Part shown: positions 1 to 32,000 of the stretch, piece after piece | How positions within the stretch are numbered: the first letter of the stretch is position 1 | How the letters are laid out: each line of letters starts with the position of its first letter | From: Chthoniobacteraceae bacterium | GTDB taxonomy: Bacteria; Verrucomicrobiota; Verrucomicrobiia; Chthoniobacterales; Chthoniobacteraceae | Assembly: GCA_044221185.1 (NCBI GenBank) | Contig: JBGAPP010000016.1 | Span: 46,652-78,651 of the forward strand | Reading direction: 5' to 3' | DNA: 32,000 nucleotides | Notes under the pieces: model-generated | Seen by the model: only the letters and a program-made list of their open reading frames with translations | Databases searched by the model: none | Told to the model about the DNA's origin: nothing | Position numbers and translations under genes: made by a program

Positions 1-250
1 GGGTTGGCGCGAGGACGAGCGTGCGCGTGCGTCGCGGCGTGCCGTCATTGATACTCCCCGCCATGCGCGCGAGGATCGGCAGCGTGAAGGCCGCTGTCTT
101 TCCAGTGCCCGTCTGCGCGATGCCGATCACATCGTGCCCCGCGAGGACGTGCGGAATCGCCGCCGCCTGAATGGGCGTGGGCTCCGTGTAGCCGGCTTCC
201 TGGATTGCTTTGTAAATTTTGTCGCCGAGACCGAGTTCGCGAAATGGCAT
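1..250 (-). CDS. DEAD-box ATP-dependent RNA helicase, N-terminal part (runs off the window edge)
   Basis: Reverse-strand translation from ATG (complement of 248-250) reads MPFRELGLGDKIYKAIQEAGYTEPTPIQAAAIPHVLAGHDVIGIAQTGTGKTAAFTLPILARM... It contains the Q-motif (GYTEPTPIQ) and motif I/Walker A (AQTGTGKT) of DEAD-box helicases. It is absent from the ORF track because it is truncated; track ORF 45..263 is in another frame. Confidence 0.85.
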   Translation of the reverse strand, partial: MPFRELGLGDKIYKAIQEAGYTEPTPIQAAAIPHVLAGHDVIGIAQTGTGKTAAFTLPILARMAGSINDGTPRRTRTLVLAPT

Positions 251-306
251 AGCCCCGCACCATGAGGCTCCGGCGGAAAAAGGGAAACTACTTCGCGCGG
301 GGGCGG

Positions 307-1722
307 CTACTTTGACAGCCGGTCGAGGACGTTGCGCGTGATGCGCTCCACGGCTTTGTCGCCGCCGCGCAGGCCGTGCGACCAGTCGGTCGTCGCCGCG
401 GTGAAGACGGTGCCGCCCTTCGTGTAGATGCCCATGCATGCCGCGCCGGTGCGGCCCTTCTCCCAGCGCTCATACCACTCGGCGTCGTCGGGATGCCACC
501 GCACGGGGCATGTGCCGAGCACGGTGAAGCTCTCGGGCGTGCCATCCTTGTGCGTGGCAAAGGGAAGGCCGTCGCGCCATTCGAGTTCGCAGCCGTCGCA
601 CTCGTAGCCGACGATCGTGTCCTTGCCGCCGAAGACATCGCCGCGCTTCAGCCCCGTGCCCTCGAAGACCCAGTGCTCCGGGCGGTGCACAGTGTATTCG
701 GCCGGGTCGTTCATGAACTGCCCGTGGCTCTGCCGGTAGCCGCCCCACAGGAAGCCGACGCCGGTGAGCTGGTTTTCCGGGCGCTGCAAAAGGTGGTGGC
801 TCCACGCGGTGGAGAGCGTCTTGAACTCGCGCGTCTGATACACGGGGTCGGCGAAGTAGTGCTGCTTGAAGCACGTGAACGCGCGGCCCGCGTCCTCGCT
901 GCGCACCTGCCAGCACACGGAGTTGCCGCTGAAGAACGCCGCATTGCCTCCCTGCGCGATGAACGCCTCAAGATGGTCGCGCATCGGCCCGCTCCAGTAT
1001 TCGTCGTGGCCGACGCTCAGCACGAGGCGGTAGTTTTTCAGAATCTCGGGGCGGAACTCGAGGTCGGCGTTCGTCGCGTAGTCGAGCTCGTAGCCGCTGC
1101 GCTCGCACCATTGCACAAACGGCAGCTCCCACCTCGCAAACTGCGACGAAAGCGGGCGCTCGAACGACACGCGGCTGCCCTGGTTCTTCGCGAGGCCGTT
1201 GTAGGCATACACGCTGAAGCCGCCCCAGTTCGTGTAGGCGTTGTAGGTGTTCGTGCAGAGCTGGAGCAGGATTTTTGTCCGCTTCCCCGGCTCGGCGGGA
1301 CGGACGACGAAGAACGCCTCGCTTTCCGCGGTGCGCCTGCCGCGGTGCGTCCATTTTCCGCCGCTGTCGGCGATGGAAAAGCGCGCGGTGTAGTAGCCGC
1401 TCTTCCAGTCCTTGCCGATGGGCACCCGGAATGTCTCCGGCCAGCGGCAGCCCATCGACGCCGCGTCCTCCGGCACCGGATGCGTCTGCCCCGGAAGGTC
1501 CTTCTTGCTCCAGACGACTTCGGTCTTCTGTCCGACGCGCGCGATTTCCACGGTGAACTTCGGCGTGCTCGACGAGATGCAGAACGCCAGCTCGTCGCCC
1601 GGCGCGACGCTGAGCTGTGCGGCGTAGCCCTCGATGAAAAGCGGTGGCGCTTCGGCGGCGTGCGCATGGAGGGAGAGCAGAAGGGTGCAGAGGAGGAGGC
1701 GGAGCATTTTCATGAGGTTCAT
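307..1722 (-). CDS. Secreted N,N-dimethylformamidase beta-subunit-like family protein
   Basis: Part of track ORF 307..2016. I place the start at MNLMKMLRLLLCTLLLSLHAHAAEAP (hydrophobic signal peptide; ATG is the complement of 1720-1722). The body has LQLCTNTYNAYTNWGG and GHDEYWS segments that I recognise from DMFase large-subunit-like proteins. The family assignment is from memory, not a search. Confidence 0.65.
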   Translation of the reverse strand: MNLMKMLRLLLCTLLLSLHAHAAEAPPLFIEGYAAQLSVAPGDELAFCISSSTPKFTVEIARVGQKTEVVWSKKDLPGQTHPVPEDAASMGCRWPETFRVPIGKDWKSGYYTARFSIADSGGKWTHRGRRTAESEAFFVVRPAEPGKRTKILLQLCTNTYNAYTNWGGFSVYAYNGLAKNQGSRVSFERPLSSQFARWELPFVQWCERSGYELDYATNADLEFRPEILKNYRLVLSVGHDEYWSGPMRDHLEAFIAQGGNAAFFSGNSVCWQVRSEDAGRAFTCFKQHYFADPVYQTREFKTLSTAWSHHLLQRPENQLTGVGFLWGGYRQSHGQFMNDPAEYTVHRPEHWVFEGTGLKRGDVFGGKDTIVGYECDGCELEWRDGLPFATHKDGTPESFTVLGTCPVRWHPDDAEWYERWEKGRTGAACMGIYTKGGTVFTAATTDWSHGLRGGDKAVERITRNVLDRLSK

Positions 1723-1807
1723 GAGGGTGAGGTCGGTCGGGCTTGGGTGATTCCACAAAAACCGCGGAGTTGCTGCAATGGAATACGCCGGGCAGGGTTG
1801 TCCCTGC

Positions 1808-2956
1808 ATGAAATCCTCCCGCTCCTGCATCGCGCTGCTCGCCGTGCTGCTGATGGTGGGTGTAGCTCGCGCGGAACGGCCGCAGAGTGAGGTGCCGCCG
1901 GAGATGCGGCTCGAAGCACGGCCCTCGGGCGCTCCGGAGCCTGCGGACAATCCCTCGACTCCGGAAAAGGTGGCGCTCGGCCGACTATTGTTTTTCGACC
2001 CGATCCTGTCCGCCACGCAAACGGTCGCGTGCGCGACGTGCCATCATCCGAAATTCGCGTGGGCCGATGCGCGCGCGACTCCGCTCGGCGTCGGGGCGAG
2101 CGGGCTTGGCCCCGCGCGCATTCTCGATGGAAAAGCGGCCGTCGCACCGCTCATGCGGAATGTGCCATCGCTGCTGAACGTCGGCTTCAACGGCATCGTC
2201 GCAGGAAAGAGGCCCGACGCAAAATCCGCACCAATGTTTTGGGACGCACGTGAGCAAGGCCTCGAAGCGCAGGCGCTGCACCCGCTTCGCTCCCGCGACG
2301 AAATGCGCGGGGACGCCTGCGTGGAGGCCGATGCCATTGAATCCGCTGCGACACGCGTGCGGAGCATCGCGGAATACCGCTCGCTCTTCGCGAAGGCGTT
2401 TCCCGGTTCGCAGGGTGATGGGGTGAGTGCGGACAATCTCGCCAAGGCCGTCGCCGCATTTGAGCGCTCGCTCGTCGCAGCAGATTCTCCGTTCGACCGC
2501 CATCAGCGCGGCGTGGGTCCGCCGCTCACTGCGGCGCAGGAGCACGGACTGCAAATTTTCCAGAGCGCCGGCTGCATCCATTGCCACGGTGGGCCGATGT
2601 TTTCGGACTTCAAGCTGCACTTCATCGGCGTGAGCGACTCCACACCGGGCGGACGCCGCGAATTCCGCACGCCAACACTGCGCAATCTCCGCCACACCGC
2701 GCCCTTCATGCACAACGGCTCGCTGCGCTCCCTCGACGACGTGCTCCTCTTCTACGAGCAGCTCTCCGACGCTGTGAGCGAGACGCTCGACGGCGGCGAC
2801 GCCGCGCATCCACCGCTCGACCCGCTGCTGAAGCACCTCAACTTGGGCGCCGAGGAATTCCCAGACCTCAAGGTGTTCCTCGAAATGCTCAACGACGACG
2901 GCTACGACAAAACCGCGCCGCCGCACGTGCCGAGCGGCCTTCCAGTTCCCCGATGA
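1808..2956 (+). CDS. Di-heme cytochrome c peroxidase (CCP/MauG family)
   Basis: Two CxxCH heme motifs (VACATCHHP and AGCIHCHGGP). Also FWDAREQGLEAQA, FRTPTLRNL and APFMHNGS, typical of bacterial CCP. Start chosen at MKSSRSCIALLAVLLMVGVARA (signal peptide) inside track ORF 1778..2956. Confidence 0.85.
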   Translation: MKSSRSCIALLAVLLMVGVARAERPQSEVPPEMRLEARPSGAPEPADNPSTPEKVALGRLLFFDPILSATQTVACATCHHPKFAWADARATPLGVGASGLGPARILDGKAAVAPLMRNVPSLLNVGFNGIVAGKRPDAKSAPMFWDAREQGLEAQALHPLRSRDEMRGDACVEADAIESAATRVRSIAEYRSLFAKAFPGSQGDGVSADNLAKAVAAFERSLVAADSPFDRHQRGVGPPLTAAQEHGLQIFQSAGCIHCHGGPMFSDFKLHFIGVSDSTPGGRREFRTPTLRNLRHTAPFMHNGSLRSLDDVLLFYEQLSDAVSETLDGGDAAHPPLDPLLKHLNLGAEEFPDLKVFLEMLNDDGYDKTAPPHVPSGLPVPR

Positions 2957-5900
2957 AAACCCCGCCCGCTTCACTCAGCATCCTGTCCGCGACCCTGCTC
3001 GTCGGGGCATCCGCATCCGCGCAGACCGTTCCAGCGCAGCGTCCGCGCACGCGCCCGGCATCCGCGCTCACGGGCCTCGCGGAGTGGGAGAAAGGCGAGG
3101 AGTTGCTGAAGCGCATCAAGGTCCCGCCCGCGCCGGTGCTGTCGGCTGAGGAGGAGATGAAGACTTTCAAAATGGCGCCGGGCTACCGCGTCGAACTCGT
3201 CGCCGCCGAGCCGCTCATGCACAACCCGATCTTCTTCGAGATCGATCCCGACGGCCGGCTGTGGGTCGTCGAGTATCAGGGCTACATGCGCGACCTCGCG
3301 GGAACGGGCGAGGGCGATCCGATCTGCCGCGTAGTCGTGCTCGAGGACACCGACGGTGACGGACGCATGGACCGGAGCGCCGTCTTCCTCGACAAGCTCG
3401 TGATGCCGCGCTCGTTCGCCTTTGTGAAAGGCGGCCTGCTGTTGCAGGAGCCGCCGAAGCTGTGGTTCTGCGAGGACTTCGACGGCGACCTTCACTGCGA
3501 CCGGAAAACCGAGGTCGGCAACCTCGGTCTCGCCGGAAATCCGCAGCACACCGCGAACGGCCTGCGCTACGGCATCGACAACTGGCTGCACAACGCCGAC
3601 TGGCCGCGCAAGCACCGCTGGCGCGACGGCAAGCTCATCGGCGAAAACACGGCCCACCGAGGGCAGTTCGGCGTCACCTTCGATGAGACCGGCCGCTTTT
3701 TCTCCTGCTATGAAAACCGCGCGCTCACTGCGGACCTGATCCCTGCGGATTATCTGATGCGGAATGCGAACTTGAAGAAGGTGTTCGAGCGCGGCGGTGG
3801 CGACCGCAGCGCGTTCGGCGTGAATGTGGATGCCGGCGCGCGTGCGCAGGAGGTCTTTCCGATTCGCGTCACGCCCGCTGTCACGCTTGGCGCGTTGGAA
3901 CTGCGCGACGACGGACGGCTGCGCACCTACACGATCGCGAGCGGCGTCTGCTGCTACGACGGCCACCAGTTCCCCGACGATGCGCGCGGAAATTTCATCG
4001 TGCCCGAATCCGGCGGCCACCTGCTCGGCCGGCTTGTGCTGCCGCCCGGCATCGCGCCGCTGGCCACGCGCTTTTATCCGCCGGAGCAGGAGCTGCTCGC
4101 TTCGACGGACGAGCGCTTCCGCCCCGTGAATGCGCGTGTCGGCCCCGACGGCGCGCTATACGTCGCCGACCTGTGTCACGGCATCATCGAGCATGTGATC
4201 TTCATGGTGCCGTGGCTCGCGAAGCAAATTCAGGAGCGCCATCTCGACGACGGAAATGATCGCGGCCGCATCTGGCGTGTCGTCGCGGAAGGCCGCCCGA
4301 TCGACCGCAGGCCGCCGCGCCTCTCGACGGCATCGAGTGCGGAACTCGTGAAGACGCTCGCGCACCCCAACGGCTGGCACCGCATCACCGCGCAGCGCCT
4401 GCTCGTCGAGCGCGGCGACGCGGGCGCCGTGCCCGCGCTTCGAGAGGCGGCGAGGAATGCCGTGCCCCTCGGCAGGCTCCACGCGCTGTGGGCGCTCGAC
4501 GGAATGGATGCGCTGGATGCCGATGCGCGGCTCGCCGCGCTGAAGGATCCGGACGAGCGCGTGCGGTCCGCTGCGGTCCGCCTCGCCGAGCGCGATCCGA
4601 GCCCGGCCACTCTTGCCGCCCTTGCGCCGCTCGTCGCAGATGCGAGCGAACCGGTGCGGCTGCAACTTGCTCTCACGCTCGGCGCCTTTCGCGAACCGCA
4701 GGCCGTCGCGCTGCTGGAAACACTGCTTACACAGAACACGCATCCGCTTTTCCGCACTGCCGCGGCGACAGGGCTCGGGGGGCGCGAACTGGAGTTTCTC
4801 GCCGGCTGGCTGCAGAACCACGGTGAGAGTGAGGTGACGCCCGCGCTCGTGGCGCTGCTGGCGAAATGCGTGCTCGAGGAATCCGAGCCGGCGCGCATCG
4901 CGTCGTTGATCGACCTGCTTTCGAAAACCCCCGCAGCGCATCCCGCAGCGCGCGACGCGCTTCTCGCGGTCTTTGCCGAAACCCGGCCGCCGAAGCCGTT
5001 TGCGCTCGCAGGCGAACCCCGCGTGCTGACCTCGCTGCTTCGCGATCCGAAATCGGCCCCGCTCGCGCAGCGCGCGCTCAGCGTCGTCACGTGGCCGGGT
5101 GCCGATGCGGCGAAGACACTCACGCCCGGCGCGCCGCCGCTCACCGCCGAGCAGCAGCGCCTCGTGGATGCGGGGCGCGAAGTCTATTCGACGATTTGCG
5201 CTGCATGCCATCAGCCGCACGGTGGCGGCGGTGCGGGAGTGGCGCCTCCGCTCGCGGGCAGCGACTGGGTGAGCGGCCCGCCGAAGCGGCTGGCGCGTGT
5301 TGTCCTCCACGGCCTCTACGGGCCCATCGAGGTGAACGGCCAACGCTGGAATCTCCACATGCCCGGCCTCGGCGCGTCCGGGATTTTGAGCGACGAGAAA
5401 ATCGCGGGTGTGCTCAGCTACGTGCGCCGCGCGTGGGGCAACACCTCCGCGCCTGTCGAGCCATCCATCATCACGAGCGTGCGCAAGGAAACCGCGGCCC
5501 GCACATTCCCGTGGCGCGCGGAGGAGCTTGGTTTTCAAAATGCCGCGCAAGCCGACGCCGGAGCGATCAAGCCCGCGGCGAACGGTGAACTCCTCCTGCC
5601 CGCGCGCCTTGCCACGACCTACGGCCAGCGGCTTGCCTACCGTCCGTCGCTCGACATTCTCGGCCCATGGCGCGTGAAGGACGACGTTGCGGGCTGGAGC
5701 GTCGAAGTTTCCGGCGACGGCAGCTACGAGGTGTTCGTGACGCTCGCCGCCGATTCTGCGTCCGCGAGCAATCGCTTCCGCATCGAGACCGAGGTCGACA
5801 GCACGACGGCGGCGGTGCAGTCGAGCGGGGCATTCGACCGTTTCCATGAGTTCTCCGCCGGCCGCGTCCCGCTGCGTGCGGGTGTGAACCGCATCCTCAT

Positions 5901-5970
5901 GCGCGTCGACGGCCCGCTGCGCAATGAACTCGCCGACGTGCGCGCGCTGCGGCTCGTGCCGGTGAAGTGA
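2953..5970 (+). CDS. PVC-type heme-binding CxxCH protein (membrane-bound dehydrogenase-like beta-propeller + HEAT repeats + cytochrome c domain + C-terminal beta-sandwich)
   Basis: Start MKTPPASLSILSATLLVGASASAQ (signal peptide); its ATG overlaps the CCP stop (ATGA at 2953-2956). FKMAPGYRVELVAAEPLMHNPI is typical of the Planctomycetes/Verrucomicrobia dehydrogenase-domain family. HEAT-like repeats are present (HPNGWHRITAQRLLVERGD..., DPDERVRSAAVRLA). CxxCH (CAACH) lies at 5197-5211. The first ~124 aa of track ORF 2581..5970 overlap CCP and are not coding. Confidence 0.8.
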   Translation: MKTPPASLSILSATLLVGASASAQTVPAQRPRTRPASALTGLAEWEKGEELLKRIKVPPAPVLSAEEEMKTFKMAPGYRVELVAAEPLMHNPIFFEIDPDGRLWVVEYQGYMRDLAGTGEGDPICRVVVLEDTDGDGRMDRSAVFLDKLVMPRSFAFVKGGLLLQEPPKLWFCEDFDGDLHCDRKTEVGNLGLAGNPQHTANGLRYGIDNWLHNADWPRKHRWRDGKLIGENTAHRGQFGVTFDETGRFFSCYENRALTADLIPADYLMRNANLKKVFERGGGDRSAFGVNVDAGARAQEVFPIRVTPAVTLGALELRDDGRLRTYTIASGVCCYDGHQFPDDARGNFIVPESGGHLLGRLVLPPGIAPLATRFYPPEQELLASTDERFRPVNARVGPDGALYVADLCHGIIEHVIFMVPWLAKQIQERHLDDGNDRGRIWRVVAEGRPIDRRPPRLSTASSAELVKTLAHPNGWHRITAQRLLVERGDAGAVPALREAARNAVPLGRLHALWALDGMDALDADARLAALKDPDERVRSAAVRLAERDPSPATLAALAPLVADASEPVRLQLALTLGAFREPQAVALLETLLTQNTHPLFRTAAATGLGGRELEFLAGWLQNHGESEVTPALVALLAKCVLEESEPARIASLIDLLSKTPAAHPAARDALLAVFAETRPPKPFALAGEPRVLTSLLRDPKSAPLAQRALSVVTWPGADAAKTLTPGAPPLTAEQQRLVDAGREVYSTICAACHQPHGGGGAGVAPPLAGSDWVSGPPKRLARVVLHGLYGPIEVNGQRWNLHMPGLGASGILSDEKIAGVLSYVRRAWGNTSAPVEPSIITSVRKETAARTFPWRAEELGFQNAAQADAGAIKPAANGELLLPARLATTYGQRLAYRPSLDILGPWRVKDDVAGWSVEVSGDGSYEVFVTLAADSASASNRFRIETEVDSTTAAVQSSGAFDRFHEFSAGRVPLRAGVNRILMRVDGPLRNELADVRALRLVPVK

Positions 5971-5982
5971 GGATGCCGCTGG

Positions 5983-7293
5983 TCAGAGGGCGACTGTCCG
6001 TCCGGCGATGGGGATTTCGTAGAGTCCGTGTTCGTCCGGACGCACGGGCGGCGCGGCATCCATGCCCGTGATGTCGGGCGCGAGCCGGAGGTTGGAATTC
6101 AGCGCGGCATCCCACTCGACGATCTTTCCCGAGTAGGCGGCCATGCGGCCCATGATCGCGGTCATCGTGCTCTTCGCGCCATACTCGGCCTCATTGTAGG
6201 GCAGGTCGTGGCGGATGGCATGGAAGAAGTCGTCGTGCTCCTGCTGGTAGGGGTTCTCCACGCGGTCCGAGCGCATCTCCCACGGGTTCTTTCCTGTGAT
6301 GGAGTAAATCTCCCGGCCGTCGAAAAAGTCCGCGCGGCCCGTGCTGCCGACGGCGTGGTTTGCGACGCTTGCCCAGCAGCCTGGACGGCGATCACATTCA
6401 CCGAAGAGCCGTCCGCCGCCCGCGTATTCCCACTCGACGGCGAAGTGGTCGAAGAGGTTGCCGTAGTCCGGGCTGCGCTCGCTCAGCGCGCCCATGCCGT
6501 GCGCGCGCACCGGGTAGCCGCCGTGGAGCCAGTTCGAGATGTCGATGCCGTGGACGAGGTTGTCCACGATGAAGTCCGCCGAGAGCCACGAGAAGTAATA
6601 CCAGTTGCGGAGCTGGTATTCGAGCTCGCCCACCTCCGGCTTGCGTTTGAGGCCGGTGCGCAGCGGCGTGTTTGCAAAGGAGCGCGTGTAGATGAGGTCG
6701 CCGATCTGCCCCGCGTGGATGCGCTTCACCATTTCCTGGAAGCCCTTCTTGTGCCGCCGCTGGAAGCCGACCGCGACCTTCAGGTTCTTCTTCTTCGCCT
6801 CCTCCGCCGCGGCGAGCACGCGCCGGACGCCCGGCGCATCCACGGCGACCGGTTTCTCGATGAACACGTGTTTGCCCATCCGCACCGCCTCCTCGAAATG
6901 CGCCGGCCGAAATGCGCACGGCGTCGCGAGGATCACGACATCCGCGGCTGCGATGGCCTGCTTGTAGGCGTCGAAGCCGGTGAACTGCCGCTCCTGCGGC
7001 ACATCCACGCGGTGCTCCTGCTGCGCGCGCAGCGCGTTGAATCCGACGGCGAGCTTGTCGGGGAAGAGATCCGCCATCGCGACGAGCTTCGTGTTGCTGT
7101 CGGCGTTGAGCGCCTGGTTCGCCGCGCCCGCGCCGCGGCCACCGCAGCCGACGAGCGCGAGCTTCAGGAGTTCATTTCCGCCCTGTCCGCGGCTGATCAT
7201 CGGGAATCCAACAGAGGCAGTCGCCGCGAGCGCGGTGGCGGACTTTGCGAGGAACGTGCGGCGGGGGAGCGGATGGTTGGAGGCGGGTTTCAT
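5983..7293 (-). CDS. Gfo/Idh/MocA family oxidoreductase with twin-arginine (Tat) signal
   Basis: Start MKPASNHPLPRRTFLAKSATALAATASVG (RRTFL Tat motif; ATG is the complement of 7291-7293). Rossmann motif LALVGCGGRGAGAA, followed by EKPVAVD, typical of Gfo/Idh/MocA. Confidence 0.85.
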   Translation of the reverse strand: MKPASNHPLPRRTFLAKSATALAATASVGFPMISRGQGGNELLKLALVGCGGRGAGAANQALNADSNTKLVAMADLFPDKLAVGFNALRAQQEHRVDVPQERQFTGFDAYKQAIAAADVVILATPCAFRPAHFEEAVRMGKHVFIEKPVAVDAPGVRRVLAAAEEAKKKNLKVAVGFQRRHKKGFQEMVKRIHAGQIGDLIYTRSFANTPLRTGLKRKPEVGELEYQLRNWYYFSWLSADFIVDNLVHGIDISNWLHGGYPVRAHGMGALSERSPDYGNLFDHFAVEWEYAGGGRLFGECDRRPGCWASVANHAVGSTGRADFFDGREIYSITGKNPWEMRSDRVENPYQQEHDDFFHAIRHDLPYNEAEYGAKSTMTAIMGRMAAYSGKIVEWDAALNSNLRLAPDITGMDAAPPVRPDEHGLYEIPIAGRTVAL

Positions 7294-7451
7294 GCGAGGA
7301 CGATGCGGTGCGGAAATTGTGTAACCCCGCCGGAGGGCGGGCGCTGTGATATTTTGTCGGTGAATGTGACCGAGGGAGCCCGCAGCTTCCGTCTTGCCGC
7401 TGCGATTCCGCCGCACCTACGCTGCGGCAAAGCGCCACCTTCCCCAGAGCC

Positions 7452-8234
7452 ATGAACACCCCGAAGCCAGCCGCGATCCTCAAAGACAAGCTCCTCAAGG
7501 GCCACGCCGTTTACGGCACGCTCATCCAGCACGCGGTCGTGCCGGCGATCGTGGATTTCATTCCGGAAAACTCGGTGGACTTCGTGATCGTGAGCGCGGA
7601 GCACAACGCCCTCGACATCGCCGACTTCATGCCGCTGCGCTACGCGCTCGCCGCAAAGGGAATCGCGTGCCTCGCGCGGACGCACAGCCGCGACGCCGAC
7701 GACGTGGCGAAGGTCTGCGACTCATTCGACGGCGTCGTCATCCCGTATGCCGAGGATGTGGAGATGATCAGGCGGCTCGCTGCCGCCGCCGTTTTCCGCC
7801 CGCTCAAGGGCGTCGCGCTCGAGCGTGTGATCCAGGAAGGCAAGTGGCCCAGCGAGAAGACGCGCCATTACGTGGCCGAGCAGAAATGCGCCGACACGAT
7901 GTTCATCCCGATGATCGAGTCGGTCCGTGCGGTCGAGAACCTCGAAGCCATCTGCGCGATTCCCGGTGTCAGCGCGCTCTTCATCGGACCCAACGACATG
8001 ACGACGAACATGGGCATCCCGAACGAATACGACAGTCCGGAGCTCATCGCGGTCATCCAGCGCATCATCGACACGGCCGACAAGCGCCACATCCCCGCGG
8101 GCTGCTGGTTCGGGAAGCCTGAGCAGGCTCTGCGCACGATCCGGCAAGGCGCGCGCTTCGTGGTGTATTCAAACGACAGCAGCATGCTGAAGGATGCGAT
8201 GATTGCGGCGTTCACGCAGCTCAGGAGGGGGTAG
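7452..8234 (+). CDS. HpcH/HpaI-family aldolase (2-keto-3-deoxy-acid aldolase-like)
   Basis: 260-aa ORF with DFVIVSAEHNALD, FIPMIESVRAVENLEAI and LFIGPNDMTTNMG motifs, characteristic of HpcH/HpaI aldolase/citrate-lyase-beta-like TIM barrels. Confidence 0.8.
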   Translation: MNTPKPAAILKDKLLKGHAVYGTLIQHAVVPAIVDFIPENSVDFVIVSAEHNALDIADFMPLRYALAAKGIACLARTHSRDADDVAKVCDSFDGVVIPYAEDVEMIRRLAAAAVFRPLKGVALERVIQEGKWPSEKTRHYVAEQKCADTMFIPMIESVRAVENLEAICAIPGVSALFIGPNDMTTNMGIPNEYDSPELIAVIQRIIDTADKRHIPAGCWFGKPEQALRTIRQGARFVVYSNDSSMLKDAMIAAFTQLRRG

Positions 8235-8378
8235 CGCGGTCTGCGATCGTCCAGCGTCCGGCCGAGACTTGGAATTCGGACGCGGCCCGGGCGGTGGCCA
8301 TTTTTTAACCGGCTTGCCAAGCCCGCGCGGCTTCATGCAGATGCACGCCTGCCACCCCATGCTCTCGCCCGCGTCCGC

Positions 8379-8383
8379 GGAGG
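8379..8383 (+). promoter_or_regulatory. Shine-Dalgarno-like GGAGG ahead of the RyR-operon first gene
   Basis: GGAGG sits 9 nt upstream of the ATG at 8393. Confidence 0.45.
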
Positions 8384-8392
8384 TTCATCACC

Positions 8393-11300
8393 ATGCCATC
8401 GAAGCCCCTTCACTTTTCCGGAAAAATCGTCGTGCGGAAACAGGACGGCCGACGGCTTGTCATCCAGCGTTCGCGCAAGTCCCGCGGGAATCCGGGCCAG
8501 TGGGAGTTTCCCGGAGGCAAGGCGGATGAGGGCGAGCACGTGGATGCGGCCCTGCTTCGCGAGGTCGGGGAGGAGACCGGGATCGCGATCCACCTTGGAA
8601 AAATCGTCGGCCACGCGCACTCCGAACTGACGGACAAGACGATCGCCTATCTCTTCTTCGACGCACAGTTCGTCTCCGGGGAGGTGAGGCTGAGCGACGA
8701 GCACGAGGACTCGCGCTGGGTGTCCCTGCCGGAGCTGCTGGAGATGAACGCGCGGAAGGAAATCGCGGAGCAGTTCCGGCCGTTCGTCGAGGCCTACTGC
8801 CGCGCGCGGGGCTATGGACAGATGAAGAGGGAGGATTCCCCCGCGCCCCGCAGTGCGGCGCGCATTGATGAGTTCGTGGCCCGGTATCAGGCGGAGCACC
8901 CCGTGTATGAATCCTTCGCCGCAACCCTGGAAAAAAACCTGAGGGACGCGATGAGGCAGATCTGCCCGGAGGCGATCGTGCAGTGCCGGCCGAAGAGCGT
9001 GGCGAGCTTTGCGGAGAAGATCCTGCGGAAAAACAAATACAACGACCCGCTCGCGGATATCACCGACTTGTGCGGGGCGCGCATCATCACGCAGATCAAA
9101 CCCGAGGTGGACGCCGTGTGCGAGTTCATCAGGACGAGCTTCGCCATCGATGAGGCCAACAGCGTGGATACCCTGACCCGCCTGCGCGCGAGCGAGTTCG
9201 GCTACCGGTCGGTGCACTTCGTCGTGCGGTTCGATGCCGAAGGCTTCCGGCAGGCACCGCACCGGCTTTTGCGCCCGAAGGCCGGAACGAAGGGCGAGAT
9301 GAGGGCCGAGATTCAGGTGCGCACCATTCTCCAGCACGCGTGGGCGGCGATCGGCCACGACCGTCTCTACAAAAGCGGTTTCGCGGTGCCGGACGTTCAC
9401 CAGCGCGAGGCCGGGCGCGTGGCGGCCGTGCTTGAGAGCGCGGATGACGCATTCGGGCGCATCGTGGACGGAATGGAAAACTACCGGACCAATTCCGGCG
9501 CGATGCCGAAGACCGACGGGGAGTTTGAAAGCGAGCAGGCGATTTGCAGGACGATCCTCAGCCATCAGGCAGGGGACTCTGCCGCCTCGGAGTCGTCCGT
9601 TCACAGGCTCGCACGCCTCTCGATGCTGCGGAACCAATGGGCCGACGCGGTGCGCGTTCTCCGGGAATTCCCCGGCACGGGCAAATCGAGCAGCCTCGAG
9701 TGCTGCCTCGGGATTTCCCTCTGCGAACTCCACCGCGACGAGCCGTCGCACCCGGCATTTGCGGAAGGCCGCGAGGCGCTGCGGAGAGCCATCCAGCTCG
9801 ATGGGGGCAACATCGAGGCGCTCCTGCAGTTTGCCGAAACCGCGTCCGACGAGACTGAGAAGCTCGGGCATTTCCAGGCCGCGTTCGTCGCGAATCCCGG
9901 CGATCCCGAGGTGCTGAGCGCCTATGTCCGCCACAAGCTCGGGGTCGAGAAGAGCGACTCGTTCATTCCCCTGCTGCGGCCCGCGCTGGAGCAGGCGATT
10001 GCGACGTGCAGGCTTCATGTGCAGGCCGGCGTCAATCTTCCGGAGGCGCTGCTTCGCATCGCGGGTTTTCACCTGCTGCTGGGTCCCGTCCGCGACGCGG
10101 CCGGGCGCGAGGACTGCGCGCCCGCCCTGACGGCGTGCGCCCAGGCCGCCGCGCTCGCCAAGGCGCCGCTGCTGCTGAAAACCGCAAGCGAGGCAGTCGA
10201 GAAGCTCCGCTCGATGCAGCCCGGTCGCTGCGATTTGAAGGCAGTCTCCCGGTTTCTGCTGGCGGCCTGGCGGGCGAGATTCCCGAAAGACGCGCCGTTG
10301 GAACGCCTGACCCGCATCGCCACGCACGACGAAGCCGGCCAGATGTGCAGGATCGAAGGTCCGGTGGTCATCATCGCGGGCGGATGCGATCCGGCCCATG
10401 CCGGGCGGGTTGCGGGCTACCGGGCCCTGCTGCACGAGTGCCTTGCGGATTTCAAAGGCACGATCGTCTCCGGCGGAACCCGCGAGGGCATCAGCGGGCT
10501 GGTGGCCGAACTCGGCGAGAGGCACCCCGGGCGGCTCCGCACGGTCGGCTACCTCCCCGCCATGCTTCCGAGTGATGGAACCGCGACCCGCGATGGCCGC
10601 TACCACGACCTTCGGCGCACCGACGGGGACGCGGGATTCTCCGTGCTCGAACCGATCCAGAACTGGATCGATCTCCTGGCATCGGGAATCGCGCCGGAGG
10701 ATGTGCGCGTGATCGGAATCAACGGCGGGGCCATCGCGGCCCTCGAATACCGCATGGCGTGGGCGCTCGGCGCGCGCGTGGGCATCGTGCGCGGCAGCGG
10801 CCGCGAGGCCGATCGGATCGAACACGAAATCAACGGGCAGGAATACCCCGGCATGCTGCTGCTCCCGGAGGACGCGATGACGCTGCGCGCATTCATCCAC
10901 ACAGGCGACCGCCGCGGGTCGCCGTTCACCGCGGAGCAGGCGGAGCGCCTCGCGCGCCTGGCCCACGCGCGCTACCTCGACCAGAACCGCCACAGGCTGG
11001 GCGACCGCACGATGCGCGATTGGGATTTCCTCGGCGAGGATCTGAAGAGGTCGAACCTCGACCAAATCACCTACATGACGCAGATCCTGCGCGCCGTCGG
11101 CTGCGGCGTGGCGACGGCGGGTTCCGGTGCGGCACCTGGCAAATTCAGCAGTGAGGAATCCGAAACCATGGGGCGGATGGAGCACGGGCGGTGGAATGTC
11201 GAGCGCTTGAGCCAGGGGTGGCGCTGGGGTGAGAAACGTGAGCCCGAGAAGCGTCTCAGTCCGTTTCTGGTCTCGTGGAATGATCTCGACGATGGGGTGA

Positions 11301-11428
11301 AGGGCTGGGATCGCAGCGTTGTGGACACTTTCCAAGATCTGCTGGCCGAAATAGGAATGCAGATCGTCCGCGAGCCGGCGACGGCGGCGCGCCCAGACAC
11401 CGAGAATTCCGAAAGAACCCATCCATGA
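8393..11428 (+). CDS. Multidomain Nudix hydrolase + RelA/SpoT-family nucleotide pyrophosphokinase + helical/TPR-like + SLOG (LOG/TRPM-type Rossmannoid) + RyR-domain protein
   Basis: Perfect Nudix box at aa 42-64 (GKADEGEHVDAALLREVGEETGI, nt 8516-8584). All five RelA/SpoT synthetase motifs fall within aa 199-327 (nt 8987-9373): RPKSVASFAEK, DLCGARII, GYRSVH, EIQVRT, HDRLYK. A helical region spans aa ~380-650. A SLOG-like region spans aa ~655-835: PVVIIAGGCD, IVSGGTREGISG, GINGGAIAALEY, VRGSGREADRI. The RyR-type tail spans aa ~845-990, including MEHGRWNVERLSQGWRWGEKREPEKRLSPFLVSWNDLDDGVKGWDRSVV. Confidence 0.85.
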   Translation: MPSKPLHFSGKIVVRKQDGRRLVIQRSRKSRGNPGQWEFPGGKADEGEHVDAALLREVGEETGIAIHLGKIVGHAHSELTDKTIAYLFFDAQFVSGEVRLSDEHEDSRWVSLPELLEMNARKEIAEQFRPFVEAYCRARGYGQMKREDSPAPRSAARIDEFVARYQAEHPVYESFAATLEKNLRDAMRQICPEAIVQCRPKSVASFAEKILRKNKYNDPLADITDLCGARIITQIKPEVDAVCEFIRTSFAIDEANSVDTLTRLRASEFGYRSVHFVVRFDAEGFRQAPHRLLRPKAGTKGEMRAEIQVRTILQHAWAAIGHDRLYKSGFAVPDVHQREAGRVAAVLESADDAFGRIVDGMENYRTNSGAMPKTDGEFESEQAICRTILSHQAGDSAASESSVHRLARLSMLRNQWADAVRVLREFPGTGKSSSLECCLGISLCELHRDEPSHPAFAEGREALRRAIQLDGGNIEALLQFAETASDETEKLGHFQAAFVANPGDPEVLSAYVRHKLGVEKSDSFIPLLRPALEQAIATCRLHVQAGVNLPEALLRIAGFHLLLGPVRDAAGREDCAPALTACAQAAALAKAPLLLKTASEAVEKLRSMQPGRCDLKAVSRFLLAAWRARFPKDAPLERLTRIATHDEAGQMCRIEGPVVIIAGGCDPAHAGRVAGYRALLHECLADFKGTIVSGGTREGISGLVAELGERHPGRLRTVGYLPAMLPSDGTATRDGRYHDLRRTDGDAGFSVLEPIQNWIDLLASGIAPEDVRVIGINGGAIAALEYRMAWALGARVGIVRGSGREADRIEHEINGQEYPGMLLLPEDAMTLRAFIHTGDRRGSPFTAEQAERLARLAHARYLDQNRHRLGDRTMRDWDFLGEDLKRSNLDQITYMTQILRAVGCGVATAGSGAAPGKFSSEESETMGRMEHGRWNVERLSQGWRWGEKREPEKRLSPFLVSWNDLDDGVKGWDRSVVDTFQDLLAEIGMQIVREPATAARPDTENSERTHP

Positions 11429-11712
11429 GCTACCAGCCGGCACCGATTGACACCTCCGCGATTTCCCTTCCAGCAGATCTTCACGCCTTGACGGAGTATC
11501 TCGCGGAAAACGCGCACGACCTGTGGGCCGCGCAGCGGATTTCCGAGGGCTGGACATTCGGTGCCGAGCGCGACGACGCGGCGAAGAAGCACCCATGCCT
11601 CGTTTCCTACGCTGACCTGCCCGATTCGGAGAAAGTCTATGACCGCCAGACCGCGATGGGCACGCTGAAGGCCATCCTCGCGATGGGCTATCGCATCGAG
11701 CGGGGTTCCTGA
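11425..11712 (+). CDS. Stand-alone RyR (ryanodine-receptor Ryr) domain protein
   Basis: 95 aa: LTEYLAENAHDLWAAQRISEGWTFGAERDDAAKKHPCLVSYADLPDSEKVYDRQTAMGTLKAILAMGYRI closely follows the RyR repeat consensus as I remember it. The ATG overlaps the upstream stop (ATGA, 11425-11428). Confidence 0.85.
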   Translation: MSYQPAPIDTSAISLPADLHALTEYLAENAHDLWAAQRISEGWTFGAERDDAAKKHPCLVSYADLPDSEKVYDRQTAMGTLKAILAMGYRIERGS

Positions 11713-11730
11713 GAGAAAGGATGAGCTGAC

Positions 11731-13722
11731 ATGAGCGCGGGCACACAGGACCACATGCACATGCCGCTCCGGCGGTGGTGCATCATTCTCGGCTTGGGAA
11801 TTGCAACAGTGGTGTGCGGGACCGTCGGGCTGGTCCTCTACGGACGCGCGCACGGGCACCATGCCGAGGGTGCGATGGAGATTCCGCAGGCATTTTACCA
11901 CTCGCTGCAGATGCTCCTGCTGCACACTCCGCACCTCGAGCACGGGCCGAACTGGGGCATTCTCGCCGGCGAGTTTTTCGGCGCGGCGACCGCGCTCCTC
12001 ACCGTGGTGTTCCTGCTGCACCACAGGGCGCGCCGCGAACTGCAGCGGTTCTGGCTCCGGTTTGCGGAGGAGCACATCGTGGTCTGCGGAATCGGCGACC
12101 GCGGCCTCGAAATCGTCCGCAGGTTCGGCCCCGCGCTGGATCTCCCCCTGCACGCTCGCTGGCTCGGGGCTCTGAAGCGGCTCGGTCGGCGGCTTACCGC
12201 CGTCGTGCAGCGGGTGGTGCGCGTGGCGTTGTGGCGCGAGGGCGCGCAGGACCGCAACGCGGCCCGCGATTTTGCGAATGCCTGCGCAGGCCGCGGTGGC
12301 TGCGGTGGCTGCGGCAATCGCCAACTCGACGCCCGTGAGATCGTCGTCATCGATCCCGCGCCGGATGAATCCGTGCGCGAGAAGCTCGAGCAGGCCGGCG
12401 TGTGCGTGCTGAAGGGCGACGCCACCGAGAAGGAAATCCTCCTCCGCGCCCGCATCGCCCGGGCGTCGCAAATCTTCGTCATCACCGGCTCGGATCAGAC
12501 GAACCTCGCAATCGCCGCCGCAGCGTTTCATGCATCCAAGGATGGCAGGCCGCCCGAGTGCCGCGTTCACCTCTCGAACGCAAACCTCCGCCAGGCTTTC
12601 GACGCGTCCCTCGACGGCACCGAGGATCATCCGGCGGCCCGTCCGCACTTCTTCGATGTGTTCGACCGGGCCGCGCGACGCGTCTTCCGAGACCATCCGC
12701 TCGACGGCGCGGGCATCCGGAGGACCGACACCACGCAGGTGCATCTCGTCGTCATCGGCTTTGGAAAAATGGGGCGCAGCCTCGCGCTGAACGCGGCGCG
12801 CCTCGGGCATTTCGCAAACGGAAAGCCGCTCCGCATTTCCATCGTGGACCGCCACGGCGCTGCGAAGGAGGAGACCTTCCGCTTCCGGCACCCCGCGTTC
12901 GGCGAGCAGGAGTTCTGCGTCCTCGATTTTCACCAGCTCGACGCCGCCTCCGCAGCGTGCGCACGGCAAATGCAGGCGTGGGCGGACGAGCCGGACACGA
13001 GGCTGCACATCTGCCTCTGCCTGGATGACGACATGCAGAGCCTCGAACTCGCGCTGCGCTTCCAGAAAACCCTCGGGAGGACCGACTCCCTCCTCGTCCG
13101 AATCCGCGCGCGCCCGTCCATCAGGGACATCATCAAAGTGGCCGCGAAGGAGCCGCAGATCGCCGTCTTCTCCACCGCCGATGAAACCGGCGACGACGAG
13201 GATCTCGACACCATCGCCCGCGCGATTCACAGCGCCTTTGTGAAGTCCATGGTGCCCGACCCCGCGGAGTATGCGGCGAAGGTCGCGAAGAATTATGCGC
13301 TCCGTCCGTGGAACGAGCTCCGCGACGACTTCCGGGACTCGAACCGCCAGCAGGCGGACCACCTTTTCATCAAGCTGCGCGCCCTCGGATACGACCTCGC
13401 GGATCGAGACAAAATCCCCGAGGGCGCGACCCCTGCCGACGATGTGAAAGCCGCGGACTTCACGCCGCTCGCGCCTCTCGAGCACACGCGCTGGAACGCC
13501 GAGCGCTGGCTCGCCGGCTGGCGCCTCCCGCCGCCCGGCCCCCGCGACGAAGACACGGACAAGAAAAACCGCGTTTCGCCTTACCTCGTCAAATGGGAGG
13601 ACGTTCCGCGGGAAATCCAGCGTTACGACGTGCAGGCAGTGGAAAACATCCCCGTGCTCATCCGCGATTTTCTTCCCGGCAAGGTCATCATCCACAGGGC
13701 TGGCACAAAGCACGGCGCCTGA
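11731..13722 (+). CDS. Membrane protein: 2 TM helices + two TrkA-N/RCK-like Rossmann domains + C-terminal RyR module (ion-channel-like candidate effector)
   Basis: TM1 is WCIILGLGIATVVCGTVGLVLY (nt ~11776-11841) and TM2 is WGILAGEFFGAATALLTVVFLLH (nt ~11953-12021). The first GxGxxG is IVVCGIGDRG (12088-12105), followed by VVIDPAPDE...VLKGDATEKEILLRARIARASQIFVITGSDQTNL, typical of TrkA_N. The second GxGxxG is LVVIGFGKMGRS. The tail has PWNELRDDFRDSNRQQADHLFIKLRALGY plus LEHTRWNAERWLAGWR...KKNRVSPYLVKWEDVPREIQRYDVQAV (RyR-like). Alternative starts exist at M9/M11. Confidence 0.8.
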   Translation: MSAGTQDHMHMPLRRWCIILGLGIATVVCGTVGLVLYGRAHGHHAEGAMEIPQAFYHSLQMLLLHTPHLEHGPNWGILAGEFFGAATALLTVVFLLHHRARRELQRFWLRFAEEHIVVCGIGDRGLEIVRRFGPALDLPLHARWLGALKRLGRRLTAVVQRVVRVALWREGAQDRNAARDFANACAGRGGCGGCGNRQLDAREIVVIDPAPDESVREKLEQAGVCVLKGDATEKEILLRARIARASQIFVITGSDQTNLAIAAAAFHASKDGRPPECRVHLSNANLRQAFDASLDGTEDHPAARPHFFDVFDRAARRVFRDHPLDGAGIRRTDTTQVHLVVIGFGKMGRSLALNAARLGHFANGKPLRISIVDRHGAAKEETFRFRHPAFGEQEFCVLDFHQLDAASAACARQMQAWADEPDTRLHICLCLDDDMQSLELALRFQKTLGRTDSLLVRIRARPSIRDIIKVAAKEPQIAVFSTADETGDDEDLDTIARAIHSAFVKSMVPDPAEYAAKVAKNYALRPWNELRDDFRDSNRQQADHLFIKLRALGYDLADRDKIPEGATPADDVKAADFTPLAPLEHTRWNAERWLAGWRLPPPGPRDEDTDKKNRVSPYLVKWEDVPREIQRYDVQAVENIPVLIRDFLPGKVIIHRAGTKHGA

Positions 13723-13781
13723 ATTCCAGCACGTGGACGACCGCTCCTGCATACTCCGACCACCTGTTGACGCCGTGAAGA

Positions 13782-13811
13782 TGGAGCGGGTAGCGGGAAT
13801 CGAACCCGCAT
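13782..13811. repeat. attL: 30-bp direct repeat identical to the 3' end of tRNA-Gly
   Basis: TGGAGCGGGTAGCGGGAATCGAACCCGCAT at 13782-13811 is identical to 29048-29077. The flanking bases differ on both sides (a/g before, t/g after). Confidence 0.9.
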
Positions 13812-13850
13812 TTCGATTCACCCTTGGGAATCGAACCATTTTTCCCTAGA

Positions 13851-13907
13851 GTGAGAACACGCTGGAAAGGTCTGGACGGGCTTGGGTGTTCTCACTAATG
13901 TTCTCAC
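13851..13907. repeat. Three copies of GTTCTCAC (one inverted), candidate integrase arm-type sites, left end
   Basis: GTGAGAAC at 13851-13858 (inverted), GTTCTCAC at 13888-13895 and 13900-13907. The same 8-mer occurs twice near the right end. Confidence 0.35.
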
Positions 13908-13911
13908 CATT

Positions 13912-15057
13912 ATGCCGAGCCTACACAAACGCTCTCGTTCCCCATTTTGGGTTGCCGCCTACTGCGCTGCGGATGGCAGACGCCTCAAAAAATCCACGCG
14001 CACCACAGAACGTGCCCTTGCCATGAAACTTGCGCTCGAATGGGAGCAAGCGGCCAAGGCGGGGCGTGCGGGGCGTCTTGTCGAAAGCCAGTGCCGACGC
14101 GTGCTTTCCGAAATCCACGAACACGCGAACGGCGAGCCGTTGCATTTTCATTCGGCGGGCGCGTGGTTGGATGAATGGCTTGCGGGGAAGAAAGGCGTCA
14201 CCACTGAACGGACGCTTCTGAAATACACGCAATATGTCGCCGAGTTTCGCGAGAGCTTGGGCGAGAGCGCCAGCAAGCCGTTGGCTTCGATTTCACCGCG
14301 CCACGTCCGCGCATTCCGGGATTCGCTCGCGCGCGCCGGACATTCCCCGGTCACGGTCAACGGCGCACTCAAGATATTGTCCTCGCCCTTCAATGCCGCG
14401 CAGCGTTTGGGATATATCGCCGTGAACCCATGCGCGGGCGTCGAACTTCTGCGCGACGATGCCGACGCAGAGAAAGACGTTTTCGCGCCGGAACAGGTTC
14501 GTTCGCTTGTGGCGGCGGCGGAGGGCGATTGGAAGGGCGTGATCCTTGCGGGCTACTTCACCGGCCTGCGCCTGCGCGACGTGACGGAACTGCGTTGGGA
14601 CGCATTGGATTTCAAAACCGGCTTGCTTCGTGTCAAGACGCGCAAGACGGGCGCGGTTGTTGTGCTCCCGCTTCACAAGGAGTTTGCCGCATGGCTGCAA
14701 GAGCAAACGCGGGGCATCGGCAAAGCCCCGATCTTCCCCGCGCTTGCTGGCAAGACAGGTGGGGGCAAGAGCGGCCTTTCCATGAAGTTTCGCGGCATCA
14801 TGGAGCGGGCGGGCATCGTGGGGCGCGTGCTTCGCCAGCGTGCCGAGAACAGCGCGGGTCGCACGCAAAGCAGCCTCTCGTTTCACTCCCTCCGCCATTC
14901 GTTCAACTCCGCACTCGCCAACGCGGGCGTGGCACAGGAACTCCGCCAGAGACTCACAGGACACGCGAGCGCGGCCATGAATGCGAAATACACACATCAC
15001 GAACTCGACGCCCTCCGTGCGGCTGTCGCTCTTGTGCCAAGTGTCGCGGCACAATGA
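13912..15057 (+). CDS. Tyrosine site-specific recombinase (phage-type integrase)
   Basis: MPSLHKRSRSPFWVAAYCAADGRRLKKST is an N-terminal arm-binding-like segment. Catalytic-type motifs are present: GLRLRDVTELRW (Arg), HSLRHSF (HxxR) and GHASAAMNAKYTH (Tyr). The ATG at 13912 is preferred over the TTG at 13882 used by the track. Confidence 0.9.
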   Translation: MPSLHKRSRSPFWVAAYCAADGRRLKKSTRTTERALAMKLALEWEQAAKAGRAGRLVESQCRRVLSEIHEHANGEPLHFHSAGAWLDEWLAGKKGVTTERTLLKYTQYVAEFRESLGESASKPLASISPRHVRAFRDSLARAGHSPVTVNGALKILSSPFNAAQRLGYIAVNPCAGVELLRDDADAEKDVFAPEQVRSLVAAAEGDWKGVILAGYFTGLRLRDVTELRWDALDFKTGLLRVKTRKTGAVVVLPLHKEFAAWLQEQTRGIGKAPIFPALAGKTGGGKSGLSMKFRGIMERAGIVGRVLRQRAENSAGRTQSSLSFHSLRHSFNSALANAGVAQELRQRLTGHASAAMNAKYTHHELDALRAAVALVPSVAAQ

Positions 15058-15512
15058 GCGCCAAGAAAATCGCAATTAAGCCGGAAGAGTGGGATTTTTC
15101 GGGCTGTCCAAAAAACGAACGGATGGAATGCTGTCTTTACGAGTATGCTCGTTCTTCCGAGGCATTCCGTGCTCAGTATGACGAATTGAAGGGGAGTAAT
15201 CCCGCAGAGGGAACGGCTGCACTACTTGGCTCCACAGGCTTTGGCCTGAGCTTGAATTGCCCGGAGTTTCCCGCAACTCCGTGGCTGAGGATTGATACTC
15301 AATTTCGGCGAAAGCGCGTTATGCGTCTATTTACGTTCAGAGACCAGAGTTTCGCCGTTGCGAATCCAGTATTTGGCCAAAGATTCAACACGGAAACAGG
15401 GGAGGAAACGGTGCTTGTCGAGATTTGTTGGGGGTGTCCAAAGCCTCAAATCGTCGAGGATTTTGAAAAATGGGTTAAGGCGAATCACAAAGCGAAACAG
15501 GGCGACAACTGA
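15054..15512 (+). CDS. Hypothetical protein (152 aa), translationally coupled to the integrase
   Basis: The ATG overlaps the integrase stop (ATGA, 15054-15057). This is the only plausible part of track ORF 14430..15512. I recognise no domain. Confidence 0.5.
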   Translation: MSAKKIAIKPEEWDFSGCPKNERMECCLYEYARSSEAFRAQYDELKGSNPAEGTAALLGSTGFGLSLNCPEFPATPWLRIDTQFRRKRVMRLFTFRDQSFAVANPVFGQRFNTETGEETVLVEICWGCPKPQIVEDFEKWVKANHKAKQGDN

Positions 15513-15548
15513 CTTGACGCACCAATCGCAATCTGTGGGAGTGCGCGG

Positions 15549-16385
15549 ATGCACCGTTTGAACTTCCGGGATGTCCTTGAGATTCAGCCGTGGGAGCATC
15601 TCACCAAGATTGTTTTTGCCTCGGCGCGCTGCGCTGATGTCGCGCGCGCTTATAGGTCGAACATTGAGCGTTCGCACCGTCTCGCGCTGATTCCCGGCCA
15701 TGCCTTCATGGATGGCGAGAATTGGAAAGCGGCGTGTGATCGCGCGATGAAGGAGCTGGGCACAAGTGATCCACTCGACGCGCGAGTGCCCGAGCCGGCG
15801 GTCAGGCTATACAAGGAACGTGAGGCGACTTTCAGCACGCAACAGAAGTGCGACCACTTCCGGGAGGCAACAGACAACGCGGACTTGATGTGGTCGGAGT
15901 TTGATACGATGCCGCGAGCGTTGCACGACCTGTTACAGACGATGGTGATCAACGCATTGACGGCGTTTGAAGTGCTAGTTGAGGGCTTGTGGTATGCAGC
16001 AGTCGCGGAGCGGCCCAGTTTGGAATCTGCAATGACAAACGAGGAGCGCGGCAAGATTGGCTTTCGCAGTCGGAGGCGTTTTCGGAAATCTTACGAACTC
16101 ATATTCACGTCCGATGTCGGAAGCATTCATTCGCTTCTGCTGGATCAATCCATTGATGCGGCGGCGCTGGTGAGAAACGTCTTGGTTCACGTCGCCGGAA
16201 AAACGGATGATGATTTTAGGACAGGGGCAAAGGGCATTCCGATTCTCGCGCAATGGGAGGCTGCGCCGGAAGGAACGGAAATCGAATTTACCGGCAGCTT
16301 TACTCGCGGGCTGATCGACCCGTTGACACCGCTCGGCTATTCGCTAGTCAAGGAAGTGGACGACTGGCTAAAACGAAATCCATGA
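15549..16385 (+). CDS. Hypothetical protein with candidate HEPN-type RNxxxH motif
   Basis: 278-aa ORF, apparently mostly helical. R209-N-V-L-V-H214 (nt 16173-16190, context AALVRNVLVHVAG) fits the HEPN Rx4-6H / R-N-x-x-x-H signature. The motif was seen directly; the fold assignment is inference. Confidence 0.5.
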   Translation: MHRLNFRDVLEIQPWEHLTKIVFASARCADVARAYRSNIERSHRLALIPGHAFMDGENWKAACDRAMKELGTSDPLDARVPEPAVRLYKEREATFSTQQKCDHFREATDNADLMWSEFDTMPRALHDLLQTMVINALTAFEVLVEGLWYAAVAERPSLESAMTNEERGKIGFRSRRRFRKSYELIFTSDVGSIHSLLLDQSIDAAALVRNVLVHVAGKTDDDFRTGAKGIPILAQWEAAPEGTEIEFTGSFTRGLIDPLTPLGYSLVKEVDDWLKRNP

Positions 16386-16609
16386 GTGCAGACATTCATG
16401 CTTTAGAGCTGGAGCAGAACTGCCCCGATTGTCAGGGCCGTCGCGGAGAGTATTTGCGAGGAGAGGAGGAAGGCTGGCAGGCGTGTTCGCGGTGCAATGG
16501 CTCCGGGTTTGTTCCCACCGAGCTTGGAACGCGCGTGCTCAACCTCATCCGCCACAACTCGCGCCTGACTGTCAGCGCCGAGCTGCGCGTCGCTGGCGCT
16601 GCCGTTTAG
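16382..16609 (+). CDS. Small DnaJ-type zinc-finger protein (two CxxCxGxG motifs)
   Basis: MSADIHALELEQNCPDCQGRRGEYLRGEEEGWQACSRCNGSGFVP contains CPDCQGRRG and CSRCNGSG. The ATG overlaps the upstream stop (ATGA, 16382-16385). Confidence 0.5.
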   Translation: MSADIHALELEQNCPDCQGRRGEYLRGEEEGWQACSRCNGSGFVPTELGTRVLNLIRHNSRLTVSAELRVAGAAV

Positions 16610-16718
16610 CGACTTCCATCCGGCGATCCACTTCGGCCTTTGGAACGCTGGCGATCTGGCGCATGAGCTTGTCGAACTTCTGAAACGGGGACGGCTCCGG
16701 CTGTGCTGGTTCGCTCAT
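16572..16718 (-). CDS. Possible small basic-tailed protein (48 aa)
   Basis: My own reverse translation gives MSEPAQPEPSPFQKFDKLMRQIASVPKAEVDRRMEVAKRQRQRRAARR. It is below the track length cut-off and overlaps the 3' end of the zinc-finger ORF convergently. It resembles small FxxFDxxMRxxxxVxKxE ORFs I have seen in mobile DNA (memory only). Confidence 0.3.
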   Translation of the reverse strand: MSEPAQPEPSPFQKFDKLMRQIASVPKAEVDRRMEVAKRQRQRRAARR

Positions 16719-16787
16719 GGTGGAAGCGTATCAAACGCACGCAGCGGGTGCAAGAGCGGCGCATTGACGGCGGTGCGGGCCGGGCGT

Positions 16788-16985
16788 ATGCGGAGAGCCG
16801 TGAAGATTCACGAACTCAAGCCCGAGATGGACAGGATCGAGGCGGAGATTCTGGCGCTGCCGCCCGAGGAAATAAAAAGGCTTGTGGAGGAGAGCCGCAA
16901 AAATGGGGAGGAAATGCGAGCGGCGATGTCGCCAGAGCAGCGGCGCGAGGAGTTGGAGATCGCCCTCGCGTCGGGAAGCCACTAG
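16788..16985 (+). CDS. Possible small charged coiled-coil protein
   Basis: Inner Met of track ORF 16764..16985: MRRAVKIHELKPEMDRIEAEILALPPEEIKRLVEESRKNGEEMRAAMSPEQRREELEIALASGSH. No recognisable domain. Confidence 0.3.
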   Translation: MRRAVKIHELKPEMDRIEAEILALPPEEIKRLVEESRKNGEEMRAAMSPEQRREELEIALASGSH

Positions 16986-17084
16986 CGTTTGCGCCTGCGC
17001 TTCTGTCGCTCTCGGGCTGCAAATCGCAGCGCATTCGCCAGCCGCGCCACGCAGCGCGTGTTGTATCGCTGGCCGCGCTCCTGC

Positions 17085-18083
17085 CTATGCAAGTGCCGGA
17101 AGGCCGTCGTCGCTGCCAGTGAGCTTGAGCCACGTCAGGCGCTTGCCGATGAAGCCCGCGATGGCCTTGAGGAAGCGGCCCTTGTCGCTGTCCTTCCGCT
17201 CGTTGAAGCGGAACGCCTGCTCGTCGAGGTAGCGGAACAGGTGGAAGGGCTCCACGCTGACATACGTGCCCTTGATCGCGCGTTTCAGCAGCGACCAGAA
17301 GTTTTCAAGGCCGTTCGTGTGAACGTGTCCCTTCGCGTAGCAGACCGCGTGATCCACGACGTTGTGCGTGTATTCGTCGGAAAGGCCGGCGTAGCCCTTC
17401 AGCGCGTCCGTGTGAACCTCCGCACCCTTGAGCACGTATTGACGCACACCTTTCTGAACATCCGCTCGTTTCGTGGAGTTGATGACGCGCAGCTTCACCC
17501 GCGAAGCTTTCTCGCGCGTGCTGCGCTCCAACAATCCTTGCACGGGCGTCATGGCAATGCCGCCGGTCTTGCGGCCATACTTCGCACGCCGCTTCGCCTT
17601 CTGCTTCGCGTTCATCGTGCGCGCCCTTGCGCCGATGTAGGTTTCATCCGCCTCCACAATGCCGCCCATCTTCACCACGCTGCCGTTCTGCATCGCGTAG
17701 CGGATGCGCTGCAACATGAACCATCCCGTTTTCTGGCACACACCAAGCGCCCGCGCGATCTCGTAGCTGCTGTTCCCGTTCTTCGCGTTGGCAATCAGCC
17801 ACGTCGCCGCGATCCACTTGTCGAACTTGATGGGGCTGTCCTCGAAGATTGTGCCGAGCCGGATGGTGAACTGCTTTTTGCAGTCCTTGCACTTCCATTT
17901 CCGCCGCGTGGAAATGAAGCTGTGGCGCTCCGAGTCGCAGTGCGAGCAGCGCACAACGCCGTCAGACCAGCGCACTAATTTCATGTAGTCGAACGCGCGT
18001 TGTTCGTCGGCAAAGTAGCGCATCACTTCCTGCAACGTCTCGGGAAACTCCGCGCCGCTCTCAGTCGTGTTTTCGGTTTTCAT
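17085..18083 (-). CDS. IS1595-family transposase (N-terminal zinc ribbon + DDE domain)
   Basis: VRCSHCDSERHSFISTRRKWKCKDCKKQFTIRLGTIFEDS is the IS1595 Zn-ribbon. VEADETYIG, VHTDALKGY and TNGLENFWSLLKRAIKGTYVSV are the DDE/ISXO2-like core. Confidence 0.9.
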   Translation of the reverse strand: MKTENTTESGAEFPETLQEVMRYFADEQRAFDYMKLVRWSDGVVRCSHCDSERHSFISTRRKWKCKDCKKQFTIRLGTIFEDSPIKFDKWIAATWLIANAKNGNSSYEIARALGVCQKTGWFMLQRIRYAMQNGSVVKMGGIVEADETYIGARARTMNAKQKAKRRAKYGRKTGGIAMTPVQGLLERSTREKASRVKLRVINSTKRADVQKGVRQYVLKGAEVHTDALKGYAGLSDEYTHNVVDHAVCYAKGHVHTNGLENFWSLLKRAIKGTYVSVEPFHLFRYLDEQAFRFNERKDSDKGRFLKAIAGFIGKRLTWLKLTGSDDGLPALA

Positions 18084-18449
18084 GCACGCACACTGCCCGT
18101 TGCGTGCGGGTGCGTCAAGTCATTTATTGCCCGAAACAGGCTCGAATCACGGGCAAGGATGCCATTTGGCCGGAGCGCCCGATCAAGTCTGCGGTGGGAA
18201 TGCTGAACAACCTTGGAGCGTGGCGTTTGCTTCAACGAATGACCCACATGGAGGCATGGGACATGACGAGTGAACATCTGAAAGATGGGGAGCCATTGTT
18301 CAACACGCAACAGGCGTGGAGCCGAGCGAAACGAAAGGCTGAAATCTTCCTTGGAATAGTAACAGGGCGAGAGTGAGCAGGCACACCCGCTAAATCGCGG
18401 GCATTTAGCGGGAACGACGTGGGAAAAAAGCAGTGCGAGGTGGGTATCC

Positions 18450-18734
18450 ATGAAGCACCAACTGACTCCGCCGCTCACAGACGGCGCACAAGACACTGTG
18501 GCACCTGTCGCACCGGGACGTTGCGACGGAATCATGCCCGAGTTCGTCCGCACTGCCGATGCCGTCCGGCTTTTCGGAATCGGCAAATCCACGCTCGCGG
18601 ACTGGATTTCAAGAGGCTTGATCCGAAGCCACCTCGTGAGACGACCGGGGAACAAATCAGGAATCCGTCTGATTTCCACGGCAGGCTTGCGCGCCTTCAT
18701 CGAAGGGCATCGCGAGAACACCCCTCAGCGGTAA
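18450..18734 (+). CDS. Excisionase/AlpA-like helix-turn-helix DNA-binding protein
   Basis: FVRTADAVRLFGIGKSTLADWISRGLIRSHLV is an HTH_17/MerR-like excisionase-family motif. A GAGGTG SD-like sequence lies 7 nt before the ATG at 18450. An alternative start at 18534 (MPEFVRT) would give a 66-aa Xis-sized protein. Confidence 0.7.
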   Translation: MKHQLTPPLTDGAQDTVAPVAPGRCDGIMPEFVRTADAVRLFGIGKSTLADWISRGLIRSHLVRRPGNKSGIRLISTAGLRAFIEGHRENTPQR

Positions 18735-18770
18735 TAACCCGTCTCAGCGGACTTTTTTGTTCGAGCCGCT

Positions 18771-19673
18771 ATGGTTGACACTGCGAGAAAAATCCTGACC
18801 GGCTGCGTTCTTCGCGACGATTGCCCGTTTCCTGTGGGAATTTACAAAGAAAAAGTGCGTGTTCCCGGAGGTGCGAGCACTGAGGTGGAAAAGGGCATCA
18901 AAGTTTGTGACGCACAAACCGGACTGGCAGTTTGGGGAAGTCCGCAAAATGGATTCAGCATTGAGCACTCCTTGCCGCAGTTGATCTTTCCCACAAACGG
19001 ACGCTTGCTCAAATCACAGGCGGAACTTGATGGGGCTGTCGGCGTAATGGATGCGTTTCTTGCAAAAGTCCTTTCTCCCCCGAGAACTGCGGAGTTCACG
19101 CGGGTTGATCTGTGTTGGCAGATCGCAGGGGACATCGCGCATTTCATCGCATCGCTTAGAGGGTGTAGGCACCCGCTAATTAACGGCGTGCCAGGATTTG
19201 CCGAAAACGAGTCCATCTGGTTCGGGAAAAGGAATGCGACGATGAGAGGCTGCATTTATGACAAGATGCGGGAGCTTTCCGGCAAGCCCGGCAACGTAAT
19301 CAGGATCGAATGGAGGTTGCGAAAGCGCAGATTGCGAGAGGAGTTGACCGGCAGTCTTGCGCCTGTAACTCACTTGATTTTTGATGCGTGTCGGCGCTCA
19401 TTCAGACGCCTTACGGTTGCGCTAAGTCCGAATCCGGCTGCTCTGATTCAGCAAGGCAGTGGCGCTCTCGCCGACTTCATCGCGCTCGGTGAAATGAGAG
19501 GCTGGAAAGACAATGGGCGAAGTTGTCTCGAAATATGGTCGCAACACTACGGTTCACCGCAGGCAGCCGCCCGGTTTCGCCAAAAGGTGAAGGCGGCAAA
19601 AGTCCGTTTCGGAGGGGTCAATTTCCACGAACTGCTGCCTGAGTCGCACATGCCCGACCCTGTTGAAATCTGA
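18771..19673 (+). CDS. Putative replication initiation protein (phage/plasmid gene II/X, Rep_trans-like)
   Basis: The pattern SLPQLIFPTNGRLL ... FTRVDLCWQ ... IWFGKRNATMRGCIYDK ... VIRIEWRLRKRRL matches the layout I recall for gene II/X-CRI-type replication initiators. Not verified by search. Confidence 0.5.
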   Translation: MVDTARKILTGCVLRDDCPFPVGIYKEKVRVPGGASTEVEKGIKVCDAQTGLAVWGSPQNGFSIEHSLPQLIFPTNGRLLKSQAELDGAVGVMDAFLAKVLSPPRTAEFTRVDLCWQIAGDIAHFIASLRGCRHPLINGVPGFAENESIWFGKRNATMRGCIYDKMRELSGKPGNVIRIEWRLRKRRLREELTGSLAPVTHLIFDACRRSFRRLTVALSPNPAALIQQGSGALADFIALGEMRGWKDNGRSCLEIWSQHYGSPQAAARFRQKVKAAKVRFGGVNFHELLPESHMPDPVEI

Positions 19674-20117
19674 ATGAATGCCGCCAAACCAAAACCTGTG
19701 CGCCGCGCTCGCGGGCGTCCCTCGAAATACTCGCCCAAGACCGTGAAAGCGATCTGCGCCGCCATCGCGGACGGATTGCCGAACAAATTCGCGGCGGCTA
19801 TGGGTGGCATTTCGCAGGACACTTTTTGCGATTGGCAGCGGCGTTTTCCCGAATTTTCCGAAGCCGTCGAGAGAGCTACGGCGCGCGGCGTTCATGCGCG
19901 GCTGAAAATCATCAAAGCGGCGGCGGAGGGCGGTGACGTGAAAGCCGCGCAATGGTGGCTGGAACACGTCATGCCTGAGCACTTCGCCCGCAATCGAATC
20001 GAGCTGAAGCACGACATCGCGGGACGCTTGGAGCATGAGATTGTTGTGTCGCCGCAAGCCTTGGAAGCCATCGCAGAGAGCCGGAGACGCTATGAGCTTG
20101 CCCGTGCCAACGGCTGA
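19674..20117 (+). CDS. Terminase small-subunit-like HTH protein
   Basis: RRARGRPSKYSPKTVKAICAAIADGLPNKFAAAMGGISQDTFCDWQRRFPEFSEAVERA is the typical TerS-type N-terminal HTH. The gene starts on the base after the Rep stop and overlaps the TerL start. Confidence 0.6.
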   Translation: MNAAKPKPVRRARGRPSKYSPKTVKAICAAIADGLPNKFAAAMGGISQDTFCDWQRRFPEFSEAVERATARGVHARLKIIKAAAEGGDVKAAQWWLEHVMPEHFARNRIELKHDIAGRLEHEIVVSPQALEAIAESRRRYELARANG

Positions 20118-21384
20118 CAGCCTCTCAACACCAGTCGGCTTTGCGCATGGCGTTCTCGGGATGCCTCTCTACGGGTGGCAGGAACTCATTCTTTGGGATG
20201 CCGACACTCCCGGCTCAATCGCGGTGAAGGCTGCAAATGGCACGGGCAAGACGACGCACATTGCCGCACCGCTGGCGCTATGGCACGCGGCGGTTTTTCC
20301 GAACTCGCTCACGATCATAACGGCGGGCGTGTATCGGCAAGTGAAGGAACAATTGTTCCCCGCAATCCGCCGCCATGCTGCGAAGTTTGCAGGATGGACG
20401 TTCAACGAGACGGAAATCGAAGCGGCTCACGGTTCGCGCATCATCGGATTTTCGACCGATGAGCCCGGCAAATTCGAGGGCTGGCACGCGGAAAATCTTC
20501 TCGTGATTGTGGACGAGGCCAAAAGTGTGCCGGACGCCATTTTTGAGGCGATCGAGAGGTGCCAGCCAAACCGTTTCCTAGTGATGAGTTCGCCGGGCGG
20601 GCGCACAGGATTCTTTTACCAAGCATTTAGCGCGCGCCGGAAATTCTTCCGCCCTCACACGGTCACTGCGCAGAAATGCCCTCACATTTCGCCGCAATGG
20701 ATCGCGGAACAGATTGAGAAATACGGCGAACAATCCCCCCTCGTGCGCAGCATGGTTTTTGCGGAGTTCATGGAGACGGGGGAAGACGGGACGGCAATCA
20801 ATCTCGCGCTTTTGGAGCGGTGCGTGTCGCACCCGCCGCCATTCGAGCCGGGAAAGGTGAGGGCGTTCTGCGATTTCGCCGCTGGCGGTGATGAGAACGT
20901 GTTGGCAATCGCAGAGGGGAACCGCGTGAAGATCGCTGCCGCATGGCGCGATAGGGACACCATGAGCGCAGTCGGGCGATTCATTCAGTTGTTCCGAGAG
21001 CATGGGCTTTCCGCAGAGAACATCTTTGCGGACAGCGGAGGGTTGGGGATTCCCATTTGCGACCGCTTCAAAGAACTCGGCTGGAATGTGCGTCGAGTGA
21101 ACAACGGAGCGCCGTCGAAAGAGCCGGACACCTACGCCAACATTGCGGCAGAAATTTGGATGAAAGGCGCACTCAAAATCGAGCGGAGCCAAGTCATTCT
21201 ACCGGATGATGCTGAGCTATTCGCGCAGCTCACGACGCGGCGCTTTGGCACGTCAAGTCGCGGGCAAATCATGCTCGAATCAAAAGAGCAAATGCGCGCA
21301 CGCGGACTGCGAAGCCCTGACCGCGCCGACGCTGTGCTTGGCTGCCTCTTTGAGCCGAGGGTGGAACGTCTTCTTTTTGCCTGA
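20092..21384 (+). CDS. Terminase large subunit-like ATPase/nuclease
   Basis: Walker A AANGTGKT and Walker B LLVIVDEAK. RNaseH-like nuclease acidic motifs FCDFAAGGDENVLAI, IFADSGGLGI and SPDRADAV. Start taken at MSLPVPTAD (ATG at 20092) inside track ORF 20035..21384. Confidence 0.8.
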   Translation: MSLPVPTADSLSTPVGFAHGVLGMPLYGWQELILWDADTPGSIAVKAANGTGKTTHIAAPLALWHAAVFPNSLTIITAGVYRQVKEQLFPAIRRHAAKFAGWTFNETEIEAAHGSRIIGFSTDEPGKFEGWHAENLLVIVDEAKSVPDAIFEAIERCQPNRFLVMSSPGGRTGFFYQAFSARRKFFRPHTVTAQKCPHISPQWIAEQIEKYGEQSPLVRSMVFAEFMETGEDGTAINLALLERCVSHPPPFEPGKVRAFCDFAAGGDENVLAIAEGNRVKIAAAWRDRDTMSAVGRFIQLFREHGLSAENIFADSGGLGIPICDRFKELGWNVRRVNNGAPSKEPDTYANIAAEIWMKGALKIERSQVILPDDAELFAQLTTRRFGTSSRGQIMLESKEQMRARGLRSPDRADAVLGCLFEPRVERLLFA

Positions 21385-21415
21385 GCCGGCCCTATGGAAA
21401 CCGCAACACGCGTTT

Positions 21416-21688
21416 TCAGTGTTGCGCCTTCTGAATTGCCCGCATGAACCGCCGCATGACTTCAACAGGATCGGCTCCCAAAGTCTTCACGTAGTCAACG
21501 AACTGGCACACGTCCAATTTCCGCTCGCCCGCCTCGATTTTGGAGACGGCAGATTGCGGCCTTCCCAGCCGCTCCGCGACCTGCGTTTGCGTCCAATTCT
21601 GCTCATCACGCAAATCCTTCAGCAGTTGCAAGAGGGCTTCCCACTCCTTCGTGTAGAGCGATTTGGTGAGGCGCTTTTTCAACGCCAA
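21416..21688 (-). CDS. XRE-family helix-turn-helix transcriptional regulator
   Basis: LRDEQNWTQTQVAERLGRPQSAVSKIEAGERKLDVCQFVDY is a canonical HTH_3/XRE motif. The gene is divergent from the 21795 gene. Confidence 0.85.
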   Translation of the reverse strand: MALKKRLTKSLYTKEWEALLQLLKDLRDEQNWTQTQVAERLGRPQSAVSKIEAGERKLDVCQFVDYVKTLGADPVEVMRRFMRAIQKAQH

Positions 21689-21694
21689 GCGTCT

Positions 21695-21710
21695 AACCCG
21701 AAAACGGGTT
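21695..21710. promoter_or_regulatory. Palindrome AACCCG-AAAA-CGGGTT next to the XRE gene start (candidate operator)
   Basis: A perfect 6-bp inverted repeat with a 4-nt spacer lies 7 nt upstream of the XRE start codon, in the divergent intergenic region. A second 5-bp palindrome, GCTAC-CGGCA-GTAGC, lies at 21771-21785. Confidence 0.3.
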
Positions 21711-21794
21711 TATCCGATTTCTTGGATATTGGGTTTGCCGTCTTCCCGATGACGCCCTAAAAACCGGCCCGCTACCGGCAGTAGCGAAGCCCGC

Positions 21795-22025
21795 ATGAAT
21801 GCCAACCCTCAGCGAAAACATTTCGTCCAGCGGCACTGGAAAGTGCTGGCCGTGATCGCTCTCGCGATTCTCCTGCTCATCAATCAGGCGCAACAGGACT
21901 CGCGTGACGCGCTGAACAAGCATGAAGACACGATGCGCTATTTGGATCGCATGAGCCGAGAAACGGACAGCGAGCGTCGCGTCCGGTTACAGGCGGAGGA
22001 ATACGCGGGAGCTTTGCGGCGATGA
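21795..22025 (+). CDS. Small single-pass membrane protein
   Basis: 76 aa with one hydrophobic helix (WKVLAVIALAILLLI) and a charged tail. The stop overlaps the next ATG (ATGA, 22022-22025). Confidence 0.45.
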   Translation: MNANPQRKHFVQRHWKVLAVIALAILLLINQAQQDSRDALNKHEDTMRYLDRMSRETDSERRVRLQAEEYAGALRR

Positions 22026-22669
22026 AGCGCGCTTTTCTTCTCCTTTGCATTTCGGCTTCCGCCGCCTTCGCGCGGCCCGGCGAAACATCCGGGCAAGTTC
22101 AAGAACGCTTTGGCGAGCCACTGACGGAAAAGGTGACAACCGATCCCGGAAAAATCGTTGGCAGCGTGCAAGCCCCGGCGGGGGGCAGGCGAATTAGCAT
22201 CCGTGATGATTCGCGCAAAGAGCAGATCACATATCGTCTTGTGACGGCCAATCCCCTCACAACGTCCATGCGTGAAACCTCGCGCGTGCATCAATTCGGC
22301 AAATTCAAAATCGCCGTGCATTTCTTCGACAACCGAAGCCAGCGCGAGGCGTATAAAAAGAGTGGCGGACGGCTCGAAAATGATGAGGTCGAGCAAATTC
22401 TCTCGGCGGCGAGCAACGGCGCGCCTTGGGCAGTGGAAGCAAACGAAATTGGTGCGGCAAAAGGAACAGCGATCACGGAAACAGCGTTCCAAAATGGCAG
22501 ACGTGTTCCCGGCAATTACAAGGCCAACGGCCTGCGTGCGTGGATTCAAGGCGCGGACACTTTGATTGTGGAAACAGATTCGTTTCGGGAACTGCGGTTG
22601 GCGCAACCGGCGAAAAAGCCAGAGCCCCAATTTGGCCAACCCATCCCCGGCAAGGGAAAAGGCTTCTAG
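22022..22669 (+). CDS. Secreted hypothetical protein
   Basis: MKRAFLLLCISASAAFARPGE is a signal peptide. No recognisable domain. Translationally coupled to the upstream small membrane protein. Confidence 0.55.
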   Translation: MKRAFLLLCISASAAFARPGETSGQVQERFGEPLTEKVTTDPGKIVGSVQAPAGGRRISIRDDSRKEQITYRLVTANPLTTSMRETSRVHQFGKFKIAVHFFDNRSQREAYKKSGGRLENDEVEQILSAASNGAPWAVEANEIGAAKGTAITETAFQNGRRVPGNYKANGLRAWIQGADTLIVETDSFRELRLAQPAKKPEPQFGQPIPGKGKGF

Positions 22670-22798
22670 CCGATTCGGAAAATGCGCTGGCGAGCATCGT
22701 AGTGCGCGGGAAGACCCCTGTGATGTCCGCGCCGTCTTGTGCTGGCTTGTTGTCGCGCCTTGCGCCGCTCGCATCGGCAATTCAGCCTCCGCCACTTG

Positions 22799-25700
22799 AT
22801 GACCCCGGCACAGTTTAAGGCGAAATGGGCGAAATTTTCCGGCAAGGAAAGCGCGGCCTATCAGGATCATTTCTCCGATCTTTGTCGGATGCTCGGCGTG
22901 CCGACGCCGATTGAGAGCGATCCCACGGGCAACGATTCATTTTGCTTCCAGAAGCGCGTTGCAAAGGACGCGGAGCTTTTCGATTTTGACGCCGACGGCG
23001 AGGCGTTGCCCGCGAGCAAAGAGCGCGGCTTTGCCGACGTGTGGAAGCGCGATTGTTTCGGCTGGGAATACAAGGAGCCGGGCGAAGACCTCGAAAAAGC
23101 CTACAAGCAACTTCTCCGCTACCGCGAAAGCCTGCTCAATCCGCCGCTGCTCATAGTCTGCGATTTTCACCGCTACATTGTCCGCACGAACTTCAACGGT
23201 GCGGTGCAGGAGACGCACGATTTCACGAATGCGGAAATTGATTCGCCCGACGCGCTCCGCGTGCTGCGCGCCGCGCTCGCGGCTCCCGATGAACTGCGAC
23301 CGCGCGAGACGACGGCGGACGTAACGGCGAAGCTCGCGGAGAAAATCGCCGCCATCGCCCTTTCGCTGCAACAGCGGGAAGCCGTCGAACTCGCGAGCGC
23401 CAAGACCCGTCGCGAGCATTCCGTCGCGCAGAAGAAAAATCTCCGCATCGCGCGCTTTCTCAACCGGCTCGTCTTCTGTTTTTTCGCGGAGGACACCGGC
23501 CTCTTGCCGGAAGACATTTTCGGCGACGTGTGCGCCGTCGGATTGAAAGACCCGAAGCTGTTCGCGGAATCCTTGGAAGACCTTTTCAAGTGCATGGCGA
23601 AGGGCGGGCGTTTCGGCACGCACAAGATTCGCCACTTCAACGGCCATCTTTTCGAGGATGCGACCGTCTTTGAATTGCTCCCCGATGAAATCGCAAAGCT
23701 CGCCGATGCTGCCGGTTCAAAGTGGCAATCCATCCGCCCCGCCATCATGGGGACGCTTTTCGAGCGCGCCCTCGACGATTCGCAGCGCTCGCAACTCGGC
23801 GCGCACTACACGAGCGAGGAAGACATCCGCACGCTGGTAGAGCCGGTGCTCATGGCCCCGCTTCGCCGCGAGTGGCGCGAGCTTCGGAAAGACCTGGCCC
23901 CGTTGCTCGCGAAGGGAAAAGCCACGAACGCCGCACGCGACACGCTCGCCGCTTTCCAAAAGAAGCTCGCCGGGATCACTGTGCTAGACCCCGCGTGCGG
24001 AAGCGGAAATTTCCTCTACGTCGCGCTTCAACTTTTGCTTGGGCTGGAAAAGGAAGTCATCACCGCCGCCGCGCAGATCGGCTTCACGTTCACGCCGCAA
24101 GTGAACGTGCAGCAACTCCGCGCGATTGAGATCAACCCCTACGCTTACGAGTTGGCGCAAGTCTCCGTGCAAATCGGCGCGCTCCAATGGCGGCGCGACA
24201 ACGGTTTCGACAACGGTTTCGACAACGACCGCACGCCCGTTCTGCAAAATCTCGACGGATTCGAGAACAAGGATGCGCTGCTCAACGAGACGTTCCGCAA
24301 AAAGCCAAAGGACTTGAAAGCCGCGCAGGCGGAGGAACACGGCGGGCAGGACGAGCTTTTCAAAGTCTATACGGAACGCGCTTGGCCCGCTTGCAACGTG
24401 ATCGTGGGCAACCCCCCGTTTCTCGGCGGCAAGATGCTTCGCCGTGAGTTGGGCGATTCCTACGTTGGTGCGCTTTTCGAGAACTTCGGCGAGCGCGTGC
24501 GACCGGAAGCCGATCTGTGCTGCTACTGGTTTGAGAAAGCGCGGCAGCAAATTGAGGAAAGCCATTGTCAGCGTGTCGGCTTGCTCGCAACGCAGGGAAT
24601 CCGGGGCGGGGCAAATCGCGACGTGCTCAAACGGATCAAAGACAGCGGCGACATTTTCTTCGCCGTGAGCGACCGCGATTGGATTCTCGCGGGCGCAACC
24701 GTGCATGTGAGCATGATTGGCTTTGATGATGGCACCGAAACAGAGCGCACCTTGGACGGTGCAAGTGTCGCCGAAATCCACGCGAACCTTTCCGCGCACG
24801 CCTCAGACATCACCGAAGCGCGCCAGCTCACGGCAAACCTCAACCTCGCTTTCATGGGCGACACAAAGGGCGGTGCATTCGACATCACAGAAGCGCGCGC
24901 CTTGGAAATGATGCACGCGCCGAATCCGCACGGACGGCCAAATTCAGACGTGCTCATTCCGTGGGTGAATGGCCTCGACGTGACGCGCCGCTCGCGTGGA
25001 ATGTTCATCATAGATTTTGGCCTCACGCGCACAGAGGACGACTGCGCGAAGTATGATGCACCGTTCGCTCATGTCCGCGAGCGCGTGCGCCCGGAGCGCA
25101 TCGGCAACAAGCGCGCCCTCTACGCGCGCTATTGGTGGAGGCACGTTGAACCACGCCCCGGAATGCTCGCCGCCCTTGCACCGCTTCCTCGTTTCCTCAC
25201 GACCCCTCGCGTTACGAAGCATCGCCTCTTTGCATGGTTGGAAGCCCCGACGCTTCCCGATTCCCAAGTTTTCGCGTTCGCCCTTGCCGATGATTTTTCG
25301 CTCGGCGTGCTTCATTCACGGATTCACGAGGCATGGGCACGGGCAAACGGAACGCAAGTGCGCGAACGAGAGAGCGGCTTTCGTTACACGCCAACGACGT
25401 GCTTTGAAACTTTCCCTCGCCCGACGCCGACGCCCGCGCAACGCGACGCTATCGCCGCCGCTGCAAAGGAATTGAACGACCTGCGCGAAAACTGGCTCAA
25501 CCCGCCCGAATGGACGGCAACGCGCACGCTCGAATTTCCCGGTTCCACCGATGGCCCGTGGAATCGCTTCGTGACGAATCCCGACGCACGCGGAGTCGGC
25601 ACCGTGCGTTATCCACTCAGCGAACCGCGCGATGCTGAGTGCGCCGCCAAGCTCGCCAAGCGCACGCTCACGAACCTCTACAACGAACGCCCCGCATGGC

Positions 25701-25891
25701 TCGCGAACGCCCACGCGAAGCTAGATGCCGCCGTTGCCGCCGCCTACGGCTGGCCCGCCGATTTGAGCGACGATGAAATCCTCTCCCGCTTGCTCGCATT
25801 GAACCTCGCCCGCGCCGCCGCAGAAGCCAAAGCGACCGGCACGAAAAAGCCGCGCGCCACGCGACAGAAGGCGGCAGACGAGATGCTGTGA
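22799..25891 (+). CDS. MmeI-family type IIL restriction-modification enzyme (fused PD-ExK nuclease + N6-adenine DNA methyltransferase + TRD)
   Basis: The N-terminus has D80-x9-E90-x-K92 (ADVWKRDCFGWEYK, nt 23036-23074), with the same spacing as the MmeI nuclease motif. MTase motif I is LDPACGSGNFLY and motif IV is NPPF (24410-24421). Start taken at MTPAQFKAKW (22799) within track ORF 22739..25891. Confidence 0.85.
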   Translation: MTPAQFKAKWAKFSGKESAAYQDHFSDLCRMLGVPTPIESDPTGNDSFCFQKRVAKDAELFDFDADGEALPASKERGFADVWKRDCFGWEYKEPGEDLEKAYKQLLRYRESLLNPPLLIVCDFHRYIVRTNFNGAVQETHDFTNAEIDSPDALRVLRAALAAPDELRPRETTADVTAKLAEKIAAIALSLQQREAVELASAKTRREHSVAQKKNLRIARFLNRLVFCFFAEDTGLLPEDIFGDVCAVGLKDPKLFAESLEDLFKCMAKGGRFGTHKIRHFNGHLFEDATVFELLPDEIAKLADAAGSKWQSIRPAIMGTLFERALDDSQRSQLGAHYTSEEDIRTLVEPVLMAPLRREWRELRKDLAPLLAKGKATNAARDTLAAFQKKLAGITVLDPACGSGNFLYVALQLLLGLEKEVITAAAQIGFTFTPQVNVQQLRAIEINPYAYELAQVSVQIGALQWRRDNGFDNGFDNDRTPVLQNLDGFENKDALLNETFRKKPKDLKAAQAEEHGGQDELFKVYTERAWPACNVIVGNPPFLGGKMLRRELGDSYVGALFENFGERVRPEADLCCYWFEKARQQIEESHCQRVGLLATQGIRGGANRDVLKRIKDSGDIFFAVSDRDWILAGATVHVSMIGFDDGTETERTLDGASVAEIHANLSAHASDITEARQLTANLNLAFMGDTKGGAFDITEARALEMMHAPNPHGRPNSDVLIPWVNGLDVTRRSRGMFIIDFGLTRTEDDCAKYDAPFAHVRERVRPERIGNKRALYARYWWRHVEPRPGMLAALAPLPRFLTTPRVTKHRLFAWLEAPTLPDSQVFAFALADDFSLGVLHSRIHEAWARANGTQVRERESGFRYTPTTCFETFPRPTPTPAQRDAIAAAAKELNDLRENWLNPPEWTATRTLEFPGSTDGPWNRFVTNPDARGVGTVRYPLSEPRDAECAAKLAKRTLTNLYNERPAWLANAHAKLDAAVAAAYGWPADLSDDEILSRLLALNLARAAAEAKATGTKKPRATRQKAADEML

Positions 25892-25912
25892 GTGGCGACA
25901 CCCCCCTGACCC

Positions 25913-26974
25913 GTGCCGCTTAAACCAAGCCAGTGCTCCCGATGTGGCAAGAGTGTCGCTTTCCTGTGGCTTTGGCGTGGTAGAAATGGATCGTGCGACG
26001 AATGTTGGAACAAACTTCCCAACGCCGACGACCGCGAGTGGGAATCTGAGATTCTTCTAAACGCCAAGATCGGTGAGCACGGCGAATGGCAGGGCGACGG
26101 CGATTACGAATTTAAGGACTTGGCCGCGCTCCTAGACGGAAAGAATCCGCTCGGCTGCGACGCAATCAGCAAGGCGGCGCGGGGGCAGTTGATCGTGATG
26201 CTGGAACGTCTGATTCCGCGTGTTCCGATTGTGGATGAGAAACAGATTGCGCGATTTGAGCAGCTTTCCCGTCGTCTTGAAGTCTTGCGGGAGAAAAGAA
26301 AGTCAATCGAGTGGATACTGCTTCCGCAAAACTCCGCAGCGAAGACAGGGGTTAAGACTGCCATCGCGAACATGGAGGCTGAGTTGGAAAAGATCGTTCA
26401 GTCCGTGCGTGCGACTGTGAAAGCGCAACGGGTGTTTTCCGATGATGTGGAGCGCCGAATTTTCAAACGCATAAAAGATGCACACGCCCGCCCGTTGCCA
26501 AAACCCGATGATGAGCCGTGGATCGCGTCCGCAGAGCGCGTGTATTGGAGACTGCTCCCTCCGAGTCACGATGTCCCCGGCAGCTTCACTGATTGGGAAG
26601 CAATCGAGCAGTATTTGGAACTGGTAGCGCAACGCACCGGGGAACAGCTTGAAAAGCAACGATTGCGGTTTCTTTGGGAGTTCAAGCCTGACAAAACCTA
26701 CGTCGGCGAAGACGAGTTTGACGGCTACATCGTGTTCGTATTCGAGCAGCGGAGCCGTGCTTTTCTCGAATGCCCGAAAATCGACAATGCCCTCTACGTG
26801 ATGAATGCGGGGGAATGGCGATCCCTGAGCAAGAAAAGTAAAAGTGAACTGAGGCGTGATCGTGCCGTGCGGCGTATTCCGCACTTGGGCGGTGGATGGA
26901 AGCGCAAAGTCCGGCAACTGCTCATCTTCTCGCCCGCTGTGCTCAGGCTGTTGGAACGGGCAGGAAAGGCATAG
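25913..26974 (+). CDS. Hypothetical protein with N-terminal zinc ribbon and central coiled-coil
   Basis: CSRCGKS...CDECWNK forms a four-Cys ribbon at aa 8-31, followed by a long charged helical region. The gene begins 21 nt after the R-M enzyme stop on the same strand. Confidence 0.6.
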   Translation: MPLKPSQCSRCGKSVAFLWLWRGRNGSCDECWNKLPNADDREWESEILLNAKIGEHGEWQGDGDYEFKDLAALLDGKNPLGCDAISKAARGQLIVMLERLIPRVPIVDEKQIARFEQLSRRLEVLREKRKSIEWILLPQNSAAKTGVKTAIANMEAELEKIVQSVRATVKAQRVFSDDVERRIFKRIKDAHARPLPKPDDEPWIASAERVYWRLLPPSHDVPGSFTDWEAIEQYLELVAQRTGEQLEKQRLRFLWEFKPDKTYVGEDEFDGYIVFVFEQRSRAFLECPKIDNALYVMNAGEWRSLSKKSKSELRRDRAVRRIPHLGGGWKRKVRQLLIFSPAVLRLLERAGKA

Positions 26975-27285
26975 CGCGCAATTTTGGCGTTCCACAAATG
27001 GAAGTGAAACCGCAGGCATCTCGTGTCAGCTTACGGTCATAAAATCAGACCTCGCAATGCGGCGCTACCGGGCACAAAAAAGCTCGGCGGGCGCAATGTG
27101 CAAGCCGCACCAACGCGGATGGAAAGACAAGAAGACGACCGGCGATTTGCGCGTTGCGGGGAAGCATGAGCAGGAAATCCGTGATGCGGTCTTGTGAGCG
27201 TGGATGCTTGTTTTTTTCCGCGAAGTCGGCGACAGTTTGCACCATACGAGAACAGGCGACTCGCGAAAAGCGCCTCACGAAATCC

Positions 27286-27510
27286 ATGAGCACAGCGGAA
27301 CTCATCTACGAAAAGGCGCGGAGCCTCCCGGCGACGCTTCAGAGTGAGGCTTTGCAGTTCGTTGCATATCTCGCCAGCCGTCTTGACGCTGCGAGTGAAG
27401 CGGCGAAGTGGAAGCGACTCATGGGGGAGACGCAGGCGTTTGTGGCCGCGCGCGGCATTACGGATGGCGACATCGCCGATGAAGTCGCCGCCGTGCGTGC
27501 CGGACGATGA
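27286..27510 (+). CDS. Antitoxin-like small protein (DUF2281-like)
   Basis: MSTAELIYEKARSLPATLQSEALQFVAYLASRL is the typical N-terminus of DUF2281-type antitoxins. The stop overlaps the PIN gene ATG (ATGA, 27507-27510). The upstream part of track ORF 27154..27510 is unlikely to be coding. Confidence 0.65.
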   Translation: MSTAELIYEKARSLPATLQSEALQFVAYLASRLDAASEAAKWKRLMGETQAFVAARGITDGDIADEVAAVRAGR

Positions 27511-27923
27511 GAGTGTTGGTGGATACCAACGTTGTGATCTCCGCCATTCTGCGGGATCGCGCGCCGGAGAAAGTGATCCTTTTCCTGATTGGGAACGAGG
27601 CTGTCGAATGGGTGGTTTCACCGGAAATCCTCGCCGAATACCGGGAGGTTCTGAGACGCCCTAAATTTGGCCTCTCCGCTGAATTGCTCGCGTCGTGGGA
27701 CGAGCGGTTCGCCACACTCGGCGTGTGGCCTGTGTCCGCGCCTGTGGACTTTCCCCGCGATCCGAAGGATGCGAAATTCCTCGCCTGCGCGCTCGCGGCA
27801 GAGGCGGATTATTTCATCACTGGCGACAGGGATTTCGAGGACGCCCCGCCGCTCGGCAAGACGCGGGTGCTTTCAGTCGGGCGATTCAACACGGAAGTCT
27901 GCGAAGGCGGCGCGCAGACGTAA
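27507..27923 (+). CDS. PIN-domain toxin (PIN_3-type putative toxin-antitoxin system toxin)
   Basis: MRVLVDTNVVISAIL..., SPEILAEYREVLRRPKF, DPKDAKFLACALAAEADYFITGDRDF: conserved PIN acidic residues in the usual order. Confidence 0.85.
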   Translation: MRVLVDTNVVISAILRDRAPEKVILFLIGNEAVEWVVSPEILAEYREVLRRPKFGLSAELLASWDERFATLGVWPVSAPVDFPRDPKDAKFLACALAAEADYFITGDRDFEDAPPLGKTRVLSVGRFNTEVCEGGAQT

Positions 27924-27968
27924 TCTGCGGGCTCTGAGCACTACACAACGCATCACGGATCAAATGGC

Positions 27969-28841
27969 ATGAACGCAACAGCATGGTGGGTTGCGGGTTT
28001 TTTTCTCACGCCAGCTCTCATCTTGGCGGGCATCCTCGCTGTTTGGCGTTGGCGGATTGCCCGGCGCGGTGAGCGGGTGCCGGTAACGGAGAAACTATTG
28101 CGGCCCGCCGGGGAGAGTCTGCGTCTGAGAATTGACGCGCTCGGCGAGAAACTGAGCACTTCCCTTTTCATGTGTATCCTAGCGCCGACAGTTGGCGCTT
28201 CTGTGCTCTTGGTGCCGATTTCAGGGTATGCGCTCACGCGGCTTGCCGTCGCCTTCGTTCTCGCGGTCGCGCTTTTCGCCCTCGCCGCAAGACGCCTGTT
28301 TGCCCAACTGCGGGAACTGCGCGCCTGCACTCTGGGATTTTACGGGGAACGAGCCGCAGCGGAGGAAATCAACCAACTCATGCGTGACGGGTGCCGAGTC
28401 TTTCACGACGTTCCGAACGAGCCTTACGGAAACATTGATCACGTCATCGTCGCGCCGTCTGGCGTATTCGCAGTTGAAACCAAGACGCGGCGAAAAAAGA
28501 AAGTGCCGCCCGGCAAAAAGGATCACGAAGTCATTTTCGACGGCAAGGCGTTGGAGTTCCCAAACGGCAGGGACACGAGCGCGCTGGAACAAGCAAGGCA
28601 ACAAGCCGACAGGCTGCGCGTCTTTCTCACGAAGGCCGTTGGCGAACCCGTCGCCGTCTCGCCAATTCTCACGCTGCCGGGTTGGTTCGTGTCGAGCCGG
28701 GTGAACGAACGAATGAAAGTGGTGAACCCGAAGCAAATCCGGCAAGTCGTCTTGAACGCCCGCGATGCCAAATTCGCCCCAGAACTCATCCAACGCATCT
28801 CGCACCAACTCGATCAAATCTGCCGAGACGTGGAACTGTGA
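27969..28841 (+). CDS. Membrane-anchored NERD (nuclease-related) domain protein
   Basis: The N-terminal ~110 aa are hydrophobic, with about 3 TM helices. Then GFYGERAAAEEINQLMRDGCRVFHDVPNEPYGNIDHVIVAPSGVFAVETKT is the NERD core motif. Confidence 0.8.
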   Translation: MNATAWWVAGFFLTPALILAGILAVWRWRIARRGERVPVTEKLLRPAGESLRLRIDALGEKLSTSLFMCILAPTVGASVLLVPISGYALTRLAVAFVLAVALFALAARRLFAQLRELRACTLGFYGERAAAEEINQLMRDGCRVFHDVPNEPYGNIDHVIVAPSGVFAVETKTRRKKKVPPGKKDHEVIFDGKALEFPNGRDTSALEQARQQADRLRVFLTKAVGEPVAVSPILTLPGWFVSSRVNERMKVVNPKQIRQVVLNARDAKFAPELIQRISHQLDQICRDVEL

Positions 28842-28844
28842 TGG

Positions 28845-28881
28845 CGCGCAAAAGCCGGCTCGTGCGCGTTTGAAAAATTTT
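28845..28881 (+). terminator. Possible rho-independent terminator after the NERD gene
   Basis: CGCGCA (28845-28850) pairs with TGCGCG (28863-28868) across a 12-nt loop, followed by TTTGAAAAATTTT. Confidence 0.35.
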
Positions 28882-28965
28882 CGGTGGCGACGTGCGGAGG
28901 TTGAAAATTTCCGCGATTCCACACGTCACGGAGGTCTTTGGCGCGTGTCGGAAAACGGTGGAGTT

Positions 28966-28986
28966 GTTCTCACTTACCGTTCTCAC
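28966..28986. repeat. Two direct copies of GTTCTCAC, candidate integrase arm-type sites, right end
   Basis: GTTCTCAC at 28966-28973 and 28979-28986, about 60 bp inside attR. This is the same 8-mer as at the left end. Confidence 0.35.
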
Positions 28987-29047
28987 TTGCCGATTTCCGC
29001 GCCCTCAATCGCCCTGAAACCCTGATAAACACGGGGGTGGAGCGGGT

Positions 29048-29121
29048 AGCGGGAATCGAACCCGCATGGCCAGTTTGGAAGACTGGAACTTTACCATTAA
29101 GCTATACCCGCATTGCGGAGC
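29048..29121 (-). tRNA. tRNA-Gly: tRNA-Gly (anticodon UCC), CCA-encoded; its 3' 30 nt form attR
   Basis: The reverse complement is GCGGGTATAGCTTAATGGTAAAGTTCCAGTCTTCCAAACTGGCCATGCGGGTTCGATTCCCGCTACCCGCTCCA. It has a 7-bp acceptor stem (GCGGGTA/TACCCGC), an anticodon stem-loop CCAGT-CTTCCAA-ACTGG, a T-arm GCGGG-TTCGATT-CCCGC and a terminal CCA. Confidence 0.9.
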
Positions 29122-29197
29122 GCGGCGCGGAATGTGGCGCGGCGCGGCGCGGACTCAAGCGCGATTTCGCAATTGGTGCGATCGCTGCGTCGGGGGG

Positions 29198-29746
29198 CTA
29201 CGACTGCGCAGGGAGCATCCCGGTCTTGCGCGCGTAGTCGAAGACGCCGCCGGCATCGATGACGGGGCGCACTTCGCCGAGCGGCTTGAGCGTGTAGGTC
29301 GTGCCGTTGACGGTGAGCGTGTCGGCGTCGAGGTCGAGGGTGCCGATGTCGCCGGTCTTGAGCTTCTCGCAGAGGCGCTCGTTCGCGTCGTAGGGGTAGA
29401 GCTCGCCGGTGGCGACGCAGTTGCGGAAAAAGATGCGCGCGAAGGATTCGGCGATCACGGCTTCACAGCCAGCGGCACCGAGGGCGATGGGCGCGTGCTC
29501 GCGTGAGCTGCCGCAGCCGAAATTCTTCCCGCCAATCACGATCTTGTAGGGCGTCTTGGTCGTGCCTGCGGGGACGAACTTCACCGGGTTCGCCTCGTCG
29601 GGCAGGCCGATGAGCGCGTAGCTGCCGAGCTTCTCGTATTCGTCGGGCTTGGTGGGCACGAGCGTGAGATACTCCGCGGGGATGATCTGATCCGTGTCGA
29701 TGTTGTCGCGGACGACGAAGATCGGGCTGGTGATGGTGTTGGCCAT
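29198..29746 (-). CDS. leuD: 3-isopropylmalate dehydratase small subunit
   Basis: [17 protein letters not shown] and [17 protein letters not shown] are signature segments of LeuD/aconitase swivel-domain proteins. Confidence 0.85.
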
Positions 29747-29808
29747 AGGCAGGGCGCGTAAGAAAGCGCACGCGGGGGAAAAGGGGAGAGGTTTTTTTTT
29801 GCGCGGGC

Positions 29809-31149
29809 TCAGCCGAGGATGAGTTCCGCGGTGCGCGCGGTGGCGCCCTGGTGCTTCGCGAGCGCGTCGCGGGCGCGCTGGCCGATGGCGGCGCTGGACT
29901 CGGGTTCGGAGAGGAGGGAATGGAGCGCGCGGTGAAGGTCCGCGGCGCTCGCGATCTGCACGGCGGCCTTGTCTTTCAAAAGATGAGAGACCAGCGGCGC
30001 GAAGTTCTCCATGTGTGGGCCGAAGACGACGGGCAGGCCGAGTGCGGCGGGCTCGCCGGCGTTTTGACCGCCGATTTCAGCGACGCCCGGGAGGCTCTTG
30101 CCGACAAAGGCGACGTCCGCGAGCGCATACCAGTCGCGGAGTTCGCCGGTCGTATCGACGAGGAGGATGTCGGGCTCGGCGTGGCTGTGCGGCTCGCCGG
30201 TTGTGGTCAGTTTGCTCCGCAAGACGACGCGGTGGCCGGCACGGGTGAGTTCCTCGACGATGGCGGCGGCGCGCTCGACGTGGCGCGGCACGAGGATGAG
30301 GCGGAGCGAGGGAAAGTCGGCGCGGAGTTTCTGCACGGCGGCGGCGAGGACGGATTCCTCCGGCGCCCAGGTGCTGCCGCCGACGAGGATGGGCGCGGAG
30401 AAGCCGAGCGGCTGCACGAGCGCGCGGAACTCATCCGCACGTGACGGTGCATCCTTCGAGGCGTTGTCGAACTTCACGCTGCCCGTGTGCCGGATGCGCC
30501 CGGGCGCGACGCCGATGGATCCAAAGCGGGACTCGTCACCGGCTTCGGGCGCGCAGACGAGGTCGAAGCAGCCCCAGAGCGAGCCGGTGATTCCGCGCAG
30601 GCGCCGCCAGCGGCGCTCGCTGCGGGGTGAGAGGCGCGCGGCGGCGAGCACGATGCGGATGCCCGCGGCGCGTGTGCATGCGAGCAGGTTTGGCCAGATG
30701 CCGCCCTCCGTGAGCACGAGCGTGCGGGGCTGGATCGCCGAAAGTGCGGCGCGGACTGCGAATCTGAAGTCGATCGGGTTGTAGAGCGGGATGAGCCAGT
30801 CGAGCTTTGCTGCGTCGCGGAGGAGAAGTTCGTAGCCCGTGCTCGTGGTGACCGAGAGGACCACGCGCGCCTGAGGATCGCGGGCTCGGATGGCGCGGGC
30901 GATTTTCAGCGCGACAAGCGTCTCGCCGACGCTGATGGAGCAGAGCCACACGGGTGCGGGCTGTTGCGCTAGACGCGCACGGAGTTCTGGCGAATAGCGC
31001 CCAAAGCGCTGGCCGAGACCGATGCTGTAGCCGGGCGGCTTCTGCTGCGAGGCGCGGCCCTTCTCGCGGCGCAGGAGGCGCAGCGCGTAGAATGGCAGCG
31101 CCACGAGAAACGCGACCGGAAAGAGCAGGCGGTAGAGCAGGAGCGTCAT
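29809..31149 (-). CDS. waaA: 3-deoxy-D-manno-octulosonic acid (Kdo) transferase
   Basis: N-terminal membrane anchor (LLYRLLFPVAFLVALPFY). VWLCSISVGETLVALKIARAI corresponds to the WaaA W-x-H/S-x-SVGE motif, and the C-terminal half is GT-B-like. Confidence 0.85.
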   Translation of the reverse strand: MTLLLYRLLFPVAFLVALPFYALRLLRREKGRASQQKPPGYSIGLGQRFGRYSPELRARLAQQPAPVWLCSISVGETLVALKIARAIRARDPQARVVLSVTTSTGYELLLRDAAKLDWLIPLYNPIDFRFAVRAALSAIQPRTLVLTEGGIWPNLLACTRAAGIRIVLAAARLSPRSERRWRRLRGITGSLWGCFDLVCAPEAGDESRFGSIGVAPGRIRHTGSVKFDNASKDAPSRADEFRALVQPLGFSAPILVGGSTWAPEESVLAAAVQKLRADFPSLRLILVPRHVERAAAIVEELTRAGHRVVLRSKLTTTGEPHSHAEPDILLVDTTGELRDWYALADVAFVGKSLPGVAEIGGQNAGEPAALGLPVVFGPHMENFAPLVSHLLKDKAAVQIASAADLHRALHSLLSEPESSAAIGQRARDALAKHQGATARTAELILG

Positions 31150-31266
31150 CGGAAATGACGAATGACGGGTGACGAATGACGAAGGGGGATGCGCGACAGC
31201 AAGGGGGAAATGGGTGCGGCGCCGTTCAGGACGGGTAGTCCGGCGGCGGGAAGTTGTGGCAGCGTG

Positions 31267-31962
31267 TCAGTCGTCATTCGTCGTCATCAGCGCCCCTTCG
31301 ACCGCCTGCGCGAGGGCTTCGGCCACGCGCGGAAGCCGCATGACGAATCGTGCAAACGGTGCGATGTGAGATGGGTGCCGCAGCAGATGGAGCACGAGCG
31401 CGACGGGACGGGCCCGCTGGCGCGTGCTGTCGAACCACGCGTCGAAGGGGACCGGCAGCGATTGGTCCGCAGAGTCGCTGATCGCGCGGACGGCGGTGAC
31501 CGGCACCCCTGATTCTCCGCAGGCTTTCGCGACGGCGTCCGTCTCCATGTCCACGACGCGCGCGCCGGTTTCGCGGAATGCGGCGAGCTTTTCCGCGGGC
31601 TGCTCGATGGGGTCGGCGCGCGAAAGGATGAACGGCGACGGCAGCTCGGCGGTGAGCGTGTCGCCGACGCGCAGCACGGGGTCTAGTGCGCCGCCGAATC
31701 CCGAGCAGATGACGCGGCGCGGCTTCACCTCGCCGAGCACATCACTGAGCACCGCTTCGGCGGAGACGGGGCCGATTCCGGTGTGGACGATTACGGTGCG
31801 AAGGCCACGGAGTTCGCCGGCCCAGACTTTACGGCCGCGGATGCGCGAGGTTTCCAGCGCCATCAGCCTTTTCCGGAACGGGCCGCTTTCCTCCGGGCGC
31901 GCAAAGGTCACGAGCACGGGCGGCAGGCGGAGGTCGGCGGAAGAAGGTGGCACCATCCGCAC
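31267..31962 (-). CDS. Nucleoside phosphorylase family protein (PNP_UDP_1; MTA/SAH-nucleosidase-like)
   Basis: VIVHTGIGPVSA, VICSGFGGALDP, VVDMETDAVAKAC and AVRAISDSAD follow the conserved order of PNP_UDP_1-family motifs. The exact substrate cannot be told from the sequence. Confidence 0.7.
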   Translation of the reverse strand: MRMVPPSSADLRLPPVLVTFARPEESGPFRKRLMALETSRIRGRKVWAGELRGLRTVIVHTGIGPVSAEAVLSDVLGEVKPRRVICSGFGGALDPVLRVGDTLTAELPSPFILSRADPIEQPAEKLAAFRETGARVVDMETDAVAKACGESGVPVTAVRAISDSADQSLPVPFDAWFDSTRQRARPVALVLHLLRHPSHIAPFARFVMRLPRVAEALAQAVEGALMTTNDD

Positions 31963-32000
31963 ACTCCCGTTTCGGGAGCTGTGGATTCAAGATTCATTTG

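Follow-up and report, generated by a model that had tools for sequence, protein, structure and literature searches.

A RyR-linked three-gene operon from a Chthoniobacteraceae bacterium as a candidate cassette of a Thoeris-like conflict system

Within the window, the whole 32-kb stretch of DNA that was analysed, the ORF list places three genes in a row on the + strand (ORF1, 8393–11428; ORF2, 11425–11712; ORF3, 11731–13722), for which the following features were assigned.

8379..8383, + strand: Shine-Dalgarno-like GGAGG, 9 nt before the ORF1 ATG (direct sequence reading)
8393..11428, + strand: ORF1, 1011 aa, with Nudix, RelA/SpoT synthetase, TPR-like helices, SLOG and tandem RyR tail (ORF list, Pfam, AF2)
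8426..8767, + strand: Nudix domain, aa 12–125, MutT/NudG/RppH-like (Pfam NUDIX, 8e-20)
8870..9487, + strand: RelA/SpoT synthetase-only domain of the small-alarmone-synthetase (SAS) type, aa ~160–365 (Pfam RelA_SpoT, aa 199–328, 1.6e-17)
9500..10327, + strand: all-helical TPR-like region, aa ~370–645 (AF2 secondary structure)
10355..10912, + strand: SLOG domain, LSDAT_prok type, aa ~655–840 (profile match on the isolated domain)
10928..11377, + strand: tandem RyR (Repeat12-like) tail of ORF1, aa ~846–995 (Pfam RyR, PDB matches, two-repeat alignment)
11425..11712, + strand: ORF2, 95 aa, single RyR repeat (Pfam RyR, 6e-36), its start overlapping the ORF1 stop (ATGA)
11731..13722, + strand: ORF3, 663 aa, with 2-TM pore-like module, tandem RCK/Rossmann domains and tandem RyR tail (Pfam, AF2, fold matches)
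11767..12057, + strand: TM1, short re-entrant-like helix and TM2, aa 13–109 (hydropathy, AF2)
12070..13173, + strand: two Rossmann/RCK domains (Pfam TrkA_N, 7e-13; GxGxxG; folds of ADP/NAD-bound GsuK, TrkA, MthK and Slo1)
13192..13695, + strand: tandem RyR (Repeat12-like) tail of ORF3, aa 488–655 (fold match, alignments)

The ATGA overlap of ORF1 and ORF2 lies at 11425–11428, ORF2 and ORF3 are 18 nt apart, and homologues are plentiful for all three (E down to 0). These are real, co-transcribed genes, as had been proposed in an earlier note made from the sequence alone, whose single transcription unit is supported and whose coordinates, GGAGG, overlap and gap match exactly. Nearly every domain call of that note was likewise upheld by Pfam, AF2 models and fold matches.

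For ORF1, a member of a family with >317 homologues (AF2 model, pLDDT 87.1, pTM 0.77), all of the claimed elements were found by Pfam, motifs and AF2. The Nudix box is perfect on direct reading (G-x5-E-x7-REVGEETGI), and the domain matches the MutT of PDB 3grn in sequence (1e-22) and in fold (TM 0.88, 38% identity). All five synthetase motifs (RPKSVASFAEK, TDLCGAR, GYRSVH, EIQVRT and HDRLYK) are present and are invariant or nearly so across 49 homologues; the nearest structures are RelQ/SAS1 and RelP (2be3, 3l9d, 5ded; TM 0.74), and CapRel (7ztb) was not detected with ORF1 as query. RelQ and RelP, the closest structures of the pyrophosphokinase, are housekeeping enzymes. The TPR character of the helical region is indicated by Pfam TPR matches in homologues and by SPINDLY TPR fold matches. 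The LSDAT_prok/SLOG profile scored 24 bits on the whole protein (sub-threshold) and 30.1 on the isolated domain (cut-off 25.4), is matched by 13 of 14 family members, and is accompanied by glycine loops (GGTxxGxxG and GxNGG..E) that are conserved in the family. At the C-terminus, a Pfam RyR match (aa 924–991; 32.1 bits, cut-off 27.4) coincides with PDB matches to R12 of RyR1 and RyR3. ORF1 is a soluble multidomain protein in which a TPR-like scaffold joins a SAS-type pyrophosphokinase with an intact active site to two ligand-receiver-type domains, a SLOG domain and a clamp of tandem Repeat12-like RyR units; the MutT-like Nudix is fused to it N-terminally. With these two receiver-type domains, ORF1 resembles a receiver or effector no less than the primary signal generator of the earlier interpretation.

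ORF2 covers the Pfam RyR model at full length (123 bits), in keeping with the single repeat claimed for it, and shares 44% identity with RyR2 repeat 1 (E 2e-21). Residues H31, W34, R49, H56 and D73 align with ligand and catalytic positions in the phage proteins RyR Tad and RyDEP. A spacing of 0/+3/+25/+42 is common to H31/W34/H56/D73 of ORF2, H75/W78/H100/D117 of RyDEP and H129/W132/H154/D171 of RyR Tad, and these four ORF2 residues also align with the RyR Tad orthologue encoded by phage CB4. Judged by alignment, ORF2 has kept the residues with which phage RyR proteins bind glycocyclic ADPR or cleave it.

ORF3 belongs to a large family (5,097 representative clusters at E<=1e-30) and is modelled by AF2 (pLDDT 81.9) as TM1, a short helix, TM2, two Rossmann domains and a helical tail, with best folds in GsuK, TrkA, MthK and human RyR3 Repeat12. 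Two hydrophobic segments in the hydropathy profile correspond to AF2 helices spanning residues 13–40, 51–62 and 75–109, and the protein aligns full-length with the GsuK channel in the fold comparison. A K+ selectivity filter of the TVGYG type is absent from ORF3, its position in the family alignment being occupied by a conserved loop, LHTPH[LF]EHG. The GxGxxG glycines of both Rossmann domains (G120/G122/G125 and G343/G345/G348) are invariant in the family alignment, and the first RCK domain carries a lineage-specific, low-confidence insertion of ~65 aa. Pfam RyR falls below its cut-off on the tail (24.8 bits vs 27.4), and human RyR3 Repeat12 (9ls7, 9l9b) matches over ~200 aligned columns (TM ~0.52). 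Hydropathy, TrkA_N, AF2 and this fold match bear out the claimed composition: ORF3 resembles GsuK in its two TM helices and tandem RCK domains, and it ends in a RyR tandem tail of the kind found on ORF1.

Alignments identify both tails as tandem RyR Repeat12-like domains (30% identity to each other, E 3e-16), and both have a derived Ser in place of His at the phosphate-binding position. Among related proteins, the tandem tail is found on the pyrophosphokinase, the channel-like protein and an AAA ATPase, the pattern expected for a sensor domain common to alternative effectors. Recent work describes PF02026 domains as pockets for adenine nucleotides and cADPR isomers (2026; PMC13232231; 10.64898/2026.06.04.730250; PMC13642953), phage RyR proteins were shown in the same year to bind or cleave cyclic-ADPR immune signals (PMC13232231; 10.64898/2026.06.04.730250), and RY12 of RyR1 binds ADP and ATP and was proposed as a sensor of the ATP:ADP ratio (PMC13642953). 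The suggestion that RyR domains act as glue holding the operon together gives way to these nucleotide and cADPR-isomer pockets, the ligand residues of which are conserved here.

The operon forms a 5.35-kb cassette. Homology to the nearest relative breaks off no more than 46 nt from the start of ORF1 and no more than 26 nt from the stop of ORF3, the flanks differ in that relative, and nucleotide identity is 78% for the ORF1 module and 91% for the ORF2–ORF3 module. Operon GC and GC3 match the backbone, and metabolic genes adjoin upstream. A 30-nt copy of the tRNA-Gly 3' end at 13783–13812, the far att site of an integrative island, abuts ORF3; the hot spot reported earlier is adjoined only in this sense, as the tRNA-Gly gene itself, the only one in the window, lies at 29038–29111 (– strand) and the operon is just outside the island. 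No TIR gene or other recognisable generator besides the RelA/SpoT domain was found within the 32-kb window. PADLOC returned no known system, giving only domain-level matches to two single-gene candidates, and no published description of the RyR-linked operon was found.

Across 57 related loci the stable core consisted of Nudix plus RelA-TPR-SLOG-RyR (39/57), with the Nudix either fused or encoded by a separate adjacent gene, while the RyR-tailed partners varied (channel, 10; AAA ATPase, 7; solo RyR, 4). The genes recur together in phyla as distant as Nitrospirota, Planctomycetota and Verrucomicrobiota, but the conserved unit is the two-part core and the channel, present in 10 of the 57, is one of several interchangeable RyR-tailed partners. 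One Nitrospirota locus (L006) carries in a row, on one strand, solo RyR, SLATT, channel, Inositol_P/CysQ-like phosphatase, core, Nudix and TIR genes. Elsewhere, the ORF2+ORF3 pair is present without ORF1 (L089), an ORF3-like gene overlaps a DUF4062-NACHT-WD40 gene with no ORF1 nearby (L087), and a TrkA_N-Nudix fusion joins parts of the system (L021). TIR neighbours occurred at 21 of the 57 core loci and none of 92 control loci, which were mostly viral contigs, using a TIR profile derived from the test set (9 of 10 candidates submitted to Pfam exceeded the TIR_2 cut-off); for TIR or DUF4062 the counts were 28/57 and 0/92 (Fisher p about 1e-14). In the closest relative, a TIR-NB-ARC-TPR gene lies upstream. 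The neighbouring TIR protein is the likely generator in relatives, which makes Thoeris a closer analogue than the CBASS or type III CRISPR signalling invoked earlier.

Because TIR genes adjoin the same genes in other genomes, an undescribed relative of Thoeris-type anti-phage signalling is the most likely explanation, and we put at about even the chance that the operon represents one cassette of a conflict system that is widespread and uncharacterised, responds to a nucleotide signal and is probably anti-phage. An adenine-nucleotide or ADPR-derived signal would bind the SLOG and/or RyR modules, as the SLOG of ThsA binds 3'cADPR (10.64898/2025.12.03.692087). The signal would come from an adjacent TIR or TIR-STAND protein in many relatives and here might be made in trans or be an endogenous ADP-, ATP- or NAD-derived ligand. 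Binding would switch on two outputs that jointly stop growth: 3'-pyrophosphorylation, by the RelA/SpoT domain, of either a tRNA end or a nucleotide, the latter giving a product of the (p)ppApp or (p)ppGpp type, and ion leak or depolarisation through ORF3. The Nudix, plus the CysQ-like phosphatase in some loci, may clear the product or basal signal and so avert self-intoxication, and ORF2, putatively the host's equivalent of the RyR proteins with which phages counter Thoeris, may buffer or degrade the signal, setting a threshold or off-switch. Points against this Thoeris-like reading are the TIR-less window, backbone GC/GC3, metabolic upstream genes, the absence of a PADLOC system, RelQ/RelP as closest structures and the missing K+ filter of ORF3. 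The earlier interpretation is supported in part: the domain inventory stands, as does the nucleotide-signalling conflict idea, which gains weight from the TIR, SLATT and STAND genes neighbouring related loci; the three-gene conserved unit, the RyR role, the generator and the CBASS/CRISPR analogy are unsupported or call for revision.

The self-contained circuit first proposed, in which the RelA/SpoT domain generates a (p)ppNpp-type signal, the Nudix erases it, ORF3 is gated via RCK and/or RyR, and the SLOG and RyR of ORF1 supply feedback or stimulus input, is possible but doubtful. It would account for generator, hydrolase and receptor in one TIR-less window, and is consistent with the adjoining ORF1-like and ORF3-like genes of 10 loci in several phyla, the GxGxxG retained in both RCK domains, the nucleotide regulation of GsuK as best fold match and the derived Ser common to both tails; yet 47 of 57 ORF1-like loci lack an ORF3-like neighbour, ORF2+ORF3 pairs and ORF3-like genes occur without a nearby ORF1, AAA ATPases bear the same tail, and the TIR genes so often found alongside would be a more conventional source of the upstream signal. 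A role in housekeeping stress or energy physiology, with no part in conflict, appears unlikely: here an accessory alarmone synthetase/hydrolase pair, with the Nudix substituting for the HD hydrolase of long Rel, would be coupled to an RCK-regulated cation channel, and RyR, SLOG and RCK would read the ADP/ATP/NAD state. Patchy taxonomic spread that includes archaea, differing cassette flanks, modular partner swapping and the strong association with TIR, STAND and SLATT genes argue against such a role, for which backbone-like GC3, upstream metabolic genes, closest structures among housekeeping SAS enzymes and TrkA/GsuK, large ORF1 and ORF3 families in free-living environmental bacteria and the proposed ATP:ADP sensing by RyR1 RY12 (PMC13642953) can be cited. 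An addiction module without diffusible signal, in which a toxSAS-type toxin is restrained in cis by the Nudix and C-terminal domains and ORF2 and ORF3 are unrelated passengers or a second, independent module, is very improbable: the synthetase-only domain with a Nudix fused or adjacent (39/57), the separate histories suggested by 78% and 91% identity and the toxSAS precedents (PMC7229694, PMC11782079) are set against a 1011-aa protein with two conserved receiver-type domains and conserved binding residues, translational coupling (ATGA, 18-nt gap) of ORF2 and ORF3 to ORF1, and recurrent synteny with other RyR-tailed proteins that argues for a shared ligand or complex.

Among known systems, Thoeris (ThsB TIR generator, ThsA SLOG effector) shares a presumed SLOG receiver joined to an effector enzyme, TIR genes beside the ORF1 family (21/57 loci and the nearest relative) and an ADPR-derived ligand class that would suit SLOG and RyR pockets. 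It differs in that the window lacks a TIR, a RelA/SpoT pyrophosphokinase stands where Thoeris has SIR2, Macro-TM or a similar effector, the SLOG is of LSDAT_prok type, and the operon adds RyR receivers and a Nudix, with an RCK channel or an AAA protein as optional partner. Enzymes of the toxSAS group (FaRel, FaRel2, CapRel, Tas1) kill via (pp)pApp synthesis or tRNA pyrophosphorylation (PMC7229694, PMC11782079); with their hydrolase antitoxins they appear analogous in pairing an intact synthetase-only RelA/SpoT with a putatively product-degrading hydrolase, and growth arrest is a plausible output, but the ORF1 hydrolase is a Nudix, not SAH/HD, and the enzyme forms one part of a 1011-aa sensor protein and comes closest to RelQ and RelP by sequence and fold. 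RyDEP and RyR Tad, the phage anti-Thoeris proteins described in 2026 preprints, have the PF02026 fold and the His/Trp/His/Asp identity and spacing of ORF2, which is a single repeat, as are those phage proteins that act as dimers; unlike them, ORF2 is encoded by the host, in one operon with effector-like proteins, its ligand residues being predicted from alignment, and the ORF1 and ORF3 tails are tandem with Ser replacing the phosphate-binding His. With GsuK (ADP/NAD-bound; best fold match, E 2e-8), MthK and TrkA, ORF3 shares two TM helices, a short helix between them and tandem Rossmann RCK domains with GxGxxG, but only about 12–14% sequence identity, and it differs in the LHTPH[LF]EHG loop and the extra C-terminal RyR domain. 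In animals, RyR R12, SLOG and Nudix modules decorate ADPR- or adenine-nucleotide-sensitive Ca2+ channels. The same modules, including an ORF2 with 44% identity to RyR2 repeat 1, lie here beside a channel-like protein, recalling eukaryotic RyR Repeat12 and TRPM2 (SLOG/MHR plus NUDT9H), although they are split over three proteins, the ORF1 Nudix is MutT-like rather than NUDT9-like, and the ORF3 pore is of the 2-TM RCK type rather than that of a 6-TM channel.

The three forward-strand reading frames described in the earlier note as one unit were found with the same coordinates and junctions:

8379-8383, forward strand, GGAGG, 9 nt 5' of the ORF1 ATG
8393-11428, forward strand, ORF1, 1011 aa (ORF list)
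11425-11712, forward strand, ORF2, 95 aa (ORF list)
11731-13722, forward strand, ORF3, 663 aa (ORF list)

ORF1 ends and ORF2 begins within a shared ATGA (11425-11428), and ORF2 and ORF3 are separated by 18 nt. All three are genuine genes maintained by selection and have homologues, at E = 0, across several phyla. Two antisense ORFs (8333-11746, reverse strand, 1137 aa; 11071-13839, reverse strand, 922 aa) were rejected as high-GC artefacts without independent support that form 'clusters' because they mirror conserved genes. A search with Rfam returned no riboswitch or leader RNA 5' of ORF1, and a sigma-70 scan found no promoter.

Each of the domains claimed for ORF1 (Nudix, RelA/SpoT, SLOG and RyR) was recovered with Pfam, the SLOG on the isolated domain:

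ORF1 aa 12-125, NUDIX (8e-20, 71.6 bits)
ORF1 aa 199-328, RelA_SpoT (1.6e-17, 64 bits)
ORF1 aa 924-991, RyR (32.1 bits, cut-off 27.4)

The SLOG profile, LSDAT_prok, was sub-threshold on whole ORF1, scored 30.1 bits (cut-off 25.4) once aa 648-845 were isolated, and matched 13 of 14 ORF1 homologues. Direct reading of aa 42-64 gives a Nudix box (GX5EX7REUXEEXGU). Across 49 aligned homologues the synthetase residues were invariant or nearly so (R199/K201/K209, D225/G228/R230, Y271/S273/H275, E306/Q308/T311 and H322/Y326/K327), as were the glycine loops of the SLOG domain and the His, Trp and Asp of the RyR domain. The structural model of ORF1 was confident (pLDDT 87.1, pTM 0.77), with the Nudix domain superposing on Methanosarcina MutT (3grn, TM 0.88, 38% identity) and on RppH/NudG-type enzymes, and the synthetase on B. 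subtilis SAS1/RelQ with pppGpp (5ded, TM 0.74) and on RelP. Sequence searches from ORF1 gave the same picture without reaching CapRel or any other toxSAS structure. Compared with PDB sequences, a SLOG-region profile produced noise (eL30, and TAL-effector repeat artefacts with a single sequence), the LOG-like 1rcu being a weak exception.

Hydropathy, an AF2 model and a fold search bore out the two hydrophobic segments and the Rossmann/RCK pair proposed for ORF3; ORF1 and ORF2 have no hydrophobic segment. By sequence, ORF3 matched TrkA_N (7e-13) and its RyR tail scored 24.8 bits (cut-off 27.4). The AF2 model (pLDDT 81.9) places TM1 at 13-40, a short helix at 51-62 and TM2 at 75-109, followed by a pair of Rossmann domains and then a helical tail. 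The top Foldseek matches were full-length chains of GsuK (tandem RCK, including ADP- and NAD-bound entries; E 2e-8), followed by TrkA, MthK and Slo1, while the final ~200 residues align to human RyR3 Repeat12 structures bound to ADP or AMP-PCP. Like the GsuK and MthK channels, ORF3 is modelled with a two-TM pore-like module ahead of its RCK domains; unlike them, it lacks the T[VI]GYG motif of a K+ selectivity filter. Between the short helix and TM2 the loop sequence is LLHTPHLEHGPN, and at the K+-filter position a motif LQMLxLHTPH[LF]EHG (window 11890-11950, ORF3 aa ~54-73) is conserved, diverging in distant members. The richness of this loop in His and Glu hints at another permeant ion or at metal binding. 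On its model ORF3 is a putative channel. The first Rossmann domain also carries an insertion of ~65 aa (window 12127-12330, aa ~133-200) with a Cys/Gly-rich stretch, CAGRGGCGGCGN, modelled at low confidence, shared with the closest homologues and absent from most family members.

The three proteins have RyR domains in common. ORF2 is a full-length RyR repeat (Pfam, 123 bits), and the last ~150 residues of ORF1 and of ORF3 each hold two repeats in tandem (30% identity between the tails, E 3e-16). Phage proteins of the same family, PF02026, bind the Thoeris signals 2'/3'cADPR or hydrolyse them (PMC13232231; 10.64898/2026.06.04.730250). Among these phage anti-Thoeris proteins, RyDEP is a glycosidase with an H75/D117 dyad, in which the adenine stacks on W78 and the phosphates touch H100 (PMC13232231), and RyR Tad is a sponge with key residues H129/W132, K147/H154 and K170/D171 (10.64898/2026.06.04.730250). 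The RY12 domain of RyR1 is an ADP/ATP site, and its prokaryotic homologues are said in passing to include 'putative tetrameric cation channels' (PMC13642953). ORF2 carries H31, W34, R49, H56 and D73 at a spacing (0/+3/+18/+25/+42) identical to that of the phage RyR proteins, and aligns with the phage CB4 RyR Tad orthologue and with RyR2 repeats (44% and 40% identity to the latter). In the second tail repeat of ORF1 and ORF3 the His, Trp and Asp are kept and the phosphate-binding His is replaced by Ser; the tails of AAA-RyR proteins have His, Arg or Asn there. Judged from these alignments, Ser at this position is a derived state common to the ORF1 and ORF3 families. The RyR domains had been taken to hold the proteins together; given the phage and RyR1 ligand data and the residues kept in ORF2 and the tails, they are better read as ligand pockets than as passive linkers. 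A homologue search with an RyR-tail profile, run with a word prefilter, returned only short solo RyR proteins.

Downstream of ORF3 lies an integrative island delimited by 30-nt direct repeats:

13783-29067, integrative island, with repeats at 13783-13812 and 29038-29067
13783-13812, copy of the 3' end of the tRNA-Gly gene, 61 nt past ORF3
13882-15057, tyrosine integrase
17085-18083, reverse strand, IS1595 transposase
18771-19673, Rep_trans-like gene (weak)
22739-25891, MmeI-type RM enzyme
27969-28841, NERD nuclease
29038-29111, reverse strand, tRNA-Gly(UCC) gene

Several further island ORFs have no Pfam match. The operon was said to abut a tRNA-Gly hot spot, and it does border the att copy of the island, but it lies outside the island and the tRNA-Gly gene itself is distant. 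GC content is 0.55-0.62 in the island versus 0.65-0.70 in the backbone, and the operon, with a GC3 of 0.77-0.84, resembles the backbone (0.85-0.91) more than the island (0.67-0.73). An origin of the operon in a tandem island was rejected, as there is no extra tRNA-Gly att copy 5' of ORF1 and there are no meaningful flanking repeats. The backbone genes (window 307-8234 and 29198-31962) are metabolic or envelope genes, none of them defence-related. Pfam identified a DMFA2_C-like protein, a Gfo/Idh/MocA oxidoreductase and an HpcH/HpaI aldolase, and LeuD-like, WaaA-like and nucleosidase-like proteins were assigned from a reading of the translations only.

Nucleotide homology to the closest relative is confined to window 8347-11257 (78%) and 11443-13696 (91%), the flanking DNA being unrelated on either side; despite its location outside the island, the operon behaves as a cassette. 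The difference between the ORF1 part (78%) and the ORF2-ORF3 part (91%) suggests either recombination by module or a mixture of strains. The relative's operon is divided between two contigs of MAG GCA_044221035.1 (loci L002 and L090), with the break in the RyR-tail/ORF2 region.

Related loci (5 from genomes, 80 from metagenomes), together with 9 contigs carrying chosen homologues, were compared, their ORFs being classified with local profiles and key calls checked by Pfam. Neighbours were counted at the 57 loci with a RelA-TPR-SLOG-RyR gene (the core gene) and, for most classes, in the subset of 22 with at least 3 kb on both sides:

Neighbours of the core gene (all 57 loci; 22 loci with at least 3 kb flanks)
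Nudix, fused or adjacent: 39/57; 17/22
ORF3-like channel: 10/57; 6/22
AAA-ATPase-RyR protein of ~860-920 aa: 7/57; 4/22
Short solo RyR: 4/57; 2/22
TIR gene: 21/57
DUF4062-STAND gene: 12/57
TIR or DUF4062: 28/57; 17/22

From these counts the conserved unit is Nudix plus RelA-SLOG-RyR; the ORF3-like partner of the proposed three-gene unit does recur, but the trio is not conserved as such. RyR-tailed proteins are interchangeable partners of this core, and TIR and STAND proteins are its habitual neighbours. TIR or DUF4062 genes occurred at none of 92 control loci with stand-alone SAS genes versus 28 of 57 (Fisher p ~1e-14), the controls being mostly viral contigs and the TIR profile having been trained on the test set itself. 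Pfam placed 9 of 10 submitted TIR candidates above the TIR_2 cut-off. The TIR neighbours are of several types (TIR alone, TIR-WD40, TIR-TPR, TIR-NB-ARC/NPHP3 STAND and TIR-DUF4384) in varying positions and orientations, and separate Nudix genes lie either upstream or downstream of the core gene. In the nearest relative, a Chthoniobacteraceae MAG with an ORF1 76% identical, a TIR_2-NB-ARC plus TPR gene lies upstream on the same strand. Within the window itself no TIR was found by a two-round local TIR profile or by Pfam on the scanned ORFs.

Individual loci show how the modules are exchanged. L006, from Thermodesulfovibrionia, is a tight, single-strand array of solo RyR, SLATT_1 2-TM, channel, Inositol_P/CysQ-like phosphatase, core, Nudix and TIR genes. 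At L021 a 423-aa TrkA_N-Nudix fusion (2830-4101) directly precedes the core gene. L089 carries counterparts of ORF2 and ORF3, likewise 18 nt apart (ORF2 73% identical), and no ORF1-like gene within 8 kb. At L087 an ORF3-like gene overlaps a DUF4062-NACHT-WD40 gene. As a comparison of DUF4062 with TIR by hhalign, using shallow local alignments, gave no support for homology (probability 0.6%), the DUF4062-STAND neighbours were counted apart from TIR.

Several other associations were observed. Huge DUF4062-STAND (NACHT/AAA_16)-WD40/TPR proteins directly adjoin the core gene at 12 loci (e.g., L010, L019, L023, L024 and L030; also L036, L040, L043 and L095) and, at L087, an ORF3-like gene. SLATT 2-TM genes (3 loci) and Inositol_P/CysQ-like phosphatases (2 loci) recur (L006 5581-6630 and 8480-9439; L028, L095 and L009). 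Pairs of Pup ligases (Dop/PafA-like) with a small Pup-sized ORF lie beside ORF3-like genes at L088 (9325-16422), where AAA (Mpa-like) and JAB genes are present too, and at L090 (2572-5885); this adjacency in two unrelated loci may be coincidence or a functional link. The ENA metagenome protein P0135 (972 aa) joins a RelA_SpoT-TPR N-terminal half to an ORF3-like cytosolic RCK part, with no TM and a garbled C-terminus, and may be a Rosetta-stone fusion, or else an artefact of assembly or of a frameshift.

Both families are large: the metagenome collection contains >500 ORF1-like stretches, and the ORF3 profile matched 5,097 representative clusters at E<=1e-30 and gave at least 150 full-length matches below 1e-151. 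The ORF1 and ORF3 architectures were absent from 2.9 M viral contigs, and a viral origin was rejected: only stand-alone SAS catalytic domains there matched ORF1, along with one weak ORF3-like match.

What the data show directly is which domains are present, that the catalytic and ligand-binding residues are intact, how the operon is laid out, and the neighbour counts. The operon is best explained as a Thoeris-like nucleotide-signal conflict cassette, in a scheme whose chances we consider evenly balanced. The SLOG and RyR modules would receive an adenine-nucleotide or ADPR-derived signal, the binding of which would activate two effectors, the RelA/SpoT pyrophosphokinase and the channel. The Nudix domain, at some loci with a CysQ-like phosphatase, would remove the 3'-pyrophosphorylated product or basal signal, the phosphatase being suited to taking off the 3'-phosphate remaining after a Nudix cut, and the free RyR repeat ORF2 would buffer or degrade the signal. 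MutT/NudG-type Nudix enzymes hydrolyse (p)ppGpp. We infer this scheme because one receiver domain is joined to several kinds of effector, as is true of CARF, SAVED and SLOG, and because SLOG is the receiver of ThsA, where it detects 3'cADPR (10.64898/2025.12.03.692087), and SAS-type enzymes are proven growth-arrest effectors of toxSAS systems (PMC7229694, PMC11782079).

The model of the earlier note, a self-contained circuit in which RelA/SpoT makes a messenger for the channel, is possible but unlikely. A more extended proposal is improbable with all its steps taken together: an immune cascade of two tiers that uses a new messenger and would double as a prokaryotic model of RyR/TRPM2 ligand gating. 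The SLOG and RyR of ORF1 would read a TIR-made ADPR-type signal or ADP/NAD status, and its RelA/SpoT domain would 3'-pyrophosphorylate an adenine nucleotide or ADPR derivative; this second messenger would open ORF3 as a cation channel gated by RyR Repeat12 and RCK, and ORF2 would reset the system as a host glycosidase or sponge, ORF2-type proteins being the ancestors of phage RyDEP and RyR Tad and of the nucleotide site of animal RyR Repeat12. Housekeeping sensing of energy or stress, set beside the TIR and STAND neighbours, appears quite improbable. A toxSAS-like addiction module independent of any signal is very improbable for proteins with SLOG and predicted RyR pockets.

The operon connects enzymes of the alarmone type with TIR signalling and with ligand sensing by RyR domains, and it puts an RyR Repeat12 domain on a simple bacterial channel-like protein. 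If the conflict-cassette reading is true, a RelA/SpoT pyrophosphokinase would join the signal-activated immune effectors, host RyR domains would join SLOG, SAVED, CARF and Macro as receivers of immune signals, and the 2026 finding that phage RyR proteins degrade or sequester Thoeris signals would be set in a cellular context. It would also provide a small, tractable bacterial protein with Repeat12 attached to a channel, so that the disputed link of adenine nucleotides and cADPR to ryanodine-receptor gating would become directly testable.

ORF1-ORF3 matched no named system in PADLOC-DB v2. ORF1 matched two single-gene candidates at the domain level only, PDC-S07 (Nudix) and PDC-S33 (RelA_SpoT part), ORF2 was unmatched, and ORF3 had a marginal match to REase_II (E 0.02). 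The ORF1-like (hundreds of loci) and ORF3-like (thousands of clusters) families are unnamed in current annotation. The architecture was undescribed in a full-text literature search and unmentioned in Jimmy et al. 2020 and Aravind-lab papers; an earlier description in Burroughs et al. 2015 is possible. The suggested likeness to CBASS or type III CRISPR signalling does not extend to the generator: no CD-NTase/SMODS or Cas10 cyclase was found in the three proteins or their neighbours (Pfam, NCBIfam, PADLOC). Like the SAS-type synthetases, ORF1 has all five motifs with the catalytic Asp and Glu; unlike toxSAS, with which it shares the catalytic domain only, it is multidomain and not a small stand-alone toxin, and has a fused Nudix in place of an HD/SAH gene. 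ORF2 has the same fold and key residues as the anti-Thoeris proteins of phages, RyDEP and RyR Tad, but is host-encoded. In its putative workings the operon is most like Thoeris: there is no TIR generator in the window, TIR being present at 21 of the 57 related loci and in the closest relative, and the effector is a different one, but as in Thoeris a SLOG domain (LSDAT_prok) is the putative receiver on effector ORF1.

Follow-up and report, generated by a model that had tools for sequence, protein, structure and literature searches.

RelQ/RelP (YjbM/YwaC) proteins are small alarmone synthetases (SAS) of ~210 aa with a single domain. In the toxSAS toxin-antitoxin modules and in CapRel, a fused toxin-antitoxin, a RelA/SpoT homologue (RSH) synthetase comes with a sensor region and with a partner that has a neutralising or hydrolysing role; some of these systems protect against phages. 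Thoeris, CBASS and other defence systems built on nucleotide second messengers join a nucleotide maker, a TIR or CD-NTase enzyme, to nucleotide-sensing SLOG domains, membrane or other effectors, and signal degraders; in Thoeris the SLOG domain is on the effector, as the signal receptor in ThsA. TRPM2 is gated by ADP-ribose (ADPR) and carries its sensors (SLOG/MHR1-2 and NUDT9-H) on the same polypeptide as the channel. NAD(H), ATP or ADP are the classical ligands of RCK/TrkA_N domains, which gate K+ transport. Among Nudix hydrolases, MutT, NudG and NahA hydrolyse (p)ppGpp (PMC5845004, PMC7593582, PMC7584652), and alarmone editing by NahA-type enzymes is established, with NahA converting (p)ppGpp to pGpp (PMC7584652). 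RyR-domain proteins bind or cleave 2'/3'cADPR via His, Trp, His and Asp residues; among nine phage RyR-domain proteins assayed, RyDEP and eight homologues, catalysis was seen in RyDEP only, and six of the eight homologues bound 2'/3'cADPR while none cleaved it (PMC13232231). DUF4062 makes ADPR from NAD+, and tested DUF4062 systems defend against phage (10.64898/2026.05.01.722283; 10.64898/2026.09.04.749371).

The window, by which we mean the whole 32,000-nt stretch of DNA analysed (63% GC), contains a gene whose product is, as read from its sequence, a five-part protein with Nudix, alarmone-type synthetase, TPR, SLOG and RyR domains, the last two being ligand-sensor types known from the animal TRPM2 and ryanodine-receptor (RyR) channels. 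This gene (gene 1) heads a three-gene operon. Genes 1 and 2 overlap by 4 bp (ATGA, with the gene 2 start on the gene 1 stop codon), 18 bp separate genes 2 and 3, and an independent Logan contig has them arranged alike. The GC content of the operon is native, and its surroundings are metabolic genes; an adjacent integrated island does not include it.

8381..8385, + strand: GGAGG Shine-Dalgarno sequence, seen in the sequence 7 nt before the gene 1 ATG
8393..11428, + strand: gene 1, Nudix-SAS(RelA/SpoT)-TPR-SLOG-tandem RyR protein, 1011 aa (ORF, translation, GC3, Pfam, homologues)
8426..8767, + strand: Nudix hydrolase domain, MutT/NudG type, aa 12-125, with the box at 8516-8584 (Pfam, NCBIfam and PDB matches)
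8987..9376, + strand: RelA/SpoT synthetase catalytic core, small-alarmone-synthetase type, aa 199-328 (Pfam, alignment, structure matches)
9530..10342, + strand: TPR/helical solenoid region, aa ~380-650 (Pfam, family profile)
10355..10897, + strand: SLOG domain, TRPM (LSDAT_prok) type, aa 655-835 (Pfam, AF2, Foldseek, alignment)
10931..11374, + strand: gene 1 tandem RyR (R12-like), shortened repeat aa 847-909 and canonical repeat aa 920-994 (Pfam, hhalign, alignment)
11425..11712, + strand: gene 2, solo RyR-repeat protein, 95 aa (Pfam RyR 6e-36, PDB matches)
11731..13722, + strand: gene 3, channel-like membrane protein, 663 aa (Pfam, 17-homologue alignment, AF2, Foldseek)
11767-12057, + strand: gene 3 TM1, short helix and TM2, aa 13-109 (AF2 model)
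about 12076-12630 and 12736-13170, + strand: gene 3 tandem Rossmann/RCK domains (Pfam TrkA_N, Foldseek)
13468-13647, + strand: gene 3 C-terminal RyR domain, Pfam aa 580-639 (Pfam)

Like RelQ/RelP, the gene 1 synthetase has the five SAS motifs and no HD, TGS or ACT domain, but it sits within a 1011-aa multidomain protein and is linked to RyR-tagged partner genes. An RSH synthetase with a neutralising or hydrolysing partner and a sensor region is common to this locus and toxSAS/CapRel; however, sequence similarity between the two is weak (CapRel 4e-5, FaRel2 0.04), the candidate neutraliser here is a Nudix domain rather than a small alarmone hydrolase or protein antitoxin, and the TPR, SLOG and RyR sensor domains are unrelated to theirs. 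The locus shares a TRPM-type SLOG, a Nudix domain and a channel-like protein with TRPM2, whereas its GsuK-type channel-like gene is separate, its Nudix is MutT/NudG-like rather than NUDT9/ADPRase-like, and a synthetase is added. Relative to Thoeris/CBASS, the nucleotide maker, nucleotide-sensing SLOG, membrane or other effector and signal degraders all have candidate counterparts, and the gene 1 family is often beside NADase-STAND genes, but the putative generator is an RSH pyrophosphokinase, the SLOG is on the generator instead of the effector, and a defence role is putative. Gene 2 is a canonical single RyR repeat with RyDEP-spaced His/Trp/His/Asp residues, and genes 1 and 3 have tandem domains like RyR R12; unlike phage RyDEP, all three genes are cellular, and genes 1 and 3 fuse RyR to a synthetase or a channel-like protein and have Ser/Thr at the phosphate-contacting His. 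Gene 3 resembles GsuK, MthK and TrkA in having two membrane helices with a short helix between, then tandem Rossmann/RCK domains, and differs in lacking TVGYG and having an extra C-terminal RyR and ~70 aa inserted into its first RCK.

Domain content of gene 1

The sequence-only reading had described 8393-11428 as a nucleotide writer, eraser and reader fused in one polypeptide. We confirmed a real ORF at these coordinates: its codon-position GC is coding-like (GC3 0.83, GC2 0.47), and NCBI and a Logan contig each contain an identical protein. The positions given for the Nudix box (nt 8516-8584), RelA/SpoT motifs (nt 8987-9373) and SLOG domain (nt 10355-10897) were all exact. The domains of the proposed fusion are all present, but fusion of the Nudix into one polypeptide proved to be the minority form of an operon-level association. 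Residue conservation was taken from a 37-member family alignment in which 18 members have a Nudix domain.

Nudix. The domain matched NUDIX PF00293 at 71.6 bits (cut-off 21.1; 8e-20), and its box at aa 42-64 is perfect (G42-x5-E48-x7-R56-E57-V-G-E60-E61-T-G63-I64), following GX5EX7REUXEEXGU with the catalytic glutamates. The box was kept in 18/18 Nudix-bearing members. PRK08999, NudG and MutT were the top NCBIfam matches, and the family profile matched PDB entry 3grn ('MutT related') at 5e-32, with NudG also among the best. We rejected an ADPRase/NUDT9-type Nudix as in TRPM2: no ADPRase model was among the best 25 of 26 NCBIfam matches, and the NAD+ diphosphatase model reached merely 6e-4.

Synthetase. 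RelA_SpoT PF04607 matched at 64.2 bits (cut-off 27; 1.6e-17), and R199 to K327 (nt 8987-9373) covers all five RSH synthetase motifs, namely RxKxxxSxxxK, DxxGxR, YRSxH, ExQxRT and HxxxYK. R199, K201, K209, D225, G228, R230, Y271, R272, S273, H275, E306, Q308, T311, H315, H322, Y326 and K327 were invariant in the 37-member alignment. The Nudix and RelA/SpoT motifs, which had appeared intact from the sequence, are so by comparison with curated models and the family alignment, where residues called conserved were invariant or nearly so. Neither Pfam nor NCBIfam matched an HD hydrolase, TGS or ACT domain in the gene 1 protein, and TIGR00691 (spoT_relA) scored 15 bits vs a cut-off of 499. The nearest solved structures were RelQ/RelP (1e-22 to 1e-16), compared with 1e-4 for long RSHs. 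Characterised toxSAS were rejected as close sequence relatives, with FaRel2 at E 0.04 and CapRel at 4e-5 vs 1e-22 for RelQ.

TPR and SLOG. The linker at aa ~380-650, previously read as helical or TPR-like, is a genuine TPR array: positions ~360-497 of the family profile matched TPR structures at 4e-37. The Pfam TPR_19 match in gene 1 itself is weak, and many homologues have TPR Pfam matches. The SLOG assignment was upheld by Pfam on the isolated domain, the AlphaFold (AF2) model and Foldseek. LSDAT_prok PF18171 scored 24.0 bits on the full protein, under the 25.4 cut-off, and 29.8 bits on the isolated domain, over it, and 21/23 family members matched (best 1.5e-11). The AF2 model (pLDDT 92.4) had the ADPR-binding MHR1/2 of TRPM2 as its top Foldseek match (E 2e-7, probability 1.0), with LOG/TM1055 also among the matches (1e-6). 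As modelled, the domain is confirmed as Rossmannoid with glycine-rich loops; G689, G699, G779 and E785 were invariant, and G694, G695, T696, G775 and G778 were kept in >=90% of the 37 members.

RyR domains and the channel-like protein

RyR PF02026 matched gene 1 at aa 924-991 with 32.1 bits (cut-off 27.4; 1.4e-7). The two gene 1 repeats aligned to each other with an hhalign probability of 96%, and the family profile matched RyR2 at 1e-26. Pocket residues H931 and D973 were found in 37/37 members and W934 in 35/37. Genes 1 and 3 retain the first pocket His, the Trp and the Asp, but Ser or Thr takes the place of the second His, which contacts phosphate in RyDEP; they may therefore bind something other than cADPR. 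Gene 2 was a stronger RyR match (123 bits in Pfam; 79 bits vs RyR2 repeat 1; 3.5e-32 vs PDB 3nrt), and its H31, W34, H56 and D73 have spacing identical to the RyDEP ligand and catalytic residues. Homologues of gene 2 were found in 261 phage records. The sequence-only reading mentioned neither the R12-like RyR of gene 1, a second candidate reader domain, nor the three-gene operon that gene 1 heads with RyR domains in both downstream products.

Pfam matched TrkA_N (7e-13) and RyR (2.7e-5) in gene 3. The RyR match, at 24.8 bits, is under the 27.4 cut-off but gains support from Foldseek, which matched RyR3 R12, and from the alignment of gene 3 homologues. The AF2 model (pLDDT 81.9) had the GsuK channel as top Foldseek match (E 2e-8), followed by the TrkA ring, MthK, Slo and RyR3 R12, and the architecture of two membrane helices with a pore helix and tandem RCK domains was present. 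A TVGYG-type K+ selectivity filter was absent from gene 3 and from the 17-homologue alignment. The segment between both membrane helices reads SLQMLLLHTPHLEHG; its pore-like motif, SLQMLLLHTPH, deviates from the family consensus SLQLFxLESG, and the homologue alignment placed the ~70-aa insertion of the first RCK domain in the gene 3 of this window. Equivalents of the pocket residues H931, W934 and D973 were kept in 17-20 of 20 gene-3 relatives. Gene 3 is the likeliest output of the module, and ion conduction is putative.

Family distribution and gene neighbourhoods

Gene 1 has more than 300 homologues, and its family spans at least 584 species, nearly all known solely as metagenome-assembled genomes (MAGs), with a patchy distribution across bacterial and archaeal phyla. 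No full-length homologue was found on sequenced plasmids or phages. The invariant family core is SAS-TPR-SLOG-RyR, with Nudix as an accessory missing from about half of the family.

Neighbourhood counts were taken over 80 related loci. A same-type Nudix was present at 39/80, in 6 as a fusion and in 33 as a gene no more than 300 bp away; these adjacent genes lay upstream of the synthetase gene in some loci and downstream in others. A functional coupling of synthetase and Nudix, as proposed from the window alone, is thus strongly supported by comparative genomics; a futile-cycle or threshold logic for the pair is putative. The accompanying suggestion that the Nudix pre-processes the substrate fails as an obligatory role, since about half of the family is without any Nudix; the domain would instead be an accessory regulator. 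RyR-tagged partner proteins (channel-like or AAA) were found at 31/80 loci, the channel-like type at 19/80. DUF4062 (ADPR-producing NADase)-STAND proteins were within 6 kb at 28/80 loci; of the 37 DUF4062 ORFs detected, 20 lay no more than 1 kb from the synthetase gene. No partner gene was present at 15/80 loci and about half of the family lacks Nudix, so the core protein must be capable of functioning by itself. Accessory modules were uncorrelated with one another, a pattern that simple clustering in variable or defence islands would also give.

Proposed signalling role and alternatives

Building on these domain identities, residue conservation, operon layout and neighbourhood statistics, we propose with moderate confidence that gene 1 encodes a sensor-regulated, alarmone-type nucleotide signal generator, as the first gene of a three-gene module; its biochemical steps are predicted. 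The RelQ/RelP-like SAS domain, with its intact motifs, would use ATP to pyrophosphorylate a purine nucleotide at its 3'-OH, and the C-terminal half of the protein would govern the output of this domain. There the TPR array may be a protein-binding or oligomerisation surface, while the TRPM2-type SLOG and R12-like tandem RyR would, by homology, offer pockets for adenine-nucleotide-derived ligands of the ADPR or cADPR class. No DUF4062/STAND gene was found in the 32,000-nt window, which leaves the proposed ADPR input without a local source. The MutT/NudG-type Nudix may hydrolyse or trim the SAS product, or a precursor, and such trimming would keep the signal below threshold at rest and limit self-intoxication. 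The signal, or the same upstream ligand, could then be read by the RyR domains of both co-transcribed proteins, with a gene 2 solo RyR dimer as a buffer or degrading enzyme and GsuK-like gene 3 as the membrane output, altering ion flux or membrane potential.

Alternatively, the SAS domain could itself be the lethal effector in abortive infection, within a toxSAS-like toxin that carries its own antidote, which we consider unlikely. Here the synthetase would drain ATP/GTP into (p)ppApp or (p)ppGpp, or else modify tRNA by pyrophosphorylation; the Nudix would be the antitoxin, as small alarmone hydrolases are for toxSAS; TPR, SLOG and RyR would merely sense the trigger; and genes 2 and 3 would be dispensable additions. 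The partnerless loci (15/80) and the channel-like gene at just 19/80 suggest that the core can act alone, and tight linkage of Nudix genes on either side is antitoxin-like. PADLOC defence-candidate models matched both the RSH region (PDC-S33, 1e-17) and the Nudix region (PDC-S07, 1.6e-21) of gene 1, and Avs-like STAND genes adjoin the synthetase gene in related loci. However, the SAS domain is far nearer the housekeeping RelQ/RelP (1e-22) than FaRel2 (0.04) or CapRel (4e-5), the Nudix-free half of the family keeps intact synthetase motifs, and the RyR domains common to neighbouring genes would stay unexplained.

The same RelQ/RelP-like SAS domain is consistent with a housekeeping regulator of stress or ion homeostasis that has no part in phage conflict, a reading to which we assign quite a low probability. 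A specialised (p)ppGpp/pGpp synthetase would work with a Nudix that turns (p)ppGpp into pGpp, like NahA, for which alarmone editing is established (PMC7584652), and gene 3, as a cation channel, would be tuned by the module in response to NAD(H), ADPR, ATP or other metabolic nucleotides. The native GC of the operon, its place among metabolic genes outside the mobile island, and the RCK/TrkA_N domains of gene 3 with structural matches to GsuK and TrkA point this way. Yet Avs-like DUF4062-STAND proteins immediately adjoin the synthetase gene in many loci, gene 3 lacks the K+ filter, and modular accessory shuffling and patchy phylum distribution are both typical of conflict systems.

It is very doubtful that RyR and/or SLOG are enzymes instead of readers, with RyR cleaving cADPR-type glycosidic bonds, the SLOG GGx6E motif supporting LOG-like base release, and an ADPR-derived metabolite processed stepwise (glycosidase, then Nudix, then pyrophosphokinase) with no alarmone signalling: four nucleotide-handling domains do occur together in gene 1, equivalents of the RyDEP catalytic H/D dyad are in 37/37 family members and gene 2, and SLOG E785 and G779 are invariant with LOG enzymes among the structural matches, but RyDEP alone was catalytic among the nine assayed phage RyR proteins, with 6/8 homologues binding 2'/3'cADPR without cleavage (PMC13232231), the best SLOG matches are non-catalytic TRPM MHR1/2 domains, and the Nudix is of the MutT/NudG (NTP) rather than ADPR-pyrophosphatase type.

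As a putative ligand- or trigger-gated nucleotide signal generator with RyR-bearing partners, gene 1 probably belongs to a conflict (defence-type) or stress module; mixing and matching with ADPR-producing DUF4062 NADase-STAND sensors and AAA-RyR proteins argues for such a conflict or stress-alarm role. The family is large, microbial and so far uncharacterised, and probably relays nucleotide signals. In a single case, the fusion protein P0135, SAS-TPR is joined directly to RCK-RCK-RyR.

Gene 1 and its co-encoded RyR proteins

Gene 1 joined a Nudix domain, a small alarmone synthetase (SAS) of the RelA/SpoT (RSH) type, TPR repeats, a SLOG domain, and a C-terminal RyR domain in a single polypeptide. 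The sequence-only reading had described an open frame of 1011 aa and had placed the Nudix box, synthetase motifs, and SLOG domain within it, and all of these positions proved exact. Codon-position GC was of coding type and typical of genes in the window (GC1 0.68, GC2 0.47, GC3 0.83; window GC 62.8%), and by sequence reading a GGAGG precedes the ATG by 7 nt. The protein had an identical NCBI record, and its neighbors were unchanged on an independent Logan contig that also carried it. A minus-strand ORF antisense across all of gene 1 (8333-11746, 1137 aa) was discarded as a high-GC shadow ORF: unlike gene 1, it failed the GC3/GC2 coding screen.

Gene 1 and its domains
8393-11428, + strand: gene 1, uninterrupted ORF, 1011 aa
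8516-8584, + strand: Nudix box, aa 42-64, perfect match (Pfam NUDIX, 8e-20)
8987-9373, + strand: RSH synthetase, five motifs, R199 to K327 (Pfam RelA_SpoT, 1.6e-17)
10355-10897, + strand: SLOG domain, aa 655-835 (Pfam LSDAT_prok, 2.6e-5, slightly below the curated threshold)
aa 924-991 of gene 1: RyR domain (Pfam, 1.4e-7, above threshold)

Synthetase. The motifs had been called intact, and all catalytic and substrate-binding residues were indeed invariant in a 37-sequence alignment (32-56% identity). Pfam and NCBIfam models found no HD hydrolase, TGS, or ACT domain in gene 1. A profile of the synthetase region reached 1e-22 to 1e-16 against the small alarmone synthetases RelQ/RelP, 4e-5 against CapRel, ~1e-4 against long RelA/Rel, and only 0.04 against the toxSAS FaRel2. 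It is unlikely that gene 1 is a toxSAS-like self-contained toxin with the Nudix domain as its antidote; the linkage of a Nudix gene on either side of the synthetase gene fits such a pairing, and the poor FaRel2 match and the many family members lacking a Nudix (see below) do not.

Nudix. The best models for this domain were PRK08999, NudG, and MutT, and the top structures were a MutT-related protein and NudG. By these matches the domain is of the NTP-pyrophosphohydrolase type, not the ADP-ribose pyrophosphatase type of TRPM2. Nudix enzymes of the MutT/NudG type hydrolyze or edit (p)ppGpp, as reported for MutT and NudG (PMC5845004, PMC7593582) and for NahA (PMC7584652).

TPR, SLOG, and RyR. The proposed helical/TPR-like linker was confirmed as TPR: the Pfam match was weak, and the family profile matched TPR structures at 4e-37. 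The SLOG domain taken alone scored 29.8 bits, above the Pfam threshold, and 21/23 family members matched. Its profile found nothing significant among PDB sequences (best E 0.016; LOG-like 1rcu 0.1), and the assignment left unsettled by that search was settled by fold. In Foldseek, a confident AlphaFold model from a 23-sequence alignment (pLDDT 92.4, pTM 0.86) came closest to MHR1/2, the SLOG domain with which TRPM2 binds ADP-ribose (E 2e-7, probability 1.0); further TRPM channels and LOG enzymes ranked next. The C-terminal RyR domain was missing from the sequence-only reading, whose interpretation of the fusion was incomplete and is supported in part. The family profile matched this domain to RyR2 at 1e-26. 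Residues 847-909 repeat aa 920-994 in shortened form (hhalign probability 96%, E 5e-9), and we therefore regard the C-terminus as a tandem domain resembling the Repeat12 (R12) domain of RyR.

Two further RyR-bearing genes follow gene 1. Between the genes, a scan of 8100-13950 turned up neither a promoter-like site nor a convincing terminator.

RyR genes downstream of gene 1
11425-11712, + strand: gene 2, 95 aa, one canonical RyR repeat (Pfam, 6e-36); its start overlaps the gene 1 stop codon
11731-13722, + strand: gene 3, 663 aa; starts 18 bases past gene 2

Gene 2 aligned to repeat 1 of mammalian RyR2 with 79 bits over 90 residues, about half of them identical in the printed alignment, a level of sequence conservation that is unusually high between kingdoms for a small domain. 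It also matched the Bacteroides RyR-like protein 3nrt (3.5e-32), and homologues were present in 261 phage records. Phage RyR-domain (PF02026) proteins dimerize and bind 2'/3'cADPR according to a May 2026 preprint, and the founding member, RyDEP, cleaves it; the binding residues, His75, Trp78, His100, and Asp117, are common to the adenine-ligand pocket of animal RyR R12 (PMC13232231). H31, W34, H56, and D73 of gene 2 have spacing identical to these residues. Within the gene 1 family, H931 and D973 were kept in 37/37 members and W934 in 35/37, and the equivalent residues were kept in 17-20 of 20 members of the gene 3 family; the second pocket His is replaced by Ser or Thr in both. RyDEP and the LOG enzymes in the SLOG fold search are precedents for the RyR and/or SLOG domains being enzymatic, which we consider very improbable.

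Gene 3 starts with two membrane helices that flank a short one and continues into a pair of Rossmann/TrkA_N domains, with a RyR domain at its C-terminus. The best Foldseek match of its AlphaFold model (pLDDT 82) was GsuK, a channel with two membrane helices and tandem RCK domains (E 2e-8), followed in order by the TrkA ring, MthK, Slo channels, and the R12 domain of RyR3. No TVGYG filter was found in its sequence or homologue alignment. A pore-helix-like motif, SLQMLLLHTPH, lies at aa ~54-76 (11890-11960) and also in one related locus (L069); close relatives in the alignment have the consensus LQMLILHTPH, and most homologues from the related loci have SLQLFxLESG. Neither version resembles a K+ filter, and the putative pore thus comes in two sub-types. 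The first Rossmann/RCK domain carries a ~70-aa insertion (aa ~135-200, ~12130-12330) with a Cys/Gly-rich stretch, CAGRGGCGGCGN; it was found in 0/16 homologues from other loci, is present in a 91%-identical protein (P0121), and was modeled with low confidence (pLDDT <50 at aa 187-200).

Family distribution and recurrent neighbors

More than 300 protein clusters matched the gene 1 family, and matches occurred in at least 584 species-representative genomes, nearly all of them MAGs of uncultured lineages. These spanned many phyla, including Verrucomicrobiota, Planctomycetota, Chloroflexota, Actinomycetota, Bacteroidota, Gemmatimonadota, Bathyarchaeia, and Halobacteriota, among others. Members carried generic annotations only and shared an invariant SAS-TPR-SLOG-RyR architecture of ~830-860 aa (hereafter the core gene); among the matches listed, the closest relative was a Chthoniobacteraceae MAG protein with 76% identity. 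Plasmid and phage collections yielded only isolated SAS or Nudix domain matches and no full-length homologue. We surveyed the neighborhoods of 80 related loci, taking in as much as 10 kb to either side.

Partners of the core gene in 80 related loci
Same-type Nudix, fused: 6/80
Same-type Nudix, own gene at most 300 bp away on either side: 33/80
Gene-3-like channel protein: 19/80
Any additional RyR-bearing protein (channel-like, ~900-aa AAA-RyR, solo RyR): 31/80
DUF4062-containing protein within 6 kb, mostly DUF4062-NACHT/STAND-TPR/WD40: 28/80
None of these partners: 15/80

The accessory genes assorted independently of each other. The Nudix was linked on either side and independently fused, including two proteins with two tandem N-terminal Nudix domains each (P0040, P0078), which argues that its functional coupling to the synthetase is real and not an accidental fusion. 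Roughly half of the family lacks it, and we therefore regard it as an optional regulator. One protein, P0135, joins SAS-TPR directly to RCK-RCK-RyR without membrane helices or SLOG; it is known from one contig only and may be either a genuine fusion or an assembly artefact.

DUF4062 is a TIR-like NADase yielding ADP-ribose, for example in Avs-type STAND proteins, and acts in anti-phage defense (10.64898/2026.05.01.722283; 10.64898/2026.09.04.749371). A DUF4062-specific profile placed such proteins in 30/80 loci, on the same strand within 1 kb in 14, and 20/37 DUF4062 ORFs lay within 1 kb of the core gene. This profile replaced a 43-locus neighbor cluster, which was a heterogeneous group joined via TPR and WD40 repeats. 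The window contains no DUF4062-NACHT/STAND gene.

DUF4062 (NIR/TIR-like NADase)-NACHT/STAND-TPR or WD40 genes beside the core gene, examples by locus
L007:4324-8262
L018:13178-17692
L046:4367-8719
L072:1111-4320
L073:6600-9929

A third class of RyR-tagged neighbors, ~860-940 aa long, had the RyR domain at the C-terminus; several also gave a central AAA-type ATPase match, and each chain was otherwise unannotated.

RyR neighbors of ~860-940 aa, by locus
L025:14997-17681
L032:4881-7646
L040:4541-7126
L048:5481-8180
L054:7712-10354
L058:8072-10906
L063:12584-15172
L065:7976-10753

A ClpB-like double-AAA ATPase (~760 aa) was also found near the core gene in 9 loci, including L017, L018, L019, L021, L023, L044, L068, and L074, often with a YbjN-family protein (6 loci; e.g., L044:7078-9363 and 9379-9975). 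Most of these loci came from MAGs of Actinomycetes, Chloroflexia, and Anaerolineaceae; Gemmatimonadota and Pirellulaceae contributed one each.

A candidate role in nucleotide signaling

The most economical reading, to which we give an even chance, is that gene 1 acts as an alarmone-type signal generator gated by sensors. In this scheme SAS would yield a 3'-pyrophosphorylated purine nucleotide under the control of TPR, SLOG, and R12, whose input would be a protein trigger, an ADPR-class ligand, or both, and the Nudix would degrade or trim the product, setting a threshold and protecting the cell. RyR-bearing partners may read a nucleotide, with the solo RyR dimer (gene 2) as buffer or degrader and the GsuK-like membrane protein (gene 3) as output. 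Obligatory RyR-RyR heterodimerization of the three proteins as an assembly principle was down-weighted because gene 1 has its own self-complementing R12-like pair and RyR3 R12, which the gene 3 model matches, itself consists of two repeats. A housekeeping ion or stress regulator would suit the GsuK and TrkA likeness of gene 3 and sits less easily with the DUF4062 neighbors; we regard it as quite unlikely.

A doubtful extension of the signal-generator reading makes the family the core of a two-tier nucleotide relay. The TRPM2-type SLOG and/or R12-type RyR would sense an ADP-ribose-class ligand, whose source in other genomes could be the adjoining DUF4062 NADase-STAND sensors, and would activate the RelQ-like pyrophosphokinase; the alarmone-like product, or ADPR itself, would gate the RyR-tagged GsuK-like channel, with the Nudix as signal terminator and the solo RyR protein as buffer. 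Such a relay would be a prokaryotic forerunner of the channel modules, TRPM2 and the ryanodine receptor, with which animals respond to ADPR/cADPR.

Every gene 1 domain falls in a known superfamily, and we classified the module as a variant of known nucleotide-second-messenger (conflict or stress) systems. The 2026 RyR-domain and DUF4062 papers do not mention the SAS-SLOG-RyR family, and full-text searching found no paper linking an RSH synthetase to SLOG or RyR. The searched literature, which did not cover Burroughs et al. 2015 (NAR; SLOG/LSDAT definition) and so leaves room for an earlier in-silico mention, did not describe the SAS-TPR-SLOG-RyR combination, an R12-type RyR common to co-encoded synthetase, channel-like, and AAA proteins, or the recurrent adjacency to ADPR-producing NADase-STAND genes.

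If the signal-generator reading is correct, RelA/SpoT-type synthetases would take their place beside TIR, CD-NTase, and cyclase enzymes as sources of the signal in modular nucleotide signaling or immune systems gated by sensors, with the Nudix domain as a built-in terminator. The widespread bacterial and archaeal RyR (R12) domain, to our knowledge characterized so far only in phage anti-Thoeris proteins and animal RyR channels, would gain a cellular role as nucleotide reader. TRPM2 combines SLOG with Nudix, and RyR carries R12; one prokaryotic operon, as read from sequence, would unite these sensing modules of two animal Ca2+ channels with an ion-channel-like effector.

Genomic setting of the operon

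A 15-kb lower-GC island lies downstream. The operon was rejected as part of it, since the left att repeat follows gene 3 and operon GC equals that of the flanking chromosome. The operon ends 60 bp short of that repeat, and an independent Logan contig (L001) stops near the same point.

The island and the upstream gene
13782-13811 and 29038-29067: 30-bp direct repeat bounding the island, identical to the 3' end of tRNA-Gly(tcc)
29038-29111, - strand: tRNA-Gly(tcc)
13882-15057: tyrosine integrase of the island
17085-18083 (- strand), 18771-20117, 22739-25891, and 27969-28841: cargo ORFs
2581-5970, + strand: DUF7133-HEAT-cytochrome c protein, 1129 aa, upstream of the operon

The island is a mobile element with defense genes. 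Its cargo comprised an IS1595-family transposase, a weak Rep_trans-like ORF, a small-terminase-like/HTH ORF, an MmeI-family type IIL restriction-modification enzyme of 1050 aa, and a NERD nuclease. Near the upstream cytochrome c gene were genes for a DMFA2_C-type amidase-like protein, a GFO/IDH/MocA oxidoreductase, and an HpcH/HpaI aldolase, an ordinary metabolic setting that fits a Verrucomicrobiota/Planctomycetota-type genome.
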